In this document: piece after piece, positions 1 through 64,000 of the stretch
How the letters are laid out: every line of letters starts with the position of its first letter
Numbering within the stretch: position 1 is the stretch's first letter
Notes under the pieces: generated by a model
What the model was told of the DNA's origin: nothing
What the model saw: the letters and a program-made list of their open reading frames with translations, nothing else
Databases searched by the model: none
Position numbers and translations under genes: made by a program
Sequence record: MN895435.1
Length of the DNA stretch: 64,000 bases
Direction: 5' to 3' (one strand)
Origin: Escherichia phage teqhal

Positions 1-1
1 T

Positions 2-226
2 GAAAATTATATTCCATTGTGGTTTATTGCATTATATCATTTTGCTTTCGCTAGTGAATATGATATAATGAGATGGTTTACTCGAGAAGAGCGTGAAGAC
101 TTAAAAGATCGTGGAATGTACATTGCGATTTATGAAGTGCCAGATGATCAAGTTATCATTGGTGGGCATCAAGTAATGTTTCGCAAATCGCATGCCGAAT
201 TAAAAGGCTTTATTACCTTAGATTAA
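2..226 (+). CDS. hypothetical protein, probable 3' part of a gene starting upstream of the window
   Basis: Frame open from position 2; first in-window start is TTG at 17; no RBS seen; synteny suggests dexA/motB region. Confidence 0.3.
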   Translation, partial: ENYIPLWFIALYHFAFASEYDIMRWFTREEREDLKDRGMYIAIYEVPDDQVIIGGHQVMFRKSHAELKGFITLD

Positions 227-235
227 AGGAAAATT

Positions 236-736
236 ATGATTAAAATTAATACTACGTATCAAATGAAAAAACCATCTGAAATTGATTTCCAGACAATGTC
301 GAATACGACTGATAGCAAGTTTTGGGAACTTCTTGGTACAACTGGCGGATATCCTTTTACTGTTATTAGTGTTAATAGCGGAATTCTCATTGGTACAGTG
401 TACATGGAAATTAGAAACTATTATGGAAGGGTATCATCATTCATCATCTATGAAGAAGATTTCAATTTATTGACAGAAATTGAAAAAGAAGAACAAGAAA
501 AATCCCATATTGATATGGATTTAGTTTCTATGTATGTAACACCAGTTGAAAAAATTGAAGACCCGACTGATTTGTTGTGTAAGGCAGTTTATATTCGTCG
601 TCCATTCGCGAATCCGATTGGCGGTTGGGTAACTGATCAGTGGATTGAAGATGGTGTTGAACTTCTGAACGTAGTTCATGCTGGAGAGTACTCTGTAGTT
701 CCTCGCAGCGCAGTGATTAATGTTCGTGTAAGCTAG
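236..736 (+). CDS. hypothetical early protein, 166 aa; paralog of the next ORF
   Basis: ATG with AAAGGA RBS; C-terminus (TDQWIEDGVELLNVV..G.Y.V.P.S) clearly related to C-terminus of 810..1301. Confidence 0.55.
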   Translation: MIKINTTYQMKKPSEIDFQTMSNTTDSKFWELLGTTGGYPFTVISVNSGILIGTVYMEIRNYYGRVSSFIIYEEDFNLLTEIEKEEQEKSHIDMDLVSMYVTPVEKIEDPTDLLCKAVYIRRPFANPIGGWVTDQWIEDGVELLNVVHAGEYSVVPRSAVINVRVS

Positions 737-809
737 TTTACAAACTCTTGGGACCAGAGTATAATGGTCCTGCGGAGTATAAAATCTTTTTAACAAGTGA
801 GAGATAATT

Positions 810-1301
810 ATGAATATTAATATCGGTGAAATTGCTCGTGTATCTGATAAATCCCGTTCTAAGGCAGCAGGAAAATTGGTTGAAGTTGTAAGCATTCAGC
901 TTAAACATGGCGTTAAAGATGAAGATTCTGAAGTAAAAGTGCGTATCATTCCTAAAGATGGAATGTCTAAACCTCAGTTTGGTTATGTTCGATGGAAATT
1001 TCTTGAGCCTGCGTTTTTGAAAGCTGTTCCCGCTAAAGGAATTGAAACGATTGATACTTCGCATGTAGGTGTAGACTTTAAGTGGAAACTCGGTCAAGCT
1101 ATCAAGTTCGTTGCTCCTTATGAGTTTGAATTTACTGAAGGTGAGGAAGGTGTTGTTAACCGTACTCGCGCTATGTGTGCATACATTACCGATCAATGGG
1201 TAGAAGACGGTGTTAAGTTGTACAACACGGTATTTTTAGGAACATACAAAGTCATTCCTGAAAGCTGGATTAAACACTATAGCAAAGCTCGTTATGCATA
1301 A
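810..1301 (+). CDS. hypothetical early protein, 163 aa; size and position consistent with T4 MotB (tentative)
   Basis: ORF with RBS; shares C-terminal motif with 236..736; synteny upstream of gene 39. Confidence 0.55.
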   Translation: MNINIGEIARVSDKSRSKAAGKLVEVVSIQLKHGVKDEDSEVKVRIIPKDGMSKPQFGYVRWKFLEPAFLKAVPAKGIETIDTSHVGVDFKWKLGQAIKFVAPYEFEFTEGEEGVVNRTRAMCAYITDQWVEDGVKLYNTVFLGTYKVIPESWIKHYSKARYA

Positions 1302-1398
1302 AGTTTAAAATTTTTTCATAAAACTATATACATCAGTAGTTGATTATGGTACTATATCAATATCAACTACTGATACAGAAAACAACTTGGAGAATAAA

Positions 1399-1668
1399 AT
1401 GGAAAACTTAATTATCATCGAGCAATCTTTCAACGATTATGGTATGGCTTATGGTTATCGTGCGATAATGGAAGATTCTCGTGGATGTGTTATCGATATT
1501 GCTGAATGTAAAGATTTACTGCAGCTTTTGAAGATTGTTCGCAAAAATTGGGATTGTGAAAACATTAAAGCTCGTGTTGTAACGGAAGAAGAAACTGTTT
1601 TTCATGATGTAAAATTTGCCAAAGATGCTGCTACTCTTCTGAAACGCATCGCTCCACTGTTCAATTAA
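1399..1668 (+). CDS. hypothetical protein, 89 aa
   Basis: ATG preceded by conserved GGAGAATAAA leader (track start 1387 is a TTG inside the RBS). Confidence 0.5.
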   Translation: MENLIIIEQSFNDYGMAYGYRAIMEDSRGCVIDIAECKDLLQLLKIVRKNWDCENIKARVVTEEETVFHDVKFAKDAATLLKRIAPLFN

Positions 1669-1681
1669 TGAGGAAATTGTA

Positions 1682-1897
1682 ATGAAACGTAAAATTGTTC
1701 AGAATTGCACTAATGACGAATTTGAAGATGTATTATTCGATCCAGATTTGGTAGTAGTTCAAAAGGAACACACCATCAAGTTTACTCACTTGACTTCGGT
1801 TTATGTGTATGAAAAGGTTGGTGATAAACAACCGATTTATGGTGTATTCCGTGAAATCACTGAAGACGGTACAACTTACTGGAAGGAAATTTATTAA
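1682..1897 (+). CDS. hypothetical protein, 71 aa (size and synteny compatible with T4 cef; tentative)
   Basis: ORF with GAGGAA RBS. Confidence 0.45.
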
Positions 1898-2316
1898 TGG
1901 CTATTAAATTTGAAGTTAATAAATGGTATCAATTTAAAAATAAACAAGCTCAAGAAGCTTTTATTAAAGACCATACTGAAAACGGAATTTATGCACGACG
2001 TTTAGGTATGGAACCTTTTAAAGTTATAGATATTGACTATCTTGGTCGTCCTACTAAAATTATGTCATCTACTGGAAGATTGGCATTATCCTCCGGTAAA
2101 GATATTTTGGATGAAGATTTTATTTGGCTTTCTACTAGCGAAGCTGAATTCTTTGATGAAGTGGAAAATCCATACCAGGCAGCTGAAGAGCAAGAGCAGG
2201 AAGAGAAAGAGCAAATAGAAGATTTCACAGAATTCCCAATCATGAAAGTTACTATTGAAAATAATGAACAGGCATGGTCCTTGTATCAGATGTTGAAAGC
2301 TCACTTTAAGGAATAA
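1897..2316 (+). CDS. hypothetical acidic protein, 139 aa (position compatible with T4 goF/comC-alpha; tentative)
   Basis: ORF start overlaps previous stop; glutamate-rich C-terminal region. Confidence 0.45.
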
Positions 2317-2318
2317 TT

Positions 2319-2495
2319 ATGCCAATGTATGATTATAAATGCCAATCCGAAGATTGCGGGCATGAATATGAAAAAATTAAAAAGATTTCTGAACGAGAAA
2401 ATGATGTTTGCCCTAAATGTCATCGTTTGTCTACTCGTCGGCCTTCTGCTCCTAAGCATGTGAATGGTGGTTTTTACGACTTACTTAAAGGGTAA
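2319..2495 (+). CDS. small zinc-ribbon protein, 58 aa
   Basis: Not in ORF track (under 60 aa); CxxxxC and CxxC cysteine pairs (CQSEDC ... CPKC); start overlaps upstream stop. Confidence 0.4.
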   Translation: MPMYDYKCQSEDCGHEYEKIKKISERENDVCPKCHRLSTRRPSAPKHVNGGFYDLLKG

Positions 2496-2497
2496 TT

Positions 2498-2869
2498 ATG
2501 TTTAAAATCGGTAAGAAATATTGCATTCGTGAAGGTGAAGAACAGAAATATCTACTTTCTGCTAGTAATAGGAATAGTTCTATTAATGCTGTAATATCTA
2601 CAAGCGAATTTATCGTTGAAGATATGAAAGGTAATAATGTCACAATGATTAGTACAGCATCTGGAAATGATGGAAAAATTCTTCACAGTTTTCAGAGTAA
2701 TGTTCTAATTTATGATGAAGAATTTGACCTATTCGAAGAAGTTACAGAAGATTTTGATTTTGAATGCACTATCACTATGAAATCTGGCGATCCTCTTTCT
2801 TTTACAGTTAAAGATGAAAGAAGCCGCTTGAGAGTTATTAGTCTTCTTCAAGCCATTAAATTTAAGTGA
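2498..2869 (+). CDS. hypothetical protein, 123 aa
   Basis: ORF with RBS, tightly packed with neighbours. Confidence 0.5.
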   Translation: MFKIGKKYCIREGEEQKYLLSASNRNSSINAVISTSEFIVEDMKGNNVTMISTASGNDGKILHSFQSNVLIYDEEFDLFEEVTEDFDFECTITMKSGDPLSFTVKDERSRLRVISLLQAIKFK

Positions 2870-2874
2870 AAATT

Positions 2875-3135
2875 ATGAAATATATTAATCGTTCTATCGC
2901 AGCATTAGTATTAGCAGTGTCTTTAGTAGGATGTACTGATGCTGATAATGCAACTAAAGTTTTGTCTTCAAGTGGTTTTACTAATATTGAAATCACTGGA
3001 TATAACTGGTTCGGTTGCTCTGAAAATGATTTCCAACATACTGGATTTCGTGCTATTGGACCTACCGGGCAGAAAGTAGAAGGAACAGTATGTTCTGGGC
3101 TGTTCTTTAAGGATTCAACTATTCGTTTTAAATAA
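2875..3135 (+). CDS. putative lipoprotein, 86 aa
   Basis: Signal peptide followed by lipobox LVGC (MKYINRSIAALVLAVSLVGCTD); followed by a hairpin. Confidence 0.5.
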   Translation: MKYINRSIAALVLAVSLVGCTDADNATKVLSSSGFTNIEITGYNWFGCSENDFQHTGFRAIGPTGQKVEGTVCSGLFFKDSTIRFK

Positions 3136-3136
3136 A

Positions 3137-3153
3137 AGGCCTTCGGGCCTTTA
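3137..3153 (+). terminator. UUCG-loop hairpin after the lipoprotein ORF (weak terminator or RNA stability element)
   Basis: aggcc-ttcg-ggcct stem-loop followed by TT. Confidence 0.35.
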
Positions 3154-3204
3154 GCTTTATGATTACCGGAGTATAATATTCCCGAAACCAAACGAGGATA
3201 AGTG

Positions 3205-5022
3205 ATGATTAAGAATGAAATTAAAATTCTGAGCGATATTGAACATATCAAAAAGCGTAGTGGCATGTACATTGGCTCTTCTGCTAATGAAATGCATGAG
3301 CGCTTTCTGTTTGGTAAATGGGAAAGTGTTCAGTATGTACCTGGTCTTGTTAAGCTTATTGATGAAATTATCGATAACTCAGTCGATGAAGGTATTCGTA
3401 CTAAGTTTAAATTCGCGAATAAAATTAATGTTACCATTAAAAATAATCAGGTAACAGTTGAAGATAACGGTCGCGGTATTCCACAAGCGATGGTTAAAAC
3501 ACCTACCGGTGAAGAAATTCCTGGTCCAGTTGCTGCTTGGACTATTCCAAAAGCGGGTGGTAACTTCGGTGATGATAAAGAACGCGTCACTGGCGGTATG
3601 AATGGTGTTGGTTCTAGTTTAACTAACATTTTTTCTGTGATGTTTGTCGGAGAAACTGGCGACGGTCAAAATAATATTGTAGTTCGTTGTTCAAACGGCA
3701 TGGAAAATAAATCATGGGAAGATATTCCTGGAAAATGGAAAGGAACCCGTGTTACTTTCATTCCTGATTTTATGTCATTTGAAACTAATGAGCTGTCCCA
3801 AGTTTATCTTGACATTACACTAGATCGTCTCCAGACACTTGCTGTTGTTTATCCTGATATTCAATTTACCTTTAATGGTAAAAAGGTTCAGGGCAATTTT
3901 AAGAAATATGCACGCCAATATGATGAGCATGCTATTGTTCAAGAACAAGAAAATTGTTCTATTGCGGTTGGTCGTTCACCGGATGGTTTTCGTCAATTAA
4001 CTTATGTGAATAACATCCACACTAAGAATGGTGGCCATCACATTGACTGTGTTATGGATGATATTTGTGAAGACCTTATTCCACAAATCAAACGTAAGTT
4101 CAAAATTGATGTAACTAAAGCACGTGTCAAAGAATGTTTGACTATCGTTATGTTTGTTCGTGATATGAAAAACATGCGATTTGATTCTCAAACTAAAGAG
4201 CGTTTGACTTCTCCATTTGGCGAAATTCGTAGTCATATTCAGCTTGATGCTAAAAAGATTTCACGCGCTATTTTAAACAATGAAGCGATTTTGATGCCAA
4301 TTATTGAAGCTGCGTTGGCTCGTAAATTGGCGGCAGAAAAAGCAGCAGAAACTAAAGCAGCTAAAAAGGCTTCTAAAGCTAAGGTTCATAAACATATCAA
4401 AGCGAATCTTTGTGGTAAAGATGCTGATACTACTCTTTTCTTGACTGAGGGTGATTCGGCTATCGGATATCTTATTGATGTTCGTGATAAAGAACTTCAT
4501 GGTGGTTATCCATTGCGTGGTAAAGTTCTCAACAGTTGGGGTATGTCATATGCTGATATGCTTAAAAACAAAGAACTGTTTGATATTTGCGCAATCACTG
4601 GATTAGTTCTCGGTGAAAAAGCTGAAAACTTGAATTATCATAATATTGCTATTATGACTGATGCTGACCATGATGGTCTAGGAAGCATTTATCCTTCTCT
4701 GCTCGGGTTTTTTAGTAATTGGCCAGAATTGTTTGAGCAAGGACGAATTCGCTTTGTCAAAACTCCTGTAATCATCGCTCAGGTCGGTAAAAAACAAGAA
4801 TGGTTTTATACAGTCGCTGAATATGAGAGTGCTAAAGATGCTCTACCTAAACATAGCATCCGTTATATTAAGGGACTTGGCTCTTTGGAAAAATCTGAAT
4901 ATCGTGAGATGATTCAAAATCCGGTATATGATGTTGTTAAACTTCCTGAGAACTGGAAAGAGCTTTTTGAAATGCTCATGGGAGATAATGCTGACCTTCG
5001 TAAAGAATGGATGAGCCAGTAG
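3205..5022 (+). CDS. 39: DNA topoisomerase II large (ATPase) subunit, single-chain 39+60 type
   Basis: 605 aa from ATG at 3205 (track start 3202 is GTG); N-terminus MIKNEIKILSDIEHIKKRSGMYIGS is GyrB/gp39-like; continuous ORF with no bypass element. Confidence 0.9.
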   Translation: MIKNEIKILSDIEHIKKRSGMYIGSSANEMHERFLFGKWESVQYVPGLVKLIDEIIDNSVDEGIRTKFKFANKINVTIKNNQVTVEDNGRGIPQAMVKTPTGEEIPGPVAAWTIPKAGGNFGDDKERVTGGMNGVGSSLTNIFSVMFVGETGDGQNNIVVRCSNGMENKSWEDIPGKWKGTRVTFIPDFMSFETNELSQVYLDITLDRLQTLAVVYPDIQFTFNGKKVQGNFKKYARQYDEHAIVQEQENCSIAVGRSPDGFRQLTYVNNIHTKNGGHHIDCVMDDICEDLIPQIKRKFKIDVTKARVKECLTIVMFVRDMKNMRFDSQTKERLTSPFGEIRSHIQLDAKKISRAILNNEAILMPIIEAALARKLAAEKAAETKAAKKASKAKVHKHIKANLCGKDADTTLFLTEGDSAIGYLIDVRDKELHGGYPLRGKVLNSWGMSYADMLKNKELFDICAITGLVLGEKAENLNYHNIAIMTDADHDGLGSIYPSLLGFFSNWPELFEQGRIRFVKTPVIIAQVGKKQEWFYTVAEYESAKDALPKHSIRYIKGLGSLEKSEYREMIQNPVYDVVKLPENWKELFEMLMGDNADLRKEWMSQ

Positions 5023-5076
5023 TTTACTTTACCACAAGGATGTGGTATAATTAATTGGGCAAATGAGGATATTGGA

Positions 5077-5280
5077 ATGAAATCATATAAAGTAAATTTA
5101 GAACTTTTTGATAAAGCAGTTCATCGAGAATATAGAATCATTCAACGCTTTTTCGATATGGGAGAAGCCGAAGAATTTAAAAACCGCTTTAAGGATATTA
5201 GAGATAAAATTCAATCCGACACCGCAACTAAAGATGAACTACTAGAAGTTGCTGAAGTTATTAAACGTAATATGAATTAA
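5077..5280 (+). CDS. hypothetical protein, 67 aa (rIIA.1 position)
   Basis: ORF between gene 39 and rIIA. Confidence 0.5.
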
Positions 5281-5290
5281 TGAGGAAATT

Positions 5291-7468
5291 ATGATTATCA
5301 CCACTGAAAAAGAAACAATTCTTGGTAATGGTTCTAAATCAAAAGCATTTAGCATCGCAGCAAATCCTAAAGTATTTAAAATTCTATCATCTGATTTGTA
5401 TACAAACAAGATTCGCGCAGTAGTCCGTGAATTGATTACTAACATGATTGATGCTCATGCACTTAATGGAAATCCTGAAAAATTTATCATTCAAGTTCCA
5501 GGACGATTAGATCCACGATTTGTTTGTCGAGATTTTGGTCCGGGTATGAGTGATTTTGATATTCAGGGTGATGATAATTCTCCTGGTTTGTATAATTCAT
5601 ACTTCAGTTCATCTAAGGCTGAATCTAACGATTTCATTGGCGGATTTGGGTTAGGTTCTAAATCTCCGTTTAGTTATACTGATACATTTAGTATTACTTC
5701 TTATCATAAAGGTGAAATTCGTGGTTATGTAGCTTACATGGATGGCGATGGTCCACAAATTAAACCTACATTCGTAAAAGAAATGGGTCCAGATGATAAA
5801 ACTGGTATTGAAATCGTAGTTCCAGTTGAAGAAAAAGACTTTAGAAACTTTGCTTATGAAGTTTCTTATATCATGCGACCATTCAAAGATTTGGCTATCA
5901 TTAATGGTCTTGACCGCGAAATTGATTATTTTCCGGATTTTGATGATTATTATGGCGTAAATCCAGAAAGATACTGGCCTGATCGCGGTGGATTATATGC
6001 TATCTATGGCGGTATTGTTTATCCTATCGATGGTGTTATTAGAGACCGTAACTGGCTAAGCATTCGCAATGAAGTGAATTACATTAAGTTTCCAATGGGT
6101 TCACTTGATATTGCTCCATCTCGCGAGGCTCTTTCACTGGATGATCGCACTCGTAAAAATATTATTGAACGAGTTAAAGAACTCAGTGAGAAAGCATTTA
6201 ATGAAGATGTAAAACGATTTAAAGAATCTACATCTCCTCGTCATACATATCGTGAATTGATGAAGATGGGGTATTCTGCTCGAGATTATATGATTAGTAA
6301 TTCAGTCAAATTCACGACTAAAAATCTGTCATATAAGAAAATGCAGAGCATGTTTGAACCTGACAGTAAGTTATGTAATGCAGGCGTGGTGTATGAAGTA
6401 AATCTTGACCCTCGACTGAAGCGTATTAAGCAAAGTCATGAAACTTCAGCCGTTGCATCAAGTTATCGTCTGTTTGGTATTAATACGACAAAAATTAATA
6501 TTGTTATTGATAATATTAAAAATCGTGTTAATATTGTCCGTGGATTAGCACGTGCATTAGATGATAGTGAATTTAATAACACCTTAAATATTCATCACAA
6601 TGAGCGTCTTCTGTTTATTAATCCGGAAGTAGAATCACAGATTGATTTGCTTCCTGACATTATGGCGATGTTTGAAAGTGATGAAGTTAACATTCATTAT
6701 TTGTCAGAAATTGAAGCTTTAGTTAAAAGCTATATTCCAAAGGTAGTTAAAAGTAAAGCTCCTCGTCCTAAAGCTGCTACAGCATTTAAATTTGAAATTA
6801 AAGATGGGCGATGGGAAAAAGAGGAACTATTTACACTTACGTCAGAAGCAGATGAAATTACTGGTTATGTAGCGTATATGCATCGTTCTGATATTTTCTC
6901 TATGGATGGTACTACATCGCTTTGTCATCCATCTATGAATATTTTGATTCGTATGGCTAATCTTATTGGCATTAATGAATTTTATGTTATTCGTCCGCTT
7001 TTGCAGAAAAAGGTAAAAGAGCTTGGTCAGTGCCAATGTATTTTTGAAGCTTTACGTGATTTATATGTAGATGCTTTTGATGATGTAGATTATGATAAGT
7101 ATGTAGGTTATTCAAGTTCAGCTCAACGATATATTGATAAAATTATCAAGCATCCTGAACTAGATTTTATGATGAAGTACTTCAGTACAGATGAAGTTTC
7201 TGAAGAATATACACGACTTGGTAATATGGTTAGTTCATTACGCGGTGTATATTTCAACGGTGGAAAAGATACCATCGGTCATGATATCTGGACAGTAACT
7301 AATCTCTTTGATGAATTATCACGTAATGCTTCAAAAAATAGTGATAAAATGGTTGCTGAGTTTACCAAGAAATTCCGTATTGTTTCCGACTTCATCGGTT
7401 ATCGCAACTCTTTAAGTGATGATGAAGTTTCCCAAATCGCTAAAACTATGAAGGCCCTTGCGGCCTAA
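5291..7468 (+). CDS. rIIA: rIIA membrane-associated protein (protects against Rex-type exclusion)
   Basis: 725 aa, the T4 rIIA length; N-terminal ATPase-like region; followed directly by a 312 aa ORF. Confidence 0.85.
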
Positions 7469-7479
7469 TAAGGAAAATT

Positions 7480-8418
7480 ATGTACAATATTAAATGCCTG
7501 ACCAAAAACGAACAATCTGAAATTGTTAAATTGTATTCAAGTGGTAATTACACCCAACAGGAATTGGCTGATTGGCAAGGTGTATCGGTTGACACAATCC
7601 GTCGTGTTTTGAAAAATGCTGAAGAAGCTAAACGCTCTAAAGTTACTATTAGCGGTGATATTACAGTTAAAGTTAATAGCGATGCAGTTATTGCTCCAGT
7701 TGCTAAATCTGACATTATTTGGAATGCATCTAAAAAATTCATTTCAATTACTGTTGACGGTGTAACTTATAACGCAACTCCTAATACTCATTCAAACTTC
7801 CAGGAAATTCTTAATCTGCTTGTAGCGGATAAGCTGGAAGAAGCTGCACAAAAAATTAATGTTCGCCGTGCTGTTGAAAAATATATTTCCGGCGATGTTC
7901 GAATTGAAGGTGGAAGCTTGTTCTATCAAAATATCGAATTGCGGTCTGGTTTGGTTGATCGTATTCTTGACTCGATGGAAAAAGGCGAAAACTTTGAATT
8001 TTATTTTCCGTTCTTGGAAAATCTGCTGGAAAACCCAAGCCAAAAAGCGGTATCTCGACTCTTTGATTTCTTGGTAGCAAACGATATTGAAATTACAGAA
8101 GATGGTTACTTCTATGCTTGGAAAGTAGTTCGCAGCAATTACTTTGACTGTCACTCAAACACCTTTGATAACAGTCCGGGTAAAGTAGTTAAAATGCCGC
8201 GTACTCGTGTGAATGACGATGATACACAAACTTGTTCTCGTGGTCTGCATGTGTGTTCTAAATCTTATATTCGTCACTTCGGTGGTTCAACCAGCCGAGT
8301 TGTAAAAGTTAAAGTACATCCACGCGATGTAGTATCAATTCCGATTGATTACAACGATGCTAAAATGCGTACCTGCCAATACGAAGTAGTTGAAGACGTT
8401 ACTGAACAATTTAAATAA
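7480..8418 (+). CDS. rIIB: rIIB protein
   Basis: 312 aa, the T4 rIIB length; immediately downstream of rIIA. Confidence 0.85.
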   Translation: MYNIKCLTKNEQSEIVKLYSSGNYTQQELADWQGVSVDTIRRVLKNAEEAKRSKVTISGDITVKVNSDAVIAPVAKSDIIWNASKKFISITVDGVTYNATPNTHSNFQEILNLLVADKLEEAAQKINVRRAVEKYISGDVRIEGGSLFYQNIELRSGLVDRILDSMEKGENFEFYFPFLENLLENPSQKAVSRLFDFLVANDIEITEDGYFYAWKVVRSNYFDCHSNTFDNSPGKVVKMPRTRVNDDDTQTCSRGLHVCSKSYIRHFGGSTSRVVKVKVHPRDVVSIPIDYNDAKMRTCQYEVVEDVTEQFK

Positions 8419-8432
8419 GGGCTTCGGCCCTT
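8419..8432 (+). other. UUCG tetraloop hairpin just after the rIIB stop
   Basis: gggc-ttcg-gccc. Confidence 0.4.
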
Positions 8433-8446
8433 AACTAAGGAAAATT

Positions 8447-8641
8447 ATGTTAGGTTATCAAGCACGAGTAAAAGAAGAATACGATCAATTAATGCTCAAA
8501 ATTAATGCACTGAGTAAATTTTTAGAAAGCACAAAGTTTCTAACGGTTAGTGCAGTTGAGCAAGAACTGCTACTTTCACAGTTCATCTCAATGAAATCTT
8601 ATGCTGAATGTTTAGAGAAAAGAATTGCACAATTCAAATAA
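8447..8641 (+). CDS. hypothetical protein, 64 aa
   Basis: ORF with AAGGAAA RBS. Confidence 0.45.
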   Translation: MLGYQARVKEEYDQLMLKINALSKFLESTKFLTVSAVEQELLLSQFISMKSYAECLEKRIAQFK

Positions 8642-8645
8642 ATAA

Positions 8646-8666
8646 GGGCTTCGGCCCTTTTGTTTT
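8646..8666 (+). terminator. rho-independent terminator
   Basis: gggc-ttcg-gccc hairpin followed by TTTTGTTTT. Confidence 0.6.
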
Positions 8667-8723
8667 AAGGGAAACTATGATTTTGTATGAATATCAGTGA
8701 TTCCGACGTAAAAGGAAAGTTTA

Positions 8724-9281
8724 ATGCAGAAAACGAATCCGGGTTTACAGAGACTATTTCAGATTCCGACATTTACCCTATCGAACAGTGACTTGACTAG
8801 TGAAATGAAGGTCAAAATTGCTGATACAGCAAGATACTCTTTAAAACAAAATCCAAATCAGGATAAGGCAGAAGTTATCGAAAGATGCCGTATCGCTGTG
8901 TACGCAGAGTTTTTTGTGGCAGATTGGCTAAGCGGATATGTCAATAAAGGCCAAGAAGATGTCGATGATCCGTACACATATGCATGGGATGTTTTAGCAC
9001 ATCCAAAATACTGTGGGCTCCGTGTAGAAGTTAAGACACATCAAACTGACTCGCGTTGGATTTCGGTAACAACGGGATGCAGCGGAGAGTATCCATATGG
9101 TTCTGGAATAAATCTAGGGCCCATTCTAAATCATCAAGTCGCGGACTGTATAATTATATTCAACACTAAAGAAATTCATCCAGGTGTCATCCAGTACACT
9201 CCGAAGTTCATTGGTGATAGAGAAGACCTTCGTAAGGTTGTAAGAAAAAGCAACTACAACGGCTGGTATCTTTCCATTTAA
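8724..9281 (+). CDS. denB: endonuclease IV (cytosine-DNA-specific ssDNA endonuclease)
   Basis: 185 aa, the T4 DenB length; adjacent to rIIB as in T4; AAGGAAAG RBS. Confidence 0.65.
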   Translation: MQKTNPGLQRLFQIPTFTLSNSDLTSEMKVKIADTARYSLKQNPNQDKAEVIERCRIAVYAEFFVADWLSGYVNKGQEDVDDPYTYAWDVLAHPKYCGLRVEVKTHQTDSRWISVTTGCSGEYPYGSGINLGPILNHQVADCIIIFNTKEIHPGVIQYTPKFIGDREDLRKVVRKSNYNGWYLSI

Positions 9282-9297
9282 AAATTTTCACAAAACG

Positions 9298-9328
9298 GTT
9301 TACATACCACAAGGACCGTGGTATTATA
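9298..9328 (+). promoter_or_regulatory. early (sigma70-type) promoter
   Basis: -35 GTTTACA, TG-extended -10 TGGTATTAT, A/T-rich upstream; followed by conserved leader ACTATCAACTACTGATAC. Confidence 0.5.
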
Positions 9329-9364
9329 CAACTATCAACTACTGATACGGATTTGGAGAATAAA

Positions 9365-9628
9365 ATGAAATTTAAATTTTATTACGCTAAACATAAAATA
9401 ACTGATGAGTTTGTGTCAGTTGAATATTCTAGCGATGATGAAGGTATGATTTATACTCGCTTGGGACTATCGCATTGGGAGTCTGATACGCCTTATTTTT
9501 CAACTCCCGAAGAAATTACACGCTTAGTTAATGGTCATATGAATGACCACTGGAATGTAATTCTTTCAGATAGTCTTAAAGCAGCTATTAATAGTAATGA
9601 AATGAAAATCGCTGAGATTGAGCTATGA
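9365..9628 (+). CDS. hypothetical protein, 87 aa
   Basis: ATG preceded by GGAGAATAAA leader. Confidence 0.5.
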   Translation: MKFKFYYAKHKITDEFVSVEYSSDDEGMIYTRLGLSHWESDTPYFSTPEEITRLVNGHMNDHWNVILSDSLKAAINSNEMKIAEIEL

Positions 9629-9711
9629 GTTCACTATGGTGGTGTTTTGTTTGGTTAATTAGTATTCCAGTAATTTGTTTAACATTTACTTTTGTAATGA
9701 GGTTATTATGA
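9625..9711 (+). CDS. tiny hydrophobic peptide, 28 aa
   Basis: ATGA overlap with upstream stop; sequence MSSLWWCFVWLISIPVICLTFTFVMRLL. Confidence 0.25.
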   Translation: MSSLWWCFVWLISIPVICLTFTFVMRLL

Positions 9712-9806
9712 AAATTTTGAATTCTGTACTTATTGCTTGTGCGTGGTGGGTTGCACAGGTTTCAGCGGTAGTAGTTGGTATTCACATTTATTACGAATAT
9801 TTTTAA
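9708..9806 (+). CDS. tiny hydrophobic peptide, 32 aa
   Basis: ATGA overlap with upstream stop; single predicted transmembrane helix. Confidence 0.25.
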   Translation: MKILNSVLIACAWWVAQVSAVVVGIHIYYEYF

Positions 9807-9871
9807 AAAAGTTGTTTACAGGACTGTTCTTCCGTGGTACTATTACCCTATCAACTACGGAGGAACAGAAA

Positions 9872-9985
9872 ATGAAAAAGATTGTTAAAGCTATATGGAA
9901 TGTAGTTATAATACTAATAGTTTTGAGTATATTCCCAATCGTTTTAATGATTGATATGTTAAACGCTTATTTTGGATTTATGTGA
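9872..9985 (+). CDS. small membrane peptide, 37 aa
   Basis: GGAGGAACAGAAAATG RBS; one transmembrane helix (track ORF 9737 extends upstream without an RBS). Confidence 0.35.
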   Translation: MKKIVKAIWNVVIILIVLSIFPIVLMIDMLNAYFGFM

Positions 9986-9992
9986 GGAAAAT

Positions 9993-10190
9993 ATGAAGCG
10001 TAAACGCAGTGCTTTTACATTTATTGAATGGTTTTTCGATAATATTTTTCCGGCTTTATTCATTTTCATGCTTATTTTTGCCTTGGGTTCAGTTGTAGTT
10101 GGAATCTATTTGATGACAGTAGTCGGAATTGATATTCATCAAAATGGTTTAAAATCTGTGGTTGAAACAATTTGGAATGGTGTAAAATAA
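9993..10190 (+). CDS. small membrane protein, 65 aa
   Basis: GAGGAAAATATG RBS; basic N-terminus then hydrophobic helices. Confidence 0.4.
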   Translation: MKRKRSAFTFIEWFFDNIFPALFIFMLIFALGSVVVGIYLMTVVGIDIHQNGLKSVVETIWNGVK

Positions 10191-10297
10191 TGAATTTACT
10201 AAACATTTGGTTTTATATTCTTATGTTTTACATTGGTGCAAATTTTCCATATTGGATGGGATGGTCAACAACTGCATTCGGATTTTATACTCCTTGA
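10190..10297 (+). CDS. tiny hydrophobic peptide, 35 aa
   Basis: Start overlaps previous stop (TAATG); aromatic-rich hydrophobic sequence. Confidence 0.25.
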   Translation: MNLLNIWFYILMFYIGANFPYWMGWSTTAFGFYTP

Positions 10298-10305
10298 GGT
10301 GAATT

Positions 10306-10521
10306 ATGAAAATTTTTAAAGATGTAAAAGTTGGTGAAATTTTTTGTTTAGATAATGGTGATCAGTTAATTCGCATTTCACCTCTTAAGAGCACTAGCGA
10401 AAAAATGACAGTTAATGCTACTTTAGCAAACAATAGTAATGAACGTTTCTGTATTGAAAATGATACTGAAACTTATACCGTAGAAGAGTTTTGGGAATTG
10501 AGCGTCGACTGCGACGATTAA
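10306..10521 (+). CDS. hypothetical protein, 71 aa
   Basis: ORF with GAGGTGAATTATG RBS. Confidence 0.5.
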   Translation: MKIFKDVKVGEIFCLDNGDQLIRISPLKSTSEKMTVNATLANNSNERFCIENDTETYTVEEFWELSVDCDD

Positions 10522-10581
10522 TTTAATGGCCGCGTGTATTCATGCGGCCTTGGAGTAGAAAATAATTTAGAGGAAATTAAT

Positions 10582-11040
10582 ATGAAATATATGACTGTTA
10601 CTGATCTAAATGATGCAGGCGCTACTGTTATTGGTACAATCAAGGGTGGTGAATGGTTTTTAGGAACTCCGCATAAAGATATTTTATCTAAACCTGGATT
10701 TTACTTTTTAGTAAGTAAATTAGATGGTCGTCCATTTAGTAATCCATGTGTGTCTGCACGATTTTATGTAGGTAATCAGCGTTCTAAGCAAGGATTCAGT
10801 GCAGTTCTAAGTCATATTCGTCAACGTCGGTCTCAGCTTGCACGTACTATTGCAAATAACAATATGGTATACACAGTATTTTATCTGCCTGCTTCTAAGA
10901 TGAAACCTCTGACGACAGGATTTGGTAAAGGTCAGTTAGCTTTGGCGTTTACCCGTAATCATCATTCCGAGTATCAAACACTTGAAGAAATGAACCGTAT
11001 GTTGGCTGATAACTTTAAATTCGTTTTGCAGGCATATTAA
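10582..11040 (+). CDS. ndd: nucleoid disruption protein
   Basis: 152 aa from ATG at 10582 with AGGAAA RBS (track start 10534 is GTG); sequence [26 protein letters not shown] matches recalled T4 Ndd; followed by stp and ac as in T4. Confidence 0.8.
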
Positions 11041-11120
11041 TGAGTAATTTCCACAACGAACACGTGATGCAGTTCTATCGTAATAATCTTAAAACTAAAG
11101 GCGTCTTCGGACGCCAGTGA
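11040..11120 (+). CDS. stp: Stp peptide (26 aa; modulates the host EcoprrI/PrrC anticodon-nuclease system)
   Basis: [26 protein letters not shown]; ATG overlaps the ndd stop (TAATG); not in ORF track because under 60 aa. Confidence 0.8.
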
Positions 11121-11127
11121 GGAAAAT

Positions 11128-11286
11128 ATGAATATTGCAAAATTATTAGGAGTTATTTCATTTATTTGTTGGATAGTAGCATGTGTTTTAACTATCTGTA
11201 TCGATGCTAGCAGTGTGTTTTCGCAAGCTTTAGCTCAGGGTATGTGTGCATATTTAACATTTGTGTTGTTATCTACTAATGATTAA
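11128..11286 (+). CDS. ac: acriflavine-resistance small membrane protein
   Basis: 52 aa hydrophobic, Cys-rich peptide (T4 Ac is about 51 aa) in the T4 position between stp and gene 52. Confidence 0.6.
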   Translation: MNIAKLLGVISFICWIVACVLTICIDASSVFSQALAQGMCAYLTFVLLSTND

Positions 11287-11419
11287 GAAAATCTTGGGCT
11301 ATTCATTAGCCCTTGCTACTTTATTAGTAGCACTATATTATGGAGTAATGTTCGGATTGATTCAAGTCGTGCTTTTCATTTCTGATGTTATTATGGCACT
11401 ACATTCACTAGTATGGTAA
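11279..11419 (+). CDS. small membrane peptide, 46 aa (52.1-like position)
   Basis: Overlaps ac stop; hydrophobic. Confidence 0.3.
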   Translation: MIKKILGYSLALATLLVALYYGVMFGLIQVVLFISDVIMALHSLVW

Positions 11420-11423
11420 ATTT

Positions 11424-12752
11424 ATGCAACTGAATAATCGCGATTTAAAAAGTATCATTGATAATGAAGCATTGGCTTATGCTATGTACACGGTTGAAAA
11501 TCGTGCTATTCCAAATATGATTGATGGATTTAAGCCAGTTCAACGATTTGTTATTGCTCGAGCTCTTGATTTGGCACGAGGAAATAAAGATAAGTTTCAC
11601 AAACTTGCTTCTATTGCAGGTGGTGTAGCGGACCTTGGATATCACCATGGTGAAAACTCTGCACAAGATGCAGGGGCTTTGATGGCTAATACTTGGAATA
11701 ATAACTTTCCTTTGTTAGATGGTCAAGGAAACTTCGGTTCTCGTACTGTCCAAAAGGCAGCAGCTAGTCGTTATATTTTTGCTCGTGTAAGTAAAAATTT
11801 CTATAACGTATATAAAGATACTGAATATGCTCCAGTACATCAAGATAAAGAACACATTCCGCCTGCTTTCTATTTGCCTATTATTCCTACTGTTCTTCTT
11901 AATGGTGTTTCCGGTATTGCAACTGGTTATGCAACTTACATTCTTCCTCATAGTGTTTCTTCTGTCAAGAAAGCTGTACTGCAAGCTCTTCAAGGAAAGA
12001 AAGTAACTAAACCGAAGGTAGAATTCCCAGAATTTCGTGGTGAAGTCGTTGAGATTGATGGGCAATATGAAATTCGTGGAACATACAAGTTTACTTCACG
12101 AACTCAAATGCATATCACTGAGATTCCGTATAAGTATGATCGTGAAACTTATGTGAGTAAAATCTTAGACCCACTTGAAGATAAAGGCTTCATTACGTGG
12201 GATGATGCTTGTGGTGAGCATGGCTTTGGCTTTAAAGTTAAATTCCGTAAAGAATATTCTTTGAGCGATAATGAAGAAGAACGCCATGCAAAAATTATGA
12301 AAGACTTCGGGTTGATTGAGCGTCGTTCCCAAAATATTACCGTTATTAATGAGAAAGGAAAGCTACAAGTTTACGATAACGTAGTTGATTTAATCAAAGA
12401 CTTCGTTGAAGTTCGTAAAACTTATGTCCAAAAACGAATTGATAACAAAATCAAAGAAACTGAATCAGCATTTCGTTTAGCCTTTGCCAAGGCGCATTTC
12501 ATTAAGAAAGTAATTTCAGGTGAAATTGTTGTACAGGGTAAAACTCGTAAAGAACTGACCGAAGAACTTTCTAAAATTGAGATGTATTCTTCTTATGTTG
12601 ATAAACTAGTTGGAATGAATATTTTTCATATGACTTCTGATGAAGCAAAGAAACTTGCTGAAGAAGCTAAAGCTAAAAAAGAAGAAAACGAATATTGGAA
12701 AACTACTGATGTAGTTACAGAATACACTAAAGATTTAGAGGAAATCAAATGA
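11424..12752 (+). CDS. 52: DNA topoisomerase II medium (GyrA-like) subunit
   Basis: 442 aa, the T4 gp52 length; N-terminal region AYAMYTVENRAIPNMIDGFKPVQRFVIARAL is the type II topoisomerase A-subunit motif. Confidence 0.9.
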   Translation: MQLNNRDLKSIIDNEALAYAMYTVENRAIPNMIDGFKPVQRFVIARALDLARGNKDKFHKLASIAGGVADLGYHHGENSAQDAGALMANTWNNNFPLLDGQGNFGSRTVQKAAASRYIFARVSKNFYNVYKDTEYAPVHQDKEHIPPAFYLPIIPTVLLNGVSGIATGYATYILPHSVSSVKKAVLQALQGKKVTKPKVEFPEFRGEVVEIDGQYEIRGTYKFTSRTQMHITEIPYKYDRETYVSKILDPLEDKGFITWDDACGEHGFGFKVKFRKEYSLSDNEEERHAKIMKDFGLIERRSQNITVINEKGKLQVYDNVVDLIKDFVEVRKTYVQKRIDNKIKETESAFRLAFAKAHFIKKVISGEIVVQGKTRKELTEELSKIEMYSSYVDKLVGMNIFHMTSDEAKKLAEEAKAKKEENEYWKTTDVVTEYTKDLEEIK

Positions 12753-12898
12753 GTCCATTCATTGGTATTACAAGCGCTGCATTAGTATCTGGCGGCATTT
12801 TACTAGCGGGGGTAGGTGTTGTTCCAGCCGTAGCAGGAGGTCTTCTTGCGTTCGGCATTCAACGTGTTATCATGACAGTTATCACAGTCATGCAGTAA
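12749..12898 (+). CDS. small membrane peptide, 49 aa
   Basis: ATGA overlap with the gene 52 stop; glycine/alanine-rich hydrophobic peptide. Confidence 0.35.
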   Translation: MSPFIGITSAALVSGGILLAGVGVVPAVAGGLLAFGIQRVIMTVITVMQ

Positions 12899-12903
12899 TT
12901 TTA

Positions 12904-12929
12904 GGGAGAGCCGAGGCTCTCCCTTTTTT
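12904..12929 (+). terminator. rho-independent terminator
   Basis: gggagagc-cgag-gctctccc hairpin followed by TTTTTT. Confidence 0.7.
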
Positions 12930-12955
12930 ATTTCAAAAATTTTTTCATAAAACGG

Positions 12956-12984
12956 TTTACAACCAAAGCATACTGTGGTACTAT
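12956..12984 (+). promoter_or_regulatory. early promoter upstream of motA
   Basis: -35 TTTACA, 17 bp spacer, TG-extended -10 TGGTACTAT; followed by conserved leader AACTATCAACTACTGATACAGAA. Confidence 0.55.
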
Positions 12985-13025
12985 ACAACTATCAACTACT
13001 GATACAGAATTACGGAGATTAGAAA

Positions 13026-13661
13026 ATGTCTAAAGTAACTTACATCATCAAAGCTTCTAACGATGTTCTGAATGAAAAAACTGCTGCGATTTTAATTACT
13101 ATTGCTAAGAAAGATTTCATTACAGCTGCAGAAGTTCGTGAGGTGCATCCAGATTTAGGTAACGCAGTAGTTAATAGTAATATTGGGGTATTGATTAAAA
13201 AAGGCCTGGTGGAGAAATCTGGTGATGGATTAATCATTACTGGTGAAGCTCAGGATATTATTTCAAATGCAGCAACTTTATATGCACAGGAAAATGCTCC
13301 GGAACTACTGAAAAAACGAGCAACTCGTAAAGCTCGCGAGATTACTTCCGATATGGAAGAAGATAAAGACCTCATGTTAAAACTTTTAGATGAAAATGGA
13401 TTTGTTCTTAAAAAGGTTGAAACTTATCGTAGTAATTATCTTGCCATTTTAGAAAAACGCACTCACGGAATTCGTAATTTTGAAATTAACAACAATGGAA
13501 ACATGCGAATTTTTGGATACAAAATGATGGAACATCATATTCAGAAATTTACTGACATCGGAATGTCATGTAAAATCGCTAAAAACGGTAATGTGTATCT
13601 TGACATTAAACGCTCGGTAGAAAACATTGAAGCAGTAATCACTGTAGCATCTGAACTGTGA
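13026..13661 (+). CDS. motA: MotA, activator of middle transcription
   Basis: 211 aa, the T4 MotA length; sequence and position between 52 and asiA as in T4. Confidence 0.85.
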   Translation: MSKVTYIIKASNDVLNEKTAAILITIAKKDFITAAEVREVHPDLGNAVVNSNIGVLIKKGLVEKSGDGLIITGEAQDIISNAATLYAQENAPELLKKRATRKAREITSDMEEDKDLMLKLLDENGFVLKKVETYRSNYLAILEKRTHGIRNFEINNNGNMRIFGYKMMEHHIQKFTDIGMSCKIAKNGNVYLDIKRSVENIEAVITVASEL

Positions 13662-13671
13662 GGAATAAATA

Positions 13672-14001
13672 ATGAACAAGTTAGAAATTGTTAATGAACT
13701 TCGTCGTTGTGCAGAACCTACCCAAGAGGGTTGGGACATCTGGTATCATGGAGCTTATCTTGGAACTATCGTAAAGATTAAGACTGGTAAATACATGATT
13801 ATTCGTGAAAGTAAAGATGCTCCAGTAGGTATTCGTAATAATTTTATGGCAGCGATAAGTTCATTTACGGATGCAGCTTACGAAATTTACCTTGCTGATT
13901 ATAAAGAATTCCAGGAATCTCAACCAGTTATTCGTTCAATTGGTGTTAACAAAGCTCAACAGAAAACTTTGTGGCAACGTATTAAAGGATGGTTTAAATG
14001 A
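13672..14001 (+). CDS. hypothetical protein, 109 aa
   Basis: ORF with GAGGAATAAATAATG RBS. Confidence 0.5.
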
Positions 14002-14459
14002 ACCCGTTTGTTAATCGTTTAAAAATGCTGAATGTTCCTTTATCTCGCGAGACTCCAGAAAGTCTTGTTCAAAAATTTAAAGCACACGGTTATAAATGCA
14101 CAGAAGAAGATATTCTGAAAGAAGTTCCTGAAATCTGTTGGCAGACTGCATATTGGGATGAAAACCAAAAGTATCAACGACGAATTGTATGTGCTGCTAA
14201 TCGGTTTAAATTAAAAGATGGACGAACTCTTATTATTCCAGGTGCTCGTCATTATTCTAAAGATATGGCAGAAGTTTTAGATGTAGTTAAACCCCAATTA
14301 GTTACTCAACAAGTTTGTGATGATGACCAAGGGTTTATTGACCAATATAGTAATTATTGGACACGTGAAGAAGCAATGATTATTGCAACTTACGCTGGAC
14401 AAGTACGTATTGAACGTGGTGGTAGTGAAAAAGAACTTTACTCTGAGGACCTTTACTAA
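13998..14459 (+). CDS. hypothetical protein, 153 aa
   Basis: ATGA overlap with upstream stop. Confidence 0.5.
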
Positions 14460-14755
14460 TGAATATTAAAAAGTTTCAAATTGATGGAATTATGAATCAA
14501 ATCCAGGCACTAGAATATGCCAATAAAATGATGTCAACTAATTGGGGAATTTATACCAATGAGCCGGGATTTAAGTTCTGTGATATGGAATTCACCAAAA
14601 AGCTCGTAGGAAAAGATTATGTATGTCCATTTAGTTCTATAATAAATGACATGCTAAAACCTGCTTTACGCGATCTTTATATTGCGATGAACGAAGAAAT
14701 GATAAAAGAATTAAAACGTCAACTGAAGGTGATTCAATTTGGCCAGGGAAATTAA
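14459..14755 (+). CDS. hypothetical protein, 98 aa
   Basis: TAATG overlap with upstream stop. Confidence 0.5.
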   Translation: MNIKKFQIDGIMNQIQALEYANKMMSTNWGIYTNEPGFKFCDMEFTKKLVGKDYVCPFSSIINDMLKPALRDLYIAMNEEMIKELKRQLKVIQFGQGN

Positions 14756-14957
14756 TTCAAAATCTGATTATTTTAATTCTCTCAATGATAAAGATAAAAA
14801 TCTAATACGGCATTTTATTGTTGAGATGGGATATACGGATACACACGATTTAAGAGAACATATATTTGAATGTGGTGTAGCTAAAAAGTTTTCATTCACA
14901 TGCAAATGTTTGAGAGAGGTAATTCAGCACTATGAACAATTTAGTCGCAAAACATAA
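14739..14957 (+). CDS. hypothetical protein, 72 aa
   Basis: ORF overlapping previous gene by 17 nt; start uncertain. Confidence 0.35.
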   Translation: MAREINSKSDYFNSLNDKDKNLIRHFIVEMGYTDTHDLREHIFECGVAKKFSFTCKCLREVIQHYEQFSRKT

Positions 14958-15040
14958 TTTTAATAAAGCTTCTGTTCATAAGGATAAGAAGAAAGCGTTT
15001 AAAGAATCTAATCGCAAACAGAAACATAAGGGGAAGGTCT

Positions 15041-15319
15041 ATGATTATTGATTCTCAATCCGTGGTTCAATACACAATCAAAATTGATATTCTAGAAAAG
15101 CTATATAAGTTTCTACCAAACCTATACCATTCAATTGTTAATGAATTAGTTGAAGAACTACATCTTGAGAATAATGATTTCTTGATTGGAACTTATAAAG
15201 ACCTCTCAAAAGCAGGATATTTCTACGTAATTCCAGCTCCAGGAAAAAGTATTGATGATGTATTAAAAACTATAATGATTTACGTCCATGATTATGAAAT
15301 TGAAGATTATTTCGAATGA
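15041..15319 (+). CDS. arn: Arn-like anti-restriction protein (McrBC inhibitor)
   Basis: 92 aa acidic protein, the T4 Arn length, immediately upstream of asiA as in T4. Confidence 0.6.
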   Translation: MIIDSQSVVQYTIKIDILEKLYKFLPNLYHSIVNELVEELHLENNDFLIGTYKDLSKAGYFYVIPAPGKSIDDVLKTIMIYVHDYEIEDYFE

Positions 15320-15480
15320 GTCATAATCTTGAAAAAGTAATCGAGCATAATGTAGCTCAGGAACGTAAGTCGTTCAAGGAATTCGTAGAAAAAATTTTTG
15401 AAGAAAATAACACAGACCAGTTTACAAATCAAGCGTCTGATGATATTATAACAAAGTCAACTAATTGAGTGGTATAGTTA

Positions 15481-15753
15481 ATGAATAAAAACATTGATAC
15501 AGTTCGTGAAATTATTACTGTTGCGTCTATTTTGATTAAATTTTCCAGAGAAGATATTGTTGAGAATCGTGCTAATTTTATTGCATTTCTGAATGAGATT
15601 GGAGTAACGCATGAAGGTAGAAAATTAAATCAGAATTCATTCCGTAAAATTGTTTCTGAATTAACTCAAGAAGATAAGAAAACCCTCATCGACGAATTCA
15701 ACGAGGGTTTTGAGGGTGTATATCGATATCTAGAGATGTATACGAACAAATAA
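15481..15753 (+). CDS. asiA: AsiA anti-sigma70 factor
   Basis: 90 aa; MNKNIDTVREIITVASILIKFSREDIVENRANFIAFLNEIGV matches recalled T4 AsiA. Confidence 0.9.
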   Translation: MNKNIDTVREIITVASILIKFSREDIVENRANFIAFLNEIGVTHEGRKLNQNSFRKIVSELTQEDKKTLIDEFNEGFEGVYRYLEMYTNK

Positions 15754-16410
15754 TTATTTAGCCCTTCCTAATATTCTGGCCGCCTGAGCGCATATTGATT
15801 CAAGGCGGTCATTACTTATATGATCATTTCTATACCAGTACATGGTTATCGTTCCAGCATAGATATTATCCAAATTAAAATATGGACAACTGTACATGTA
15901 GTTTATTTCGGGAGTAGGCTTTTTAGTTGGTAAAAAAGCAAATTTTGAGTCAGAATAATAATGACGTCCATTTAAATGAACTATATATTCATCCATAGTT
16001 TTATCAACAGGATATCCTCCAAGTGATTTTTCAGTTATTGTTGAAGGTAATCTTCCTTCGTATGCTATAATATCAACAAAATAGTTTAAGTTTTTAGGGC
16101 GGAAAGAATACACCGCACTAAAGTCTGCCTCAGATGATATATGAACTATCTGGAGTTGTTCCAGGGCGACAGATTCAAAGCGTGCATTTCTTTCCTTTTC
16201 AATAATTTCACTGTATGTTTCATACTTTGATTGCTTATAGTACTCAAAGAAACTATCTCCCCTATACCAAACAATCGCCATCATAAATAAAAGAATTACG
16301 ACAGCTACCCGGGAAGCAAGAACCTTCCCAGTAGCGTTATCTTTGAACAAGCGATCTAGAACACCAAATAGAATATCAGAGGGCGAAAATGATATTCTAG
16401 GTGCTGCCAT
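15754..16410 (-). CDS. t: holin T (lysis and lysis-inhibition)
   Basis: 218 aa, the T4 T length; N-terminal transmembrane segment and large periplasmic domain; directly downstream of gene 38. Confidence 0.85.
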   Translation of the reverse strand: MAAPRISFSPSDILFGVLDRLFKDNATGKVLASRVAVVILLFMMAIVWYRGDSFFEYYKQSKYETYSEIIEKERNARFESVALEQLQIVHISSEADFSAVYSFRPKNLNYFVDIIAYEGRLPSTITEKSLGGYPVDKTMDEYIVHLNGRHYYSDSKFAFLPTKKPTPEINYMYSCPYFNLDNIYAGTITMYWYRNDHISNDRLESICAQAARILGRAK

Positions 16411-16442
16411 AGACCCTCCTTTTAAGGATATTTATTCAAAAA

Positions 16443-17228
16443 TTATACTCTTGAACCATATATTGTACCAACCTTAGTCCAAGTTGGAGCATTACCAGTA
16501 ACAGCTTTACCGGCCGCGCCGCCGTTATATTCTGATCCTTGCCCACGAATATTACATTTACCACCTGCGGCACCAGCATCACCGCCATTCCCGCCATTAT
16601 AGATACCATTGACAGACCCTTTACCAGGTGCAGAAATAGTACCAGCAGTAGCGCCCTGTTCCATATTAGCAGACCCGCCAGCAGCACCAAATGGACGACC
16701 GCCGCCACCGCCAAAAGTCAATTTCATTTGTGAAAAAGGAGAATAATATCCGCCTCCACCGCCGCCACCGCCTCCTGCGATAACACCATTGTTGTTAATA
16801 CGCAATCTAGTTCCAATTCCATTATTTATTGCAGTTCCTCCTGCTCCACCGGCAGAGTTATTTCCGCCATTCCCGCCACGGCCCCAAACATGCACTCCTG
16901 AATTGATATTAAGTGTCACGTATGCATTAGTTAATGAGCTAGGAAAATCTAAGCATGGAACACCAGTAGATTGAGAAACAATATTTCCTGTAATAGTAAT
17001 AACAACAGGAGTACTGCCTTGGGCTTTTATCCAGTTTATTAATGTATCTTTATTATAAGAATTACTAGCACCAATGCTATAATATACTTCTTTAGATTGT
17101 CCGGCCATTGAGCTCATCCAACCGGGAACTGAAACACGGACTGCTCTCATTGCAGCATCCATCCAACGTTGTCCAGTTTCATTCACGGCAGATTCACCAA
17201 TCCAGCCAGGAACACCTACAATTGCCAT
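16443..17228 (-). CDS. 38: gp38 receptor-recognising tail-fibre adhesin, T2 type
   Basis: 261 aa; C-terminal half has several glycine-rich runs (GGGGGGGGGYY, FGGGGGRPFGAAGG, NGGNGGDAGAAGG) separated by variable segments; downstream of gene 37. Confidence 0.8.
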   Translation of the reverse strand: MAIVGVPGWIGESAVNETGQRWMDAAMRAVRVSVPGWMSSMAGQSKEVYYSIGASNSYNKDTLINWIKAQGSTPVVITITGNIVSQSTGVPCLDFPSSLTNAYVTLNINSGVHVWGRGGNGGNNSAGGAGGTAINNGIGTRLRINNNGVIAGGGGGGGGGYYSPFSQMKLTFGGGGGRPFGAAGGSANMEQGATAGTISAPGKGSVNGIYNGGNGGDAGAAGGKCNIRGQGSEYNGGAAGKAVTGNAPTWTKVGTIYGSRV

Positions 17229-17240
17229 TAAAAATCCTTA

Positions 17241-17256
17241 GAGGGCCGAAGCCCTC
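17241..17256 (-). other. intercistronic UUCG hairpin between genes 37 and 38
   Basis: gagggc-ttcg-gccctc on the - strand, just after the gene 37 stop and before the gene 38 RBS. Confidence 0.5.
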
Positions 17257-17258
17257 TT

Positions 17259-20200
17259 TTACATAAGTTTAGATTCAAGTTCTTTTACACGAGAAGAAAG
17301 CGTTTTCACAGCTTCAACCAGAAGAGCAATCTGGGCTTGAGAAGAAACAGTGAGTATTTTATTACCCTTGCTGTCTTCTGTTTCACGGACGGCTTCTGGT
17401 AAAACGTCTTGTAACGTTTGAGCTACAATACCCGCTTCAGTTTCAATTGCCTCTCCACCGATGTATTCAGCTTTATCATAAATGACACCATTGAGTTTTT
17501 CAACTTTATCAAGTGCATTTTCGATAGGTTTGAAATTAGATTTTAAGCGAATATCAGAACGAATATAAACGTTTGGAGCATTTATATTTTTATATGAGTA
17601 CAAATCACCGTTTTGGAAACGGAATACTTGTACGCTGTTCGCATATATGTCTAATAATCCATCGCCATTTTGCTTAATACCAGTATCGCTATCACCAAAT
17701 GCTATACTATTTCCACCAAGTGCGTTATTGATATTAATACCAAATGAATTCATTTGGTTAACACCAGCTACAGTAGCATTATTTACTACAAAGCGGTTAG
17801 CTCCACCTGGAGCTTTTTCAAAGTAAGCAATATAGTTAGTTTCATCGGCAATTTCAATACGGTTACCACGAGAAGCATCGCCAGCATGAAATATTCTCAT
17901 ATTTCTTGGGTTAGCACCAGACTTATCAAAGTTAATAGAACCATTATCTTTGACATTTATGCTATTATAGAATAAAGCAGCACTGCGAACAGCTATGCCG
18001 TTATTCATTAATACTTCACCGGTTGTTAAGTTAATTGCGAAAGGACGCTTACTATTCCAATCACCGTTAACAGTTGCTTCGCCATCGGTGGCATTTTTAT
18101 CTGTAAACAGAATATAAAAACTACTGCCATCATTTCGTAGCATTGTAGCAACAGAACCAGTTTTATCGCTGTTGCTTCTAATACGAATACCAGTTTGGTT
18201 ATTAATAGCTATTTCAGAATCGGCTTCATAACGCTTAACTTTGCCGCGATCAACCAAGTTATTAAGAACATTAGCAACTTGCCCATCAACTGCTGTATCT
18301 GGAAGAGCATCCACAGGTGATTGGGTAGATGAGTTAATACCAATAACGCTAACAGTAGCATTTTCGGTACATGACCATTCACAAGTTAATTGATTGCAAT
18401 ATGTTCCGGCATAAACATAAATGTCATATGTATCTCCAGAGACGTTATTAACTGCAATATTTTTAAATGCAGCTGCAATTGTTCTTGTGTATAATACAGC
18501 ATTTAAGTCAGCAGGTCTTTCATTACTAGTACGTAAAACAATTTCAGCAATATTGCATTGTGTGAATAATCCACTATTAAATCCAGAACCACCGGCTATT
18601 TTAAAGAAGACCGTAGAAGTGGATTGTGGCATTGTTACTGTTGCAAACTTATACCATCCAGCAGTTGCTCCATAAGTAATAAATCCAGAATTAACTTTAC
18701 GATTTAGCGTGGTGTTTAAGTTAGCAAAGTTTCCTGAACCGCTAGTAATATTACCATCAGTTCCTAGTTGGGCATTTCCGACTTTAAGAGGTTTACTGAT
18801 TGACACGAAATTATCGCTTATAACAAGACCGTGTCCATAAGATTGACTATAAAGCGATAAATCACTTCCAGCGCCACCAAGACCAACATACCACGATCTA
18901 GTTCCAGCTTTAGAACCCTGCAAATAATTAGCAGAAGAAGATGAAGGAGAATCTAGAGTAAGCGCTGCATTACGTTCATTAATAGTTACTGGACATATCA
19001 TTTTAATAGTTTTAAGACTATTACTTACTTGTAATAATCCTGTACCAGATCCAGAATCTCCTAAATGAACATCATGCGACATTTTAACTGTGCCGGTGTT
19101 CAGTTCTATTATCAATGGTCTAAGATTACTTATACCGCCAGATTCTCCAGCATCTTTAGGAGTCGGGATAATATAAAGATTTCTTTCTGAGCGACGGAAA
19201 ATAGCACCATATTCGGCATTCCAAATTCTTAATGCATCAGCAGTTCCGCCGATTTTAACTTGTCCAGTAATAGAAGAACCACCTTGGACAAACAAACCAT
19301 TAGACATGGTAACATTACCGACTAAAGTGCTTAATCCATTAACTTTAAAACTTCCGTCAGTAATAATACTTCCTCTAGCATTAACAGCTCCAGCAAACTG
19401 GGTTACAACAGGACCAGTAGTTTCTGAGCCGCTTGGGGCTACACGCTGGGAATAAAAATAATAACCTTGTCCGTCAGCTACTTCAAAAACTGTTTCACGA
19501 TTACGATCGCCAGATGCGTTAAATGAATTACCCCACGCTTTAACAGTTACATAGCTTTTATTCTGACCAGCACGAGTACCGCCTTCCCACAAAATTTGCT
19601 TAGTGCCATCAATTGTAGTAGTTGGAGCGAATGTTAGCCCAGCAGTAGAATTATTAGCTGCTAAATATATGCCGTTATATATTGAAAGCTGCTTAACAGA
19701 TGTAATACCGCCATCAGCATAAAACATTACATTATTAGAGCCAGTTACCAATTTCAAAATACCTGGGTTAACTTCCATGCCTTCTTGAGTATTAATATTA
19801 GTTTTTCCTTTACCACGGAAATAGTGGTTCATTTTACCGCCAGAGTTATATCCAATGTGGGTTTGACCATCTCCAGCAGAGTTTTCATCAGCCTGTGTTT
19901 GAACCGATAAAAAAGCAGCGTTCGTTCCAGGCATAATCCATGTTCCGCCTTGGTCTTCTGAACGTCCAAATAATGCTTTACGAGTACTACGGAAACTGTC
20001 AGGAGTAATAGACGCGATAGAAAGACCATTAGCAACTAAATCATATACACCAGATCTTTTATATGATACACCAGTTGCGGCATCTCCAATGACTATATAG
20101 CATTCACCCATTGCTCCAGTGGAGCCGTAATTATTAATGTTTTCATCTGTTGTAATTGTACCAATTGCGAGTGAGCGTCGCAACACTAAAGACCCATCAT

Positions 20201-21041
20201 TGCGAAGGCCCATTTGTTTATTAACGGCTGTATTACCGGTCCACCAAGACAGTTCATCACTTTTTCCGGTTTGTGCAGAAGCTAATTCATGATAAATCGT
20301 ACCACCAGATTTTGCACGGAATTTACGAAGGTAATTAATTCCGTTTGTTTCACCAGTTCCAGGATAAACATATTGAACTAATGACTGCGAATCGTATTGT
20401 CCAAACGCTTTCGTATCAAATGAAATATTTTTAGTTACAACAGATGGACCAATCAAAGAACCTGTTCTTGTTTCAATATTACTCTGAGCGACTAAATACC
20501 CACCAGATACTAATAAATTACCAGAATCAACTTGAAAATTACCTGAGCGCGCAAATGTCCAATATTTAGATTGACCAGTTTCATCAATATAATGAATCTT
20601 CAACGAACCTTCAGAAACTAAAGTACCTAATGAAAAAGTTCCATCTTTAAAGCGCTGTTTAATTATAGGATTATATTCAGATGTGGAAGTAGCTGAGCTT
20701 AAATCTACAAAAATTGGAGCCTTTGCAGTGTGTTGACCGGACCAAGCCCCACTTCCAGTAGTACGATAATTAAACTCAATATATCCACCACTTGCTATAA
20801 TCTGCGGGCCAATTAAATTAAATTTTCCAGTCTGTGTATAATCACCAGTTTGAGTGATATTACCACTGATATTACCGCCAGCGGTAATGCTTAAGTCAAT
20901 GATATTTCCTGAATCGTCTTTAGTAAAAATTGTTCTATCTTTTAAGTTTATAGCCAATTCACCTTCGGCTAATACTGAAGCAGCAGGACGTTGACCTGCA
21001 GTTTTGCTTCTTTTAAATTGTATTTGTTTTAAAGTAGCCAT
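17259..21041 (-). CDS. 37: long tail fibre distal subunit gp37 with C-terminal chaperone-like domain
   Basis: 1260 aa; C-terminal about 120 aa (SDIRLKSNFKPIENALDKVEKLNGVIYD...) resembles the self-cleaving intramolecular chaperone domain; synteny 34-35-36-37-38-t. Confidence 0.9.
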   Translation of the reverse strand: MATLKQIQFKRSKTAGQRPAASVLAEGELAINLKDRTIFTKDDSGNIIDLSITAGGNISGNITQTGDYTQTGKFNLIGPQIIASGGYIEFNYRTTGSGAWSGQHTAKAPIFVDLSSATSTSEYNPIIKQRFKDGTFSLGTLVSEGSLKIHYIDETGQSKYWTFARSGNFQVDSGNLLVSGGYLVAQSNIETRTGSLIGPSVVTKNISFDTKAFGQYDSQSLVQYVYPGTGETNGINYLRKFRAKSGGTIYHELASAQTGKSDELSWWTGNTAVNKQMGLRNDGSLVLRRSLAIGTITTDENINNYGSTGAMGECYIVIGDAATGVSYKRSGVYDLVANGLSIASITPDSFRSTRKALFGRSEDQGGTWIMPGTNAAFLSVQTQADENSAGDGQTHIGYNSGGKMNHYFRGKGKTNINTQEGMEVNPGILKLVTGSNNVMFYADGGITSVKQLSIYNGIYLAANNSTAGLTFAPTTTIDGTKQILWEGGTRAGQNKSYVTVKAWGNSFNASGDRNRETVFEVADGQGYYFYSQRVAPSGSETTGPVVTQFAGAVNARGSIITDGSFKVNGLSTLVGNVTMSNGLFVQGGSSITGQVKIGGTADALRIWNAEYGAIFRRSERNLYIIPTPKDAGESGGISNLRPLIIELNTGTVKMSHDVHLGDSGSGTGLLQVSNSLKTIKMICPVTINERNAALTLDSPSSSSANYLQGSKAGTRSWYVGLGGAGSDLSLYSQSYGHGLVISDNFVSISKPLKVGNAQLGTDGNITSGSGNFANLNTTLNRKVNSGFITYGATAGWYKFATVTMPQSTSTVFFKIAGGSGFNSGLFTQCNIAEIVLRTSNERPADLNAVLYTRTIAAAFKNIAVNNVSGDTYDIYVYAGTYCNQLTCEWSCTENATVSVIGINSSTQSPVDALPDTAVDGQVANVLNNLVDRGKVKRYEADSEIAINNQTGIRIRSNSDKTGSVATMLRNDGSSFYILFTDKNATDGEATVNGDWNSKRPFAINLTTGEVLMNNGIAVRSAALFYNSINVKDNGSINFDKSGANPRNMRIFHAGDASRGNRIEIADETNYIAYFEKAPGGANRFVVNNATVAGVNQMNSFGININNALGGNSIAFGDSDTGIKQNGDGLLDIYANSVQVFRFQNGDLYSYKNINAPNVYIRSDIRLKSNFKPIENALDKVEKLNGVIYDKAEYIGGEAIETEAGIVAQTLQDVLPEAVRETEDSKGNKILTVSSQAQIALLVEAVKTLSSRVKELESKLM

Positions 21042-21049
21042 AAGTCCTC

Positions 21050-21715
21050 TTAATAATAGCCGAAATCTTGAACAGAATCCTTAATTACGATTTGATCAAA
21101 TCGCGGAACGTGAGAAGGTTGAGACGCAGGATTCTGTGAGAAAAAGTTTGGCGCGGTTAAATTACCTATCATAGTGTCGCCAGAACGCAACACTCTAGAG
21201 TTCGCATTTGCTGTAACAGTATTTATTGCTCCATCAACATAGTCCTTTCTAGTAAGGTCATTCGCTGCTATAGGAGCAGCTGCATCACTTCTTACTTGAC
21301 CTGCCGCAGACACAACACCTTTTGTGCTAATATCACCATTACGTGCATTAATTACAACAGTTCGGGCTGCTGAACCCTGCGATGATTTAAAACCAATACC
21401 ATTCCACGAAACAATATCAATATTTGCTACAGCAAAAGTAGCATTATCACCGTTACCTGGATAAATACCGCATGGGTTTGTGTTGTTTACAGCATACGGG
21501 ACTTGGACGCCGCCGTTAAATGTTACCTTTGATGCATAAGTACCACCATTAGCTTTAGAAACGAAATCGTTATCTGCAGCTTGTGGTTTGTTATATTCTG
21601 AATATATTTTAAATGATTTATAGAGTACATCGTCACCGGCCGGATTCAATGGAAAATTTCCTTGATGCCAAATGACAGAGCCTCCAGCTGTTGAACCTAC
21701 TTTTAAATCAGCCAT
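21050..21715 (-). CDS. 36: long tail fibre distal connector gp36
   Basis: 221 aa, the T4 gp36 length; synteny. Confidence 0.85.
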   Translation of the reverse strand: MADLKVGSTAGGSVIWHQGNFPLNPAGDDVLYKSFKIYSEYNKPQAADNDFVSKANGGTYASKVTFNGGVQVPYAVNNTNPCGIYPGNGDNATFAVANIDIVSWNGIGFKSSQGSAARTVVINARNGDISTKGVVSAAGQVRSDAAAPIAANDLTRKDYVDGAINTVTANANSRVLRSGDTMIGNLTAPNFFSQNPASQPSHVPRFDQIVIKDSVQDFGYY

Positions 21716-21738
21716 TGTATGCCCCTTTATTTTAATAG

Positions 21739-21746
21739 TATTTATA
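21739..21746 (-). promoter_or_regulatory. late promoter (TATAAATA) for gene 36
   Basis: + strand TATTTATA is TATAAATA on the - strand, about 25 bp upstream of the gene 36 start. Confidence 0.6.
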
Positions 21747-21749
21747 AAG

Positions 21750-21772
21750 AAAAAGGGAACCCGAAGGCTCCC
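21750..21772 (-). terminator. hairpin plus T-run after gene 35
   Basis: - strand gggagcc-ttcg-ggttccc followed by TTTTT. Confidence 0.5.
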
Positions 21773-21777
21773 TCAAT

Positions 21778-22893
21778 TTATACTTCTCTAAATTCTTGCC
21801 CAAACACTTTACCAGTTTTAGACGATGCTTGTGTAGGAAGTACCATTATATCCGGAGGTGAAGCAGATTCACAGATATAATTAACACGAATGCCGTTGAC
21901 GCCAAATTCAGCGGGTTTTGAAATTCCGCCATTTCTTGATACTTCAGAAAAGCTTAAATTTCGCATACCGCCTTGTCCCGCTTGAGCAGTTCTTTGTGCA
22001 TATATCGTAAATCCAACTGCATTTTCTGGAACAACTACATAATCTTCCTTTAATTCCCAAGACCCAGCTTGTCCAGTAAACTCAGCTTGTGTCGAGGAAA
22101 TATATCCGTTAGATGCATTATAAAAACGGATAGATATATTTGTTGTTCCAAGAGCAAGTAAATCGGCATCAGCATATAACTGGGCTTTAAGATAAAGAAC
22201 GTCACCAGGAATTAAATTATAATCAGAGAGTTTACTTATAGCAGCTGAAGTTGGTAGACGCGCAATTTCGTTATTAGTTCCACCAACCGCTGACATGAAT
22301 TGCTCAACACTTTCATACGTTCTTCTTGGAAACCCGGTAGCTCCGACATCTTCTAAACTGTCAAATACAACATCTAAAATAGTTTGATAATCATCTGTGC
22401 TTTTTCTATTACTTAATTTAACATGCTCTAATGCGATAGCTCTTTTAGAAGAAGTGTAAAAAGCAGCATATGATACATCAAATCTCGACAATATAGAGTC
22501 AGATGGAAAAGCAGACGTTCCGGCGGTTCTTAACCAAGATACTACTTCAGGAGGAAAATTAACCTTTCCGTTAGTTAATATAGCAACAATTCGATTATTC
22601 GTCAAAGAATTCATGAAATTAACAAAAGCAGCTGATGTAGTATCATTTGAAGTCGAAAAAGCATATGACTTACTATCAACTAATGCTCCTGTAGAAGGGT
22701 CAAAAACTCTTAAATGAAGGCCTGCGCTAAATGTTTGACTTCCGACAGGATTATCCTGAAATTTAACGTATGGTCCTGCTGTAGAAAGCGGGCAAGAACC
22801 CGCTATGCTTATTTTATATCTTACTGAATTGCTTTCCGATAAAAATGGCGTTTGGACATATCCTTGTCCAAACTCTGCCATAAATTTTTCCAT
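21778..22893 (-). CDS. 35: long tail fibre hinge protein gp35
   Basis: 371 aa (T4 gp35 is 372 aa); synteny. Confidence 0.85.
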   Translation of the reverse strand: MEKFMAEFGQGYVQTPFLSESNSVRYKISIAGSCPLSTAGPYVKFQDNPVGSQTFSAGLHLRVFDPSTGALVDSKSYAFSTSNDTTSAAFVNFMNSLTNNRIVAILTNGKVNFPPEVVSWLRTAGTSAFPSDSILSRFDVSYAAFYTSSKRAIALEHVKLSNRKSTDDYQTILDVVFDSLEDVGATGFPRRTYESVEQFMSAVGGTNNEIARLPTSAAISKLSDYNLIPGDVLYLKAQLYADADLLALGTTNISIRFYNASNGYISSTQAEFTGQAGSWELKEDYVVVPENAVGFTIYAQRTAQAGQGGMRNLSFSEVSRNGGISKPAEFGVNGIRVNYICESASPPDIMVLPTQASSKTGKVFGQEFREV

Positions 22894-22901
22894 AATACCT
22901 C

Positions 22902-25900
22902 TTATTCAACCCATTCAAATTTAACAGTTTTATTCACTGGGTCAGGAATAATGCGAACATTACCAATTCGTAAGAAATCACGAATAGTAAGATTCCCCAT
23001 TGTAGCATTATCAGATGGTAAAGCACCGATATCAGACGGCTGAGGAGGGTTACCTCCGTCAAATACCTGAACAAAACTTGACCAAGAGTTTTTGGTTTTC
23101 TGCCATGTACGTGTCCAGCGAGTGGTACGCGCTTCTGGTGTCGTTGGATAAGTAATCCAATCTTGGTAAAGCGAATCAAGTGTGTTACCAAACTGTGTCA
23201 GTGTACCAGGAGATTTAACTTCTTCGCCACGTTCTAAGTATGGAAGTCCAGTCACTTCATTAGTTTTTTCAACCATTTTAAAATAACCTGGGAACTGGTT
23301 ATAAGTGGCTGAATCGTTAATATCGATTGACCAGAATCCTACCGTATCAGATGTTGGCGCACGGGTATATAAATCAGATGTTTTAGTACCCTGAGAACGA
23401 ATTCTCGAGTTAACAGTTAAACCGCCTGAATTTATAGTAGCACCTTTGGCAATGATTAAGCTTTCACCAATTGTGACTTGACCGGATTGATTATTAATTG
23501 ATAATGGACGTAATCCATTAAATCCACCGGTCTGATCACCAGATGCAGTAAGCATAAAATATGTGCTGCCGCCATCATTCCTGATAAAGAATCCATAATC
23601 ACCGTTTATTGCTCTGAAAGCATTTGCAGACTTGCTAATGAATTCACCATTGGCTGTAACTGAACTACCAAATGTTGCTACGCCATTCGCATTCAATGAA
23701 CCGGAAGCGTTAACATTTATTGGCATCACAGTACCATTAATGCTAAACGTAATATTACCAGCTTTATTACGTTGAGAATAAAAGTGATTAGATGTTTCAT
23801 CACCAACTTCAAATACAGTAGAACGCGTTGTATCTGATCCGCCACTAAACTGATTTCCCCAAACTCTGATAGTCATCGTCTGTGCTGGGTTAGTTCCAGT
23901 TTGAGGTCCTTTCTCAAAAATCAGACGAGTTGCTGTTCCAGTATTAGAAATAGTTAATGTACTATTTGCCGAAACTGAACCACCAAACGTAGCAGTACTA
24001 GATGATACAAGAGGGGCACTCAGATTCGTTTGTTGGGTTAAGGTTAGTGAACCATTAACCGTCTGTGCAATATCCCTACGAATGAACTGAGATGAATCTA
24101 GACCATCCAATAAATTACTATCTGCAGCTTTTGCTTTTAACGGTAAATAATTTGCTAATACACGGTTTAATTCATATGGTGATATTGCATAGCTATTTTT
24201 CTCATACAGTTCTAAATCTTGGGTAGAACCGACTGTATCATTACCAACGAACGTAATTGAACCAGATGAAGTTTTAACAAAACCTCTTACCGCAGTAGTA
24301 GCTGCCCAGGTAGGTTCACTCTGCACAATCCATTTTAAATTTTTTGGAGATACAGCAGTATTTGCTGATGCTCCAGTCACAGTTTCAGACTGAGTTGCAA
24401 CTTTAATAACACCTTCCTGTGATTCGGTAGATTTAGTACTTAAAAGCTTTTTAGGAGTTATTAAAACATTATCTAATGTTCCTGTAGCAGCTTCAACTTG
24501 TGTAGCTACACGAAGTGTACCACGTTGCGTCTCATTTGCTTCAAGAATATTAAGGGTATAATGGTCCCAGAGAGTTCCTGATTCAACTAATCCAGATAGA
24601 GCAACAACAGAAGTACGATCAGTACTATTAAATCTGGTTTTAATTTTTAATGGTGTAGAGATACGAGTATCGTCGACGCCTGCGTCGAATTCAACTTGTG
24701 TAGCAATTTCAGCTATACCACTTAAACTTTCAGTTGCTCTACGGTCATTTAAAGTTTTAGGAGTGACTGCACGAGTATAATCAGTTCCTGTATTAACTTC
24801 ACTTTGCGTAGCAATTTCAATTAAACCAATTCTTCCATCAGTTGATGTCTTTTTATGTAACGTTTCTGGCGTTACAACAGCATTTGCCCATCCTTCTTGA
24901 CTCTGTCCAGCAATTACTTCACTTTCAACTGCTAAAATTACTGCACCTTGTTGCGTTGGAGTAGCTTTATACTGATCCAAAGCTTTAGGTGAAACAACTA
25001 AATTATTAGTGTTTTTATTATAAACGTTTGTACCATTTAATTCACGACTAGAAGCTGGAGTAGCGCCTGCGGTAGATACAAAAGTTACAATACCAGATAA
25101 TGATTCAGAACCTTGACGAGCTTGAAGCTTTTTAGGAGTGATGATTGTAGTATCATCGGTTCCTGCATTAGTTTCTTGCTGCGTAGCAATTTCAGCAACA
25201 CCTCTGCGAGTTTCTGTAGCAGTTCTTTCATTCAGCTTTTTAGGAGTAATGATAAGGTCATCTGCAAAAGAGAATGTGGTGTTCTGATTCACTTGAGCAG
25301 TAGTTGCTATTCTTGCAATACCTCTGCGAGTTTCTGTAGCAGTACGGTTAGCTAATGTTTCTGGAGTAATTGCTAATTCTTTTTGTGGAGAATTTTCTAA
25401 ATCGACATTAGCTTGAGCTTGTGTAGCTAAAGCAATTACGCCTAATCTTGCTCTAGTAGAATCATTCAAAGAGTCTACTCTTTCTACGGTTGGAACGTTT
25501 TGTTGTACAACCCAGTATTTTCCATCAGAATCTTCTATATAAGCAAGTTGTAAAACTGGAACATAATTAGTTTCACCGTTAAAAACTAATTCTTGAACAG
25601 TTACCCATTCAGCTTCAGGCGGATATTCTGAACGTTTTGGGAATTGCAGCAATTGAACTGAAGAAGCAATTTTATCTTCACCGGCAGCTTTGATTTTAAC
25701 TGTTTGTCCTTTTCTCATGTAATTCATGGAAATTTTAACAGTATCACCAACAGAAATATTAGTTGGAAGCTGAAGCTCAATTGTTTGAGTTGTTCCGTTA
25801 TTCGCACCAAATACCATAACTTCTTCGTTTGGACGAATATTAGAATTAGTCGTTATAATGCGTAAACGTGCTTTACTATCCCCGTCAAACAATCTCCACA

Positions 25901-26771
25901 ATTTCTCATTATCATCAAACATCAAGAAACCGTCAATCGATGTACGGCCTTCAATGGAATGAGTTCCAACTTCTTGTACTGAAGTCGTTTCATCGTATGT
26001 AGTAACAATTGTATGATAAAGTGGATTCAGTTTATCTAAATCAACGAAATTAATAATATCGCCATGATTAGCAAATCTTGGAAGTTTAACATTAATTGGT
26101 GCAGCAGAAGTAAATCTACGTACGATAAAATCATTTGATTGCGCTTGATAAGTATTCGCTGGTGTTACAACTACAGCTTCTCTACTATAATCAGCAACAT
26201 ACATTTGCCACAGACGATTACTAAAAATTAAAACTAGCTGTGACTTTGGATGAGTCATTAGTACTGAACGTACTTGTTGACCTCTGAAGTTTACAATACT
26301 TTGCACCGGAGCTACAATTAAAACTTGGTTAACTCCAGGTTTTCCTCCAATATCTTGGAGAACGATAGTATCACCATCAATTGGGGTAGATGGTAAAGTA
26401 AATGTAATATCATTACCAGCTGCGGTGTTAACCGAAATAGCTTCACCAGATTTTAATTGATATGAACCAGATGAAACCGTAATCCAGTTAGCATCGGTAC
26501 GTAATGCTCTCCAGCGTCCGCTATTAAAAGCTCCTGCCGGTTTTGGAATATCATTTATAGCAGCCCAAAAGCGGTTATCATAAATGATTACAAAATCTTT
26601 TAAATATCCACGAGTTGGATCGTATTGTTGAACTGTGTTTTCTTGAATTAAGTAATCAACGTTAACACCGTCAGTTCCTACGGTACGATCAGCTAAAGCT
26701 ACGTTGATTATTTTATCACCACCTGCGTCCAGACCGTCTTCTGCTCTGAACTTTCTTTTAATCTCGGCCAT
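22902..26771 (-). CDS. 34: long tail fibre proximal subunit gp34
   Basis: 1289 aa, the T4 gp34 length; internal repeated peptide units; synteny. Confidence 0.9.
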   Translation of the reverse strand: MAEIKRKFRAEDGLDAGGDKIINVALADRTVGTDGVNVDYLIQENTVQQYDPTRGYLKDFVIIYDNRFWAAINDIPKPAGAFNSGRWRALRTDANWITVSSGSYQLKSGEAISVNTAAGNDITFTLPSTPIDGDTIVLQDIGGKPGVNQVLIVAPVQSIVNFRGQQVRSVLMTHPKSQLVLIFSNRLWQMYVADYSREAVVVTPANTYQAQSNDFIVRRFTSAAPINVKLPRFANHGDIINFVDLDKLNPLYHTIVTTYDETTSVQEVGTHSIEGRTSIDGFLMFDDNEKLWRLFDGDSKARLRIITTNSNIRPNEEVMVFGANNGTTQTIELQLPTNISVGDTVKISMNYMRKGQTVKIKAAGEDKIASSVQLLQFPKRSEYPPEAEWVTVQELVFNGETNYVPVLQLAYIEDSDGKYWVVQQNVPTVERVDSLNDSTRARLGVIALATQAQANVDLENSPQKELAITPETLANRTATETRRGIARIATTAQVNQNTTFSFADDLIITPKKLNERTATETRRGVAEIATQQETNAGTDDTTIITPKKLQARQGSESLSGIVTFVSTAGATPASSRELNGTNVYNKNTNNLVVSPKALDQYKATPTQQGAVILAVESEVIAGQSQEGWANAVVTPETLHKKTSTDGRIGLIEIATQSEVNTGTDYTRAVTPKTLNDRRATESLSGIAEIATQVEFDAGVDDTRISTPLKIKTRFNSTDRTSVVALSGLVESGTLWDHYTLNILEANETQRGTLRVATQVEAATGTLDNVLITPKKLLSTKSTESQEGVIKVATQSETVTGASANTAVSPKNLKWIVQSEPTWAATTAVRGFVKTSSGSITFVGNDTVGSTQDLELYEKNSYAISPYELNRVLANYLPLKAKAADSNLLDGLDSSQFIRRDIAQTVNGSLTLTQQTNLSAPLVSSSTATFGGSVSANSTLTISNTGTATRLIFEKGPQTGTNPAQTMTIRVWGNQFSGGSDTTRSTVFEVGDETSNHFYSQRNKAGNITFSINGTVMPINVNASGSLNANGVATFGSSVTANGEFISKSANAFRAINGDYGFFIRNDGGSTYFMLTASGDQTGGFNGLRPLSINNQSGQVTIGESLIIAKGATINSGGLTVNSRIRSQGTKTSDLYTRAPTSDTVGFWSIDINDSATYNQFPGYFKMVEKTNEVTGLPYLERGEEVKSPGTLTQFGNTLDSLYQDWITYPTTPEARTTRWTRTWQKTKNSWSSFVQVFDGGNPPQPSDIGALPSDNATMGNLTIRDFLRIGNVRIIPDPVNKTVKFEWVE
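25201..25343 (-). repeat. in-frame tandem repeat within gene 34
   Basis: Exact 23 bp direct repeat cctctgcgagtttctgtagcagt at 25201 and 25321 (120 bp period), matching repeated peptide units of the TETRRG(I/V)A.IAT type. Confidence 0.6.
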
Positions 26772-26805
26772 TCTCCCGGGCTCCTATTGTGTTTTCAATA
26801 ATAAG

Positions 26806-26813
26806 TATTTATA
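26806..26813 (-). promoter_or_regulatory. late promoter (TATAAATA) for gene 34
   Basis: TATAAATA on the - strand about 35 bp upstream of the gene 34 start codon. Confidence 0.65.
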
Positions 26814-26875
26814 CTTGTTTACTTTAAGATTTGGATGGTATATAATAGAAATCTCACTAATTGAACGAGGTTCAT

Positions 26876-27793
26876 ATGGATTTAGAAATGATGCTGGATG
26901 AAGATTACAAAGAAGGAATTTGCTTTATTGACTTTAGTCAAATTGCGCTTTCAACTGCTTTAGTAAACTTCCCAGATAAAGAAAAAATTAATTTATCAAT
27001 GGTTCGTCATTTGATATTGAACTCAATTAAGTTTAATGTCAAAAAAGCAAAAACGCTTGGATACACTAAAATTGTACTGTGTATTGATAACGCGAAATCT
27101 GGATACTGGCGTCGTGATTTCGCTTATTATTATAAGAAAAACCGTGGAAAAGCACGAGAAGAATCGACTTGGGACTGGGAAGGTTATTTTGAATCCAGTC
27201 ATAAAGTTATAGATGAATTGAAAGCTTATATGCCATACATTGTTATGGATATTGATAAGTATGAAGCAGATGACCACATTGCTGTTCTTGTTAAAAAGTT
27301 CTCTTTAGAAGGACACAAGATTTTAATCATTTCATCGGATGGTGACTTTACACAGCTTCATAAATACCCAAATGTTAAGCAATGGTCACCGATGCATAAG
27401 AAATGGGTTAAAATTAAAAGCGGTTCTGCTGAAATTGACTGTATGACTAAAATCCTTAAAGGCGACAAAAAGGACAACGTTGCTTCAGTTAAAGTACGAT
27501 CTGACTTTTGGTTTACCAGAGTTGAAGGTGAACGAACTCCTTCAATGAAAACTTCAATCGTTGAAGCTATTGCTAATGACCGTGAGCAAGCTAAGGTGCT
27601 TCTTACAGAATCTGAATATAATCGTTATAAAGAAAATTTAGTTCTAATTGATTTTGATTATATTCCTGATAATATTGCTTCAAACATTGTGAATTACTAT
27701 AATTCATATAAATTACCACCGCGTGGCAAAATTTATTCATATTTTGTAAAAGCGGGTCTTTCTAAATTAACTAATAGCATTAATGAATTTTGA
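26876..27793 (+). CDS. rnh: RNase H (5'-3' exonuclease / flap endonuclease)
   Basis: 305 aa from the MDLEMML start; FEN-family acidic motifs; T4 position between 34 and dsbA. Confidence 0.85.
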   Translation: MDLEMMLDEDYKEGICFIDFSQIALSTALVNFPDKEKINLSMVRHLILNSIKFNVKKAKTLGYTKIVLCIDNAKSGYWRRDFAYYYKKNRGKAREESTWDWEGYFESSHKVIDELKAYMPYIVMDIDKYEADDHIAVLVKKFSLEGHKILIISSDGDFTQLHKYPNVKQWSPMHKKWVKIKSGSAEIDCMTKILKGDKKDNVASVKVRSDFWFTRVEGERTPSMKTSIVEAIANDREQAKVLLTESEYNRYKENLVLIDFDYIPDNIASNIVNYYNSYKLPPRGKIYSYFVKAGLSKLTNSINEF

Positions 27794-27801
27794 GGTGAAT
27801 A

Positions 27802-28071
27802 ATGGCTAAAAAAGAAATGGTTGAATTTGATGAAGCTATCCATGGCGAAGACTTGGCTAAATTTATTAAAGAAGCATCTGATCATAAACTGAAAATTTCC
27901 GGTTATAATGAATTGATTAAAGATATTCGAATTCGTGCCAAAGATGAACTTGGTGTTGATGGCAAGATGTTTAATCGTCTTTTGGCTCTATATCATAAAG
28001 ATAACCGTGATGTGTTTGAAGCTGAAACCGAAGAGGTAGTTGAACTTTATGACACAGTTTTCTCTAAATGA
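27802..28071 (+). CDS. dsbA: double-stranded DNA-binding protein DsbA
   Basis: 89 aa, the T4 DsbA length; position between rnh and 33. Confidence 0.75.
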   Translation: MAKKEMVEFDEAIHGEDLAKFIKEASDHKLKISGYNELIKDIRIRAKDELGVDGKMFNRLLALYHKDNRDVFEAETEEVVELYDTVFSK

Positions 28072-28387
28072 TATTCGCCCGGTCGATGAGACCGGTCTTT
28101 CAGAAAAAGAACTTTCAATCAAGAAAGAAAAGGATGAAATAGCAAAGCTTCTTGATCGTCAAGAAAATGGATTTATTATTGAAAAAATGGTAGAAGAGTT
28201 TGGAATGAGTTATCTTGAAGCTACGACAGCATTCTTAGAAGAAAACTCTATTCCTGAAACTCAATTTGCTAAATTTATTCCTTCGGGTATAATTGAAAAA
28301 ATTCAGTCAGAAGCTATTGACGAAAATCTTTTACGTCCTTCTGTTGTTCGTTGTGAAAAAACTAATACATTAGATTTTCTGCTATGA
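28049..28387 (+). CDS. 33: late transcription co-activator gp33
   Basis: 112 aa from ATG at 28049, the T4 gp33 length; overlaps dsbA 3' end. Confidence 0.75.
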   Translation: MTQFSLNDIRPVDETGLSEKELSIKKEKDEIAKLLDRQENGFIIEKMVEEFGMSYLEATTAFLEENSIPETQFAKFIPSGIIEKIQSEAIDENLLRPSVVRCEKTNTLDFLL

Positions 28388-29037
28388 TTAAACTCCGCAT
28401 GCCTGCTGGTGGTGAAAGATACATTGATGGTAAATCAGTTTATAAATTATACTTAATGATAAAACAACATATGAATGGAAAGTATGATGTTATTAAGTAT
28501 AATTGGTGCATGCGGGTGTCTGATGCCGCTTATCAAAAACGAAGAGATAAGTATTTTTTCCAAAAGCTATCAGAAAAGTATAAATTAAAAGAATTGACTT
28601 TAATTTTTATTAGCAATCTTGTAGCTAACCAAGATGCTTGGATTGGTGATATCTCTGACGCTGATGCATTAGTATTTTATCGTGAATATATCGGTCGCTT
28701 AAAGCAAGTTAAATTTAAATTTGAAGAAGATATTAGGAATATCTATTATTTTAGTAAAAAAGTTGAAGTTTCTGCTTTTAAAGAAATCTTTGAGTATAAT
28801 CCAAAAGTTCAATCAAGTTATATTTTTAAACTACTTCAATCGAATATAATTTCGTTTGAGACGTTTATCTTGCTTGATTCATTTTTAAATATAATTGATA
28901 AACATGATGAACAGACTGATAATTTAGTCTGGAATAATTATTCTATAAAGTTAAAGGCTTATAGAAAAATTTTAAATATTGATTCACAGAAAGCTAAAAG
29001 TGTTTTTATTGAAACTGTGAAATCTTGCAAATATTAA
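28384..29037 (+). CDS. 59: helicase loader gp59
   Basis: 217 aa, the T4 gp59 length; directly upstream of gene 32. Confidence 0.8.
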   Translation: MIKLRMPAGGERYIDGKSVYKLYLMIKQHMNGKYDVIKYNWCMRVSDAAYQKRRDKYFFQKLSEKYKLKELTLIFISNLVANQDAWIGDISDADALVFYREYIGRLKQVKFKFEEDIRNIYYFSKKVEVSAFKEIFEYNPKVQSSYIFKLLQSNIISFETFILLDSFLNIIDKHDEQTDNLVWNNYSIKLKAYRKILNIDSQKAKSVFIETVKSCKY

Positions 29038-29062
29038 TTGCTTATTATAAATAGATTATAAT
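29036..29062 (+). promoter_or_regulatory. putative MotA-dependent middle promoter, overlapping a late-promoter motif, for gene 32
   Basis: MotA-box-like TTGCTTAT about 12 bp upstream of TATAAT; TATAAATA at 29046..29053. Confidence 0.45.
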
Positions 29063-29070
29063 TATCTCAC

Positions 29071-29136
29071 TGACCAGCTATGAGGTCATACATCGTCATA
29101 GCACCAACTGTTAATTAAATTAAAAAGGAAATAAAA
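29071..29136 (+). promoter_or_regulatory. gene 32 autoregulatory translational operator (pseudoknot plus A/U-rich region)
   Basis: tgacc-agctatga-ggtca-tacatcg-tcatagc gives two interleaved stems (tgacc/ggtca and gctatga/tcatagc), followed by A/U-rich sequence up to the gene 32 ATG. Confidence 0.75.
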
Positions 29137-30045
29137 ATGTTTAAACGTAAATCTACTGCTGAACTCGCTGCACAAATGGCTAAACTGGCTGGAAATAAAG
29201 GTGGTTTTTCTTCTGAAGATAAAGGCGAGTGGAAACTGAAACTCGATAATGCGGGTAACGGTCAAGCAGTAATTCGTTTTCTTCCGTCTAAAAATGATGA
29301 ACAAGCACCATTCGCAATTCTTGTAAATCACGGTTTCAAGAAAAATGGTAAATGGTATATTGAAAACTGTTCATCTACCCACGGTGATTACGATTCTTGC
29401 CCAGTATGTCAGTACATCAGTAAAAATGATTTGTACAACACTGACAATAAAGAGTACAGTCTTGTTAAACGTAAAACTTCTTATTGGGCTAATATTCTTG
29501 TTGTAAAAGACCCAGCTGCTCCAGAAAATGAAGGTAAAGTATTTAAATATCGTTTCGGTAAGAAAATCTGGGATAAAATCAACGCGATGATTGCGGTTGA
29601 TGTTGAAATGGGTGAAACTCCGGTTGATGTAACTTGTCCGTGGGAAGGTGCTAACTTTGTACTGAAAGTTAAACAGGTTTCTGGATTTAGTAATTACGAT
29701 GAATCTAAATTCCTGAATCAATCTGCGATTCCAAACATTGACGATGAATCTTTCCAGAAAGAACTGTTCGAACAAATGGTTGACCTTTCTGAAATGACTT
29801 CTAAAGATAAATTCAAATCGTTTGAAGAACTGAGCACTAAATTCGGTCAAGTTATGGGAACTGCTGTGATGGGCGGTGCTGCTGCAACTGCTGCTAAGAA
29901 AGCTGATAAAGTTGCTGATGATTTGGATGCATTCAATGTTGATGACTTCAATACAAAAACTGAAGATGATTTTATGAGCTCAAGCTCTGGCAGTTCATCT
30001 AGTGCTGATGACACGGACCTGGATGACCTTTTGAATGACCTTTAA
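29137..30045 (+). CDS. 32: single-stranded DNA-binding protein gp32
   Basis: 302 aa; zinc-binding Cys/His cluster ([15 protein letters not shown]); acidic Ser/Asp-rich C-terminal tail. Confidence 0.9.
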
Positions 30046-30067
30046 TAGATTATATTACTAATTAATT

Positions 30068-30092
30068 GGGGACCTCTAGGGTCCCTTTTTTT
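30068..30092 (+). terminator. rho-independent terminator after gene 32
   Basis: ggggacc-tcta-gggtccc hairpin followed by TTTTTTT. Confidence 0.7.
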
Positions 30093-30118
30093 ATTTCAAA
30101 AATTTTTTCACAAAATGG

Positions 30119-30147
30119 TTTACATCCTTGTCCTTCCATGGTACTAT
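30119..30147 (+). promoter_or_regulatory. early promoter
   Basis: -35 TTTACA, 17 bp spacer, TG-extended -10 TGGTACTAT, A/T-rich UP-like sequence. Confidence 0.55.
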
Positions 30148-30190
30148 ACAACTATCGGCAATACTGCTGATGATTAAAGAGGAAAATAAT

Positions 30191-30421
30191 ATGGCTAAAG
30201 TTGATATTGACATCGTTGATTTTGAATATATCGAAGAAATTATTCGTAATCGTTATCCTGAACTTAGTATCACAAGTATTCACGATGATCCCAATTATTG
30301 CAATTTTTCTATTGTCATTGAAGGTCCTCTTGAAGACCTCACCCGCTTTATGGCTAATGAATATTGTGATGGCATGGATTCTGAAGACGCAGAATTTTAC
30401 ATGGGACTGATTGAACAATAA
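30191..30421 (+). CDS. hypothetical acidic protein, 76 aa (frd.3-like position)
   Basis: AAGAGGAAAATAATATG RBS (track start 30128 lies inside the promoter). Confidence 0.45.
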
Positions 30422-30465
30422 TTATCAAGGGGCTATCAAGCCCCTATTAAAATGAGGAAACCGTA

Positions 30466-30846
30466 ATGTATACCGGTAAAAAGTATGAACTTGTTCCAAG
30501 ACTTATTGATACATTTATTAATTATAGCCCACGTTCTAATTCATCAATCGTTAAAGCTATTCGAGATAATGGCGGATGGTTTGAAGTTAAAGAAGTTTCC
30601 GTCGCTAATGGATATAAAGCAGTAAAACACATTGAATGCGCAAATGGAAAGCATTTTTACCTCAAAGATAGACTTTTAGAAATTTGCGAAGATGAATTTC
30701 ATTGTTTTCGTGAGTATAAAGAACCGACTTCTGAAGAAGATGAAGTCAAAGACAAGGTTTCTGGCGTAACAAAAATTCACTGCATTGTAGATGAAAACAA
30801 TGTAGATGAAATCATTGAACTTTTGCGAAAAACTTTTAAGGCCTAA
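30466..30846 (+). CDS. hypothetical protein, 126 aa
   Basis: GAGGAAACCGTAATG RBS. Confidence 0.5.
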   Translation: MYTGKKYELVPRLIDTFINYSPRSNSSIVKAIRDNGGWFEVKEVSVANGYKAVKHIECANGKHFYLKDRLLEICEDEFHCFREYKEPTSEEDEVKDKVSGVTKIHCIVDENNVDEIIELLRKTFKA

Positions 30847-30847
30847 T

Positions 30848-31069
30848 ATGACTAAAGATGATTTCCTGGATGCGGTAGAAAAAGCTAGTGAGAAATTTGA
30901 AGTGATGGGTGTACGGGTCCATAAAGACAGAAATTACGGGCTCGATATTCAAACGTATTCGTTATGGCTTGTGGGTGAACACAGTCTTGTAACCAGTTTA
31001 GTTATGGTGTCGATACCTATCCTCTATTGGTCAAGTTCAGAAGTATGGAAAAGGCTACTAAAGAAATGA
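30848..31069 (+). CDS. hypothetical protein, 73 aa
   Basis: ATG immediately after upstream stop; start uncertain. Confidence 0.4.
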   Translation: MTKDDFLDAVEKASEKFEVMGVRVHKDRNYGLDIQTYSLWLVGEHSLVTSLVMVSIPILYWSSSEVWKRLLKK

Positions 31070-31164
31070 TTAAGCTTGGTAAGTGGCTCGATAAAATTCA
31101 AAAATAATTGTTTACAACGGGCTATGGTAATGATACTATAGCCTTATCAACTAAGGAGAATAAA

Positions 31165-31407
31165 ATGAGATTACAACGTCAGAGCATCAAAGATTCGGAA
31201 GTTAGAGGTAAATGGTATTTTAATATCATCGGTAAAGATTCTGAACTTGTTGAAAAAGCTGAACACCTTTTACGTGGCATGGGATGGGAAGATGAATGTG
31301 ATGGGTGTCCGCTTTATGAAGACGGTGAAAGCGCAGGATTTTGGATTTACCATTCTGACGTCGAGCAGTTTAAAGCCGATTGGAAAATTGTGAAAAAGTC
31401 TGTTTAA
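31165..31407 (+). CDS. hypothetical protein, 80 aa
   Basis: AAGGAGAATAAAATG conserved leader; promoter-like GTTTACA...TGATACTAT upstream. Confidence 0.45.
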   Translation: MRLQRQSIKDSEVRGKWYFNIIGKDSELVEKAEHLLRGMGWEDECDGCPLYEDGESAGFWIYHSDVEQFKADWKIVKKSV

Positions 31408-31417
31408 GGAAAATAAT

Positions 31418-32244
<827 letters not shown>

Positions 32245-32263
32245 AATAACGCGTGGCGGAAAT

Positions 32264-32611
32264 ATGAATTTTAATTATTACCCTATTCTATTAGAAAAAG
32301 ATGAGAAACAGCCAAAGTGGCAGGGTCCTCAGTTTATTAAAGGCGTTTATCAATTAGTAGTTCCTAAAGACAAGATTTATAGTAGTTGTTTCACTGAATC
32401 CGCTTGCAGTATTTTCGGTAATAGTTCTCCGTATTGGAATTTTGACATAAAGCTGGATAGAAATATTGATATTTGGTTGAAAGCTATGGATATTGGTAAT
32501 ATCACGTTTGATGAGAATAATTATCATATTATTGGTCGTTTTTCCAAACGCGGTAAAGAATTATATTTCACACCTGAAATTGAGAGAAAATTTGATGCTA
32601 AACCGTATTGA
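32264..32611 (+). CDS. hypothetical protein, 115 aa, between frd and td
   Basis: ORF with weak RBS. Confidence 0.45.
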   Translation: MNFNYYPILLEKDEKQPKWQGPQFIKGVYQLVVPKDKIYSSCFTESACSIFGNSSPYWNFDIKLDRNIDIWLKAMDIGNITFDENNYHIIGRFSKRGKELYFTPEIERKFDAKPY

Positions 32612-32656
32612 TTATTTAGCTTCATAAAATGTATTATAATTTATATAAGGTACTAA

Positions 32657-33517
32657 ATGAAACAATACCAAGATTTAATTAAAGACATTTTTGAAAATGG
32701 CTATGAAACCGATGACCGAACGGGCACAGGAACAATTGCTCTGTTCGGTACTAAATTGCGTTGGGATTTAACCAAAGGTTTTCCTGCAGTAACAACTAAG
32801 AAGCTCGCCTGGAATGCATGCATTGCTGAGCTAATATGGTTTTTATCAGGAAGCACAAATGTTAATGATTTACGATTAATTCAACACGATTCGTTAATCC
32901 AAGGCAAAACAGTTTGGGATGAAAATTACGAAAATCAGGCAAAAGATTTAGGATACCATAGCGGTGAACTTGGTCCAATTTATGGAAAACAGTGGCGTGA
33001 TTTTGGCGGTGTAGACCAAATTATAGAAGTTGTTGATCGTATTAAAAAACTGCCAAATGATAGGCGTCAAATTGTTTCTGCGTGGAATCCAGCTGAACTT
33101 AAATATATGGCATTACCTCCTTGTCATATGTTCTATCAGTTTAATGTGCGTAATGGCTATTTAGATTTGCAGTGGTATCAACGTTCGGTAGATGTTTTCC
33201 TCGGTCTTCCATTTAATATTGCATCATATGCTACGTTAGTTCATATTGTAGCTAAGATGTGTAATCTTATTCCGGGAGATTTGATATTTTCTGGTGGTAA
33301 TACTCATATCTATATGAATCACGTAGAACAATGTAAAGAAATTTTGCGTCGTGAACCTATGGATTTATGCGAATTACAATTAAAATTTCCAGATGAATTT
33401 GATGAATGGGACACAGAATCGCAGGTATTTTGGTTGAGTCAATTTGCAAAGCCTCATAATTTTGTTCTTAACAACTATGTATCTCATCTGCCAATTAAAG
33501 GAAAAATGGCGGTATAA
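32657..33517 (+). CDS. td: thymidylate synthase, uninterrupted
   Basis: 286 aa continuous ORF; thymidylate synthase active-site region MALPPCHMFYQFNV. Confidence 0.9.
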   Translation: MKQYQDLIKDIFENGYETDDRTGTGTIALFGTKLRWDLTKGFPAVTTKKLAWNACIAELIWFLSGSTNVNDLRLIQHDSLIQGKTVWDENYENQAKDLGYHSGELGPIYGKQWRDFGGVDQIIEVVDRIKKLPNDRRQIVSAWNPAELKYMALPPCHMFYQFNVRNGYLDLQWYQRSVDVFLGLPFNIASYATLVHIVAKMCNLIPGDLIFSGGNTHIYMNHVEQCKEILRREPMDLCELQLKFPDEFDEWDTESQVFWLSQFAKPHNFVLNNYVSHLPIKGKMAV

Positions 33518-33540
33518 TTTTAATTTAATTGAGAGGATAT

Positions 33541-33804
33541 ATGATTTTACGATTTAAAGATACTTCTGGTGTCGTTCTTTTTACACTTCCTAATCCAAGC
33601 GAGTTAGAAGTTCCAGGACCAGAACAGCCTATTACCATTTATGGTAAAAAATACTATACTCATAAAATGACTCGTGAGTATTTTGACAATAAAATTTCCA
33701 CAGTTAAAACTTCTTCTGACTGTTACTACGATATTACTGTTTTAACGGAAAAACAATATGAAGAATTATTACCAACCGGGCCGTCTATGCCGGGTAGTGA
33801 ATAA
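33541..33804 (+). CDS. hypothetical protein, 87 aa
   Basis: GAGAGGATATATG RBS (track start 33529 is TTG). Confidence 0.45.
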
Positions 33805-34084
33805 ATACAAATCCGACTTTGATGTTAATATTCACCGCGGTACATTTTGGGGAAATTACGTCGGTAAAGATGCTGGCAGCCGGGAGGCTGCCATTGAATT
33901 ATTCAAAAAAGATTTTATACGTCGAATTAAATCCGGAGAAATAACTAAAGCACATTTAGAGCCTTTACGTGGAATGAGGCTAGGATGCACATGTAAACCA
34001 AAGCCGTGTCATGGTGATATAATAGCTCATATAGTTAACCGATTGTTTAAAGACGATTTTCAAGTTGAGGACTTATGCAATTAA
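33758..34084 (+). CDS. hypothetical protein, 108 aa
   Basis: ORF overlapping upstream gene by 47 nt; start uncertain. Confidence 0.4.
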
Positions 34085-36339
34085 TTAATGTTATCAAAAG
34101 TAGTGGTGTTTCTCAGAGCTTTGACCCACAAAAAATTATTAAAGTTTTATCTTGGGCAGCTGAAGGAACATCGGTAGATCCTTATGAATTATATGAAAAT
34201 ATTAAATCTTATCTCCGTGATGGAATGACAACTGATGATATTCAGACTATTGTCATTAAGGCCGCTGCGAATTCTATTTCGGTTGAAGAGCCTGATTATC
34301 AATATGTAGCTGCACGTTGTCTAATGTTCGCTCTTCGTAAGCATGTTTATGGGCAGTATGAACCACGTTCATTTATTGACCATATTTCTTACTGTGTAAA
34401 TGAAGGTAAATACGACCCTGAATTATTGTCAAAATATTCAGCAGAAGAAATTACATTTTTAGAATCAAAAATTAAGCACGAGCGGGATATGGAATTTACT
34501 TATTCCGGGGCGATGCAATTAAAAGAAAAATATCTAGTTAAAGATAAAACCACTGGTCAAATTTATGAAACTCCACAGTTTGCATTTATGACTATTGGAA
34601 TGGCATTGCATCAAGATGAACCTGTTGATAGATTAAAACACGTTATCCGTTTTTATGAAGCAGTATCTACTCGACAGATTTCATTGCCAACTCCTATTAT
34701 GGCTGGTTGCCGTACTCCGACTCGACAGTTTAGTTCATGTGTTGTTATTGAGGCAGGTGATTCATTAAAGTCTATCAATAAGGCTTCCGCTTCAATTGTT
34801 GAATATATCTCTAAACGCGCTGGAATTGGTATTAACGTTGGTATGATTCGTGCTGAAGGTTCTAAGATTGGCATGGGTGAAGTACGCCATACCGGTGTTA
34901 TTCCTTTTTGGAAACATTTTCAGACTGCTGTTAAATCATGCTCACAGGGTGGAATTCGTGGCGGCGCTGCTACTGCTTATTATCCTATTTGGCATTTGGA
35001 AGTTGAAAATCTTCTCGTTTTGAAAAATAACAAAGGTGTAGAAGAAAACCGCATTCGTCATATGGATTATGGTGTTCAACTGAATGATCTAATGATGGAA
35101 CGTTTTGGAAAGAACGATTACATTACTTTGTTCAGTCCACATGAAATGGGTGGAGAGCTTTATTATTCTTATTTTAAAGACCAAGACCGTTTCCGTGAAT
35201 TATACGAAGCAGCAGAAAAAGACCCTAATATTCGTAAAAAGCGCATTAAAGCCCGTGAACTATTTGAATTGCTCATGACTGAACGCTCAGGAACAGCAAG
35301 GATTTATGTGCAGTTCATTGATAATACGAATAACTATACTCCGTTTATTCGTGAAAAGGCACCTATTCGTCAGAGTAACTTGTGCTGTGAAATTGCTATT
35401 CCAACAAATGATGTGAATAGCCCTGATGCTGAAATTGGATTGTGCACGTTATCTGCATTTGTGTTGGATAACTTCGATTGGCAAGACCAAGATAAAATTA
35501 ATGAATTAGCAGAAGTTCAAGTTCGTGCTCTTGATAATCTTTTGGATTACCAAGGATATCCAGTTCCTGAAGCAGAAAAAGCTAAAAAGCGTCGAAACCT
35601 TGGTGTAGGTGTTACTAACTATGCAGCTTGGCTGGCAAGTAACTTTGCTTCTTATGAAGATGCTAACGATTTAACACATGAACTATTTGAGAGATTACAG
35701 TATGGACTCATTAAAGCATCCATTAAGCTCGCCAAAGAAAAAGGACCTTGTGAATATTATTCAGACACTCGTTGGTCTCGAGGCGAATTACCTATCGACT
35801 GGTACAATAAAAAGATTGACCAAATCGCAGCTCCAAAATACGTTTGTGACTGGTCGTCGCTGCGGGAAGACCTTAAGCTCTTTGGCATCCGTAATAGCAC
35901 ATTATCAGCACTTATGCCATGTGAGTCATCTTCCCAAGTTTCTAACAGTACAAACGGTATCGAGCCTCCACGTGGACCAGTCTCTGTTAAAGAATCAAAA
36001 GAGGGCTCCTTTAATCAAGTCGTGCCCAATATTGAGCATAACATAGACCTCTATGATTATACATGGAAATTAGCTAAGAAAGGTAATAAACCTTATCTTA
36101 CGCAGGTAGCTATTATGCTGAAATGGGTATGTCAATCAGCTTCAGCGAATACATATTATGACCCACAGATTTTTCCAAAAGGAAAGGTTCCAATGTCAAT
36201 AATGATTGATGACCTTTTGTATTTTTGGTATTTTGGCGGAAAAAATTTCTATTATCATAATACCCGTGATGGTTCTGGTACTGATGATTATGAAATAGAA
36301 ACTCCAAAAGCTGAAGATTGTTCATCCTGTAAATTATGA
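34075..36339 (+). CDS. nrdA: ribonucleoside-diphosphate reductase large subunit
   Basis: 754 aa, the T4 NrdA length; class I RNR large-subunit sequence. Confidence 0.9.
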   Translation: MQLINVIKSSGVSQSFDPQKIIKVLSWAAEGTSVDPYELYENIKSYLRDGMTTDDIQTIVIKAAANSISVEEPDYQYVAARCLMFALRKHVYGQYEPRSFIDHISYCVNEGKYDPELLSKYSAEEITFLESKIKHERDMEFTYSGAMQLKEKYLVKDKTTGQIYETPQFAFMTIGMALHQDEPVDRLKHVIRFYEAVSTRQISLPTPIMAGCRTPTRQFSSCVVIEAGDSLKSINKASASIVEYISKRAGIGINVGMIRAEGSKIGMGEVRHTGVIPFWKHFQTAVKSCSQGGIRGGAATAYYPIWHLEVENLLVLKNNKGVEENRIRHMDYGVQLNDLMMERFGKNDYITLFSPHEMGGELYYSYFKDQDRFRELYEAAEKDPNIRKKRIKARELFELLMTERSGTARIYVQFIDNTNNYTPFIREKAPIRQSNLCCEIAIPTNDVNSPDAEIGLCTLSAFVLDNFDWQDQDKINELAEVQVRALDNLLDYQGYPVPEAEKAKKRRNLGVGVTNYAAWLASNFASYEDANDLTHELFERLQYGLIKASIKLAKEKGPCEYYSDTRWSRGELPIDWYNKKIDQIAAPKYVCDWSSLREDLKLFGIRNSTLSALMPCESSSQVSNSTNGIEPPRGPVSVKESKEGSFNQVVPNIEHNIDLYDYTWKLAKKGNKPYLTQVAIMLKWVCQSASANTYYDPQIFPKGKVPMSIMIDDLLYFWYFGGKNFYYHNTRDGSGTDDYEIETPKAEDCSSCKL

Positions 36340-36390
36340 TATAATTTGACTCACGGACGAGTCACCAACTATTAACTAAGCGGAAAATTT

Positions 36391-37569
36391 ATGAGCACAG
36401 TTTTTAATACAAATCCAGTTGATGTTTTAAAAGAACCTATGTTTTTTGGTTCAGGTCTTGGTATTGCGCGTTATGATATTCAACGCCATAAAGTTTTTGA
36501 AGATTTAACCGAAAAGCAATTATCATTTTTCTGGCGTCCTGAAGAAGTAAACTTAATGATGGATGCTGCACAGTTTAATAAGATTCCTCAGTATCAGCAA
36601 AATATTTTTACTAATAATCTGAAGTATCAATCACTTTTGGATAGCATTCAGGGTCGTGCGCCGTCTGCTGTACTTATGTCATTAATTTCAGACCCAAGCC
36701 TTGATACATGGGTTGCTACGTGGACTTTTAGTGAAACTATTCACTCTCGTTCATATACACATATCATGCGAAATCTTTATACTGATCCATCGAAGGTATT
36801 TGATGAGATTGTATTAGATGAAGCTATTATGAAACGTGCTGAATCCATTGGACGTTATTATGATGATGTTCTGACTAAAACTCGTTATTGGGAAAACGCT
36901 AAAGCTGATATCGAATACCAAAAAGAAATTAATGCAGACGAAGATGTTATTGAAGATGCTATTGAGCATGAGACATATTGGAAGCGTGAGCTAATGAAAT
37001 CTCTTTACCTCTGTTTGCATGTAATCAACGCATTGGAAGCTATTCGTTTTTATGTATCTTTCGCATGTACCTTTAACTTCCATAAGAACATGGAAATTAT
37101 GGAAGGCAATGCAAAGATTATGAAGTTCATTGCACGTGATGAGCAGCTTCATCTTAAAGGTACACAATATATTATTCGTCAACTTCAATCTGGTACTGAT
37201 GGCGATGAATGGGTTAAAATTGCTCAAGAGTGTGAACAAGAAGCAGTTGATATTTTCATGGAAGTTAACCGCCAAGAAAAAGATTGGGCAGTTCATTTAT
37301 TTAAAGATGGCGATGTTCCTGGATTAAATACAAATAGCATGTGGAGCTTTATTGATTACTTAACTGTATCTCGTATGAAACAGTGTGGTCTTCCATGCCC
37401 AATTACCGATGCTCCGGTTAAACATCCATATCCTTGGATTCGTGAATATCTTAATTCTGATAATGTTCAATCCGCGCCACAAGAAGTAGAACTGTCATCT
37501 TATCTTGTTGCACAGATTGATAATGATGTTGATGATAAAGTTATGATGAGTTTTAAAAAATACTTTTAA
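36391..37569 (+). CDS. nrdB: ribonucleoside-diphosphate reductase small subunit, uninterrupted
   Basis: 392 aa continuous ORF; R2-like di-iron ligand spacing. Confidence 0.9.
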   Translation: MSTVFNTNPVDVLKEPMFFGSGLGIARYDIQRHKVFEDLTEKQLSFFWRPEEVNLMMDAAQFNKIPQYQQNIFTNNLKYQSLLDSIQGRAPSAVLMSLISDPSLDTWVATWTFSETIHSRSYTHIMRNLYTDPSKVFDEIVLDEAIMKRAESIGRYYDDVLTKTRYWENAKADIEYQKEINADEDVIEDAIEHETYWKRELMKSLYLCLHVINALEAIRFYVSFACTFNFHKNMEIMEGNAKIMKFIARDEQLHLKGTQYIIRQLQSGTDGDEWVKIAQECEQEAVDIFMEVNRQEKDWAVHLFKDGDVPGLNTNSMWSFIDYLTVSRMKQCGLPCPITDAPVKHPYPWIREYLNSDNVQSAPQEVELSSYLVAQIDNDVDDKVMMSFKKYF

Positions 37570-37574
37570 GGAGT

Positions 37575-37590
37575 GGGCCGCAAGGCCCAT
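37575..37590 (+). promoter_or_regulatory. hairpin between the Shine-Dalgarno sequence and start codon of denA
   Basis: AAGGAG at 37568..37573, then gggcc-gcaa-ggccc hairpin, then ATG at 37597; linear SD-ATG spacing about 24 nt. Confidence 0.45.
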
Positions 37591-37596
37591 TTTATT

Positions 37597-39184
<1,588 letters not shown>

Positions 39185-39187
39185 GCT

Positions 39188-39242
39188 GTTTACAAGTCCC
39201 TCATGTTGTGTTACAGTAGTCTTACTGACATAACATGAGGAC
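39188..39242 (+). promoter_or_regulatory. promoter-plus-hairpin cassette, copy 1, upstream of alc
   Basis: GTTTACA -35 then imperfect hairpin cctcatgtt...aacatgagg enclosing a -10-like TACAGTAGT; right arm contains the GAGGA Shine-Dalgarno; near-identical copy at 55009..55062. Confidence 0.5.
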
Positions 39243-39248
39243 TTTATG

Positions 39249-39752
39249 ATGGATTTACAGCTTATTACTACTGAAATGGTCGTTGAAGCATACGGTGATA
39301 CTACAGATGGGATTTCTGTATTCAAAGGAAATCGTCGAGTTGGATATATCACCGATCTTAAGAAAGATTTAGCTAAGCAAGTCAAGCGGAAAACGACCAT
39401 TAAAGAATATCGAAATCGTCGTCTTGAGCAAGCCCGTGATATGCTTCCTGATGCGGTTGGGGAGATGAAAGTCTTTTTAGAAAATCAACTCGCTAAGTAT
39501 GATTGTGAAGTGTTCATTAATCAGACTCAACCTAATGTTCATATTAACAACTGTAAATGCTATATCATCGTTAATCCTTTGACGGGAAAACATCGTCTTG
39601 GAATTAGTAATCCAAATCGTAGTGCATCGGATATGGCAGAAGATGTTGAGGCATGCTTTAAAATTTCTAAATCTCCAGCTGAACATCATATTTTAATTAA
39701 CGGTCTTTCTCAAGACGATATTATAGAGGTTATTAAAACTTTATGCAATTAA
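39249..39752 (+). CDS. alc: Alc (blocks elongation of host transcription on cytosine DNA)
   Basis: 167 aa from second Met, the T4 Alc length; position between rnlA and pseT cluster. Confidence 0.65.
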   Translation: MDLQLITTEMVVEAYGDTTDGISVFKGNRRVGYITDLKKDLAKQVKRKTTIKEYRNRRLEQARDMLPDAVGEMKVFLENQLAKYDCEVFINQTQPNVHINNCKCYIIVNPLTGKHRLGISNPNRSASDMAEDVEACFKISKSPAEHHILINGLSQDDIIEVIKTLCN

Positions 39753-40096
39753 GTAATACGACAGCAGGCTTGTTATTAATTGTAATTGCATTGGGCGGAA
39801 CTTCTTTAATTTTAAAAAATAAAATTGAAAGATTAGAAACGTCTGTTGTAGAAATTACAAAAACGGCCAATGAAAACGCTTTAGCATTAGATAATTTGCG
39901 AATTCAGTATAATTATATTGATGCGATGAATAATAAAAATCGTGAGGCAATTGCTGCTATTGAGCGTGAAAATGAAAAACTGCGCAAAGACGCAAAGAAG
40001 GCGGATGTGGTGGCTCATAAGCCAGGATTGGTTGAAAAACAAATCAACAACTCCTTCAACAAGTTCGCAGAAGACATCCAGGACCTTTCTAAATGA
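39743..40096 (+). CDS. membrane-anchored coiled-coil protein, 117 aa
   Basis: N-terminal transmembrane helix then charged helical region. Confidence 0.5.
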   Translation: MQLSNTTAGLLLIVIALGGTSLILKNKIERLETSVVEITKTANENALALDNLRIQYNYIDAMNNKNREAIAAIERENEKLRKDAKKADVVAHKPGLVEKQINNSFNKFAEDIQDLSK

Positions 40097-40392
40097 TTAG
40101 ACTATCAGCAGTAATATTATCTATTGGTCTTCTAGTTGGTTGTTCGACAAAGCCTCTAGAAGTAAAGAAAGAAACAGTTCATCCTAATTGGCCTGTGCAA
40201 ATAAAGTCATATGACGAAGCTAAACTATCTTGGCAAGTTAAAGTTATCGATGGTAAAGCTTGGGTCGGTATGCCATTTGAAGATTCTCAGGAATTTCGTA
40301 TTTGGCTTAATGATGTAAAACGATATGTACATGATCAGAAAACTATGATATGTTATTATCGCCAAGAGTTAAAAGAGGATAAATGCAAATGA
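40093..40392 (+). CDS. putative lipoprotein, 99 aa
   Basis: Signal peptide plus lipobox LVGC (MIRLSAVILSIGLLVGCSTK). Confidence 0.5.
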   Translation: MIRLSAVILSIGLLVGCSTKPLEVKKETVHPNWPVQIKSYDEAKLSWQVKVIDGKAWVGMPFEDSQEFRIWLNDVKRYVHDQKTMICYYRQELKEDKCK

Positions 40393-40613
40393 TTTCATGG
40401 CATCAATTTGAACATCTCAAAGGATTGATTTATGAATCCGAGATGGCTGCAATGATTTATGGACGCCAGATTCAACGATTAGAATCTTTACCTCCAACTA
40501 ATGATGTTTTATTAGCTCAATCACGTGCTAATCTTAAAAATGAATACCAAAATAAGTGGGGTAAAGCATCTAAAGACCTGCATGATTATATTCAATCATT
40601 GGTTGAGAAATAA
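40383..40613 (+). CDS. hypothetical protein, 76 aa
   Basis: ORF overlapping upstream stop. Confidence 0.45.
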   Translation: MQMISWHQFEHLKGLIYESEMAAMIYGRQIQRLESLPPTNDVLLAQSRANLKNEYQNKWGKASKDLHDYIQSLVEK

Positions 40614-40616
40614 TAA

Positions 40617-41841
<1,225 letters not shown>

Positions 41842-41842
<1 letters not shown>

Positions 41843-42039
41843 TGGCGTGGCATCATGAAACTTGGGCTATTATTATTGTAAATAGTGGTTTAGTCGGTAC
41901 TAGTAATGGGCAATTTTGTGTATTCACTAGTGAAATCAGAGCTTGGGAGGAATGTCTTAAATTGAGAGAAAAGAATCCTGATGTTGAACTAACAGTAAAG
42001 AAAACTAAACTGCCTTTACCATGGAAAACTTATGAATAA
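41842..42039 (+). CDS. hypothetical protein, 65 aa
   Basis: ATG overlapping the pseT stop. Confidence 0.4.
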
Positions 42040-42232
42040 CATAGAAAAGATTTATCGTCTTTGTGATAAAATTGAAAAAGAAAAGAAATATCTATTTTGT
42101 TTATGGCCTATTGTTGACGGAAGAGTAGGCTTAGATGTTCTTGATTATGAAACAGAAGACAAAGTAGATGGTTCAACTTTTGATAACGCTTTGGATGTTA
42201 TTGATTGGCTTGAAGAAAATTATGTGAGGTAA
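42032..42232 (+). CDS. hypothetical protein, 66 aa
   Basis: ORF in cd-upstream cluster. Confidence 0.45.
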   Translation: MNNIEKIYRLCDKIEKEKKYLFCLWPIVDGRVGLDVLDYETEDKVDGSTFDNALDVIDWLEENYVR

Positions 42233-42234
42233 AT

Positions 42235-42510
42235 ATGTTTCCGACTTATTCTAAAATCGTAGAAGTAGTGTTTAGTCAAATTATCGCTAATAATATGTTT
42301 GAAAAGCTTGATAACGCAGCCGAACTTCGAATCCATGCTCAAGTGACTCATGTATTAAACACTTTGCTTCCAGACCAGGTGGATTCTGTTGCCATTACGC
42401 TGTATCCAGGTTCCGCGCATATCATTGTCGTATTCGGTCTTGATGCTGAGTTAGTTATCAAAGGCGACATTCGCTTTGAATCTCAAACTGCGGAATTCAA
42501 AGCGATTTAA
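42235..42510 (+). CDS. hypothetical protein, 91 aa
   Basis: ORF with RBS. Confidence 0.5.
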   Translation: MFPTYSKIVEVVFSQIIANNMFEKLDNAAELRIHAQVTHVLNTLLPDQVDSVAITLYPGSAHIIVVFGLDAELVIKGDIRFESQTAEFKAI

Positions 42511-42572
42511 TAGTTTACTTTACAGTAGAGTTGTGATATTATGGCTCTACCAAACAAATGAGGAAATTGAAA

Positions 42573-43100
42573 ATGAGCGAATGGTTTGAAGAAGATAAGG
42601 TTTATCGCTTTAAAGCTGGATATAAAGATATTTTTAATGAAACTTGCGGGGCTAATAAACGAATTGCTCAGTTTATTGGGGAAAATTCATTTAAAGTAAA
42701 AATTGATCCCGCGAAAAATGTTATTAGCATTAAACGTGAAATTGACGATTACTGGTATAAAGCTGTTGATGTAATGGGTGAATGCTATAAAGATAGCCCA
42801 TTATTTTCAATTACTTATATGTCAGAATATTATTTTTTCGAAGAAGTTCAAAAAGATGATTCTGTCAGTAAATTTGAAATTAAAACTGATAAAGAAATTA
42901 AATGGAAAGTAGTAGGTATTACTGGTTGTATGTTTTATATCTATGCTCAAACTGATACGAAGGAAGAAGCTAAAAAGAAAGCTCTAGAATATCTTGAAGA
43001 GTATGAAGAAGGCCCGGTAATGATTACTCAAGATGCTGAATTAGTTTCTGTCAAATTAGTTAAAAACGTTGAAAGTAAGGAGCTGGGATCAACATGCTAA
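42573..43100 (+). CDS. hypothetical protein, 175 aa
   Basis: GAGGAAATTGAAAATG RBS. Confidence 0.5.
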   Translation: MSEWFEEDKVYRFKAGYKDIFNETCGANKRIAQFIGENSFKVKIDPAKNVISIKREIDDYWYKAVDVMGECYKDSPLFSITYMSEYYFFEEVQKDDSVSKFEIKTDKEIKWKVVGITGCMFYIYAQTDTKEEAKKKALEYLEEYEEGPVMITQDAELVSVKLVKNVESKELGSTC

Positions 43101-43330
43101 GTGAAAAACCGATTACTGTTAAAGAATTCCAAGAAAAAGTTAAGCTATTTGCACAGGAATTGGTAAATAAGGTTTCTGAACGATTTCCTGAAACATCGGT
43201 TCGTGTTATTACCGAAACTCCTCGTTCAGTATTAGTAATTGTGAATCCAGGTGATGGTGATCAAATAACACATCTTAAATTGGATTTTGATGGATTAGTT
43301 GAAGCACAAAGGGTGTATGGCGTACTATGA
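43094..43330 (+). CDS. hypothetical protein, 78 aa
   Basis: ORF overlapping neighbours. Confidence 0.45.
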   Translation: MLSEKPITVKEFQEKVKLFAQELVNKVSERFPETSVRVITETPRSVLVIVNPGDGDQITHLKLDFDGLVEAQRVYGVL

Positions 43331-43665
43331 TGAATTTAACTGATATAATTGATAATTGTCTTGAAAATGATACTGGCGATCATAGAGCGCTTGACTCTGA
43401 AACAGCACAGTTCATTAGAATAACTTTAATGAATGACACTCTAGTAAATAGTATTCATCCTTCTGTATATGATGCTATTATTGTGACGAAGTATCCAGTT
43501 GAGCTTCACAAAAAGATGGTTGGCGCAATTTTTATTGATAAGAAAAACCGCTTTAAAGACGGACAGAATATAATTAGTTCTGTTATTAAAAGTATAACTA
43601 AACTTCGCCATGAAATTTATCGTGTTGAAACTGCTAAATCTGCTTATCTGGTGATTATGAAATGA
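43327..43665 (+). CDS. hypothetical protein, 112 aa
   Basis: ORF overlapping neighbours. Confidence 0.5.
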   Translation: MMNLTDIIDNCLENDTGDHRALDSETAQFIRITLMNDTLVNSIHPSVYDAIIVTKYPVELHKKMVGAIFIDKKNRFKDGQNIISSVIKSITKLRHEIYRVETAKSAYLVIMK

Positions 43666-44243
43666 AAGCGAGTACAGTACTTCAAATTGCATATTTAGTA
43701 TCACAAGAATCAAAATGTTGCTCCTGGAAGGTAGGAGCAGTAATTGAAAAGAATGGACGTATTATTTCTACTGGGTATAATGGTTCACCCGCAGGAGGTG
43801 TGAACTGTTGTGATTATGCCGCTGAGCAAGGTTGGTTGCTGAATAAACCTAAACATACTATCATCCAAGGCCATAAGCCTGAATGCGTATCATTTGGTTC
43901 AACTGATCGCTTTGTCTTGGCGAAAGAACATCGTAGTGCTCACTCGGAATGGTCATCTAAAAATGAAATTCATGCTGAACTAAATGCAATTTTGTTTGCT
44001 GCACGAAATGGTTCTTCTATTGAAGGTGCTACTATGTATGTAACACTTTCTCCATGTCCGGATTGCGCAAAAGCGATAGCTCAATCTGGTATTAAAAAGC
44101 TGGTTTATTGCGAAACATACGATAAAAATAAACCTGGCTGGGATGATATTCTGCGAAATGCAGGTATTGAAGTGTTTAATGTTCCTAAGAAAAACTTGAA
44201 TAAGTTAAACTGGGAAAATATCAACGAATTCTGTGGTGAATAA
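43662..44243 (+). CDS. cd: dCMP deaminase
   Basis: 193 aa, the T4 Cd length; zinc-binding deaminase motifs HAE and PCxxC. Confidence 0.85.
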   Translation: MKASTVLQIAYLVSQESKCCSWKVGAVIEKNGRIISTGYNGSPAGGVNCCDYAAEQGWLLNKPKHTIIQGHKPECVSFGSTDRFVLAKEHRSAHSEWSSKNEIHAELNAILFAARNGSSIEGATMYVTLSPCPDCAKAIAQSGIKKLVYCETYDKNKPGWDDILRNAGIEVFNVPKKNLNKLNWENINEFCGE

Positions 44244-44479
44244 TGAAATTTCGTTTGGTAAAGCTCACAGCAATTAGTTCTTATTCTAACGAGAACATCT
44301 CATTTGCTGTAGAGTATAAGAAATATTTTTTCTCTAAATGGAAACAGTATTATAAAACTGATTGGACTAGTATTGATAGACCATATAGTTGGAAATCTGA
44401 TTTAGAAAAATGCCAAAAATTACTTTCCACCCTTAAAGAACGTGGAACAACTCATATTAAAACTGTGATAGGTAAATAA
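44243..44479 (+). CDS. hypothetical protein, 78 aa
   Basis: TAATG overlap with cd. Confidence 0.45.
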   Translation: MKFRLVKLTAISSYSNENISFAVEYKKYFFSKWKQYYKTDWTSIDRPYSWKSDLEKCQKLLSTLKERGTTHIKTVIGK

Positions 44480-44788
44480 ATGAAACTGACAACTGAGCAG
44501 AAAGTAGCAATTCGCGAAATTTTGAAAACTAAATTGTCCATGGGTGTTTCAAACGTAGTTTTTGAAAAGTCTGATGGTACTATTCGTACTATGAAAGGTA
44601 CTCGTGATGCAGACTTTATGCCAACCATGCAAACTGGTAAATTGACTGAATCTACTCGGAAAGAATCTACTGACATGATTCCAGTATTTGATGTTGAACT
44701 TGGTGCATGGCGAGGTTTTTCTATTGACAAATTGATTTCCGTTAATGGTATGAAAGTTGAGCATTTACTCCAATTTATTGGTAAATAA
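44480..44788 (+). CDS. hypothetical protein, 102 aa
   Basis: ORF with RBS. Confidence 0.5.
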   Translation: MKLTTEQKVAIREILKTKLSMGVSNVVFEKSDGTIRTMKGTRDADFMPTMQTGKLTESTRKESTDMIPVFDVELGAWRGFSIDKLISVNGMKVEHLLQFIGK

Positions 44789-44844
44789 ATGCTTTAAGAA
44801 TTATTTGTTATTATTAATTCATCTGTTAACAAAAAGGAAAAACA

Positions 44845-45180
44845 ATGTCTGAAGTACAACAGCTACCAATTCGTGCTGTCGGTGAATATGTTATTTTAGT
44901 TTCTGAACCTGCACAAGCCGGTGATGAAGAAGTTACAGAATCAGGACTTATTATCGGTAAACGTGTCCAAGGTGAAGTTCCTGAACTGTGTGTAATTCAC
45001 TCTGTCGGTCCTGATGTTCCTGAAGGTTTTTGTGAAGTTGGTGATTTGACTTCTCTTCCAGTTGGTCAAATTCGAAACGTTCCGCATCCTTTTGTAGCTC
45101 TGGGTCTTAAGCAGCCAAAAGAAATTAAACAAAAATTCGTTACCTGTCATTATAAAGCTATTCCGTGTCTTTATAAGTGA
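44845..45180 (+). CDS. 31: co-chaperonin gp31 (GroES analogue for capsid folding)
   Basis: 111 aa, the T4 gp31 length; sequence consistent with recalled gp31. Confidence 0.85.
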
Positions 45181-45188
45181 TATAAATA
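45181..45188 (+). promoter_or_regulatory. late-promoter motif TATAAATA upstream of rIII
   Basis: TATAAATA immediately after the gene 31 stop, about 140 bp upstream of rIII. Confidence 0.4.
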
Positions 45189-45327
45189 ATAATATGAATT
45201 GGGTGTCGGAATAATAAGTTAACCGAACAATTCTATGTGGTAGTCTACAACTGAGAGATCTGTCGAAAGAAGATGAAATTCAGAAGAACGTGACTACCGA
45301 GTTTTAATCTCTAACGAGAATTTTTAA

Positions 45328-45576
45328 ATGATTAAACAATTACAACACGCTCTTGAACTGCAACGAAACGCATGGAATAATGGTCACGAAAACTATGGCG
45401 CATCTATTGATGTTGAAGCCGAAGCTCTTGAAATCCTGCGTTATTTCAAACATCTGAATCCTGCTCAAACTGCATTAGCTGCTGAGCTTCAGGAAAAAGA
45501 TGAACTTAAATATGCTAAGCCTTTGGCTTCTGCTGCACGAAAAGCAGTTCGTCACTTTGTGGTAACACTGAAGTAA
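45328..45576 (+). CDS. rIII: rIII lysis-inhibition accessory protein
   Basis: 82 aa, the T4 RIII length; T4 position between 31 and the 30.x cluster. Confidence 0.8.
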   Translation: MIKQLQHALELQRNAWNNGHENYGASIDVEAEALEILRYFKHLNPAQTALAAELQEKDELKYAKPLASAARKAVRHFVVTLK

Positions 45577-45821
45577 TTTATTGGAGATTCACTGCCTTAG
45601 TGTGAGCTAAAATCGAGGAGCCATCGAACTGTCTGATTAATGATTTGCGAATCATTATAGTTTTAAGACCCCGGCAGTTTTATGGTGTACCTCTTGAATG
45701 TGAATGATGACGGGTTTATGGTTATCCTGGTCGTTAAATATTCAAAAACCTATGTTCCCCTTGAGGGCTTGCGCAGGCAATGCCAATAAGTCCTGCATTT
45801 TCATTTAAAAGAGAATTTATA

Positions 45822-45998
45822 ATGGCAAAACAAGCTAAAGCAAAGAAAGCAGTTGAAAAGAAAGTTGGTGATTCTAAACGCGCTGGTTACAAGCGTGGGT
45901 CGAACTCTCGTATCAATCAAACTGTTGAGAAGATCATGCGCCGAGCACGTGCGGTTCTTCGAGATGATGCTTCTCGTTTTGGTAAGCAGAAAGCATAA
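45822..45998 (+). CDS. small lysine/arginine-rich protein, 58 aa
   Basis: Basic sequence (MAKQAKAKKAVEKKVGDSKRAGYKRGSNSR); terminator immediately downstream. Confidence 0.45.
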   Translation: MAKQAKAKKAVEKKVGDSKRAGYKRGSNSRINQTVEKIMRRARAVLRDDASRFGKQKA

Positions 45999-46002
45999 GT
46001 TG

Positions 46003-46027
46003 AGGACTCCTTCGGGAGTCCTTTTTT
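46003..46027 (+). terminator. rho-independent terminator
   Basis: aggactcc-ttcg-ggagtcct hairpin followed by TTTTT. Confidence 0.7.
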
Positions 46028-46052
46028 ATTTTCCAAAGATTGCACAAAGTTG

Positions 46053-46081
46053 TTTACAGTATGGTTCCTTTGTGATAGTAT
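46053..46081 (+). promoter_or_regulatory. early promoter
   Basis: -35 TTTACA, 17 bp spacer, TG-extended -10 TGATAGTAT; followed by AAGGAGAATAAAATG leader. Confidence 0.5.
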
Positions 46082-46108
46082 TATCTTACACAAACAAAGG
46101 AGAATAAA

Positions 46109-46441
46109 ATGAAAACGATTAATCTGAACGCTACAGTTAAAACTAAATGCTTCAACGGTAAATATGATGAAACTATGTGGTTCTTAATGGCAGTTGAAGG
46201 TGATATTATTGAAGTAGAAACAACAGAAGGTATGGGAACAGATTTCACCTTTACAATTCAAGTTCATAATTTCTTTACTGGTTGGATTTATGAATTGAAT
46301 ACAGTAATCGTTGGAAAAATTGAACAAAATGAATTAGGCGAATGGCATTATGTTACAGCTCGCCAACGTGCCGAACGCTTAATTGAGAAGATGAAAAAAG
46401 TTGGTAAACTTGACATGCAGCATTGGAAAGTAGTAAAATAA
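46109..46441 (+). CDS. hypothetical protein, 110 aa
   Basis: ORF with conserved leader. Confidence 0.5.
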   Translation: MKTINLNATVKTKCFNGKYDETMWFLMAVEGDIIEVETTEGMGTDFTFTIQVHNFFTGWIYELNTVIVGKIEQNELGEWHYVTARQRAERLIEKMKKVGKLDMQHWKVVK

Positions 46442-46509
46442 TTGTTTACTTTGGTACAGGATATGATATTATATACCTGTACCGCAATTAAACATCTCGG
46501 AGAATAAAA

Positions 46510-46875
46510 ATGAACTACATCAACTTTGAACGTAAATATGTTTCTAATGGTATTGCAGGTTCTATTGATACTATTTGCCTTTGGAAACATCAAAATGGAT
46601 CAGTATGCGAAATTGAACAGTATATGACTCCTAACTACGTTTATATGCGATTTGAAAACGGTATCACGGTTTCAATCACGATGGAAGGTTCCAACTTTAA
46701 AATCGCTCTGGATGATGATTTCCGTCAACGCGATTTAGGGACTCATCCTTGCTGGAATGGTGTTAATCGTAAACTCTTAGTTAAAACTTGGATTCGTCAT
46801 ATTCTGAGTAACAAAGCCAAACCTGAGCATCTTGAAGCAATCTTTGATGTAGTTCTTAATGAATTTGATATTTAA
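46510..46875 (+). CDS. hypothetical protein, 121 aa
   Basis: ORF with GGAGAATAAAAATG leader; promoter-like sequence with stem-loop upstream. Confidence 0.5.
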   Translation: MNYINFERKYVSNGIAGSIDTICLWKHQNGSVCEIEQYMTPNYVYMRFENGITVSITMEGSNFKIALDDDFRQRDLGTHPCWNGVNRKLLVKTWIRHILSNKAKPEHLEAIFDVVLNEFDI

Positions 46876-46916
46876 AATAAAATGAGGGGCTTTGGCCCCT
46901 TACTGAGGAAAATGTT

Positions 46917-47204
46917 ATGTTTATGACTACTTATTTTGATACCCGTAAAAACTTCTGCGAAGTAGTTTTCTCAAAGTCGCCTAAAGACCTTCCTGCACAT
47001 TTGCAACCTACTAGCGAATCGATTAAAAACTACGTTGATGTGGTTTGTCCTTTAGAGTTTCGTACTGTAAATGGGCATGATACTTTAGCTATCACTAAAC
47101 TCAATCGCGAAATTGACATTGACCCTTCAATTGCGCGTGAAATTAACATTTCTGATATTGGCGGCGGTAATGTTAAATCGCACGGTTTTCAGATGAGGTT
47201 CTAA
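46917..47204 (+). CDS. hypothetical protein, 95 aa
   Basis: ORF with GAGGAAAATG RBS. Confidence 0.45.
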   Translation: MFMTTYFDTRKNFCEVVFSKSPKDLPAHLQPTSESIKNYVDVVCPLEFRTVNGHDTLAITKLNREIDIDPSIAREINISDIGGGNVKSHGFQMRF

Positions 47205-47401
47205 TGAAATTCTTTTTAGGTCAAACTGTTGAATTAAAGGGAGTTGGTATACCTGGATTAATTTCTAAGGTTCTACCTCCATTTAAATGGAGTGGTATTC
47301 AAATAAAAGAGGCTTATATTGTTTCCTGGGTAGATGGAAATGAAGACCTTCGTATGGGTGATGAATTATCTCCTATTTACGGATTAAAGGAACTAGTATG
47401 A
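47204..47401 (+). CDS. hypothetical protein, 65 aa
   Basis: TAATG overlap. Confidence 0.45.
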   Translation: MKFFLGQTVELKGVGIPGLISKVLPPFKWSGIQIKEAYIVSWVDGNEDLRMGDELSPIYGLKELV

Positions 47402-47604
47402 ATATAATTAATAAGATTTTTGGAATTCAGTACATTAAGGTCACATATAAAGTAACAGATAAAAATCCATATACTGATGAACATGAAGAACCACAAGTTG
47501 AGTCTATTATATTAGAAAAGGACCCTAACTGGCCAGTTGAATTTCGTCTTCCTTGCTATGGTCATTGGGCTGATGTTGAAATTATAAGTATTGAAAATGT
47601 CTGA
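47398..47604 (+). CDS. hypothetical protein, 68 aa
   Basis: ATGA overlap. Confidence 0.45.
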   Translation: MNIINKIFGIQYIKVTYKVTDKNPYTDEHEEPQVESIILEKDPNWPVEFRLPCYGHWADVEIISIENV

Positions 47605-48055
47605 GTTAGAGATTAGAAGCAATTTTAGGTGGCCATCATGTGCATTAAGTAATTTCGCCCATTGGCCTTTCGTTATGGATGGTATTCAATTTGGAGGTCT
47701 CGAAGGATTCCTTCAAGGGTGTAAGGTGAAAAATGTTGAACAACAACGTCGTATATTTGGGTTATCCGGTCTTGCCGCCCAACAAGCTGGAAGGTCTTAT
47801 GCAAGAGCTCAGGACCGTGGGACCCTCTTCTGGCTTGGAGTTCCGTTTTCAAGATACTCCCCAGCGTGGAAAGAATTATACACAAATGCATATTTTGAAG
47901 CAGCGATCCAAAACAGGGGCTTTCGTGATGCATTACAAGCCTCGAAAGGAAAAGTTTTGAAGCACAGCATGGCTAGTGGTCTAACAAAAGATGATACAAT
48001 ACTAACCGAAGCTGAATTTATTGATGTGTTAAACCTATTAAGAGACTCTCTATGA
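47591..48055 (+). CDS. NADAR/YbiA-like (DUF1768) protein, candidate ADP-ribose-processing or N-glycosidase enzyme
   Basis: 154 aa; motif LSNFAHWPFVMDGIQF then EGFLQGCKV resembles the E. coli YbiA/NADAR core as recalled; ORF is visibly more GC-rich than its surroundings. Confidence 0.5.
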   Translation: MKMSELEIRSNFRWPSCALSNFAHWPFVMDGIQFGGLEGFLQGCKVKNVEQQRRIFGLSGLAAQQAGRSYARAQDRGTLFWLGVPFSRYSPAWKELYTNAYFEAAIQNRGFRDALQASKGKVLKHSMASGLTKDDTILTEAEFIDVLNLLRDSL

Positions 48056-48888
48056 AGCCTACTATTTTAACTGATATTGATGGAGTATGTTTAAGCTGGC
48101 AATCAGGACTTCCTTATTTTGCCCAGAAATATAATCTTCCGTTGGAACATATTTTAAAAATGATCCAAGATGAGAAATTTATTTCTCCAGGTAAACTTTT
48201 TAATTGTGATGAAGAACTTGGCGTCAAGTTAATTGAAAAATACAATCGTTCAGATTTTATTCGTTACTTGTCTCCATATAAAGATGCCCTGTGTGTAATT
48301 AACAAATTAAAAGAAGATTATAATTTTGTAGCTGTTACAGCATTGGGTGATTCTATTGACGCTCTGCTGAATCGTCAATTTAATTTGAATGCTCTTTTTC
48401 CTGGTGCCTTCTCAGAAGTATTGATGTGTGGTCATGATTCTTCAAAAGAAGAGTTGTTTAAAAAGGCAAAAGAGAAATATAACGTAATTTGTTATATTGA
48501 CGATCTCGCTCACCACTGCGATCATGCGAGTGAAATATTACGTGTTCCTGTGTATTGGATGGCTCGAGGGGAACGTGACAGTATTCCAAAAACCGCTCAG
48601 CGAGTTTATACATGGAACGATGTAGAGAATAAGCTTTTTTCACCAAAGGAAAATAAAGAAAGTTTTGATAGTGAAAAAGCTATAAAAGATGTAATTGAAA
48701 AGATGATTAAAAATGATTCTTTTCGTTGGAACACTACCTGGAGAACTCCTGGATTTAATCCTTATAATCCATATCATCCATATCAGACACATCCGTTTCA
48801 GACATGGAACTATATTAAACCTGGTGGCATAGAGTATTTGTATAATAGACCTACTAGTGGTGATAATATTTTCCAAGGAGCATTCTAA
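48052..48888 (+). CDS. HAD-superfamily-like hydrolase with Pro/Tyr/Asn-rich C-terminal tail
   Basis: 278 aa; N-terminal DIDGV (HAD motif I-like) and later DD pair; C-terminus PGFNPYNPYHPYQTHPFQTWNY. Confidence 0.45.
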   Translation: MKPTILTDIDGVCLSWQSGLPYFAQKYNLPLEHILKMIQDEKFISPGKLFNCDEELGVKLIEKYNRSDFIRYLSPYKDALCVINKLKEDYNFVAVTALGDSIDALLNRQFNLNALFPGAFSEVLMCGHDSSKEELFKKAKEKYNVICYIDDLAHHCDHASEILRVPVYWMARGERDSIPKTAQRVYTWNDVENKLFSPKENKESFDSEKAIKDVIEKMIKNDSFRWNTTWRTPGFNPYNPYHPYQTHPFQTWNYIKPGGIEYLYNRPTSGDNIFQGAF

Positions 48889-49157
48889 TGTTTGTTGTTC
48901 ACACTATTTATGAAAATGAAGGTAATACTACACGTGATTACGGTCACGTAAATCAATTTTTTAGATGCAATCCAGAATTCCGAGCTCAAAAAGACGAACG
49001 AATTTTTAAAAAATGTGTAGAGCAAGGTTTCATTTACGTCAAACACTGGATGCAAGGAAATAAAGTTAGAACCACGTACCACAGGTCTTTGACTGAGCTT
49101 AATGATGAATTGATTTATAATAGAGCTGTAAACCAAACTCTAAAGGATGAACAATGA
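48888..49157 (+). CDS. hypothetical protein, 89 aa
   Basis: TAATG overlap; immediately upstream of gene 30. Confidence 0.45.
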   Translation: MFVVHTIYENEGNTTRDYGHVNQFFRCNPEFRAQKDERIFKKCVEQGFIYVKHWMQGNKVRTTYHRSLTELNDELIYNRAVNQTLKDEQ

Positions 49158-50617
49158 TTCTTAAAATTCTGAACGAAATAGCATCTATTGGTTCAACTAA
49201 GCAGAAGCAAGCAATTCTTGAAAAGAATAAAGATAATGAATTGCTTAAACGAGTATATCGTCTGACTTATTCTCGTGGGTTGCAGTATTATATCAAGAAA
49301 TGGCCTAAATCTGGTATTGCTACCCAGAGTTTTGGAATGTTGACTCTTACCGATATGCTTGACTTCATTGAATTCACGTTAGCTACTCGGAAATTGACCG
49401 GAAATGCGGCAATTGAGGAATTAACTGGATATATTGCTGACGGTAAAAAAGATGATGTTGAAGTTTTGCGTCGGGTGATGATGCGAGACCTTGAATGCGG
49501 TGCTTCAGTATCTATTGCAAACAAAGTTTGGCCAGGTTTAATTCCTGAACAACCTCAAATGCTTGCAAGTTCTTATGATGAAAAAGGCATTAATAAGAAT
49601 ATCAAATTTCCAGCTTTTGCCCAGTTAAAAGCTGATGGAGCTCGGTGTTTTGCTGAAGTTAGAGGTGATGAATTAGATGATGTTCGTCTTTTATCACGAG
49701 CTGGTAATGAATATCTAGGATTAGACCTTCTCAAAGAAGAGTTAATCAAAATGACCGCTGAAGCCCGCCAGATTCATCCAGAAGGTGTGTTAATTGATGG
49801 CGAATTGGTATACCATGAGCAAGTTAAAAAGGAGCCAGAAGGCCTAGATTTTCTTTTTGATGCTTATCCTGAAATTAGTAAAGCTAAAGAATTCGCCGAA
49901 GTAGCTGAATCACGTACTGCATCTAATGGCATCGCCAATAAATCTTTAAAGGGAACCATTTCTGAAAAAGAAGCACAATGCATGAAGTTTCAGGTCTGGG
50001 ATTATGTCCCGTTGGTAGAAGTATACGGTCTTCCAGCATTTCGCTTGAAATATGATGTACGTTTTTCTAAATTAGAACAAATGACATCAGGCTATGATAA
50101 AGTAATTTTAATTGAAAACCAGGTAGTAAATAACCTAGATGAAGCTAAGGTAATTTATAAAAAGTATATTGACCAAGGTCTTGAAGGTATTATTCTCAAA
50201 AATATCGATGGATTATGGGAAAATGCTCGTTCGAAAAATCTCTATAAATTTAAAGAAGTAATTGATGTTGATTTAAAAATTGTAGGAATTTATCCTCACC
50301 GTAAAGACCCTACTAAAGCAGGTGGATTTATTCTTGAGTCAGAGTGTGGAAAAATTAAGGTAAATGCTGGTTCAGGCTTAAAAGATAAAGCCGGCGTAAA
50401 ATCACATGAACTTGACCGTACTCGCATTATGGAAAACCAAAATTATTATATTGGAAAAATTCTAGAGTGCGAATGCAACGGTTGGTTAAAATCTGATGGC
50501 CGCACTGATTACGTTAAATTATTTCTTCCAATTGCGATTCGTTTGCGTGAAGATAAAACTAAAGCTAATACATTCGAAGATGTATTTGGTGATTTTCATG
50601 AGGTAACTGGTTTATGA
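49154..50617 (+). CDS. 30: ATP-dependent DNA ligase
   Basis: 487 aa, the T4 ligase length; adenylation motif KADGAR. Confidence 0.9.
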   Translation: MILKILNEIASIGSTKQKQAILEKNKDNELLKRVYRLTYSRGLQYYIKKWPKSGIATQSFGMLTLTDMLDFIEFTLATRKLTGNAAIEELTGYIADGKKDDVEVLRRVMMRDLECGASVSIANKVWPGLIPEQPQMLASSYDEKGINKNIKFPAFAQLKADGARCFAEVRGDELDDVRLLSRAGNEYLGLDLLKEELIKMTAEARQIHPEGVLIDGELVYHEQVKKEPEGLDFLFDAYPEISKAKEFAEVAESRTASNGIANKSLKGTISEKEAQCMKFQVWDYVPLVEVYGLPAFRLKYDVRFSKLEQMTSGYDKVILIENQVVNNLDEAKVIYKKYIDQGLEGIILKNIDGLWENARSKNLYKFKEVIDVDLKIVGIYPHRKDPTKAGGFILESECGKIKVNAGSGLKDKAGVKSHELDRTRIMENQNYYIGKILECECNGWLKSDGRTDYVKLFLPIAIRLREDKTKANTFEDVFGDFHEVTGL

Positions 50618-50802
50618 AAGCTTACTTAGAAACAGTTGTCGTAGCTCAAAAAGAAGGTGGAGATGTTTCTACTTCTGTATCACAAGTCGTTCTCGAATTT
50701 GTAGATGCATATGCTTATAATAAATTTACAGAAACATTTGATGCCTATGAAAAAGGTCCAAAGTTTGAAATATACCGTACTCTCTTACCACTAGATTATT
50801 AA
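50614..50802 (+). CDS. hypothetical protein, 62 aa
   Basis: ATGA overlap with ligase stop; followed by hairpin. Confidence 0.45.
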   Translation: MKAYLETVVVAQKEGGDVSTSVSQVVLEFVDAYAYNKFTETFDAYEKGPKFEIYRTLLPLDY

Positions 50803-50818
50803 AGGCCTTCGGGCCTTT
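50801..50818 (+). other. UUCG tetraloop hairpin (weak terminator or stability element)
   Basis: aaaggcc-ttcg-ggccttt. Confidence 0.4.
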
Positions 50819-50854
50819 AATTTTATAAATAGAATAAACACTAGAGAGGATATG

Positions 50855-52948
50855 ATGGAACTCATTACAGAATTATTTGACGAAGATACTACTCTTCCGA
50901 TTACAAACTTAAATCCAAAGAAGAAAATACCACAAATTTTTTCAGTTCACGTTGATGATGCAATTGAACAACCAGGCTTTCGTTTATGTACCTATACATC
51001 TGGAGGTGATACTAATCGCGATTTAAAGATGGGCGATAAAATGATGCATATTGTTCCTTTTACATTAACTGCTAAAGGTTCAATTGCTAAATTGAAAGGT
51101 CTTGGTCCAAGCCCAATTAATTATATCAATTCAGTTTTTACTGTTGCAATGCAAACAATGCGTCAGTATAAAATTGATGCCTGTATGCTCCGTATTCTTA
51201 AGTCTAAAACTGCTGGTCAAGCTCGACAAATTCAAGTTATTGCTGATAGACTTATCCGTAGTCGTTCAGGTGGAAGATACGTCCTTCTTAAGGAACTCTG
51301 GGATTATGATAAAAAGTATGCATATATTCTTATACATCGCAAAAATGTATCACTAGAAGACATTCCAGGAGTTCCGGAAATTAGTACCGAGCTCTTTACT
51401 AAGGTTGAATCGAAGGTCGGTGATGTTTATATCAATAAAGATACTGGAGCTCAAGTAACTAAAAATGAGGCAATTGCAGCATCTATTGCACAAGAAAATG
51501 ATAAACGTTCTGACCAAGCTGTAATCGTTAAAGTTAAAATTTCCCGTAGAGCAATTGCACAAAGTCAGTCATTGGAATCTTCTAGATTTGAAAGTGAATT
51601 ATTCCAGAAGTATGAATCTACCGCAGCTAATTTCAATAAACCTGCTACTGCTCCTTTAATTCCCGAAGCAGAAGAAATGAAGCTTGGAATTAATTCATTA
51701 GCTTCTAAAACTAAGGCAGCAAAAATTATTGCCGAAGGAACTGCGAATGAACTTCACTATGACTATAAATTCTTTTCAAAAAGTGAGGTTAATGAAGTTT
51801 CCGAAAAAATTAAAGATGTAATTCTTAATGCGATCAAAAATGAACCAACTACTTCAATAAAATGTTTAGAGAAATACGCAGCAGCTGTCAATCAATTCTT
51901 TGAAAAATATAAAGATAATTGGCTTGATAAACATAATAAAACTCGTAAAGGGCAGCCAGATGAAGTCTGGGAAGAAATAACTAAAAATTCCTGGAACGCA
52001 GCAAAAACTAAATTCCTCAAACGAATGATTTATAGTTTTTCTGGAATTGGTGCAGGCCCAATGATTGATATTACTATTGCCCGCGATGGTTCTAAATATA
52101 CTCCATCACAAAAGCGTGGCATTAGAGAATATTGCGGTTCAGGATATACTGACATCAATAATCTTCTTTTAGGTCGTTACAATCCAGAACGATATGATGT
52201 AATGAGTGAAAAAGAAATTGAATCTGCTATAAATAATTTAGATTCAGCTTTTGAAAATGGTGACCGTATACCAGAAGGCATTACAGTTTATCGTGCTCAA
52301 AGCATGACTGCTCCTATATACGAAGCACTAGTTAAAAATAAAGTGTTCTATTTCAGAAATTTTGTATCTACTTCTTTAACTCCTATCATTTTTGGACGTT
52401 TTGGAATTACACATGCTGGTATTGGTCTTTTAGAACCAGAAGCTCGTAACGAATTAACGGTTGATAAAAATGAAGAAGGAATAACTATTAATCCAAACGA
52501 AATAAGAGCGTATAAAGAAAATCCTGAATACGTTAAAGTTCAAATAGGATGGGCAATTGATGGAGCTCATAAAGTTAATGTTGTATATCCAGGAAGTCTC
52601 GGAATAGCAACAGAAGCTGAAGTTATTCTACCGCGCGGATTGATGGTTAAAGTTAATAAAATAACTGATGCTTCTAATAATGACGGAACCACGTCTAATA
52701 ATACAAAACTCATTCAAGCTGAAGTTATGACCACAGAAGAACTCACCGAATCGGTAATCTATGACGGAGACCATTTAATGGAAACCGGCGAAGTAGTTGC
52801 AATGACAGGTGATATTGAAATAGAAGACAGAGTTGACTTTGCATCATTTGTTTCATCAAATGTTAAACAGAAAGTAGAATCATCTCTTGGAATTATTGCG
52901 TCTTGCATAGATATTACAAACATGCCTTACAAGTTCGTTCAAGGATAA
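50855..52948 (+). CDS. Alt-family ADP-ribosyltransferase, paralog 1
   Basis: 697 aa; candidate R-S-E motifs (VYRAQ, FVSTSL, EAEVILPRG); N-terminal MELITELFDE leader; N- and C-termini near-identical to the downstream paralog. Confidence 0.8.
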   Translation: MELITELFDEDTTLPITNLNPKKKIPQIFSVHVDDAIEQPGFRLCTYTSGGDTNRDLKMGDKMMHIVPFTLTAKGSIAKLKGLGPSPINYINSVFTVAMQTMRQYKIDACMLRILKSKTAGQARQIQVIADRLIRSRSGGRYVLLKELWDYDKKYAYILIHRKNVSLEDIPGVPEISTELFTKVESKVGDVYINKDTGAQVTKNEAIAASIAQENDKRSDQAVIVKVKISRRAIAQSQSLESSRFESELFQKYESTAANFNKPATAPLIPEAEEMKLGINSLASKTKAAKIIAEGTANELHYDYKFFSKSEVNEVSEKIKDVILNAIKNEPTTSIKCLEKYAAAVNQFFEKYKDNWLDKHNKTRKGQPDEVWEEITKNSWNAAKTKFLKRMIYSFSGIGAGPMIDITIARDGSKYTPSQKRGIREYCGSGYTDINNLLLGRYNPERYDVMSEKEIESAINNLDSAFENGDRIPEGITVYRAQSMTAPIYEALVKNKVFYFRNFVSTSLTPIIFGRFGITHAGIGLLEPEARNELTVDKNEEGITINPNEIRAYKENPEYVKVQIGWAIDGAHKVNVVYPGSLGIATEAEVILPRGLMVKVNKITDASNNDGTTSNNTKLIQAEVMTTEELTESVIYDGDHLMETGEVVAMTGDIEIEDRVDFASFVSSNVKQKVESSLGIIASCIDITNMPYKFVQG

Positions 52949-52951
52949 ATC

Positions 52952-55009
52952 ATGGAACTTATTACAGAATTATTTGACGGCGCTTCGGCGCCGGTTGTTA
53001 ACTTAAATCCTAAGCATAAAATACCACAAATTTTTGCTATTCAAGCCGGCGAAGAAAGTGTGCTTCCTGGATTTAGATTTTGTACATACACCTCTGGCGG
53101 TGATACAAATAAAAACGTTAAGCCAGGCGATAAAATGATGCATATCGTAATGATAGGCGTCAACGAGAAATTATCGCTGGTTAAGCTTAGAAACTTGGGT
53201 GGAAATCCAATTGGCGTCATTAATGCGGTTTTTGATACTGCTCTTCAAACAATGAAGCAGTATAAAATCGACGCATGCTTATTCCGCGTACTAAAAAGTA
53301 AAACAAATGGCGCAGCTCGTCAAATGCAAGTTATTGCTGACCGTTTAGTACGTACTAAAGGAGCAGGTCGATATGTTCTTTTAAAGGAAATCTGGGATTA
53401 TGATAAAAAGTACGCATATATTATGGTTTACCGTAAAAATGCCAAATTAGAAGACATTCCAGGTGTACCTCCTATTTCAACTGAGTTATTCACAAAAGTT
53501 GAATCAAAGGTTGGTGATGTTTATGTAGACGTTAAAACAGGTAATGCTGTTCCTAAAGCTGTTGCTGTTGCTGCTTCTATTGCTTTAGAAAATGATAAGC
53601 GCACGGATCAAGCTGTTATTCAGAAAACTAAAATTAGTCGTCGATTAGCAGCGCAAGCTCAATATTCTACTGTTGATGCTTCACTTCAGGGTGATAGCTT
53701 CGCTGCTAAGAAATATCAAGAGTTTGAATCTAAAGTTCCGGTATATAAAGCAGAAGGACCAATGAACTCTGGCGTTATTCAGATTGGTTCAAACTTTAGC
53801 AAAGGAGCTATCGGTGGTATGAGAAGTGCTTCTCGTTTTAAATCTAGCGATTATGAACTAGAAAGTTTCCGAAATCATATTGCATTAGCCCATGCACGTT
53901 TACGTGATCCATCTATCAAGTTGCAGAGCGATATAACATATCAAGGTTCTCAAGAATATTTAAAGAATAAAGAATTCTTTGATTATAAAACTGATAAAAT
54001 TTTAAGCGATCTTGCTGATATTAATATTTCTAATAGCTTTGATGTTATTAAGAAAATTATCAATGATTTGGTTAAAGGTTCTAAAGCTACGCCAGATGAA
54101 AAGACAGCTATTATTCAATTTGTCATGAATGGCATTTATAAATTGATTAATGAATCTGCTGCTCAGGCATATGAATACGCAAGCACTGAAGTAACTCCAA
54201 AAGGACTGACTCAGGCTGAGTCTGATGTAATTGAAGATTATTGTGCAGATTCATATGTTGAAATGAACTCGTTCCTTTTGGGTAAACCAGATTCTACCCG
54301 TGAAGAATATATGGAACGAGCTATTAAGCACATTGAGACGTTGGATTCTGCATTCGCTAAAGGTTCAGTTCTTCCTCCAGGAACTACGCTTTATCGTGGA
54401 CAAGAAGTTACCTTTAAAACTTTGCGTCATAACATTGAAAACAAAATGTTCTATTTCAAGAACTTCGTATCGACATCGCTTAAACCAAATATCTTCGGTG
54501 AGCATGGTAAAAACTATATGGCTCTAGATGATTCCGGTGCAGTATTTTCTGGCGAAGGAGAAGGTTCTGTTGATGCAGAAGATTTAATGCATATGGGTAG
54601 TCATTCTGCATATGCTAATGAAGATGCTGAAACTAGCGTAGGTATGGTAATTAAAGGGGCTGAGCGAATCAAAGTTATCGTTCCAGGTCATTTATCAGGA
54701 TTTCCATCAGAAGCTGAAGTTATTCTACCACGTGGAATTTTGTTAAAGATTAATAAAGTAAGCACGTACATGATGAAAGAAACTGCTTATAACAAGTATC
54801 TAATCGAAGGCACAATCGTTCCTCCTTCTGACCAATTAGAAGAATCAGTATATGATGGCGACCATTTAATGGAAACTGGTGAAGTTCGTCCAATGGCTGG
54901 ATTTAATCAATTCCTTGTAGAAGAATCAAAAGAAGAGGAAAACGAAGTTTCTCAAATCTTGGCTTCTTTGGTTAACATCAACGGAATGTCTAAAAAGTTC
55001 AAAATGTAG
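52952..55009 (+). CDS. alt: Alt-family ADP-ribosyltransferase, paralog 2 (685 aa, closest in size to T4 Alt)
   Basis: 685 aa; candidate R-S-E motifs (LYRGQ, FVSTSL, EAEVILPRG); shared MELITELFDG leader; which paralog is the T4 alt orthologue is uncertain. Confidence 0.7.
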   Translation: MELITELFDGASAPVVNLNPKHKIPQIFAIQAGEESVLPGFRFCTYTSGGDTNKNVKPGDKMMHIVMIGVNEKLSLVKLRNLGGNPIGVINAVFDTALQTMKQYKIDACLFRVLKSKTNGAARQMQVIADRLVRTKGAGRYVLLKEIWDYDKKYAYIMVYRKNAKLEDIPGVPPISTELFTKVESKVGDVYVDVKTGNAVPKAVAVAASIALENDKRTDQAVIQKTKISRRLAAQAQYSTVDASLQGDSFAAKKYQEFESKVPVYKAEGPMNSGVIQIGSNFSKGAIGGMRSASRFKSSDYELESFRNHIALAHARLRDPSIKLQSDITYQGSQEYLKNKEFFDYKTDKILSDLADINISNSFDVIKKIINDLVKGSKATPDEKTAIIQFVMNGIYKLINESAAQAYEYASTEVTPKGLTQAESDVIEDYCADSYVEMNSFLLGKPDSTREEYMERAIKHIETLDSAFAKGSVLPPGTTLYRGQEVTFKTLRHNIENKMFYFKNFVSTSLKPNIFGEHGKNYMALDDSGAVFSGEGEGSVDAEDLMHMGSHSAYANEDAETSVGMVIKGAERIKVIVPGHLSGFPSEAEVILPRGILLKINKVSTYMMKETAYNKYLIEGTIVPPSDQLEESVYDGDHLMETGEVRPMAGFNQFLVEESKEEENEVSQILASLVNINGMSKKFKM

Positions 55010-55062
55010 TTTACAAGTTCCTTATGTTGTGTTATAGTAGTCTTACTGACATAACATGAGGA
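55009..55062 (+). promoter_or_regulatory. promoter-plus-hairpin cassette, copy 2
   Basis: Near-identical to 39188..39242: GTTTACA then hairpin ccttatgtt...aacatgagg with the SD in the right arm. Confidence 0.5.
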
Positions 55063-55069
55063 ACACAAA

Positions 55070-55360
55070 ATGAAATCTTCTTTGCGCTTTTTAGGTCAAG
55101 AACTTGTAGTTGAAGGCGTTATTCCTGCTGATAACGCTTTTAATGAAGCAGTTTACGATGAATTTATTAAAATTTTTGGAACAGATAAAAAGTTCGGAAT
55201 TTTTCCTTCTGAAAATTTTTCAAAGTCAGAACAGACTGAAAGTATTTTTCAGGGTGTAGTAACAGGTAAATTTGAGTCAGAAGCTCCGGTAAAAATTGAA
55301 GTTTATATTGAAGACAGTTTAGTTGCTTCAGTTGCTGCTTTCATTTCATTCCGTAAATAA
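55070..55360 (+). CDS. hypothetical protein, 96 aa
   Basis: ORF downstream of the cassette; followed by a hairpin shared with convergent gene 54. Confidence 0.5.
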   Translation: MKSSLRFLGQELVVEGVIPADNAFNEAVYDEFIKIFGTDKKFGIFPSENFSKSEQTESIFQGVVTGKFESEAPVKIEVYIEDSLVASVAAFISFRK

Positions 55361-55365
55361 AAATA

Positions 55366-55385
55366 TGGGGACCGAAAGGTCCCCA
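55366..55385. terminator. hairpin between convergent genes (55070 ORF on +, gene 54 on -)
   Basis: tggggacc-gaaa-ggtcccca GNRA-loop hairpin in the 28 bp gap between convergent stop codons. Confidence 0.55.
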
Positions 55386-55388
55386 TTG

Positions 55389-56354
55389 TTATATTGCTCC
55401 TAATATTTTACTTTGCGAATTGACAATTCCTGTCATAGTATTAATGTTTGAAATGCTTCCTGCAGTTCCACCTAATCTACTGAGTCGTGAAAGAGAATTA
55501 GATAGTCCAGTAACACCTCCACTATTTCCGAGAACGCTTTGAATACCATTTATAGCAGCAGATTCAAGCCATTCAAGCGCAGCTTGCCTATCAACTGCTC
55601 CAGCCTGCATGACTCTATACGCAAAAGTAACATCAAATGTAGTTATTTGGTTATCTCCATCATATGATAATTCAGGAGCGCTCACTGACATTGGAATGCA
55701 TCCGGTGAACATTACCGCAGTATGAGGTAATCCATTGCGAGAATGAAGATTAACCTGAATATCTGCCTCGACATCTTGTGGCAAAGCACGCAGTCCAGTT
55801 ACTGGGTCTTGAACAGCGTTAACCCAGTCTTGCATTGCACGATAGTTACAAGCTTCTGAATCCATTCTAAATGAAATAACCAAAGGGTCTAATTCTCTCC
55901 CAGTTATACGAATATTAGGAGAGTTGTAGTTCCAGTCAGTTTCATAGGATAATCTATTCTCTGGCATTTTTACAGAGTATATCATCAATCCAGATGAGTT
56001 ATATGCCATGTTAAAGAAGTCAATTAAATATGTACCAACTGTAAATGAGCCTAATAAACTTTGAACTGTACGTTGACTCATGGCACCAATAAGATATTTA
56101 CTAACCCCTGATTTTCTTATCAGTTTTTGTGTGCCAGCTGTAATTAGCGTGGTAATTCCCTGATTAATATCACCTTGAGTTAATCCTAGCCAATCTGAAT
56201 TTAGGCCCAAGTTATTATAAGAAAAGTTGCTAATTGAACTTATCAACGAAGAGCTTTTAGTTGATGGAGTTGTTGCAAAAACGCAGCTAAACATATTATT
56301 ACGTTGGAAATCTGCGTTTATTGCTTGATTATTAAATTCCTCTAAAGAATACAT
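55389..56354 (-). CDS. 54: baseplate tail-tube initiator gp54
   Basis: 321 aa (T4 gp54 is 320 aa); synteny 29-48-54. Confidence 0.85.
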   Translation of the reverse strand: MYSLEEFNNQAINADFQRNNMFSCVFATTPSTKSSSLISSISNFSYNNLGLNSDWLGLTQGDINQGITTLITAGTQKLIRKSGVSKYLIGAMSQRTVQSLLGSFTVGTYLIDFFNMAYNSSGLMIYSVKMPENRLSYETDWNYNSPNIRITGRELDPLVISFRMDSEACNYRAMQDWVNAVQDPVTGLRALPQDVEADIQVNLHSRNGLPHTAVMFTGCIPMSVSAPELSYDGDNQITTFDVTFAYRVMQAGAVDRQAALEWLESAAINGIQSVLGNSGGVTGLSNSLSRLSRLGGTAGSISNINTMTGIVNSQSKILGAI

Positions 56355-57448
56355 TAAAAAGTCCCCGCATATAAAGAAGCACGGTTTAACGTGATAATTT
56401 CTCTCATAGTAATCTCGAGAGTAAATGTACTAGGGAGGTTTGGAGCAATAGCTAATCCGTTAAAGTTACCATTAGGTGTTTTGTCAAATCTGATACTCTG
56501 GATTTGACATGGGCCAAATATTTCCGTTTTTCCATCAAACTTAGATGTTGCACCAAAGTTTTTCACCATCCAAATTGTCGGGTTTGAAACTACTAGAACG
56601 TTAGTTAAACTCGATGTCATTTTCTCAAATAGTGTTTTATTTTTAGCTGCGTCTTCCGGAGATAAAGGTTCAATTAACGTAGAACGATACCAATCATCTA
56701 AATACCCCTTTATTTCAGCAGCATATTGAGATTTACCCGTTTCACCGTAAGAAAAATAGTTAAAATATTGATAGATATTAATAATAGCCATTAAATCTTC
56801 TGTTGAACGTGGAGTCAAATCCCATGTAAACACTTTAGTTCTATTTTCAGCACCACCATACATACTTCTGGCTGTCGTATAAATCTGTTCATTATTATCA
56901 GCCATTATACCTTGTGTTATACTTTCCAGTGCCCCAAATACTGCGGTTGAAGCAATATTACTTAGCACTCCAGTAGCAGTACCTCCGCCTCTACTGATAA
57001 GGCTTTCTTGAACATCATTAAATCTATGTGATGATGTATCAACATCAGATTTAGATCTCGGTAAAAGAATGTTTGCGATAGGAGCTTTACTTATTGTTCC
57101 TGAATTATTATTTGATATTAATCCATTTGATAGTTTTGACACTGTACTACTAATAGTGTTTCTGGCTGTACGTAAAATACTCGAAGATGAAGAAGAGTAG
57201 TTAGATCTCATCGATCTAAGACTTCCAGAATCCCTAGATGACATATTGTATGCAGTAAATAATAATCCATTCTTATACAGATCTGTTACCTGGAAGTCCC
57301 CTGTAGTGTCATTACCACTAGCACGCCCAGTTGGAAACTGGGCTGTGTATGTTTTAGTTCCTACTTCTGATTTAGTACTCTGTCCGGCTGAAATTTTCTC
57401 ACCGGACTTTTTAATTAAATCAGCAGTTATTTCTTTAACAATTGCCAT
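56354..57448 (-). CDS. 48: baseplate tail-tube cap gp48
   Basis: 364 aa, the T4 gp48 length; synteny. Confidence 0.85.
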   Translation of the reverse strand: MAIVKEITADLIKKSGEKISAGQSTKSEVGTKTYTAQFPTGRASGNDTTGDFQVTDLYKNGLLFTAYNMSSRDSGSLRSMRSNYSSSSSSILRTARNTISSTVSKLSNGLISNNNSGTISKAPIANILLPRSKSDVDTSSHRFNDVQESLISRGGGTATGVLSNIASTAVFGALESITQGIMADNNEQIYTTARSMYGGAENRTKVFTWDLTPRSTEDLMAIINIYQYFNYFSYGETGKSQYAAEIKGYLDDWYRSTLIEPLSPEDAAKNKTLFEKMTSSLTNVLVVSNPTIWMVKNFGATSKFDGKTEIFGPCQIQSIRFDKTPNGNFNGLAIAPNLPSTFTLEITMREIITLNRASLYAGTF

Positions 57449-57456
57449 ATTATTCC

Positions 57457-59229
57457 TTAATTAACTCCAGTCGCATCAAATACACCAGGAGCAGTCGTGC
57501 TCGTTACGGGTGTCATATTATGAACGACAGTATTTTTCTTAATAACATTATTAGTATTATTGATCGAAGGAGATGCTTGTTGAACAGGAGCTTGCTGTGC
57601 TTTATTCTTTTCTATTACCTGGACTTGTTTTGCTTCTGGTGATTTAGCAGAAGTTTCAGGTTTGGCATTAGGCTGATTTTTCTTGAGCTCTTGATAAGTA
57701 GCATCAATTTTAGAAAATCTAGCAGCAAGTTCTTTTTTAACTGCCGGTGAATTATTTAAATCCGGGTCATCCATTCGTTTTTTAAGGTCTTCATAGGCAG
57801 CTTCAACTGATTTAACCGTTGAGTCTTTACTCATATCAGCTGAATCAGCATATTTTTCAAAACGAATCATCGCGGCACGTGCTTCATTAGCCTTCATTAA
57901 AGCATTTTTTCTTTCTTCAGGTGAAAGCTGCTTTAATTTTTCTTCTTCTGCTGCACGTTCTTCGTCGGTAGTTAGTGCTTCTTTATTATCAACCCCACGA
58001 ATCCAATTAGATGCACGAGTTTTCCAATTAGCAATTTTATCTAATCCTTTTGCTATCGGACCAAGGTCTCCATTCATTCGTTTATCTTGATAATTTGCAA
58101 CTTTTTCTTGGTCTTCTTTATTGAGAGATGCTCCAGTAGAATTTTGGAAATTTTCCAATGCTCTTCCTTCTACTTCATCAGCGGTATCCTTCATACCAGG
58201 AATGACTCGAAGAATTGCAGCAGATAATTTAGCCATACCTAATTGAATAAGCTCTCCTAAATTAAAAAGAACACTTCCGAGTCCTTCTACGATAGCTGCT
58301 GTCAATCCACCCCAATCTCCCGCTTCCCAAAGTTGTTTAATTTTATCAATAGAATCAAAGATGCTCTGTAATAAAGGACCCCAAGTTCCGGTTTCGCTAG
58401 AGAATTTAGTAAAGTCAGTATTAAATAAATCCCAGGCTTTTGAAAATTTATCTGACCAATATTTAAAGTGAACCATCAGCAGATCTATTCCAACAACAAC
58501 AGCCAATATCATTGCAGTCATTTTAGCGGCTTCAATAGCAGCACTGATGGTGTACTTAAATAACATGCTTGATATTTTATCACTAATTGAAATGGATTTC
58601 TTAAATCCAAAATCAACAGTCTTTGTTAATTTATCTAAAGCTTGAGATAATTTTAAGTTAAATGCTTCTTTTTTCTGTTTTTCTTCTGGCGATTCTTGTT
58701 TGGGTTCAACTGGTTGAGGGGTAGGGAAAAAATCAGCGTCAGGATCATTATTAACTGCTTCGGGAGCCGGTAATAAAGGACCCACAGATTCAGCGGTATC
58801 ATCCTCAACGACTTTAACAGGAATAGCGCTTTCAACCGTGGCTAAACTAGTTCCAGTCTGTTGAATTCCAGCTGTCTGAATTTTTTGCTCTAGTAAACTT
58901 GTTAATTTATCTAATTTGCTTCCGAGCGATTCGCCGATTTCTTTATTAATATTATTGCCAATTTCGACAGTTTCAGCAATTAACTCAGAACCAGCAGTAG
59001 TATCACTCACTGCGCTTTCTACATTGTCAATTGCTCCAATTATTTCATTCGATTTTTCTTCGACAGTTTGAGCAATTAATTCAGAAGCAGCTTGAGCATC
59101 ATCCAATTTCGTAGATATATCGTTAAGTCCAGATAAAGTATTAGAAGCGGATTTAGCCGCTTCCTGTGTTGGTTTATTATCTGAAATAACTTTTCTACGC
59201 ATCGTTTGCATTTCTTGTGGCTTTTTCAT
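57457..59229 (-). CDS. 29: tail length tape-measure / baseplate hub protein gp29
   Basis: 590 aa, the T4 gp29 length; low-complexity helical regions. Confidence 0.85.
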   Translation of the reverse strand: MKKPQEMQTMRRKVISDNKPTQEAAKSASNTLSGLNDISTKLDDAQAASELIAQTVEEKSNEIIGAIDNVESAVSDTTAGSELIAETVEIGNNINKEIGESLGSKLDKLTSLLEQKIQTAGIQQTGTSLATVESAIPVKVVEDDTAESVGPLLPAPEAVNNDPDADFFPTPQPVEPKQESPEEKQKKEAFNLKLSQALDKLTKTVDFGFKKSISISDKISSMLFKYTISAAIEAAKMTAMILAVVVGIDLLMVHFKYWSDKFSKAWDLFNTDFTKFSSETGTWGPLLQSIFDSIDKIKQLWEAGDWGGLTAAIVEGLGSVLFNLGELIQLGMAKLSAAILRVIPGMKDTADEVEGRALENFQNSTGASLNKEDQEKVANYQDKRMNGDLGPIAKGLDKIANWKTRASNWIRGVDNKEALTTDEERAAEEEKLKQLSPEERKNALMKANEARAAMIRFEKYADSADMSKDSTVKSVEAAYEDLKKRMDDPDLNNSPAVKKELAARFSKIDATYQELKKNQPNAKPETSAKSPEAKQVQVIEKNKAQQAPVQQASPSINNTNNVIKKNTVVHNMTPVTSTTAPGVFDATGVN

Positions 59230-59759
59230 TCAAATAATCCAATAATATTGCCAATTCCAGTTATTGGACCATTAGGGCCAGGAATTGCTAAAGTTGTAAA
59301 AATATCATTTGCCCATTTTAAAACGAATGCTGGCATCTCAAGAAAATTAATTTCTTTAACTTCATCATTGACCTTAAGCAAGCATTTAGACAACATATCG
59401 CTCACCGTTAAAAATTGTTCAAATTTTCCAGGAGGTCTAAAATAAAATGTATTTCCTTGGTATTGAAATTCTAATCTTTGGCACACATAAACATCATTAA
59501 TGTCATAAGTATAGCCATCTATTTCTTTACGAGATTTAATCTTTCCATTAAATTCCAATAAATGAATAGAAACGAAATCAACTTCTGCCGGTGATAAATT
59601 CGGACAAATAGAATCAATAAGAAGTTTTAAATTTTCATCAGGACCTTTAACATCTTTTAAAATGTTATAATGCTTAAGACCCATTTTAGGAATAGAAACT
59701 TCTTTATTGCTTATTGGAAGAACTACTTTCTTCAGTGGTAGTATCAGATTTAAATTCAT
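59226..59759 (-). CDS. 28: baseplate hub distal subunit gp28
   Basis: 177 aa, the T4 gp28 length; synteny. Confidence 0.8.
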
Positions 59760-60879
59760 TTTTAACCTTAACTGGGTCTATTGTTTCCAGTTTCGTTGCA
59801 TTAGTGAACATATATAGATGAGTTACTGAATTATTATTGGATAATTCATGGATAACTTCATCAACGTAAAATTCTGTTTTAAATTGGTTTTTACTATCAT
59901 TAAAAATAATTTTAACGCCAGGAGTCAAGTTAAAATTACCGACAGTAGAACATTTAGCATAGCCGTCATATTGTGCCATAGTTTGAAGACGAATAGCTTC
60001 TTCATATCCATTCCTATAAGTCATTTCAGAATAAGCACCTGACCTTGACACTACAATAGAGTTTTCACCCTTTCCTGTAGTAATCATTGGTAATGAAGAA
60101 TCTAAAAATGAATGCGCATAGATAGTAGCGTTTTTCATTGGATCACGTTTGTGAGGATTCGATTTAGTCAACCAAACGAAATCATATGCTAATGGATATT
60201 TTAATTCTTGGACAAATTGACCTATTAAAGATGGCTCACCGACAATCATTGGATATGGTTCTTGATTTATCATCATATCATAGTCCATCATGTTAACTCC
60301 CATGATGTCTTGCCATACAAATACAAATTTGTCGCTTCCTACAGCTAGAGCAACTTCTCTTACATATGACAAATAGTTTTCAAATGTGCTAGTCCATGGA
60401 ATATCAGGAACATAAGCATTTATAGCATTTATTGCTGGAGTTAATAATGTACGGTCTTGATAAATGACACCAAGCATTTCTTTTATAGATTCACCTGCAT
60501 CAGGGAAAAATGGTCTACCAAATTTAAGATTTTCTATAGAATGAATAGTTCCCAATTCAATAGCAATGATGTTATCACCTTTTGAATCTACTGACACGGA
60601 AAAATGCTTACATCCATAAATTCGTGTTTTAACATTATTAATATCATTTGCATTAGCTACAGAAATCTGAATTATTTCATTTCCATCCATTTTTGTATGG
60701 ATGTTTTTAGAATCATAAAATTGCAGCATTCCTTCATTTCGGCCATAAAGAGAATCCCGCATAGTTAATGTAGTAATAGTAGCAGCTAATTCAACAAATC
60801 TATTATTACTCCAAGCGTCGTAGCTATCAAATAATTTAACGCTGAGATTTGGATATCCGGGGCGTTGCAACATACTCAT
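59704..60879 (-). CDS. 27: baseplate hub subunit gp27
   Basis: 391 aa, the T4 gp27 length; synteny. Confidence 0.85.
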
Positions 60880-61628
60880 TATTGTTTATCCTTCTCAATC
60901 AGTTTTAATACGAATCCGCGCTCAGCAGGAATCATTTTCATTATTGAATTTAAGCTATAATTACTTTTTACGAGTGTGTGATTAATTTGATAAAAAGTAA
61001 ATATCTCATCTGGGTTAACTAATAGCTTAAACACGTCTACTATATCAGTGTATTTTTTAATGTACTTATTACAGCATGACATATGTAGAGTTAAATTAAT
61101 AGGATTCATTGCATCGAGAATTTTTTCTAATGTTTCTATCTCGATAGCATCAACAAGTTCTATTTGACTTGATTCACTAATTTCCTTCCAATCATACCAA
61201 ATTTCATCTACTTGGACGGAATGAATATTTTCAGTAATCATCTTTGCTTTATTTTCATAAAACTCAGAAGGAAACTTTAATTTAATTTTAACATTAGCTA
61301 CATCAAAAACAGGTTCCTTTAATTCTTTTTGATATATTTCAAATGGAACTGTCTTTTCTTTTTTACATTTTGGACATACAAATGTGACCGGTACTTTAGT
61401 TTTACCTATTGACCCTACAAATACCTGCAAAAATATAAATGGTTGCCAAGTCTTCGGATAGTCTCCAAAATAATCATCAATTAAATCAGTAATTATTTCT
61501 TTTTGTTCTTGTGGTGACCGATGCTCTATATCGTTTCGAACTAACAAAAAATCTCGATAATCTTCTACCGTAAATGGTTTAAAACGATGAACACCATCTG
61601 GTAATTTACAACGAATAATGTTTGCCAT
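60879..61628 (-). CDS. 51: baseplate hub assembly protein gp51
   Basis: 249 aa, the T4 gp51 length; Cys pairs (CPKC ... CC). Confidence 0.8.
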
Positions 61629-61645
61629 AGATGCTCCTTTTATTC

Positions 61646-61653
61646 TATTTATA
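61646..61653 (-). promoter_or_regulatory. late promoter for gene 51
   Basis: + strand TATTTATA is TATAAATA on the - strand, 18 bp upstream of the gene 51 start. Confidence 0.6.
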
Positions 61654-61657
61654 AATA
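61650..61657 (+). promoter_or_regulatory. late promoter for gene 26
   Basis: TATAAATA 21 bp upstream of the gene 26 ATG; overlaps the divergent gene 51 late promoter within TATTTATAAATA. Confidence 0.6.
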
Positions 61658-61678
61658 TGATAAATAAAGGAGCTAAAT

Positions 61679-62305
61679 ATGTATGAATACAAATTTGACG
61701 TGAGAGTTGGTTCTAAAATAATCAACTGTCGCGCATTTACTCTTAAAGAATATCTAGAACTTATTACTGCTAAAAAGAACGGTTCAGTAGAAGAGATCGT
61801 TAAAAAGCTAATTAAAGACTGTACAAATGCAAAAGATTTAAACCGCCAAGAATCAGAACTATTGTTGATTCATTTATGGGCGCATTCTCTTGGAGAAGTT
61901 AATCATGAAAACTCCTGGAAGTGCACCTGCGGAACTGAAATACCAACCCATATAAATCTATTACATACACAAATAGATGCACCAGAAGACCTCTGGTATA
62001 CACTGGGTGACATTAAAATTAAATTCCGATACCCTAAAATTTTTGATGATAAAAATATAGCCCACATGATAGTATCATGTATAGAAACGATTCACGCTAA
62101 CGGGGAAAGCATTCCAGTTGAAGACTTAAATGAAAAAGAGTTGGAAGATTTATATTCTATCATCACAGAGTCAGATATTGTAGCTATAAAAGATATGCTT
62201 TTAAAGCCTACTGTTTATTTGGCTGTTCCAATTAAGTGTCCAGAGTGTGGAAAAACTCACGCTCATGTAATAAGAGGGCTCAAAGAATTCTTTGAGCTAT
62301 TGTAA
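61679..62305 (+). CDS. 26: baseplate hub subunit gp26
   Basis: 208 aa, the T4 gp26 length; Cys motifs CTCGTE ... CPECGK. Confidence 0.8.
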
Positions 62306-62703
62306 TGGCAAATATTAATAAGCTTTATTCTGACATTGACCCAGAAATGAAAATGGATTGGGACAAAGATGTTTCAAGATCTCTTGGATTAAGGTCAATT
62401 AAAAATAGCCTTTTAGGAATTATTACAACCAGGAAAGGGTCAAGGCCATTTGACCCAGAATTTGGATGCGATTTATCTGATCAGCTTTTTGAGAATATGA
62501 CTCCTCTTACTGCTGATACTGTTGAGCGTAACATTGAAAGCGCAGTAAGAAACTACGAGCCACGTATTGATAAATTAGCAGTTAATGTAATACCGGTTTA
62601 TGATGATTATACTCTAATAGTAGAAATACGCTTTTCAGTCATCGATAACCCTGATGATATTGAGCAGATAAAACTGCAACTGGCTTCTAGTAACAGAGTA
62701 TAA
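62305..62703 (+). CDS. 25: baseplate wedge protein gp25
   Basis: 132 aa, the T4 gp25 length; TAATG overlap with gene 26. Confidence 0.85.
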   Translation: MANINKLYSDIDPEMKMDWDKDVSRSLGLRSIKNSLLGIITTRKGSRPFDPEFGCDLSDQLFENMTPLTADTVERNIESAVRNYEPRIDKLAVNVIPVYDDYTLIVEIRFSVIDNPDDIEQIKLQLASSNRV

Positions 62704-62729
62704 TGCTTCACGTATAAACGTGGTATAAT
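62703..62729 (+). promoter_or_regulatory. putative MotA-dependent middle promoter for uvsY
   Basis: MotA-box-like ATGCTTCA about 13 bp upstream of TG-extended TATAAT. Confidence 0.5.
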
Positions 62730-62769
62730 GAATCTAAGTCCATCCAATAACAATTGAATAGAGAACAAT

Positions 62770-63183
62770 ATGAGATTAGAAGATCTTCAAGAAGAATTGA
62801 AGAAAGATGTGTTTATAGATTCGACTAAATTACAGTATGAAGCAGCTAATAATGTGATGTTATATAGTAAATGGCTCAATAAGCATTCAAGTATTAAAAA
62901 GGAAATGCTTAGAATTGAAGCACAGAAAAAAGTTGCTCTTAAAGCTAAATTAGACTACTACTCGGGACGAGGAGATGGTGATGAATTTAGTATGGACCGT
63001 TATGAGAAATCAGAAATGAAGACAGTTCTATCAGCTGATAAGGATGTTTTAAAAGTTGATACTTCATTACAATATTGGGGAATTTTATTGGATTTCTGTA
63101 GCGGAGCTCTTGATGCTATTAAATCACGCGGATTTGCTATTAAGCATATTCAAGACATGCGAGCATTTGAGGCTGGAAAATAA
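62770..63183 (+). CDS. uvsY: UvsY recombination mediator
   Basis: 137 aa, the T4 UvsY length; position after gene 25. Confidence 0.85.
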   Translation: MRLEDLQEELKKDVFIDSTKLQYEAANNVMLYSKWLNKHSSIKKEMLRIEAQKKVALKAKLDYYSGRGDGDEFSMDRYEKSEMKTVLSADKDVLKVDTSLQYWGILLDFCSGALDAIKSRGFAIKHIQDMRAFEAGK

Positions 63184-63407
63184 TGAAATATAGCATTGAT
63201 GATGCTTTTAATTATGAAGAAGAATTCGAAACGGAAATTCAATTCTTAATGAAAAAGTATAATCTCAAGCGTCAGGATATTCGTATCCTGGCCGACCACC
63301 CATGCGGTGAAGATGTACTTTATGTTAAAGGAAAATTTGCTGGATATCTTGATGAATATTTTTATTCTAAAGATATGGGTATTGATATGCATATGAGAGT
63401 TATATAA
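63183..63407 (+). CDS. hypothetical protein, 74 aa (uvsY.-1 position)
   Basis: TAATG overlap with uvsY. Confidence 0.5.
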   Translation: MKYSIDDAFNYEEEFETEIQFLMKKYNLKRQDIRILADHPCGEDVLYVKGKFAGYLDEYFYSKDMGIDMHMRVI

Positions 63408-63435
63408 ATAGATATATAATTTAGAGGAGACAATC

Positions 63436-63603
63436 ATGTCAGATAAGATTTGTGTTGTCTGTAAAACTCCAATCGATTCTGCATTGGTTGTTGAAACAGA
63501 CAAAGGTCCTGTACATCCTGGGCCTTGTTATAATTACATTAAAGAACTACCAGTTTCAGAAAGTTCGGAAGAACAATTAAATGAAACACAACTTTTGCTA
63601 TAG
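63436..63603 (+). CDS. small Cys-containing protein, 55 aa (uvsY.-2 position)
   Basis: GAGGAGACAATCATG RBS; CVVC ... C cysteines; not in ORF track. Confidence 0.4.
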   Translation: MSDKICVVCKTPIDSALVVETDKGPVHPGPCYNYIKELPVSESSEEQLNETQLLL

Positions 63604-63657
63604 TGTGACCTTTAGTCTATAGTTTTGGCCCTTCCTTTTGGTTGGGCCTTTTTTAAT

Positions 63658-63888
63658 TTAAAAGCTTTCTTCTACTTCATCGTCTGAATCTTCTAATTCA
63701 GCTCTTTTTCCTGCCAAAGCATCTCTCACAGAGATGTCATCAGTATCTTTTAATTCAGTTTCTTTAACTCTTTTCTTATAATAAGCTTCAAGTTCTTCTA
63801 GACCTTCTATCGTTTGACAAGAGGCAATTTTACCCATAAATTCATCAATAGAAGCTTCATAAAGAAATTGTTTAAATTCTAGTAACAT
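63658..63888 (-). CDS. uvsW.1: UvsW.1 small acidic protein
   Basis: 76 aa from second Met (MLLEFKQFLYEASIDEFMG...), the T4 UvsW.1 length; acidic C-terminus. Confidence 0.7.
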   Translation of the reverse strand: MLLEFKQFLYEASIDEFMGKIASCQTIEGLEELEAYYKKRVKETELKDTDDISVRDALAGKRAELEDSDDEVEESF

Positions 63889-63913
63889 CTTTTTCTCCAA
63901 AGGGCCGAAGCCC

Positions 63914-64000
63914 TTATAAATTAACTGTTTTCATTACGTAATTAAATTTTTCATCTGCGTAGCGCTGAATACGATCAATGCCGTGTTTTAAAAGATAGTT
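63914..64000 (-). CDS. 3' end of a gene running off the window (probably uvsW helicase, by synteny)
   Basis: - strand frame open from the window end to a stop at 63914..63916; encodes ...NYLLKHGIDRIQRYADEKFNYVMKTVNL. Confidence 0.4.
   Translation of the reverse strand, partial: NYLLKHGIDRIQRYADEKFNYVMKTVNL

Follow-up and report, generated by a model that had tools for sequence, protein, structure and literature searches.

We analyzed 64,000 nucleotides from Escherichia phage teqhal (MN895435.1; we call this whole stretch the window). With a probability of about 0.9, the window represents a Tequatrovirus with unoccupied, T2-type alleles at the five places where phage T4 carries insertions, and its 115 aa open reading frame between frd and td is a widely conserved gene and not an endonuclease. 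The selfish DNA of T4 at these five places consists of two introns and three free-standing endonuclease genes, all of which are absent here. Our evidence for this is comparative, namely absence relative to other phages, rather than a statistical signal.

Five places where T4 carries insertions

An earlier note, made from the sequence alone, had proposed that this phage is free of introns and homing endonucleases at five T4 insertion sites. It described td (286 aa) and nrdB (392 aa) as uninterrupted, with 51 bp between nrdA and nrdB and no mobE, 99 bp between genes 59 and 32 and no segG, and no mobA adjoining gene 39. (It gave the range as 29037-37569, and the gene 39 site, at 3202-5022, falls outside of that.) All of these statements held up when the junctions were aligned to the T4 reference (NC_000866) and the window was searched with phmmer and with permissive Rfam settings. 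Using blastn, we found five blocks that are present only in T4, and these coincide exactly with annotated T4 elements. In the window they are clean gaps, no remnants are left at the five sites, and the genes read through. The blocks are:

T4 143546-144564, td intron with I-TevI, against window 33205/33206
T4 138457-139058, nrdB intron with I-TevIII, against window 37064-37067
T4 139719-140420, mobE and nrdB.1, against window 36335-36391
T4 147918-148542, segG, against window 29038-29074
T4 2793-3911, mobA, 60.1, the 5' part of gene 60, and the bypass, against window 4622-4687

The genes at these sites (td, nrdB, nrdA, 32, 59, and 39) are full length, each lies in one frame, and they are colinear with T4 and T2. 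For td and its intron site, the features are:

32657-33517, plus strand, td (thymidylate synthase), 286 aa, uninterrupted, aligned to spliced T4 Td
33179-33183, plus strand, CAACG, the CNNNG cleavage motif of I-TevI
33205/33206, plus strand, empty td intron insertion site, from the junction alignment and the blastn breakpoints

The td frame continues across the insertion site, and 257 of its 286 amino acids are identical to spliced T4 Td. The homing site has 6 substitutions relative to T4 over about 42 positions; CAACG is kept, as is its 22-nt spacing to the insertion site, which is the same as in T4.

For the nrdA/nrdB region, the features are:

34075-36339, plus strand, nrdA, 754 aa, from the annotation of Bas41 and blastn against T4
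36340-36390, plus strand, nrdA/nrdB spacer, 51 bp, the empty mobE/nrdB.1 site
36391-37569, plus strand, nrdB, 392 aa, uninterrupted
36512-36516, plus strand, equivalent of the MobE nick site (nrdB nt 122-126), position from PMC2790892
about 37066/37067, plus strand, empty nrdB intron insertion site, from alignment of the T4 protein and the junction DNA

The nrdB frame is not interrupted at the insertion site either, and about 364 amino acids are identical to spliced T4 NrdB (388 aa). The stop of nrdA at 36339 and the start of nrdB at 36391 bound the 51-bp spacer, which in T4 is 700 bp and holds mobE and nrdB.1. Inside the short spacer is a small hairpin (TGACTC-N6-GAGTCA; -7.5 kcal/mol and z = -2.0 by RNA folding). 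MobE nicks at nrdB nt 122-126 (PMC2790892); these positions are identical to T2 in the window, and there are 3 differences from T2 across the 70 nt that we compared.

For genes 59 and 32, the features are:

28384-29037, plus strand, gene 59 (helicase loader), colinear with its T4 counterpart; the empty segG site follows its stop codon
29038-29136, plus strand, 59/32 spacer, 99 bp, the empty segG site, identical to T2 throughout
29137-30045, plus strand, gene 32 (single-stranded DNA-binding protein), from the annotation of Bas41 and T4

In T4, this site holds segG (633 bp), whose target gene is gene 32 (Table 1 of PMC2988022). Here, gene 59 ends at 29037, and the first base of gene 32 is 29137. 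The spacer between them contains a late-promoter-like motif (TATAAATA) and, in the RNA fold, the gene 32 leader hairpin (GCTATGA...TCATAGC) with an A/T-rich operator beside it. Given the sequence and the T4 literature, these are putative promoter and operator signals; the RNA fold of the spacer as a whole is not significant (z = -1.05). Separately, a scan for promoter and terminator consensus sequences did no better than shuffles (39 sites versus 36.1 expected), and the only convincing terminator lies after gene 32.

The remaining site is in gene 39:

3202-5022, plus strand, gene 39 (fused 39+60), uninterrupted topoisomerase II large subunit

The reading frame as listed has 606 aa and begins with GTG, and translation likely starts at the ATG at 3205, for a product of 605 aa, the length found in T2 and Bas41. 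A single frame covers amino acids 1-473 of T4 gp39 (98.5%) and 27-160 of T4 gp60 (95.5%) by tblastn, and within it ...TDADHDGLGSIYP... is contiguous. The product has GyrB, Toprim, and TOPRIM_C domains (Pfam). Besides mobA, the 60.1 gene and the 50-nt translational bypass of T4 are absent.

Occupancy in relatives and the history of the sites

Empty sites are the usual configuration in Tequatrovirus, have already been described for T2 and most relatives of T4, and are ordinary. We found 487 records that cover at least 80% of the 8.5-kb stretch, so each of the T4 elements is a minority state: at least 80% of the element is covered in 197 records for the td intron, 142 for segG, 118 for the nrdB intron, 41 for the mobA cassette, and just 20 for mobE with nrdB.1. 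Because the T4 elements are in the minority and the T2 layout is shared, we read the window as the usual unoccupied layout and as a predicted recipient for T4 homing and marker exclusion.

The earlier note had also called this phage T2-like. That description stands for the layout, the spacers, the MobE nick region, and the Gp38 adhesin, but the empty state is what most Tequatrovirus phages show and so is not diagnostic of T2. Gene order is shared with T2 (AP018813), in which all five sites are empty too; its td (861 bp) and nrdB (1179 bp) are uninterrupted, and its gene 39 is one 1818-bp coding sequence. Its 59/32 spacer is also 99 bp and is identical, its nrdA/nrdB spacer is also 51 bp (47/51 identical), and its version of the 115 aa protein is 99.1% identical to the window's. 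Another shared trait is the Gp38 adhesin, which in the window is of the T2 type (Pfam GP38). On the other hand, overall DNA identity to T2 is only about 95%, and T2 lacks an extra 87 aa reading frame that the window contains (30806-31069).

The backbone genes are shared with T4 at 85-97% DNA identity, and the T4 homing target genes td, 32, nrdB, and 39 (Table 1 of PMC2988022) are all present. T4 differs in carrying the td intron with I-TevI, the nrdB intron with a defective I-TevIII, mobE with nrdB.1, segG, and mobA with 60.1 and the bypass, while it lacks the window's reading frames of 115, 87, 81, 106, and 180 aa. The best match for 29037-37569 is Bas41 (FriedrichZschokke, MZ501067, Tequatrovirus teqhad), which is 99.7% identical and has the same set of reading frames. 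However, gp38 of Bas41 is a T4-type chaperone of 183 aa, whereas the window encodes a Gp38 adhesin of 261 aa.

Could the sites be secondarily empty? An ancestor might have carried some of these elements and then lost them cleanly, as could happen if an empty allele recombined in while two phages infected the same cell. Occupancy is mosaic even among phages whose backbones are 96-97% identical: segG and an nrdB intron occur in Bas43, and the td intron occurs in G4507. The window is itself a mosaic: its 29-38 kb part matches Bas41 at 99.7% identity, but positions 1-25000 match Bas40 best, at 97.5%. Therefore, allele replacement is frequent in this group. Nevertheless, from this one genome we consider secondary loss to be rather unlikely. 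There are no scars at the sites, the spacers resemble those of T2 (and the one between genes 59 and 32 bears what are presumably its own promoter and operator signals), and the empty state is the majority state.

The small gene between frd and td

The note had reported a reading frame of 115 aa between frd and td, and it described the two genes as adjacent in T4. Both points are correct, and in T4 the two genes overlap by 4 bp. The features at this junction are:

31636-32244, plus strand, frd (dihydrofolate reductase), 92.9% DNA identity to T4 frd
32238-32246, plus strand, 9-bp direct repeat TAAATGAAA, left copy, across the frd stop codon
32264-32611, plus strand, 115 aa reading frame (PHROG 1928), which most T4-like phages have at this junction and T4 lacks
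32654-32662, plus strand, right copy of the direct repeat, spanning the td start codon

(For frd, the ATG at 31663 is probably the real start; the N-terminus is then MIKLVF, like that of T4.)

If the small gene encoded a homing endonuclease, or were a mobile cassette of an unrecognized type, then the region would not be endonuclease free. The GenBank records of Bas41 and Bas43, from the BASEL collection, do label it a "putative homing endonuclease." According to the BASEL methods (PMC8594841), comparative genomics was the setting in which introns and putative homing endonucleases were identified, and we infer that the label reflects the gene's position and not homology; it is "hypothetical" in every non-BASEL record that we saw. 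The protein has no similarity in Pfam, NCBIfam, or PDB, or to the T4 endonucleases. It does match the profile of PHROG 1928 over its full length (E = 3.1e-36, residues 4-111 against positions 2-125 of 126). An exhaustive search with representatives divided the family into 28 clusters, nearly all of them stand-alone proteins of about 95-136 aa with no matched nuclease domain, and this search gave no functional clue. Across the sequence, profile, and fold searches, we found no nuclease fold or catalytic motif in the 115 aa protein. The structure model is of moderate confidence (pLDDT 77, from a six-sequence alignment, as the homologue search gave 3 and then 5 relatives), so the lack of a nuclease fold is only suggestive: it argues against a nuclease but falls short of proof.

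Three other properties could hint at mobility. First, the gene is polymorphic, being absent from T4. Second, its G+C content is slightly low (0.316 versus 0.356 for the window). Third, the 9-bp repeat lies on both sides of it. The repeat might be a target-site duplication, but we do not take this as the main explanation: TAAATGAAA occurs 10 times in the window as a generic motif of stop/start junctions, and the gene is syntenic in other genera. Copies with at least 90% identity are present in about 362 Tequatrovirus records, including T2, and homologues with under 60% identity are present in another 219 records, among them other genera. The homologues in other genera are 30-44% identical and sit at the same frd/td junction, and the one in Jiaodavirus JD18 overlaps its two neighbors, frd and td. 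This pattern appears easier to reconcile with vertical inheritance and a loss in T4 than with mobility. Most simply, T4 would have lost the gene by a 416-bp deletion between the two copies of the repeat; T4 keeps one copy, which forms its frd/td overlap. It is therefore very improbable, in our view, that the small gene is an endonuclease or a mobile element, and we return to the reading of a widely conserved gene.

Nuclease and intron searches, and crosses with T4

The note expected denA, a non-homing nuclease, to be the only GIY-YIG protein, and this is what we found:

37573-38007, plus strand, denA (endonuclease II), Pfam GIY-YIG 5.4e-6, phmmer against T4 DenA 1.3e-95

We compared T4 I-TevI, I-TevIII, MobE, SegG, SegE, MobA, gp60.1, and nrdB.1, as well as the full-length I-TevIII of Bas43, to all 902 six-frame reading frames (phmmer --max), and DenA was the sole match. 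The SegG, SegE, and I-TevI queries gave nothing better than E = 1.2 in the six frames, and MobE, MobA, and both versions of I-TevIII gave E ≥ 0.39. The HNH domain (Pfam) was not found in any reading frame that T4 lacks. A permissive search for the core of group I introns (RF00028, Intron_gpI), for which the T4 td and nrdB introns score 40.3 and 35.7 bits as positive controls, found none in 28500-38200 at E ≤ 10 and none in the whole window at E ≤ 0.05. At the gathering threshold, Rfam gave 0 hits in the whole window, but this is uninformative because the known introns are missed at the same threshold (the control loci of T4, Bas43, and G4507 also gave 0). Although that weak null leaves some room for highly diverged elements or for elements elsewhere in these genes, it is scarcely conceivable that any were missed, given that the genes are intact and colinear, that the spacers are merely 51 and 99 bp with no unassigned DNA at the five sites long enough for an element, and that the permissive scan was negative with a working control.

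The note had linked the empty sites to marker exclusion in crosses with T4, and this is published biology: marker exclusion by T4 endonucleases, the patchy distribution of introns and endonucleases, and the empty sites of T2 have all been described (PMC2988022, PMC2790892). By analogy to the published crosses between T4 and T2, we infer that during co-infection with T4, the genome of this phage would be cut or nicked at td (by I-TevI), gene 32 (SegG), nrdB (MobE), and gene 39 (MobA). Repair from the T4 copy would then lead it to acquire the elements and to lose the flanking markers, which is localized marker exclusion. In a cross with T4, the prediction is that this phage acts as the recipient rather than as the donor.

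The finding is correct but concerns biology that has been described for decades, and it has little importance beyond correct annotation. In the nearest GenBank records, three small reading frames are labeled "putative homing endonuclease"; neither sequence nor fold supports this, and the labels should not be propagated. Also, the frd/td junction of T4, the reference genome, is not typical, because a small gene that most of its relatives keep is missing there. We give very little credence to functional readings of this gene, whether as a selfish or mobile cassette, as a nuclease of unrecognized fold, or, more mildly, as a conserved accessory to the frd-td operon (dTMP synthesis). If the last of these were true, then a normal part of the T-even nucleotide-synthesis cluster would have gone unnoticed through decades of work on T4.

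Five empty insertion sites

As an earlier note on this sequence had proposed, we aligned its junctions to T4, comparing the whole window with the matching 73 kb of NC_000866 by blastn. The two are colinear but are interrupted by five T4-only blocks, and each block is an annotated T4 selfish element:

T4 143546-144564, opposite window 33205/33206: td intron with I-TevI
T4 138457-139058, opposite window 37064-37067: nrdB intron with defective I-TevIII
T4 139719-140420, opposite window 36335-36391: mobE and nrdB.1
T4 147918-148542, opposite window 29038-29074: segG
T4 2793-3911, opposite window 4622-4687: mobA, 60.1, the 5' part of gene 60, and the 50-nt bypass

The earlier note had described td and nrdB as uninterrupted, and both products align to the spliced T4 proteins: Td has 286 aa (257/286 identical), and NrdB has 392 aa versus 388 in T4, with about 364 residues identical. 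The NrdB differences are mostly in one variable patch, outside of which the protein is nearly identical to that of T4. At the DNA level, nrdB is about 96% identical to T4 except in its first 674 bp, where identity falls to 84.5%. The variable patch (window ~36870-37000, aa ~160-200) has several substitutions and two indels and is located immediately upstream of where the intron inserts.

The spacers that were said to be too short for segG and mobE are indeed 99 bp (59/32) and 51 bp (nrdA/nrdB), and both elements are among the T4-only blocks. The absence of mobA was also called correctly, at a site that lies outside 29037-37569. There, gene 39 (3202-5022) is a single frame that joins T4 gp39 aa 1-473 (98.5%) and gp60 aa 27-160 (95.5%), and ...TDADHDGLGSIYP... 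is unbroken, which leaves no gap in the coding sequence.

The note had likened this phage to T2, and at each of the five sites T2 (AP018813) is arranged in the same way. Its 99-bp 59/32 spacer is identical to the window's, and its nrdA/nrdB spacer matches at 47 of 51 positions. MobE nicks T2 nrdB at nt 122-126 (PMC2790892); the equivalent positions (window 36512-36516) are T2-like and unlike T4. The CAACG motif at which I-TevI cleaves is present in td at the T4 spacing of 22 nt from the insertion site, although the homing site differs from that of T4 by 6 substitutions. So teqhal carries T2-type empty alleles.

In a mixed infection, the intron-encoded and free-standing endonucleases of T4 cleave or nick a relative's empty alleles, and repair off the T4 copy moves the element and co-converts its flanks, which is why T2 markers are excluded locally (PMC2988022; PMC2790892). 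By analogy, teqhal would be a recipient if it were co-infected with T4.

Search for hidden introns and endonucleases

At the gathering threshold, Rfam had no matches in the window, but it also had none at the intron-bearing loci of T4 or of two element-carrying relatives (Bas43 and G4507), so this null result is worthless. A permissive scan did recover the T4 introns in td (40.3 bits, E=9e-8) and nrdB (35.7 bits, E=2e-6). With this working control, we found no Intron_gpI match at E<=10 within 28500-38200 or at E<=0.05 across the entire window, and hence none of the group I core elements that the earlier note had named as contrary evidence. A related issue is that the gathering score of RF00028 is 50 bits, which is above the scores of both T4 introns, so routine Rfam annotation of T4-like genomes omits them.

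To look for endonucleases, we collected the stop-to-stop ORFs of 30 aa or longer from all six frames (902 in total) and searched them by phmmer with its filters switched off. The queries were I-TevI, I-TevIII, MobE, SegG, SegE, MobA, gp60.1, and nrdB.1 from T4, along with the full-length I-TevIII of Bas43. DenA was the sole match (1.3e-95), and all others had E>=0.39. In Pfam, DenA has the expected GIY-YIG match, and no HNH or GIY-YIG domain occurs in the eight listed ORFs that are absent from T4. That only DenA would turn up is what the note had anticipated.

The ORF between frd and td

The 115 aa ORF at 32264-32611, which the note had placed between frd and td, is real: it belongs to PHROG 1928, an uncharacterized family (E=3.1e-36), and by tblastn it is present in 581 phage records. 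Identity is at least 90% in about 362 of these (T2, RB14, and many more) and below 60% in 219 (including phages of Klebsiella, Edwardsiella, Erwinia, Citrobacter, and Serratia). In the Klebsiella phages that we sampled, the homolog also sits between frd and td; in JD18, it overlaps both neighbors. In T4, frd and td are adjacent, as the note stated, with a 4 bp overlap.

The cassette lies between two copies of a 9-bp direct repeat, TAAATGAAA (32238-32246 and 32654-32662). T4 has exactly one copy, which makes up the overlap of its frd and td, so the simplest history is that the T4 lineage lost 416 bp by deletion, with the caveat that TAAATGAAA is a generic stop/start junction motif with 10 copies in the window. 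Another copy (40614-40622) is at the start of a 106 aa ORF that is also absent from T4.

The records of Bas41 (a close relative, see below) and Bas43 label the 115 aa ORF a "putative homing endonuclease." We found no support for this: the ORF has no match in Pfam, NCBIfam, or PDB sequences; an exhaustive profile search gave only 28 clusters, nearly all of them stand-alone proteins of ~95-136 aa, with no matched nuclease domain; and BFVD returned only uncharacterized T4-like phage proteins. The BASEL methods state that introns and putative homing endonucleases were annotated in a comparative-genomics setup (PMC8594841), and we infer that the label reflects position, not homology. Bas41 gives it to three ORFs, all absent from T4:

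32264-32611: PHROG 1928; "hypothetical protein" in 581 phage records
40617-40937: PHROG 2364; "hypothetical protein" in 706
42558-43100: PHROG 3710; "hypothetical protein" in 302

All three families are uncharacterized, and none of the ORFs has a Pfam or NCBIfam nuclease match or similarity to a T4 endonuclease, so the label looks positional in each case. Also absent from T4 are an 87 aa ORF (30806-31069, PHROG 4423), which T2 lacks, and an 81 aa ORF (31418-31663, PHROG 3183), which T2 has. Separately, a 123 aa ORF (2498-2869) and the 180 aa ORF (42558-43100) weakly match FRD2/GoF-like families (phrog_622, phrog_2980/13003, and Pfam FRD2), which suggests a paralogous small-protein family scattered over early regions.

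In G4507, the conserved 115 aa ORF stands alongside the td intron; in Bas43, it occurs together with segG and the nrdB intron.

Relatives of teqhal and occupancy of the sites

Window 29037-37569 matches 1018 phage records. Escherichia phage FriedrichZschokke (Bas41, Tequatrovirus teqhad) is closest, at 99.7%, and many Tequatrovirus genomes come next, at 94-98%. The plus strand of the window corresponds to the minus strand of T4, and the gene order is rnh, dsbA, 33, 59, 32, frd.3, frd.2, 87 aa ORF, frd.1, 81 aa ORF, frd, 115 aa ORF, td, nrdA.2, nrdA.1, nrdA, nrdB, denA, rnlA. Directly 3' of gene 32 is a strong hairpin resembling an intrinsic terminator (30068-30086; 8 bp stem, then a T-run). 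Elsewhere, the window encodes:

16443-17228, minus strand: T2-type Gp38 adhesin, 261 aa (Pfam GP38, 3.5e-72)
17259-21041, minus strand: gp37, 1260 aa

Bas41 instead has a T4-type gp38 chaperone (183 aa), and window 1-25000 best matches Bas40 (FriedrichMiescher, 97.5%), so the teqhal genome is mosaic relative to database phages. The alt region (51661-54990) is also unlike T4: Bas41 is annotated with two full-length ADP-ribosyltransferase genes (Alt and Alt2), whereas T4 has alt and the fragments alt.-1 and alt.-2.

Empty sites are not peculiar to T2. With a coverage cutoff of at least 80% for each T4 element, the td intron is in 197 records, segG in 142, the nrdB intron in 118 (some outside Tequatrovirus), the mobA cassette in 41, and mobE with nrdB.1 in 20; under the same cutoff, the 8.5-kb stretch 29037-37569 is in 487 records. 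Relatives with a 96-97% identical backbone hold subsets of the T4 elements: for example, G4507 contains the td intron and its I-TevI, and Bas43 contains segG plus an nrdB intron whose I-TevIII is 229 aa long. The T4 nrdB intron also has similar DNA in phages of Pectobacterium (38 records), Klebsiella (17), and Salmonella (16), which places related introns or endonuclease genes far outside Tequatrovirus.

Overall, the observation in the earlier note is confirmed and its interpretation is supported. The window shows the usual unoccupied arrangement, so the finding restates T-even biology that is known and has already been described.

Follow-up and report, generated by a model that had tools for sequence, protein, structure and literature searches.

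The T2/T6 allele of the gene 32 translational operator, with its leader pseudoknot, in Escherichia phage teqhal

In Escherichia phage teqhal (MN895435.1) the region 29071-29136, upstream of gene 32, represents a known element, the translational operator of gene 32 in its T2/T6 allele. It almost certainly acts as the operator does in T4, with gp32 repression nucleated at a pseudoknot. The window, here meaning the whole 64,000-nt stretch that was analysed and to which all positions refer, belongs to a T2/T6-type T-even phage of the genus Tequatrovirus. A 102-nt query covering the spacer between genes 59 and 32 together with the ATG (29038-29139) occurs at 100% identity in phages T2, T6, RB18, RB33 and many others, and 349 phage records carry it at 99% identity or better. 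The wider region 28900-29300 shows 100% identity with Escherichia phage FriedrichZschokke and 99% with T6, and matches 503 phage records, nearly all of them from Tequatrovirus.

The leader contains two interleaved stems followed by an A/U-rich tract and a ribosome-binding site (Table 1). On the plus strand the spacer reads TAA (29035-37) TTGCTTATTATAAATAGATTATAATTATCTCAC TGACC A GCTATGA GGTCA TACATCG TCATAGC ACCAACTGTTAATTAAATTAAAAAGGAAATAAAA ATG (29137). The 5-bp stem 1 and the 7-bp stem 2 are perfect Watson-Crick complements without a base in common, they are interleaved in the H-type topology with no junction base between them, and the resulting pseudoknot spans positions -66 to -35 relative to the gene 32 ATG. 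The preliminary description of this DNA had placed the stems tgacc/ggtca and gctatga/tcatagc in the region 29071-29136, and both are present there on the plus strand, at exactly these coordinates. Its proposed refutation, that the two stems could not form simultaneously, does not apply to disjoint stems of H-type topology; a single-base loop 1 crossing a 7-bp stem 2 is found in 8/8 canonical leader types considered below. Its attribution of the arrangement to gp32 autorepression is also supported, repression having been demonstrated in T4 and RB69 and being the probable behaviour of the T2/T6-type allele by analogy.

Table 1. Features of the gene 32 leader and its surroundings in the window
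Feature	Coordinates	Strand	Evidence
Gene 59 (helicase loader)	28384..29037, stop 29035-29037	+	Pfam T4_Gp59_N, T4_Gp59_C
Middle-promoter-like site: MotA-box-like TGCTTA, 12 nt, -10 TATAAT	29039-29044 (TGCTTA), 29057-29062 (TATAAT)	+	Read against T4 middle-promoter consensus
TATAAATA, late-promoter-like, nested in the middle-promoter-like site	29046..29053	+	Sequence
Pseudoknot stem 1, 5' strand TGACC (UGACC)	29071-29075	+	Sequence, pattern scan, covariation
Pseudoknot loop 1, single A (A29076)	29076	+	Invariant in 8/8 canonical leader types
Pseudoknot stem 2, 5' strand GCTATGA (GCUAUGA)	29077-29083	+	Sequence, covariation
Pseudoknot stem 1, 3' strand GGTCA (GGUCA)	29084-29088	+	Sequence, covariation
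Pseudoknot loop 2, TACATCG (UACAUCG), 7 nt	29089-29095	+	Sequence
Pseudoknot stem 2, 3' strand TCATAGC (UCAUAGC)	29096-29102	+	Sequence, covariation
A/U-rich tract, 34 nt, 82% A+T (window overall 64%)	29103-29136	+	Sequence, nested folds
AACUGU	29106-29111	+	Within A/U-rich tract
UUAA	29111-29114	+	Within A/U-rich tract
UUAAA	29115-29119	+	Within A/U-rich tract
UUAAAAA	29120-29126	+	Within A/U-rich tract
Shine-Dalgarno AAGGA	29125-29129	+	Within A/U-rich tract
Gene 32 (302 aa), both regulated gene and repressor	29137..30045	+	Pfam PF08804, PDB, T4 comparison
Intrinsic-terminator-like hairpin, 8 bp (5 G-C), then T-run	30068..30096	+	Terminator scan

The pseudoknot corresponds to an RNA of solved structure. 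The 36-nt pseudoknot RNA of T2 gene 32 has the sequence gcugaccagcuaugaggucauacaucgucauagcac (PMC5684407, Table 1), and its NMR structure is PDB 2TPK (Holland et al. 1999, as cited in PMC3014915 and PMC5684407). The window segment 29069-29104 matches this RNA at 35/36 bases, with 29070-29104 equal to nucleotides 2-36 of the construct. The seven bases uacaucg, named loop L2 in the T2 pseudoknot (PMC5684407), recur as loop 2 of the window. The only mismatch is the first base, G in the construct and A29069 in the window, which is either an engineered transcription start or a T2 variant; otherwise nothing of substance differs. It is this correspondence, rather than energy calculation, that makes formation of the pseudoknot highly probable. 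The ViennaRNA nested fold, which cannot represent pseudoknots, contains stem 2 only (-11.4 kcal/mol, z = -1.4, a z-score that says little about a pseudoknot). Stacking contributes -8.8 kcal/mol in stem 1 and -13.7 kcal/mol in stem 2, and a crude pseudoknot energy obtained from stacking and pknotsRG-style penalties is about -11.1 kcal/mol, no better than the nested fold.

The 302-aa product of the downstream gene is gp32. It matches Pfam PF08804 with E = 3e-67, is identical to T4 gp32 at 297/302 positions (98%), among them those of the FKRKST segment near the N-terminus and of the Cys/His zinc site, and matches PDB entries 8gme (full length), 1gpc and 2a1k. Residues 1-17 are the same as in T4, and so is the N-terminal cooperativity segment. 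The homing-endonuclease gene segG, present at the junction of genes 59 and 32 in T4, is absent from this junction in the window, as it is in phage FriedrichZschokke, and the order of genes is thus of the T2/T6 type. The hairpin downstream of gene 32 likely marks the 3' end of gene 32 transcripts.

Several further features of the region were noted in passing. The td gene (32657-33517, thymidylate synthase of 286 aa with a full-length Pfam match) and the nrdB gene (36391-37569, NrdB of 392 aa) are uninterrupted ORFs, and a search of the whole window against Rfam at the gathering score returned 0 families; hence neither gene contains a group I intron, unlike in T4. A 115-aa ORF without a Pfam match lies on the plus strand at 32264-32611 between frd (31636-32244) and td, two genes that abut in T4.

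The A/U-rich tract is unstructured in the predicted folds. Nested folding of 29060-29145 leaves all of it unpaired, and in the longer transcript 29070-29220 the unpaired probability averages 0.69 over the tract. An unstructured A/U-rich run up to the start codon, as had been described for this leader, is borne out by the base composition of the tract and its unpaired state in the short-leader fold. It is the proposed lattice for cooperative binding of gp32 across the ribosome-binding site.

In T4 the operator consists of two parts (PMC535899, PMC3014915). Its 5' part is a pseudoknot about 28 nt long, starting 67 nt ahead of the AUG; the adjoining part, which exceeds 40 nt and is less structured, includes the ribosome-binding site and UUAAA/UAAA repeats. 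Both the pseudoknot and the UUAAA elements are reported essential for autogenous repression, with the pseudoknot as the nucleation site, in footprinting and mutational work as summarised in PMC535899. T4 gp32 protects its own RNA from +3 to -70 (PMC535899, PMC3014915). The T4 mechanism is assigned to the window because every sequence component is present and the N-terminal cooperativity segment of gp32 is identical to that of T4. A compact H-type pseudoknot, with stem 2 stacked on stem 1, would form at the 5' end of the gene 32 mRNA or close to it. As long as single-stranded DNA is available, gp32 would be titrated onto it and gene 32 would be translated. Free gp32 in excess of the DNA sites would recognise the pseudoknot as a nucleation site, polymerise cooperatively in the 3' direction over the unstructured tract through its N-terminal domain, and cover the ribosome-binding site, so that initiation on its own mRNA would be blocked. 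With high confidence, based on the experiments in T4 and RB69, we infer gp32 binding, nucleation at the pseudoknot and repression for the window as well.

The position of the pseudoknot in the transcript leaves room for another function. The sequences TGCTTA and TATAAT upstream of the pseudoknot were read as a putative middle promoter against the T4 middle-promoter consensus, and the nested TATAAATA is an exact match to the T4 late-promoter consensus. Bases identical to 29040-29062 of the window are annotated as 'predicted middle promoter' in Yersinia phage fPS-90. Transcripts initiated from the promoter-like sites at 29039-29062 would start at about 29069-29070, the edge of the pseudoknot, and would carry it at their extreme 5' end. 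The T2 pseudoknot is described at the 5' end of the gene 32 mRNA (PMC5684407). In T4, RNase E cleaves every gene 32 transcript at -71, shortly before the pseudoknot begins at -67, and no T4 message is more stable than that of gene 32 (PMC3014915). These facts would be expected if the pseudoknot were mainly a 5'-terminal stabiliser of primary or RNase E-processed mRNA against 5'-end-dependent decay, with autoregulation residing mostly in the A/U-rich tract. We consider this unlikely as the main role: against it stand the reported requirement for both the pseudoknot and the UUAAA elements in repression, in the work cited in PMC535899, and the fact that deletion of the pseudoknot elements formed part of the operator analysis in RB69 (PMC535899). 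Stabilisation is compatible with autoregulation, and it is more likely an added role than a replacement.

A gp32 homologue is present in 2,459 phage records. Gene 32 loci were collected from IMG/VR and from named phages, and a pseudoknot finder was applied to the 130 nt upstream of each start codon. The same architecture was found in eight sequence-distinct canonical leader types, represented by T2/T6, T4, RB69 (Mosigvirus), Klebsiella phage Marfa (L017), locus L028, Serratia phage X20 (L019), E. coli phage EcS1 (L020) and Erwinia phage Cronus (L023). In all of them stem 1 has 4-5 bp, its 5' strand ending with CC and its 3' strand starting with GG, stem 2 always has 7 bp, loop 1 is always a single A, and loop 2 comprises 3-7 nt. 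The ATG follows the 3' end of the pseudoknot at a distance of 33-46 nt.

The stems covary among these leader types, which come from several genera of Tevenvirinae. In an N-padded manual structural alignment of the eight types (A2), used for stem 1, 95.8% of the cells form standard pairs, compared with 25-46% after the 3' partners have been shifted by 1-3 columns as a control; the leaders had been selected by a finder that requires pairing, which biases the paired fraction upward and leaves the compensatory changes and the slid controls as the informative part. Changes on both sides occur in 7/12 pairs, three in stem 1 and four in stem 2. The stem 1 covariation depends on the manual alignment, in which the invariant CCAG and GG serve as anchors. 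Its stem 1 columns, three bases immediately before CCAG and three immediately after GG, have no alignment freedom. The fifth, outermost pair of stem 1 is formed in only 4/8 types. A sequence-only MAFFT alignment (A1) was kept as an unbiased check on stem 2, as its gaps fall inside the stem 1 3' strand and make the outer stem 1 pairs uncountable; in it stem 2 is 100% paired and 4/7 pairs are compensatory. When the expanded pseudoknots of Acinetobacter phages KARL-1 and AB1I1T and Yersinia phage fHe-Yen9-01 (see below) are added, stem 2 has 5/7 compensatory pairs and 98.6% pairing. Covariation among the relatives thus supports both stems.

Two explanations of the conserved segment without an RNA pseudoknot are very improbable. 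The stem 2 hairpin could serve as a terminator or attenuator for read-through from gene 59, since it lies 40-65 nt past the gene 59 stop codon and appears as a 7-bp hairpin in the nested fold. However, no T-run follows the hairpin, the next bases being ACCAACUGUUAAUU, and the terminator scan reports none at the pseudoknot. In T4, polycistronic transcripts cross the region and are processed at -71 (PMC3014915), and a terminator would leave the covariation of stem 1 unexplained. About as improbable is that the sequence is conserved as DNA, for instance as a target or junction of the SegG homing endonuclease cassette. In T4 the last bases of the segG reading frame fall within the pseudoknot's 5' strand (PMC535899), and the window has no segG, both of which would fit a junction; but the compensatory changes are of RNA type, including G-U pairs on one strand only, and the element is conserved in genera without a seg gene at this locus.

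The bare pattern of the two stems is not in itself significant. A generic scan for S1 = 5 bp, S2 = 7 bp, L1 of 1-3 nt, a junction of 0-1 nt and L2 of 3-12 nt finds, in the 64-kb window, the gene 32 leader site and one minus-strand decoy near 31544, and first-order Markov random sequences of 64 kb contain on average 1.2 matches on both strands, so that the 5+7 bp pattern alone occurs at chance frequency. The decoy (about 31510-31544; 2 nt in loop 1 and 6 nt in loop 2) is antisense to an ORF and fits the expectation of 1.2 per window. The estimated expectation falls to about 1e-4 when the scan is limited to the observed loop geometry and to about 100 nt in front of a single named gene. With about 70 gene 32 leaders shuffled 10 times each, the 95th percentile was no pseudoknot, and the maximum score was 29 versus 30 observed in the window. 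The pseudoknot is more than chance because of its position, its conservation, its covariation and its match to the RNA of solved structure. Despite the pattern frequency and the decoy, functionless chance complementarity in the spacer has a negligible probability, being effectively already refuted by compensatory changes at 7/12 pairs across several genera, by the conserved geometry and distance to the ATG, and by the solved structure of a T2 RNA that the window matches at 35/36 nt.

The pseudoknot is not universal among T4-like phages. The finder detected none in the 130 nt upstream of gene 32 in Karamvirus-type loci (L007-L013, L015-16 and L085), in Krischvirus FL04, Slopekvirus KP27, Pseudotevenvirus IME-CF2 and Schizotequatrovirus V07, in Tulanevirus avDM3, Biquartavirus avDM2, Dhakavirus QL01 and Acinetobacter phage Ac42, or in marine loci at about 40% identity. 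The pseudoknot-less groups of this survey agree with the published absence of the pseudoknot from RB49 (PMC535899). Because many T4-like phages have no pseudoknot upstream of gene 32, it is dispensable to gp32 biology. A degenerate scan of viral contigs for CCAG-N7-GG-N6-24-CCAACTGT returned 0 gene 32 leaders among the 121 matches listed, and 7/7 pairing in 3 of these, by chance.

Expanded pseudoknots were observed in other phages, in Acinetobacter phages KARL-1 (L093) and AB1I1T (L089), about 30-95 nt upstream of gene 32, and in loci of the Yersinia phage fHe-Yen9-01 type (L026/L027). In KARL-1 and AB1I1T stem 1 has 8 bp (CUCUUAUA/UAUAAGAG), loop 1 has 5 nt, the junction 4 nt and loop 2 13 nt; one compensatory change in stem 2, U-A to C-G, distinguishes the two phages, and ACCAACUGUU comes next. 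The fHe-Yen9-01-type pseudoknot has longer loops. In Jiaodavirus (L087 and L097; phages Boboto and PSE-D1) a homing-endonuclease ORF ends within 3 nt of the gene 32 ATG, comparable to segG in T4, and its last codons contain CC-A-GUGUGCG-GG ... CGCGUCACAC. This may be a degenerate long-loop pseudoknot, a reading that we do not adopt given the weak resemblance, or a coincidence of the Cys-x-x-Cys coding sequence.

A different element, the hexamer AACUGU, is widely shared by the gene 32 leaders of T4-like phages. In the window it occurs directly 3' of the pseudoknot, within the A/U-rich tract, and also at 29013-29018. No other hexamer of the 90 nt preceding gene 32 recurs in as many leaders: AACUGU is present in 27/33 dereplicated ones, above any Shine-Dalgarno hexamer. 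There are 44 copies per 2,970 nt of leader, compared with 29 on the plus strand of the 64-kb window, a density about 30-fold higher; no enrichment was found upstream of other genes of the window. Loci in which the motif was noted in the 90 nt before gene 32 are L007-L016, L021, L024, L085 and L091.

Relatives without the pseudoknot and without an intergenic spacer have 2-4 copies of AACUGU. Where only 11-28 nt separate the end of gene 59 from the gene 32 ATG, gene 59 closes with the codons caA CTG Ttc ata aaa ACT GTn aaa AAC TGT. They contain three copies of the motif in three codon phases, and synonymous sites within the motif do not vary, in contrast to the neighbouring third positions of Val and Tyr codons. 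RB69-type phages, which have the long spacer and the pseudoknot, encode a similar gene 59 peptide with 0 copies of AACUGU. The footprint of T4 gp32 on RB69 RNA (-61 to -42) excludes the motif and ends just before it, and so lends no direct support to recognition of AACUGU by gp32.

We tentatively suggest that AACUGU, not the pseudoknot, is the most widely conserved element of gene 32 leaders and a candidate determinant or a stand-in for the pseudoknot; as a whole this proposal is doubtful, though worth following. The motif could be an undescribed sequence-specific determinant of gp32 autoregulation, or could act in processing or stability of the gene 32 mRNA. It could also replace the pseudoknot as the nucleation site in those T4-like phages that lack one. 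No published description of a link between AACUGU and gene 32 was found in the literature searched, which was short on older T4 work. The control of gene 32 in pseudoknot-less T4-like phages was left open by the papers of 2004 and 2010, and the AACUGU repeats offer a testable candidate for it.

Among the known gene 32 operators, that of T4 (McPheeters et al. 1988 and Shamoo et al. 1993, as cited in PMC535899) is alike, with stem 2, the loop 1 A, the next bases ACCAACUGUUAAUUAAAUU, the Shine-Dalgarno sequence and the start codon identical to the window. The T4 pseudoknot starts at -67 versus -66 in the window. Stem 1 of T4 has 4 bp, UGCC/GGUA, including a G-U pair, whereas that of the window has 5 bp, UGACC/GGUCA; loop 2 has 5 nt (AAGUG) in T4 and 7 nt in the window. 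The T4 leader contains one UUAAA repeat more, and the 5' strand of its stem 1 overlaps the end of segG, a gene that the window lacks. The differences between the window and the T4 leader are the known differences between the T2/T6 and T4 alleles.

The operator of RB69 (Borjac-Natour et al. 2004, PMC535899) shares its architecture with the window and has been studied by chemical and enzymatic probing and by gp32 footprinting, with autogenous repression demonstrated. The gp32 proteins of T4 and RB69 differ in their RNA footprint (PMC535899). Relative to the window, RB69 has a compensatory change of U-A to C-G in stem 2, a stem 1 of AUACC/GGUAU and a longer A/U-rich tract.

The gene 32 pseudoknot has no family in Rfam 15, and automated RNA annotation misses it in hundreds of Tequatrovirus genomes. 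A search of 28000-30500 at E values up to 10 returned no gene 32 family. It returned RF03084 (DUF2815 RNA) at 29083-29139 on the plus strand, and we rejected membership, the score being 19.1 bits versus a gathering score of 41.2 (E = 2.9). The match is confined to the unpaired A-rich and Shine-Dalgarno part, with the structured part unmatched, and the 3' consensus of the family, UAAaguUAAAAAGGaAaUAauaaAUG, resembles 29113-29139 of the window. DUF2815 is the Enc34-type family of phage single-stranded-DNA-binding proteins (SSB) (PMC5686142), and RF03084 is likewise a 5' leader of a phage SSB gene. Two unrelated families of phage SSB genes are thus seen to have leaders with a similar UUAAAAAGGAAAUAA-AUG 3' part, which may reflect analogous autoregulation or simply a strong AT-rich ribosome-binding site.

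Outside phages, a comparable system is the E. coli operator of rpsO, the gene of ribosomal protein S15. The rpsO pseudoknot takes in the ribosome-binding region, and S15 traps the ribosome there. The rpsO and gene 32 operators are alike in that the protein binds a pseudoknot in the 5' leader of its own mRNA and thereby represses translation, a comparison drawn in PMC3014915. An entrapment pseudoknot of the S15 type was considered for the window and rejected, since the Shine-Dalgarno sequence and the AUG are outside the pseudoknot. The window pseudoknot ends 22 nt before the Shine-Dalgarno sequence, and in place of entrapment, cooperative spreading of an SSB from the pseudoknot across the ribosome-binding site is proposed.

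Follow-up and report, generated by a model that had tools for sequence, protein, structure and literature searches.

The junction between nrdB and denA in Escherichia phage teqhal (sequence record MN895435.1) raises the question of how a ribosome finds the start codon of denA, since the only recognizable Shine-Dalgarno (SD) sequence lies on the far side of a stable hairpin. The window, that is, the whole stretch of 64,000 nucleotides that was analysed, derives from a T4-type phage (Tequatrovirus) and runs in the orientation opposite to that of the standard T4 map; all features of the junction described below are on the plus strand. The gene 5' of denA is nrdB (36391..37569), identified from the list of open reading frames and the annotation of homologous records as encoding the small subunit of ribonucleotide reductase. 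Its stop codon TAA (37567-37569) constitutes the first part of the denA SD, UAAGGAG (37567..37573, with AAGGAG at 37568-37573), a 7-nt perfect complement of the 3' end of 16S rRNA that forms a duplex of -8.0 kcal/mol. The SD is followed without a gap by the hairpin UGGGCC-GCAA-GGCCCA (37574..37589), which consists of a stem of 6 bp (5 G-C pairs plus one U-A pair) and a GNRA tetraloop: the arms GGGCC (37575-37579) and GGCCC (37584-37588) enclose the loop GCAA (37580-37583), and U37574 and A37589 make the sixth pair. From the base of the hairpin to the AUG there remain 7 nt, UUUUAUU (37590..37596), a U-rich tail without SD potential that possibly serves as the U-tract of a terminator. The gene denA (37597..38007) encodes endonuclease II, a GIY-YIG family protein of 136 amino acids that cuts the DNA of the host, with a conserved N-terminus that begins at the ATG at 37597-37599.

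The distance from the last base of the SD to the A of the denA ATG is 23 nt in the linear sequence, and looping out the hairpin reduces it to 7 nt. No second SD is found upstream of the denA AUG; UAAGGAG is the only stretch complementary to the anti-SD. When the hairpin is excised, the junction reads TAAGGAG-N7-ATG, an ordinary contiguous arrangement that 7 further ORF starts of the window also have. A preliminary description of the locus, made from the sequence alone, had already pointed to AAGGAG at 37568..37573 and to the gggcc-gcaa-ggccc hairpin before the ATG at 37597, and both are confirmed by direct reading. It had put the SD at about 24 nt from the ATG and considered this too far; the latter holds, whereas the exact gap is 23 nt. 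Its proposal that the hairpin brings both elements to a functional spacing agrees with the 7 nt that remain here and with the 6-9 nt found across lineages (see below). The overlap of the SD with the nrdB stop codon, the terminator-like character of the hairpin with its U-run, and the GTG start of the T4 RefSeq annotation were not part of that description.

Based on these features and on their evolution, we consider the nrdB-denA junction to be, with a probability of roughly 55%, a non-contiguous (split) ribosome-binding site (RBS) of the type known from genes 25 and 38, built around a leaky hairpin of the terminator type. As hallmarks of a split RBS we took a linear gap of more than ~15 nt, no other SD, a hairpin located wholly between SD and start codon, and a gap of ~5-11 nt once the hairpin is looped out, together with compensatory evolution of the stem and a downstream codon that is the real start. 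On each of these points, as far as they are accessible to computation, the denA site shows what is expected of a split RBS. In the proposed mechanism, nrdB and denA would be co-transcribed, and some transcripts would probably end at the hairpin and its U-run, which would thus constitute a leaky attenuator. On the RNA that is read through, the 16-nt hairpin would fold and protrude from the 30S subunit, the folded hairpin would set the SD UAAGGAG at ~7 nt, rather than 23 nt, from the denA AUG, and the shortened spacing would permit SD-directed initiation at ATG 37597. We infer that translation of denA would depend on the folding of the hairpin; likewise, the 30S subunit would have to accommodate the folded denA hairpin, and part of transcription would stop at it.

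The hairpin is predicted to be stable. Taken alone, the 16-nt element folds with -11.6 kcal/mol. In a context of 71 nt the minimum free energy (MFE) is -18.0 kcal/mol (z = -3.3), and none of 200 shuffled sequences folds as well. The RNA folding that had been suggested as a check in the preliminary description therefore returns a stable and non-random hairpin. A search of the junction against Rfam gives only sub-threshold chance matches, such as L20_leader, whose 24.7 bits fall short of the gathering score (58.7).

Further evidence for a split RBS comes from comparison. We assembled 24 distinct versions of the junction from annotated phage genomes and viral contigs, covering at least 10 genera of the Tevenvirinae (Tequatrovirus, Mosigvirus, Dhakavirus, Gelderlandvirus, Winklervirus, Gaprivervirus, Jiaodavirus, Karamvirus, Roskildevirus and others). 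All but one phage follow a common plan: an nrdB stop codon overlapping an SD of the AAGG type, a GC hairpin, a short tail, and ATG. Across lineages the hairpin starts 0-1 nt after the SD. Its loop is GCAA in Tequatrovirus, or GUAA in one version (L021), and nearly every other genus has C(UUCG)G; the stem occurs as GGGCC/GGCCC, GGGAC/GUCCC, GGGGC/GCCCC, GGGAGAC/GUCUCCC, GAGGGC/GCCCUC, and others. In an alignment of the 24 distinct junctions, 95.1% of the cells of the 6-bp stem are paired, and compensatory changes are found at 4 of the 6 stem pairs, with a total of 25 double-change cells. Stem covariation this high is reached in none of 500 shuffles and has a sharp maximum at register 0, collapsing when the register is slid. 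RNAalifold predicts this stem only and leaves both the SD and the AUG unpaired.

The geometry is conserved together with the stem. In 24 of 24 lineages the linear spacing between SD and AUG is 22-27 nt and the effective spacing is 6-9 nt. The anti-SD duplex formed 5' of the hairpin ranges from -1.7 to -8.1 kcal/mol across the 24 lineages, while the tail offers in none of them an anti-SD duplex better than -0.1 kcal/mol. Some lineages, namely L047, L048 and 92A1, have a weak SD (-1.7 to -2.4 kcal/mol), which counts against a split RBS. Among the sampled members of a group of ~500 close relatives, the stretch from TAA to ATG is invariant. An SD found only 5' of the hairpin, a covarying stem, a spacing of 6-9 nt and a geometry matching that of gene 25 thus bear out the architecture that had been suggested for denA from a single sequence. 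We note that the conservation of a short tail could in part simply follow from a compact junction.

The layout itself is rare in random sequence. We scanned both strands of the window for an SD, a stable hairpin within 0-3 nt of it, an SD-free tail of 4-10 nt, and an ATG. The scan returns 5 sites in the real window, as compared to 0.11 per dinucleotide-shuffled window, and two of the five are true gene starts, namely denA and gene 25. The other three were discarded, as ATG 30452 lies inside an SD, ATG 62466 inside gene 25, and ATG 45996 (minus strand) on the reverse strand of a terminator. A further candidate for a split RBS, at the hairpin 3135-3152, was likewise rejected: its ATG at 3158 opens an ORF of 5 codons, and the real gene (at ~3202) has an SD of its own.

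Split RBSs are established for two genes of T4, in agreement with the statement of the preliminary description that T4 uses such a device at a few genes: the hairpin reduces the spacing from 22 to 5 nt at gene 38 and from 27 to 11 nt at gene 25 (PMC3014915). For gene 25 the split RBS has been proven experimentally by mutagenesis and DMS probing, and the layout enhances translation (PMC3014915). In the window, the gene 25 site (62274..62307, plus strand) consists of GAGG (62274-62277), a hairpin (62278-62297), the tail UAUUGUA (62298-62304) and the AUG at 62305, and the ORF that opens there encodes gp25 (MANINKLY...). Its hairpin comprises 20 nt, with an AU-rich stem of 8 bp and an AAUU loop, and folds with -9.8 kcal/mol. 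At this 'accommodated' RBS, located where genes 26 and 25 meet (Nivinskas et al. 1999; Malys and Nivinskas 2009; reviewed in PMC3014915), SD and stem are directly adjacent, as they are at denA. Both sites also share a tail of 7 nt, the lack of an alternative SD, a linear spacing that is too long (27 nt as compared to 23 nt at denA), and a layout that T-even relatives have kept but that distant T4-like phages lack. The two differ in several respects. Gene 26 reads through the SD and the hairpin and stops at a UAAUG that overlaps the start of gene 25, whereas at denA the upstream ORF, nrdB, ends inside the SD and before the hairpin. The stems are of different kinds: that of gene 25 is AU-rich and not terminator-like (terminator score d = -31, see below), whereas denA has a GC-rich stem, a GNRA or UUCG loop and a U-run (d = +24.7). 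The denA arrangement, in contrast to that of gene 25, spans at least 10 Tevenvirinae genera. Finally, the function of the gene 25 element is proven by mutagenesis, whereas the split RBS of denA is a prediction. At T4 gene 38 (Gold 1988; PMC3014915), a hairpin between SD and AUG restores the spacing in the same manner. In teqhal, gene 38 is of the T2 type and its hairpin is located 5' of a normal SD, so that the layout of T4 gene 38 is not directly comparable here. A split RBS is also known from thrS of E. coli (Sacerdot et al. 1998; PMC7297116), where the RBS is likewise interrupted by a hairpin. The thrS hairpin, unlike that of denA, lies 5' of a normally spaced SD, acts as a repressor operator and does not bridge SD and AUG.

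With only two natural split RBSs of the SD-hairpin-AUG type being regularly cited (T4 genes 38 and 25), denA would be the third. Such a case would strengthen the view that a hairpin folded between the SD helix and the P site is something that ribosomes can routinely accommodate, and the natural series of stems (5-7 bp; UUCG, GNRA and UUUG loops; tails of 6-9 nt) would help to define the geometric limits. The series would also be useful for predictors of RBS strength, which at present heavily penalise sites of this kind. In the searchable literature we found no mention of denA translation or of an nrdB terminator; a prior remark in older papers is possible.

Hairpins with C(UUCG)G or GNRA tetraloops are reported to occur between T4 genes (Tuerk et al. 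1988). The denA hairpin resembles these elements in its short GC stem, its extra-stable tetraloop and its position just past a stop codon. The window contains ~8 further intercistronic tetraloop hairpins, including one at the gene 37-38 junction; at all of these, unlike at denA, the SD is located 3' of the hairpin, and most have no U-run, whereas at denA the SD precedes the hairpin and a U-run follows it. Since the other tetraloop hairpins precede their SD, the order found at denA represents a specific exception that has been kept.

An alternative explanation is that the hairpin serves as an intrinsic terminator, attenuator or 3'-end stabiliser of the nrdA-nrdB transcripts, that its position between SD and AUG is incidental and of no use for bridging the two, and that denA is translated at a low level from read-through RNA in an SD-independent or coupled manner. 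The GC-rich stem, the stable tetraloop and the UUUUAUU that follows all fit this explanation. We scored terminators by the d'Aubenton-Carafa discriminant with modern energies and stems restricted to Watson-Crick pairs. With d = +24.7, the denA hairpin ranks third in the window after two obvious terminators (+36 and +41) and far above the terminator internal to mobE, which has d = -27 in the same scoring and is active, with 30-50% termination in the nrd region of T4 (Wilson and Edgell 2009, PMC2790892). The U-bias of the tail extends across lineages (63% U, as compared to 34% in 49 ordinary SD-ATG spacers), and the same hairpin is annotated as a 'putative transcriptional terminator' in three related genomes, among them MK327945.1 and NC_054924.1. 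In Krischvirus, a terminator-like hairpin likewise precedes denA, but there a normal SD follows it before the ATG.

Against a terminator alone stands the poor score in most lineages that keep both the hairpin and the geometry: the median across lineages is d = -12, with positive values in 7 and negative values in 17 of the 24. Mosigvirus (d = -43) and L047/L048 (d = -38, with 2 U in 8 positions) still keep hairpin, SD and spacing. Termination alone also leaves the conserved SD 5' of the hairpin, the missing SD downstream of it, and the spacing of 6-9 nt unexplained. A consensus scan of the junction gave no terminator call, possibly an artefact of the stem extending into the U-run. Furthermore, denA and rnlA appear to have no promoter of their own: neither the final ~300 nt of nrdB nor the stretch from nrdB to denA/rnlA yielded one, using a consensus scan for sigma-70 promoters and inspection by eye for MotA boxes and late promoters. 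The denA and rnlA genes overlap by 4 nt in most genera, and with this overlap and no evident promoter, both genes need read-through, so that any termination has to be partial. We therefore regard a terminator with no part in denA initiation as unlikely, though an explanation of some weight, and consider partial termination a probable additional function of the denA hairpin.

The terminator within mobE offers a precedent for such a function. It shares with the denA hairpin a short U-tract and the same transcription unit, and its partial termination (30-50%) adjusts the dosage of a nuclease gene located further downstream (PMC2790892). The mobE element differs from the denA hairpin in that it lies within coding sequence and plays no part in an RBS. 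At denA, a terminator-type hairpin inside the RBS would provide, in little space, a means of adjusting nuclease dose against that of the gene before it.

The hairpin could also act by repression. In this explanation it blocks the 30S subunit and thereby enforces coupling, such that DenA, a potentially toxic protein, is made only by ribosomes that terminate on nrdB and reinitiate 27 nt downstream. The nrdB stop codon lies within the SD and 4 nt before the stem, and from the geometry of the ribosome footprint we infer that a terminating ribosome must melt the hairpin. The MFE structure of the teqhal junction points in the same direction: here the stem is extended by weak G-U and A-U pairs, the GGAG of the SD pairing with the UUUU of the U-run and the UG of the AUG with the UA of CUUUUA, which adds ~ -6 kcal/mol beyond the core. 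If formed, this extended stem would occlude the site instead of presenting it, and the predicted structure counts to that degree against a split RBS. In addition, SD, hairpin and tail have been lost together in one natural phage (L042), where the TGA of nrdB overlaps the ATG of denA as ATGA. The element is hence dispensable, and coupling can replace it. Among distant T4-like phages (Aeromonas phages, Slopekvirus), the denA start overlaps or adjoins the stop codon of whatever ORF is located upstream. Together with L042, the stop/start overlap or adjacency in these relatives makes coupling a recurrent solution for denA.

A purely repressive hairpin, however, needs neither a conserved SD nor a fixed spacing of 6-9 nt, and at gene 25, which has the identical layout, translation is enhanced by it (PMC3014915). 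The occluding extension is weak and lineage-variable; a conserved extended helix that covers SD and AUG was considered as a candidate structure and rejected, as it is inconsistent between the folds of individual lineages and missing from the consensus fold. Repression that enforces coupling is accordingly a rather unlikely account of the junction. Coupling as such, by contrast, may contribute to denA expression, either as an alternative or in addition to the split RBS.

Both ideas can be combined into a hand-off model, in which the hairpin attenuates transcription after nrdB, is melted by the ribosome that terminates on nrdB, and refolds behind it, whereupon a 30S subunit tethered to the SD is passed on to the denA AUG. 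We regard this sequence of events as improbable in its entirety. If it were true, the junction would unite a split RBS with termination-reinitiation in an arrangement conserved across the Tevenvirinae, and the dose of DenA would be a fixed fraction of NrdB synthesis.

As a further explanation, the GGAG within the SD might be a site for the endoribonuclease RegB, with the hairpin modulating or preventing cleavage, or stabilising the processed 5' end. RegB is known to cut GGAG/U in the SDs of early genes, with secondary structure providing protection (PMC3014915), and denA acts in the prereplicative period. Yet the 3' context GGAGUGGGCCG does not fit the consensus of strong sites, GGAGRAYARAA (PMC3014915), and the GGAG is itself not conserved, other genera having GGAC, GGAA, GGUA or GGAU. 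As it also leaves the conservation of the spacing unexplained, a role of RegB is very unlikely to account for the junction.

The split RBS further presupposes that ATG 37597 is the real start of denA. An in-frame GTG is located upstream (37573..37575, plus strand) and is used as the denA start in the T4 RefSeq and T4T annotations, yielding a protein of 144 amino acids; the corresponding 435-nt gene is found in NC_000866.4 and HM137666.1. With this start, the hairpin would belong to the coding sequence, and no long gap would separate the SD from the start codon. The GTG is located 3 nt past the nrdB stop codon, a position where reinitiation is conceivable, but its first base is at the same time the final base of the SD, and the spacing between SD and GTG is zero. 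Only three lineage groups have an in-frame upstream start, namely one Serratia phage, Dhakavirus and Tequatrovirus; elsewhere the frame upstream of denA is closed or lacks a start codon. Conversely, the N-terminus MK(E/D)IA is conserved from the ATG in all genera, and the changes in the stem are compensatory in the manner of an RNA and do not conserve amino acids. The biochemical and structural literature uses the 136-residue form that starts at the ATG, to which both the construct of PDB entry 2WSH and the numbering of E118 correspond, and several related genomes annotate denA from the ATG as well. A start at GTG 37573 is hence hardly credible, and the codon, unconserved and at zero spacing from the SD, was rejected as the true start and is probably not functional. 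Going by these sequence comparisons, denA probably starts at ATG 37597 and not at the GTG. Use of an alternative in-frame start had been named in the preliminary description as an observation that would speak against a split RBS; such a codon does exist, but with its lack of conservation GTG 37573 leaves the split RBS unrefuted. The denA start of the T4 reference (GTG, 144 amino acids) is probably a mis-annotation that ought to be replaced by the ATG (136 amino acids). The DenA protein itself is detected in T4, according to the supplement of an omics study that assigns coarse temporal classes (PMC9697503).

The start codon of denA differs between annotations. The T4 RefSeq record and T4T use an in-frame GTG (window 37573-37575, equivalent to NC_000866.4 137949-137951), resulting in a protein of 144 aa. 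The ATG at 37597, corresponding to a denA of 136 aa, is better supported by the comparative data, by the construct in the PDB and by other genomes. The GTG start of the T4 reference annotation is probably wrong.

Two related loci bear on the requirement for, and the age of, the element upstream of this ATG. The viral contig IMGVR_UViG_2974786931_000001 (L042, about 560-605) carries a naturally occurring version of the junction that lacks SD, hairpin and tail, and the start of denA overlaps the nrdB stop codon (ttATGA). This arrangement shows that the SD-hairpin-tail element is dispensable at denA, and that direct translational coupling can replace it. In RB49-like phages the gene upstream of denA is a different one. 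The locus of Krischvirus E26 (L013, about 345-400) contains a terminator-like hairpin before denA, GGCGGGA-GAAA-UCCCGCC followed by a U-run, with a conventional SD (GAGGAAAGGA) between hairpin and gene. Judged from this order, a hairpin before denA predates the split arrangement.

The genomic surroundings also vary. Unlike in T4, nrdB of teqhal is uninterrupted, lacking both the group I intron and I-TevIII, and neither mobE nor nrdB.1 is found between nrdA and nrdB (window 34075-37569 versus positions 1-2770 of the T4 locus, L001). Downstream, about 52 nt lie between denA and rnlA in Tequatrovirus (window 38008-38059), whereas in the other genera examined (L004-L008, about 808-814) the two genes share a 4-nt overlap, so that coupling downstream of denA varies by genus. 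The supplements of a time-resolved omics study of T4 (PMC9697503) list denA RNA as 'middle' and both flanking genes, nrdB and rnlA, as 'early'; DenA protein is recorded as detected. Attenuation at the hairpin is one possible cause of this mismatch in class; the thresholds of the classification could also account for it on their own. A match to the Rfam family L20_leader (37478-37604, plus strand; E = 0.03 in a small search) has a score of 24.7 bits, below the gathering score of 58.7, and is taken to be a chance hit.

The classical split RBS of gene 25 is present in the window (62274-62307, plus strand). The ORF of gene 26 (61679-62305) runs through its SD and hairpin and ends in UAAUG, overlapping the start of gene 25. 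The textbook split RBS of T4 gene 38 is absent, since gp38 is of the glycine-rich T2 type (261 aa; 16443-17258, minus strand) and the junction with gene 37 consists of a C(UUCG)G hairpin preceding a normal SD (AAGGA-N6-AUG). Short GC hairpins of one family occur between genes at 8416-8433, 8644-8659, 11100-11115, 30428-30445 and 46885-46900 on the plus strand, as well as at 17257-17240 and 63915-63900 on the minus strand. Most have UUCG loops, and most lack a U-tract, with negative terminator scores; candidate roles may be RNA stability, insulation or SD presentation. Each hairpin directly follows a stop codon, with the SD of the next gene located 1-10 nt downstream.

Follow-up and report, generated by a model that had tools for sequence, protein, structure and literature searches.

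Among the elements described in T4-like phages, the published class that comes closest to the repeat reported here is the PeSL (promoter-early stem-loop), a cassette that has been proposed as a means of modular shuffling in these phages, the T4/PST pair among them (Arbiol et al. 2010, PMC2839356; Comeau et al. 2014, PMC4122927). As summarized in those papers, PeSLs are repeated intergenic elements that join a strong early promoter to a stem-loop and finish with the Shine-Dalgarno sequence and the start codon of the gene that follows, and their copies recombine, all of which they have in common with our element (here called the cassette). Their stem-loops are read there as terminators or attenuators rather than as masks of a ribosome-binding site (RBS), and for PST their reported position is directly upstream of the promoter. 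The stem of the cassette, in contrast, spans from the promoter spacer to the Shine-Dalgarno sequence, is A/U-rich and is followed by no U tract. The settings differ as well, as PeSLs are described as marking indels among ORFans, whereas the cassette occupies two fixed syntenic loci, one of them beside the core-like gene alc. A further relative is found at the IP locus of T-even phages, where elements combining T4-type early promoters with weaker A/T-rich stem-loops have been proposed to guide recombination within T-even genomes (Repoila et al. 1994, via PMC2839356); these lie at a different locus from the cassette, and the description of them in PMC2839356 does not report RBS masking.

Masking of this kind is known from a second group of T4 genes. 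In e (lysozyme), soc, 49, and I-TevI, the Shine-Dalgarno sequence and/or the AUG is taken up in a helix when the transcript is long, and a promoter located within the 5' arm or directly after it yields a shorter mRNA that is free of this arm and is translated (PMC3014915). The cassette resembles these genes, in silico, in that its longer transcripts pair the Shine-Dalgarno sequence while the transcript of the proximal promoter is without the 5' arm. In e, soc, 49, and I-TevI, however, a late inner promoter is combined with the masking of early or middle RNA, whereas in the cassette the inner promoter is early, with no TATAAATA, and the masked RNA is delayed-early (from rnlA) or late (from alt). 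A gate built on the cassette would restrict translation to the earliest period, whereas the e/soc/49/I-TevI type delays it. Finally, the cassette shares with generic T4 early promoters (Hinton 2010, PMC2988021) the -35 GTTTAC, the 17-nt spacer, the TGn and the -10 TAnnnT, but identity between its copies runs on through the leader to the Shine-Dalgarno sequence, and the repeat is without the A/T-rich UP element. The cassette is an example of known phage regulatory designs and not a new kind of system.

Two copies of an early promoter cassette

The stretch of DNA analyzed here (the window) comprises 64,000 nucleotides of Escherichia phage teqhal (MN895435.1), a Tequatrovirus (T4-like) genome in which the plus strand is the direction of early transcription. 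A repeat search of the window returned a 54-nt family with two plus-strand copies, at 39188-39241 (copy 1) and 55009-55062 (copy 2), that are 94% identical. The original prediction had placed a near-identical element at 39188 and 55009, and this was borne out: the copies match at 51/54 positions, and a degenerate consensus with three wildcard positions had exactly 2 matches in the window and 0 in 100 dinucleotide-preserving shuffles. The length of 55 given at that time has to be reduced to 54 nt, as base 39242 is a C and its equivalent in copy 2 is an A. The differences between the copies fall at cassette positions 11, 15, and 27. Both copies are also present in the T4 genome, where they are 53/54 identical to each other.

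Copy 1 lies between rnlA (RNA ligase 1/gene 63; 38024..39184, plus strand), whose stop codon ends at 39184, and alc, the inhibitor of host transcription (39249..39752, plus strand; Pfam PF17527, E=1e-90). The alc open reading frame was listed from an ATG at 39246, and the T4 annotation uses the second ATG (39249). Copy 2 follows two tandem full-length alt (ADP-ribosyltransferase) paralogs at 50852-52948 and 52952-55009, which are 68-94% identical in nucleotide sequence over their repeated stretches, and it starts on the G that closes the TAG stop of the second paralog; T4 has only the remnants alt.-1 and alt.-2 of this second gene. Downstream of copy 2 is alt.-3 (55070..55360, plus strand; 96 aa; DUF5498, E=2e-63), so the prediction that the copies precede alc and a 96-aa frame at 55070 was correct. 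A bidirectional terminator, the G+C-rich hairpin ATGGGGACCGAAAGGTCCCCAT at 55365-55386, separates alt.-3 from the convergent gene 54. T4 can escape CmdTAC defense through C-terminal extensions of Alt.-3, but not through deletion of the gene (PMC11618068).

Each copy contains a promoter on the plus strand. That of copy 1 (39189..39217) has its -35 TTTACA at 39189-39194, TGn at 39209-39211 and -10 TACAGT at 39212-39217, with a 17-nt spacer; that of copy 2 (55010..55038) has its -35 TTTACA at 55010-55015, a 17-nt spacer with TGn and its -10 TATAGT at 55033-55038. The T4-typical G precedes TTTACA in both copies, and the consensus scores are 9/12 for copy 1 and 10/12 for copy 2, with the TG present in both. 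T4 early promoters in general are of the UP/-35/TGn/-10 type (Hinton 2010, PMC2988021), and the early-promoter consensus of the T4/PST pair is given as TTTACW-N17-TAYWAT (PMC4122927), which both cassette promoters fit. Judged by their motifs, they are sigma-70-type T4 early promoters. From the usual spacing of about 7 nt we infer starts near A39224 (copy 1) and near A55045 (copy 2); a mapped start for the alc or the alt.-3 promoter was not found in the Hinton 2010 review, the DksA paper or the T4 omics paper. The repeat ends at the -35 in both copies. Upstream of copy 1, A/T richness is absent from the 19 nt abutting the -35 but is seen in a more distant run, at 39140-39168, while the sequence upstream of copy 2 is moderately A/T-rich.

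Two T4 early promoters will always be somewhat alike, so we compared the pair against the other early promoters of the window. The comparison set consisted of the 14 GTTTAC-N17-TAnnnT sites on the plus strand, aligned at the -35. Over 54 nt, their median pairwise identity was 25/54 and the next-best pair reached 43/54, against 51/54 for the alc and alt.-3 promoters, which are thus far more alike than two T4 early promoters need be. We also observed a looser family of repeated early promoters in the window, whose members have an A/T-rich UP region and GTTTACA, with a short hairpin in the spacer and GGTACTATACAACTATC. Its pairs include 9298 and 12955 (43/54 identical) and 12921-12993 and 30084-30156 (84% over 73 nt), and it looks like a set of T-even PeSL analogues.

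The hairpin in read-through and promoter-proximal RNA

Folding of both copies, which had been suggested as a check on the original prediction, agreed with its description of a promoter-plus-hairpin cassette in which the right arm of the hairpin contains a GAGGA Shine-Dalgarno sequence. In read-through RNA, copy 1 is predicted to form a hairpin at 39194..39244 (plus strand) of -26.1 kcal/mol (z -6.07) with GAGGA at 39237-39241 fully paired, and copy 2 a hairpin at 55017..55064 (plus strand) of -25.7 kcal/mol (z -6.32) with GAGGA at 55058-55062 fully paired. For both copies, 0/200 shuffles folded as stably as the full cassette. In copy 1, an outer stem pairs 39194-39199 and 39201-39211 with 39228-39244, and an inner stem pairs 39214-39218 with 39223-39227. 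GAGGA stands at the 3' end of the right arm, while the left arm of the main 15-bp stem, 39198-39211 in copy 1, lies in the spacer that separates the -35 from the -10. Owing to several G-U pairs, the sense RNA exceeds the complementary strand in stability by 4-10 kcal/mol. Neither a DNA cruciform nor an antisense RNA is favored by this difference, and the strand asymmetry points to a predicted structure in sense-strand RNA over a DNA cruciform. At the gathering score, an Rfam 15 scan of the whole window gave 0 matches.

RNA that enters the cassettes from upstream would be expected at both copies, since our scan found no terminator-like site on the plus strand between rnlA or the alt genes and the cassettes, and since a late-promoter motif precedes alt. 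This motif, TATAAATA, is at 50824-50831, 21 nt before the first alt ATG, and together with the two tandem paralogs (50824..55009, plus strand) it would be the source of late read-through RNA into copy 2; rnlA would be the source of that into copy 1. In T4, alt is a late gene (PMC9697503) and Rnl1 is delayed-early (PMC3014915). A second site of this type, TATAAAAA at 39155-39162, was observed in the 3' end of rnlA, 26 nt before the cassette; it differs from the T4 late-promoter motif by one mismatch, and its counterpart in phage ASO78A carries a promoter annotation. We considered whether this ASO78A feature was the cassette and rejected it, as the feature is the late-promoter-like TATAAAAA inside rnlA. 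Should TATAAAAA be active, RNA started from it would include the complete hairpin and be masked.

The left arm lies upstream of the predicted start, so the mRNA made from the cassette's own promoter would be without it and its RBS would be open. We compared 64-nt RNAs of the full cassette with 52-nt RNAs from the predicted start, and the latter folded at only -3.2 (alc) and -3.0 (alt.-3) kcal/mol, with z of -0.6 and +1.0. Accessibility was computed on RNAs that begin either 200 nt upstream or at the predicted start and run 60 nt past the AUG. In read-through RNA, the probability that the Shine-Dalgarno sequence is unpaired was 0.01 (alc) and 0.00 (alt.-3), and opening the stretch from Shine-Dalgarno sequence to AUG cost 14.7 (alc) and 14.5 (alt.-3) kcal/mol. 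In the cassette's own transcript, the corresponding values were 0.81 (alc) and 0.16 (alt.-3), and 5.2 (alc) and 4.2 (alt.-3) kcal/mol; in alt.-3, GAGGA still pairs weakly with a nearby UCUUC of the coding region, which accounts for the probability of 0.16, although the opening cost is low. The hairpin is thus predicted to discriminate between transcripts, with RNA from the own promoter open and RNA from upstream masked.

The original prediction had the cassette couple the start of transcription to sequestration of the RBS. In such a scheme, the cassette's own transcript would carry the hairpin, and initiation would yield a closed RBS that is opened by a later event. The position of the Shine-Dalgarno sequence within the right arm would suit it, as would TATAAAAA with its promoter annotation in ASO78A, since a transcript from there, if the site is active, holds the whole hairpin. 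We nevertheless give this scheme hardly any credence, because the left arm lies downstream of the -35 and upstream of the -10, and is left out by any start up to about 10 nt downstream of the -10. RNA that starts at 39221-39227 or 55042-55048 has no significant structure, and its RBS opens for only 4-5 kcal/mol. This part of the prediction did not hold, as the cassette's own RNA (from about 39224) folds at about -3 kcal/mol, and sequestration is predicted to apply only to RNA read in from upstream.

The same hairpin could instead serve the unit upstream of it. In this explanation, the cassette is a PeSL in the published sense, whose stem-loop terminates or attenuates transcription or stabilizes the 3' ends of rnlA and alt RNA and so insulates the next gene, with RBS masking as a side effect. 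A strong hairpin such as that of the cassette would be suitable, and many 3' ends of T4 RNA are believed to mark the limits of stable RNA and not sites of termination (PMC6024815). Moreover, the account of Arbiol 2010 (PMC2839356) includes a PeSL stem-loop that, when set in front of lacZ, lowered expression to about the same extent as rrnB T1, and PeSL stem-loops that lie between or overlap the -35 and the -10. However, no U tract follows either copy (GGACUUUAUGAUG and GGAACACAAAAUG), and both were missed by the terminator scan. An intrinsic (rho-independent) terminator, with tails CUUUAUGAUG and ACACAAAAUG, was rejected at the sequence level for the same lack. The stems of the cassette are A/U-rich with G-U pairs, unlike the G/C-rich PeSL stems of RB49 and phi1, and a pure terminator needs no right arm that ends exactly on a Shine-Dalgarno sequence, yet this is found at four independent promoters. 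We therefore regard service to the upstream unit as unlikely, although it deserves to be kept in view, and prefer to read the hairpin as a mask of the RBS in read-through RNA.

The recurrence of the design can be seen when the extra cost of opening the RBS in read-through RNA is computed for all 14 promoters of the window. Four stand apart: the promoter at 9814 (+14.0 kcal/mol), the cassettes at 39188 (+13.4 kcal/mol) and 55009 (+11.6 kcal/mol) and the promoter at 46052, before 30.8 (+7.6 kcal/mol), while the other ten range from -1.8 to +4.4 kcal/mol. At 9814-9874, the spacer pairs with the Shine-Dalgarno sequence of the next gene in a 15-bp stem of -22.7 kcal/mol, and at 46052-46111 a spacer pairs in the same manner (-12.1 kcal/mol); both sequences are unrelated to the cassette. 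At the alc promoter of Dhakavirus IME08, the spacer again pairs with the Shine-Dalgarno sequence (-17.6 kcal/mol).

Variation, distribution, and concerted evolution

Covariation between paired bases had been part of the original argument for selection on RNA structure. Only one of the three differences between the copies was then placed in the stem, where it would pair as C-G in copy 1 and as a U-G wobble in copy 2. All three are in fact at pairing positions of the predicted copy 1 hairpin, and position 27 is unpaired in the minimum-energy fold of copy 2. The C/U difference is position 3 of the -10 hexamer, and this site is better read as a promoter variant. Across 21 distinct cassette copies, we found 0 two-sided compensatory base-pair changes, and shuffles reached the observed covariation values in 433/500 cases. 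Six pairs vary on one side yet stay paired through wobble, against two that are disrupted in part of the copies; by a binomial estimate, this is not significantly above chance for transitions. In 4/21 distinct copies, G29A disrupts the inner stem with no compensating change, and it turns the -10 into a perfect TATAAT. This alignment is too shallow for conservation of the structure to be claimed from covariation, and the argument from covariation has to be withdrawn. Because covariation within the cassette is uninformative, the independent recurrence of the design is the best evidence that the pairing is functional.

These data bear on whether the hairpin is a passenger without function, the copies being alike only through a promoter overwrite and homogenizing recombination. 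The absence of compensatory covariation is what a passenger would show, and orthologous copies vary about as much as their flanks (2/54 differences against about 97-98% flank identity). The small patches of homology that T4 recombination needs, less than 50 bp as cited in PMC2839356, would also allow such homogenization. On the other hand, a 15-bp stem between spacer and Shine-Dalgarno sequence with z of about -6 is very improbable by chance, as the shuffles indicate, and unrelated sequences at 9814, at 46052 and at the Dhakavirus alc promoter have the same design. In addition, positions 41-53 of the right arm are invariant in 34/34 copies and position 54 is changed in one. A passenger hairpin is accordingly a poor explanation in our judgment, and a functional pairing in read-through RNA remains the reading that we carry forward.

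As had been proposed for other T4-like genomes, we searched for the element more widely and found the cassette at alc and alt.-3 only. In the phage collection (distant mode), the 54-mer matches 499 phage records at 997 places, all in Tequatrovirus-like phages, with two copies per record that are always at these two loci; the sole exception is a 13-kb partial record. No third locus or other context was found in the 499 phage records, 8 IMG/VR loci and 8 metagenome loci. PeSLs as described belong to hyperplastic regions beside indels or ORFan swaps, with shuffling; the flanks of the cassette are the same in the 499 records and the 16 loci.

Outside Tequatrovirus, both loci retain an early promoter, though of differing kinds. 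In Dhakavirus IME08, a homolog of the cassette is present at alc alone, while the alt.-3 promoters of Mosigvirus AV115, Dhakavirus IME08, and Gaprivervirus VR25 have GTTTACAA, a short CAC...GTG spacer hairpin and then ACATGAGGA. The presence of the Dhakavirus cassette at alc only, together with the different alt.-3 promoters elsewhere, indicates that the alc version is ancestral and was the donor. The limits of identity between the copies coincide with sequences that both promoters already had in common, GTTTACAA and ACATGAGGA. In VR25, we also observed an additional 77-aa frame (16752-16985) between rnlA and alc that is annotated as an inhibitor of host transcription and looks like a partial alc duplicate; VR25 alc has no early promoter immediately upstream.

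To compare the paralogous copies, we used 17 genomes (13 isolates including the window and 4 metagenomic). No position shows a fixed difference between the two loci, and positions 16, 29, 32, and 34 are polymorphic at both. The mean distance between paralogs is 1.7/54 within a genome and 2.33 between genomes, and orthologs stand at 1.99 and 2.49 (permutation P = 0.0012). Certain variants are shared by the two copies of a single genome, as in MLP2 (the private C34A plus G32A), PP01 (TATAATAAT), and RB51 (A16). Judged from these sequences, the pattern indicates concerted evolution by short-tract gene conversion. Conversion tracts would be confined to the 54 nt, because the flanks differ immediately outside, and homology patches shorter than 50 bp are cited as sufficient for T4 recombination (PMC2839356). 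Variation is confined to positions 9-40 (spacer, -10, and loop), save for the one copy altered at position 54, and the invariant positions 41-53 (17 genome pairs) are the transcribed leader including the Shine-Dalgarno sequence. In phage 4E10 only, the copy at the alc locus has a one-base insertion (GTTCCCTCG) that makes the spacer 18 nt instead of 17, which could be a sequencing error or a weakened promoter.

Such exchange raises the question of whether the main role of the cassette is in DNA recombination, as a linker of the PeSL type through which mini-circles form or modules are shuffled. The PeSL model as presented in the literature (PMC2839356, PMC4122927) would provide for this, gene conversion between the copies is evident, and the alt paralog beside copy 2 is variable, as the alt.-1 and alt.-2 remnants in T4 attest. 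Both flanks are nevertheless syntenic in about 500 genomes, with no third locus or hybrid junction, and the cassette is not an endpoint of the T4 deletion that left alt.-1 and alt.-2. A crossover of the direct repeats would, moreover, remove the essential genes 30 and 31. We consider a primary role in recombination very improbable. The idea of a portable module that might be shuffled by recombination can be kept in a reduced form: the element was apparently copied once between loci, in an ancient transfer, and conversion from copy to copy seems to be ongoing, but it is confined to two loci whose flanks have stayed syntenic.

A proposed promoter-specific translational gate

Taken together, these results lead us to favor, with moderate confidence, a reading in which an early promoter set within a hairpin acts as a promoter-specific translational gate, the alc version of which is ancestral, was copied to alt.-3 and has been kept alike by gene conversion. 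A polymerase starting near 39224 or 55045 would make an mRNA that begins inside the hairpin and is without its left arm. The GAGGA of alc or alt.-3 would then be free, and translation could begin immediately after infection. RNA arriving from upstream, in delayed-early rnlA transcripts for alc and in late TATAAATA transcripts for alt.-3, would hold both arms and fold into a hairpin of about -26 kcal/mol that masks the RBS. Synthesis of Alc and Alt.-3 would thereby be tied to the short period in which early promoters fire. With respect to its origin, the alc version would have replaced an older alt.-3 promoter in the Tequatrovirus ancestor, probably by exchange between the shared micro-homologies GTTTACAA (at the -35) and ACATGAGGA (at the Shine-Dalgarno sequence), and short-tract gene conversion since then would have kept both copies alike.

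Our results establish the sequence anatomy, the fold energies, the restriction to two loci and the pattern of variation; we infer the differential translation and its purpose, with which published timing data are compatible. Early promoters are shut off within a few minutes (PMC3014915), and in time-resolved omics of T4, alc and alt.-3 are classed as "early RNA, early protein" and rnlA as "early RNA, late protein" (PMC9697503). These classes fit a gate that confines translation of alc and alt.-3 to the period of early-promoter firing. The upstream transcripts of alc are also pre-replicative, so the benefit of gating is less obvious there than for alt.-3.

A bolder proposal would be that some T-even early promoters (here the alc and alt.-3 promoters together with the ones at 9814 and 46052) make up a regulatory class of their own, as yet undescribed, in which the spacer doubles as an anti-Shine-Dalgarno arm. 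Each gene would be translated only from its own immediate-early transcript and be silent on all read-through RNA, and one 54-bp gate would have been transplanted over 16 kb and kept in step by short-tract gene conversion. We put this forward tentatively and think it doubtful in its full extent. If it is true, Alc and Alt.-3 would be a co-regulated pair.

If the gate works as we propose, it would explain how Alc, which shuts off host transcription, and Alt.-3 are confined to the first minutes of infection despite later transcripts that run through both genes, and it would extend the "promoter inside a hairpin" logic of lysozyme and soc from late to early genes. For phage engineering, inserting or deleting genes upstream of the cassettes should leave downstream expression unchanged, whereas mutation of a promoter spacer might alter it. 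The two copies also offer a small, clean natural case of the concerted evolution of a regulatory element in a lytic phage.

What the first reader, a model, noticed from the sequence alone, without database searches (positions are those of the whole stretch)
45577..45821. Unusually long, relatively GC-rich structured intergenic region after rIII
About 245 bp without a convincing ORF in an otherwise tightly packed genome. It contains a perfect tetraloop hairpin (taatgatt-tgcg-aatcatta at 45638..45657) and ends in a promoter-like sequence before the small basic ORF. It could be a structured leader or a small RNA. The 147 bp spacer between gene 31 and rIII (45181..45327) also has long-range complementary segments (ggtagtc ... 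gactacc).
Basis: seen in the sequence. Interest (0 to 1): 0.4.

Follow-up and report, generated by a model that had tools for sequence, protein, structure and literature searches.

The report
Structured RNA spacer upstream of 30.9
The 245-base gap after the lysis-inhibition gene rIII of this T4-type phage is not junk but a chain of conserved RNA folds, kept more faithfully than the genes around it. It is also the cut-down version of a larger, undescribed structured RNA found in hundreds of related phages.

Summary
The window is a Tequatrovirus, about 99% identical to T4 here. Positions 45577-45821 are the unannotated rIII/30.9 intercistronic spacer. The 8-bp tetraloop hairpin sits exactly where reported. 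No ORF in the spacer is conserved.

Comparison with about 70 related loci shows a mosaic of plus-strand RNA modules, most supported by compensatory changes:
- hairpin A
- three-way junction B, which contains the reported hairpin
- a probable pseudoknot
- hairpins H2 and H3, and a weak hairpin over the 30.9 Shine-Dalgarno sequence

Against other genera the spacer is 87-99% identical, versus 72-84% for rIII and 30.9. The set of pseudoknot, H2, H3 and H4 precedes 30.9 in almost every genus examined. Modules A and B are optional.

At 45701|45702, T4 and this phage lack a ~150-nt four-way-junction domain. That domain has 23 of 39 pairs with compensatory changes, no Rfam match, and occurs in 408 phage records. 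It also occurs as terminator-ended copies elsewhere.

The "promoter-like" end and the GC-richness are not supported.

Best reading: a structured leader or operator for 30.9. A processed trans-acting RNA is the main rival. Function is untested.

The parts
45577..45821 (+). Whole rIII/30.9 intercistronic spacer (245 nt), non-coding.
   Evidence: ORFs inside are at most 35 aa and not conserved. No promoter or terminator inside.
45583..45608 (+). Module A: hairpin UCAC-UGCCUUAGU-GUGA. Pairs are 45589-45592 with 45602-45605.
   Evidence: helix 1: A-U changes to G-C and U-A to U-G in 4 of 8 sequences. The same module follows the four-way-junction domain in Grimontviridae phage PKM.Lu.22.1.
45613..45697 (+). 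Module B: three-way junction. Stems are 45613-18/45690-97, 45621-24/45682-85 and 45627-33/45673-79, plus the reported tetraloop hairpin 45638-45/45650-57.
   Evidence: CCAU/AUGG (window) against CCGU/ACGG (T4) is a compensatory pair between near-identical phages. Further double changes occur at 45629/45677, 45633/45673 and in the hairpin (L024). The module is 95-99% identical to other genera. PP01 and STML-198 lack its inner part.
45701..45702 (.). Cassette junction. U115-type relatives carry the ~150-nt four-way-junction domain D here. wV7-type relatives carry a 44-nt module. T4 and this window carry nothing.
   Evidence: Covariance model R1 finds no copy of D anywhere in the window.
45704..45753 (+). 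PK module. Stem 1 is 45709-14 with 45726-32, with one bulge. Loop GGUU 45720-23 can pair with AACC 45747-50. The linker CGUUAAAUAUUCAAA is conserved.
   Evidence: Stem 1 shows three pair types at two positions. For stem 2, position 3 varies among GC, AU and UA, and L027/L029 have GUGAG/CUCAC. Paired fraction is 0.865 against 0.65 in shuffles (0 of 2000). In the window stem 2 is only 4 bp, so the pseudoknot is probable, not proven.
45757..45767 (+). H2: CCCC-UUGA-GGG hairpin followed by the conserved CUUGCG.
   Evidence: variants CCCUUCGAGGG, CCUCUUAGAGGG and GCCUUCGAGGC. The module lies upstream of D in L025/L034. It accompanies the stand-alone D copies.
45773..45796 (+). H3: GCAGG...CCUGC hairpin with the conserved loop motif AAUAAGU. 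An alternative 8-bp helix, 45764-71 with 45787-94, competes with H2 and H3.
   Evidence: at the same position other genera have GGGAGC/GCUCCC, GAACUGG/CCAGUUC, GAGAGG/CCUCUC, GGCUCUA/UAGAGCU or GGCGA/UCGCC. The alternative helix is the RNAalifold consensus for the T4-like set but has no covariation.
45797..45816 (+). H4: AUUUUC...GAGAAU, a weak hairpin pairing the 30.9 Shine-Dalgarno (GAGA, 45811-14).
   Evidence: Other genera have UCUCC/GGA(A)GA or CCUC/GAGG. However, the predicted pairing probability of the SD (0.58) is ordinary for this genome, rank 57 of 96.
45822..45998 (+). Gene 30.9: 58 aa, very basic, function unknown. It is the gene the spacer precedes in every genus that has it.
   Evidence: It matches phrog_1427 (unknown function), with no Pfam or PDB match. 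AlphaFold2 predicts a two-helix hairpin, pLDDT 79.
46002..46023 (+). Intrinsic terminator ending the rIII-30.9 transcription unit.
   Evidence: It is annotated as a terminator in phage GiZh.
45239..45298 (+). Module M in the 31/rIII spacer: GGUAGUC-UACAAC-(GAAA-capped inner hairpin)-GAAGAACGU-GACUACC. It is homologous to the large H3 that precedes 30.9 in Klebsiella/Enterobacter-type phages.
   Evidence: 8 of 16 pairs have compensatory changes.
45181..45188 (+). T4 late-promoter motif TATAAATA directly after the gene 31 stop. From here, late transcripts would run through module M, rIII, the spacer and 30.9.
   Evidence: No terminator lies between it and 46002.

Best explanation
The spacer is a transcribed, non-coding, multi-module structured RNA. 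It lies within the message that starts upstream of rIII and ends at the terminator after 30.9.

Its 3' part (45704-45821) comprises the PK module, H2, H3 and H4. This is the conserved leader of gene 30.9. It most likely works as a post-transcriptional operator. In this model a factor recognises the pseudoknot and the conserved loop motifs and sets how much 30.9 is translated, or how long its message survives. That factor is possibly the small basic helical gp30.9 itself. The T4 gene 32 pseudoknot operator and ribosomal-protein leaders work in this way.

The 5' part (modules A and B, including the reported tetraloop hairpin) is an optional accessory block. In T4 and this phage, a third block, the four-way-junction domain D, has been lost at 45701|45702.

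Shown: RNA-level conservation, plus-strand polarity, the module map, and the constant association with 30.9. Inferred: transcription through the spacer, from the absence of signals inside it and from published T4 data. Also inferred: the regulatory mechanism and the identity of the binding factor.
For: - Structure is under selection: searches give compensatory changes with shuffle and slide controls. Window and T4 differ by a linked A-U to G-C pair.
- G-U pairs fit the plus strand.
- The spacer is 87-99% identical to Dhakavirus-type phages, while rIII is 83-84% and 30.9 is 72-74%.
- Where a 30.9 homologue follows rIII, the spacer was 120-416 nt in 41 of 42 loci listed. The one exception rests on a weak 30.9 match. 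The shortest spacers (120 nt, UGKSEcP1 and L028) keep just PK, H2, H3 and H4.
- There is no promoter or terminator inside the spacer, and a terminator lies right after 30.9.
- T4 data class both rIII and 30.9 RNA as early. The 30.9 protein got no class (NA) in that dataset (PMC9697503 supplement 4). rIII is reported to be served by early, middle and late promoters (PMC9409239).
- The PK module ends 69 nt before the AUG. The gene 32 pseudoknot lies 67 nt upstream of its start codon (PMC3014915).
Against: - Module order differs between genera. PK lies upstream of D in L031-L037 and downstream in T4-likes. H2 lies before or after PK. A fixed operator geometry would not predict this.
- SD sequestration by H4 is not stronger than at an average gene start in this genome.
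- The 3' half alone does not fold better than its shuffles (z = 0.14).
- Leader type and 30.9 protein type are uncoupled. Phages whose 30.9 is 81-91% identical to T4's carry the large H3. Phages at 65% identity carry the T4-type H3.
- D, A-like and H2-like modules also occur in terminator-ended RNAs with no downstream ORF. That favours an RNA acting on its own.
- No experiment bears on this spacer in the literature searched.
Confidence: 0.42

Rival explanations
1. The spacer is the precursor of a separate stable non-coding RNA or ribonucleoprotein. It would be cut out of the rIII-30.9 message and act in trans, for example as a decoy, sponge or scaffold. The modules would be autonomous units. 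T4 would carry a version without the core domain D.
For: - D occurs as stand-alone copies that end in terminators with no downstream ORF. One type is in the Slopekvirus uvsY/uvsW convergent spacer (L072, L218). The other is in Grimontviridae PKM.Lu.22.1, as D plus an A-like module plus a terminator.
- Modules are shuffled in order and exchanged like cassettes.
- The whole T4-type spacer was transferred at 99-100% identity into the tRNA cluster of the unrelated phage phi92. There it would be transcribed and processed along with stable RNAs.
- Nucleotide conservation exceeds that of the neighbouring genes.
Against: - The window has no promoter or terminator bracketing the spacer.
- PK, H2, H3 and H4 directly precede 30.9 in nearly every locus that has the gene.
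- No processing sites or stable RNA species from this region are known.
- T4 and most Tequatroviruses do well without D, A or B.
Confidence: 0.3
2. The folds are passive. A long untranslated gap in a polycistronic message would be kept tightly structured only to block Rho loading and endonuclease attack (RNase E/G, RegB at the two GGAG motifs). There would be no specific ligand or regulator.
For: RNA secondary structure protects GGAG sites from RegB (PMC3014915). The spacer holds GGAG at 45583-86 and 45617-20, the second inside a stem of module B. Natural variants with 120 to 416 nt all appear viable.
Against: Passive structure does not explain near-invariant loop and junction sequences across genera, such as CGUUAAAUAU, GGGCUUG, UAAG(U/A)C and UACAAC/GAAGAACGU. 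It also does not explain a complex four-way junction with invariant junction bases. Deleting the gap would serve the same end more simply.
Confidence: 0.12
3. The region acts at the DNA level, as a promoter, origin or recombination site. Alternatively it is a decaying scar of past insertions with no present function.
For: The site 45701|45702 is a hotspot where different cassettes sit in different phages. The spacer took part in an illegitimate or short-homology insertion into phi92. A TATAAT lies at 45816-21.
Against: There is no promoter-type match and no late-promoter motif inside. Compensatory changes with G-U pairs are strand-specific and act at the RNA level. Identity higher than in the flanking genes is the opposite of decay. 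The two conserved motifs that resemble a MotA box and a -10 box vary in spacing from 12 to about 200 nt between genera.
Confidence: 0.06
4. The spacer encodes one or more small proteins. Candidates are the 34-aa ORF at 45704-45808, or the 60-66-aa ORFs annotated over the insert in U115 and wV7.
For: ORFs of 34-35 aa exist. Several GenBank records annotate hypothetical proteins here.
Against: The ORF opening at 45704 is 10, 13, 16, 19, 22 or 34 aa long in close relatives, because of 1-nt indels. Those indels move a bulge from one side of PK stem 1 to the other, keeping the stem. There is no Shine-Dalgarno in the window. The U115 ORF lies over the covarying D domain and starts with TTG.
Confidence: 0.03

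Closest known systems
T4 gene 32 mRNA autoregulatory operator (leader pseudoknot)
   Same: Both are in T4-type phages. In both, an H-type pseudoknot sits some 65-70 nt upstream of the start codon of a nucleic-acid-binding-type protein, followed by A/U-rich sequence.
   Different: The sequences are unrelated (my own knowledge of the T2/T4 gene 32 pseudoknot; not tested with a tool). Here the stretch between pseudoknot and ribosome-binding site is itself folded into H2, H3 and H4, not unstructured. The binding protein is unknown. In the window pseudoknot stem 2 is only 4 bp.
Ribosomal-protein and other autogenous leaders in bacteria (e.g. the rpsO/S15 pseudoknot operator)
   Same: A small, very basic protein gene is preceded by a conserved structured leader in the same transcript.
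   Different: No evidence shows that gp30.9 binds RNA. It has no homology to ribosomal proteins. Leader type and protein type are uncoupled among phages.
PeSL mobile regulatory cassettes of T4-type phages (Arbiol et al. 2010; Comeau et al. 2014, PMC4122927)
   Same: Both are conserved intergenic motifs at which modules are swapped between T4-type genomes. A PeSL-like terminator plus TTTACA-N17-TAGTAT promoter lies just downstream of 30.9, at 46002-46081.
   Different: PeSLs are an early promoter joined to a terminator stem-loop. The spacer modules contain neither and have complex folds with covariation.
RBS-sequestering hairpins of T4 e, soc and I-TevI; fourU-type thermometers
   Same: A U-rich strand (AUUUUC) pairs with the Shine-Dalgarno sequence of 30.9. 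Equivalent pairings occur in other genera.
   Different: The predicted occlusion is average for this genome. No late promoter inside the hairpin could relieve it.
SAM-I (S-box) riboswitch, as a look-alike of domain D in relatives
   Same: Both have four-way-junction architecture. Short motif resemblances exist: UCUUAUC...ACCCGGAACC...GGUGUGCAAC...AGAUAAGAG against the S-box CUUAUC...ACCCGGCAACC...GGUGC...AGAUAAG. The S-box motifs are recalled from memory.
   Different: No Rfam model, SAM clan included, matches D even at E <= 10 in a 171-nt search. The helices that carry the motifs are arranged differently. No consistent expression platform follows P1.
T4 stable RNAs rnaC and rnaD (species 1 and 2)
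   Same: They are phage-encoded structured RNAs of unknown function, of similar size to D, in the same virus group.
   Different: The covariance model of D does not match the T4 rnaC/rnaD/tRNA region (best 6.7 bits).

Membership tests
Any Rfam 15 family | Covariance-model match at or near the gathering score. | tested here: not met
   There were no gathering-level matches in the window. Nothing matched in the spacer of U115 at E <= 10. Nothing matched on domain D alone at E <= 10.
tRNA / tmRNA | Cloverleaf or tRNA-like domain found by ARAGORN. | tested here: not met
   ARAGORN found 0 genes in the window and 0 in U115 locus L003. The 13 nt shared with the 5' end of phi92 tRNA-Gln is only a recombination junction.
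Gene 32-type autoregulatory pseudoknot operator | H-type pseudoknot in the leader upstream of the ribosome-binding site. | tested here: inconclusive
   Stem 1 covaries clearly. Stem 2 has a 4-bp core in the window, with covariation at one position plus a fully different 5-bp pairing in L027/L029.
Gene 32-type autoregulatory pseudoknot operator | Unstructured A+U-rich tract from the pseudoknot to the ribosome-binding site, for cooperative protein binding. | tested here: not met
   The interval holds the conserved hairpins H2, H3 and H4.
Gene 32-type autoregulatory pseudoknot operator | The encoded protein binds its own leader and represses translation. | not testable with these tools
   gp30.9 is a basic two-helix hairpin by AlphaFold2. 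No binding data exist.
Riboswitch (any class) | Conserved aptamer closed by P1, coupled to an expression platform (terminator/antiterminator or SD-sequestering alternative) that overlaps P1. | tested here: not met
   The window lacks the aptamer-like domain D. In relatives, P1 is followed by different modules in different genera, with no shared platform. An alternative helix competing with H2 and H3 exists in the window but shows no covariation.
PeSL regulatory cassette | Early promoter (TTTACW-N17-TAYWAT) joined to a terminator stem-loop. | tested here: not met
   Neither element lies inside 45577-45821. Both lie just after 30.9, at 46002-46081.
Sigma-70, MotA-dependent or late T4 promoter | -35/-10 hexamers at 16-18 nt spacing; or a MotA box plus -10; or TATAAATA. 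| tested here: not met
   The scan found none in the spacer. TATAAATA occurs only at 45181. The spacing between GGGCUUG and UAAGUC varies widely between genera.
Small protein-coding gene | Reading frame kept open and in frame across relatives. | tested here: not met
   ORF length varies from 10 to 34 aa because of frame-shifting 1-nt indels among close relatives.
RBS-sequestering translational hairpin | The Shine-Dalgarno sequence is paired markedly more than at ordinary gene starts. | tested here: inconclusive
   The pairing exists and recurs with different sequences. Its probability of 0.58 ranks 57 of 96 in the window.

The most novel reading that the evidence does not exclude
The T4 rIII/30.9 spacer is the reduced form of an undescribed modular non-coding RNA system of T4-like phages. 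Its core is a ~150-nt four-way-junction RNA with a GNRA hairpin, invariant junction bases and a possible internal pseudoknot. The core and its accessory modules (A, H2, PK, M) would behave as exchangeable cassettes that move between loci and even between phage families (Straboviridae, Grimontviridae, the phi92 group). They would act as an RNA in their own right: ligand-sensing, catalytic, or a decoy or scaffold working with the basic protein gp30.9. They would not be merely a leader.
Probability: 0.25. Interest if true: 0.8.

Novelty: new member of a known kind. Interest (0 to 1): 0.6.

Why it matters
T4 is the reference phage, yet this spacer carries no annotation. I found no paper on it in the searchable literature.

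The analysis shows it is under stronger nucleotide constraint than its neighbouring genes. It also belongs to a family of structured RNA modules shared by hundreds of Escherichia, Shigella, Yersinia, Klebsiella, Enterobacter, Citrobacter and Erwinia phages.

This gives a concrete, testable handle on gene 30.9, whose function is unknown. It also points to a well-supported new structured RNA, domain D, that T4 happens to lack. T4 and U115-type phages are therefore natural minus and plus strains for experiments.

It also corrects database errors. Several GenBank records annotate hypothetical proteins, or even a "glycogen branching enzyme", over this non-coding RNA.

Tried and rejected
- Rfam searches at gathering and permissive thresholds found nothing in the spacer or on domain D.
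- ARAGORN found no tRNA or tmRNA. A tRNA-like T-arm impression on the minus strand of the U115 insert was dropped.
- By eye, D resembled RNase P conserved regions, tmRNA PK1 and the SAM-I core. No model supports any of these.
- D is not homologous to T4 rnaC/rnaD.
- No second copy of D exists elsewhere in the window (filters off).
- Pattern scans of bacterial genomes, metagenomes and IMG/VR for D returned mostly chance hits. R1 confirmed D in only five of the loci those scans newly fetched: 0 of 80 genome loci, 1 of 80 metagenome loci and 4 of 44 viral loci. All confirmed loci lie on contigs of 144-179 kb. The 16- to 18-base patterns were too weak for collections of that size.
- The promoter reading of the 3' end was rejected.
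- Small-ORF readings were rejected.
- Strong SD sequestration as the mechanism was not supported.
- Literature searches for this spacer, T4 small RNAs or T4-like structured RNAs found nothing specific. The 2003 T4 genome review is not held.
- gp30.9 has no Pfam or PDB relatives.

Full report
**Identity of the region**

The window is a Tequatrovirus. A 1-kb segment around the finding is 99.1% identical to T4 and up to 99.7% identical to other isolates. The local gene order is cd, 31.2, 31.1, 31, rIII, 30.9, 30.8.

The rIII stop codon ends at 45576 and the 30.9 ATG is at 45822. The finding therefore covers exactly the 245-nt rIII/30.9 intercistronic spacer. This is T4 NC_000866.4 130541-130784, minus strand, where no feature is annotated.

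**Check of the observation**

- The hairpin taatgatt-tgcg-aatcatta is at 45638-45657. A perfect 8-bp hairpin appears in 1.9% of shuffles of the spacer.
- The plus strand of the spacer folds better than its shuffles (z = -2.24). The minus strand does not (z = -0.38).
- The spacer is one of seven stretches of at least 120 nt in 64 kb that no ORF of at least 50 aa covers.
- GC content is 38.8% against a window mean of 35.6%. That is unremarkable and lower than both flanking genes.
- The "promoter-like" end is a lone TATAAT abutting the start codon. The promoter scan finds nothing in the spacer. It does find the terminator after 30.9 at 46002-46023 and an early-type promoter at 46053-46081.
- The late-promoter motif TATAAATA is at 45181, right after gene 31, and not in the spacer.

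**Not coding**

ORFs inside the spacer are at most 35 aa. The ORF opening at 45704 is 10 to 34 aa long in close relatives because of 1-nt indels. Those indels move a bulge from one arm of a stem to the other, which keeps the stem intact.

**Comparative anatomy**

BLAST finds the spacer in 767 phage records. The rIII protein was used to fetch 40 IMG/VR loci. Where a 30.9 homologue follows rIII, the spacer was 120-416 nt in 41 of the 42 loci listed. The one exception (L040) rests on a weak 30.9 match.

Alignments show a mosaic of modules.

The following modules are in the window.

- Module A is a hairpin, 45589-92 with 45602-05.
- Module B is a three-way junction at 45613-45697. Its apical arm is the reported tetraloop hairpin.
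- The PK module has stem 1 at 45709-14 with 45726-32. Its loop GGUU (45720-23) can pair with AACC (45747-50). The linker CGUUAAAUAU is conserved.
- H2 is at 45757-67.
- H3 is 45773-77 with 45792-96.
- H4 is 45797-802 with 45811-16 and pairs the Shine-Dalgarno sequence.

**Covariation**

- A and B are 99% paired in 11 sequences, with six pairs changed on both sides. No shuffle reached the observed value on four of the tool's five measures. The fifth, further pair types, was no better than its shuffles. Slid controls gave 26-60% pairing.
- Window and T4 differ by a linked change, CCAU/AUGG against CCGU/ACGG.
- The reported hairpin keeps pairing through U-A to C-G and A-U to U-G changes in L024.
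- PK stem 1 shows A-U, U-A and G-C at one position, and C-G, G-C and U-A at another. The loop-tail pairing covaries at one position and is replaced by GUGAG/CUCAC in L027/L029. My manual count gives 86.5% paired against 65% in shuffles, 0 of 2000.
- At the H3 position, different genera have at least six different closing stems.
- Many G-U pairs indicate the plus strand.
- RNAalifold prefers an alternative 8-bp helix, 45764-71 with 45787-94, that competes with H2 and H3. It would explain why GGGCUUG and UAAG(U/A)C are both conserved. It shows no covariation, however.

**Constraint**

| Region | Identity to Dhakavirus-type and related phages |
|---|---|
| Module B | 95-99% |
| PK to H4 | 87-95% |
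| rIII CDS | 83-84% |
| Gene 31 CDS | 78-81% |
| 30.9 CDS | 72-74% |

**What T4 and this phage lack**

At 45701|45702, U115-type Tequatroviruses, Dhakavirus and more distant genera carry a ~150-nt domain, D. D is found in 408 phage records. It is 91-96% identical between Escherichia and Klebsiella/Enterobacter phages and about 80% identical in Erwinia phage Cronus. In the records listed it either carries no annotation or lies under 'hypothetical protein' calls.

RNAalifold gives 39 pairs for D, 23 of them with compensatory changes. Pairing is 97.3% against 87.1% in shuffles, with 0 of 500 on all measures. Slid controls give 27-42%.

The fold is a four-way junction with no unpaired linkers:
- P1 is formed by the flanks and covaries completely.
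- P2 leads to the P3 hairpin.
- P4 is a hairpin.
- P5 encloses a GNRA-capped P6 and P7.

No Rfam family matches D. A covariance model of D finds nothing in the window with filters off. It also finds nothing in the T4 rnaC/rnaD/tRNA region.

wV7-type phages carry a different 44-nt module at the same junction. PP01 and STML-198 lack the inside of B, and UGKSEcP1 lacks A and B altogether. The minimal set that always precedes 30.9 is therefore PK, H2, H3 and H4.

**Modules move**

- PK lies upstream of D in L031-L037 and downstream in T4-likes and Cronus. H2 lies right after rIII in L025/L034.
- The large H3 of Klebsiella-type phages is homologous to the hairpin in the window's 31/rIII spacer, 45239-45298. 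Eight of its 16 pairs show compensatory changes.
- D also occurs in the uvsY/uvsW convergent spacer of Slopekviruses. There it is followed by an H2-like hairpin and a bidirectional terminator, with no ORF.
- D also occurs in a Grimontviridae phage, followed by an A-like module and a terminator, upstream of a sigma-factor gene.
- The complete T4-type spacer sits at 99-100% identity in the tRNA cluster of phi92-group phages. It is circularly permuted with the last 28 codons of rIII and flanked by a 13-bp direct repeat that is also the 5' edge of tRNA-Gln. The related phage "inny" shows the empty site.

**Mechanism**

Transcription through the spacer is inferred, not shown here. No signals lie inside it and a terminator follows 30.9. 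Published T4 data class rIII and 30.9 RNA as early, and the 30.9 protein was not classified. rIII is reported to be served by early, middle and late promoters.

The constant pairing of PK, H2, H3 and H4 with 30.9 favours a cis leader or operator. gp30.9 is a basic two-helix hairpin with no known relatives. The gene 32 operator is the nearest precedent.

Several results count against this reading:
- Module order is not fixed.
- SD occlusion is ordinary, 0.58, rank 57 of 96.
- The 3' half alone is not unusually stable.
- Stand-alone copies of related modules exist.

I put 0.9 on "conserved functional plus-strand RNA structure". I put about 0.4 on the leader/operator reading, about 0.3 on a processed trans-acting RNA, and the remainder on passive insulation, DNA-level roles or coding.

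**Novelty**

I found no description of this spacer or of domain D in Rfam or in the searchable literature. The kind of element, a phage structured leader or non-coding RNA, is known. These families appear to be new.

Noticed in passing
L003:1604-1759 (U115); also L008, L019, L021, L025-L037, L069, L070: A ~150-nt four-way-junction RNA domain (D) sits in the rIII/30.9 spacer of many T4-like phages but is absent from T4 and this window. It has 23 of 39 pairs with compensatory changes and no Rfam match. It occurs in 408 phage records, where it either carries no annotation or lies under 'hypothetical protein' calls.
   Followed up: yes
L072:693-852 and L218:9219-9560 (Slopekvirus); L071:701-920 (Grimontviridae PKM.Lu.22.1): Diverged copies of domain D lie outside the rIII/30.9 context and end in intrinsic terminators. 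One type is in the uvsY/uvsW convergent spacer with no downstream ORF. The other is upstream of a sigma-factor gene in an unrelated phage family.
   Followed up: partly
L048:1293-1628 (phi92-group phage PD06); L049; empty site at L050:~380-400: The whole T4-type spacer plus the last 28 codons of rIII is inserted at 99-100% identity into the tRNA cluster of phi92-group phages. It is circularly permuted relative to T4 and flanked by a 13-bp direct repeat, TTTATTGGAGATT, that is the 5' edge of tRNA-Gln. This looks like integration of a circularised T4 fragment or a tandem-duplication product.
   Followed up: partly
window 45239-45298: The hairpin in the 31/rIII spacer has conserved internal loops UACAAC and GAAGAACGU and a GAAA-capped tip. 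It is homologous to the large hairpin that precedes 30.9 in Klebsiella/Enterobacter-type phages. It lies downstream of the late-promoter motif at 45181, in the likely rIII 5' UTR.
   Followed up: yes
window 46002-46081: The terminator at 46002-46023 is followed by an early-type promoter, TTTACA-N17-TAGTAT, at 46053-46081. This matches the PeSL promoter-terminator cassette described for T4-type phages.
   Followed up: partly
L005:~826-870 (wV7); L009, L015-L017, L020, L022, L024: A 44-nt module (CUAUCAUGCGUCAGAAAAGUGUUAUCUGUGUAAGUC...) occupies the same junction as D in wV7-type phages. It resembles the H3 variant of L026. wV7 annotates a 66-aa protein over it.
   Followed up: no
window 9629-9992, 12753-13025, 14756-15040, 11287-11423, 30046-30169: These are other stretches of 124-364 nt that no ATG-ORF of at least 50 aa covers on either strand. 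They may hold very small genes or further non-coding elements.
   Followed up: no
GenBank records under hits H25, H29, H37, H41, H131 and others: Several deposited genomes label the spacer or 30.9 as '1,4-alpha-glucan (glycogen) branching enzyme, GH-13-type', or place hypothetical proteins on it. These are evident annotation artefacts.
   Followed up: no
T4 30.9 (window 45822-45998): In the published T4 time-course, 30.9 RNA is classed as early but the protein has no class (NA). Its neighbours rIII and 30.8 have protein classes. This could reflect translational repression, or simply a 58-aa Lys/Arg-rich protein that mass spectrometry misses.
   Followed up: no
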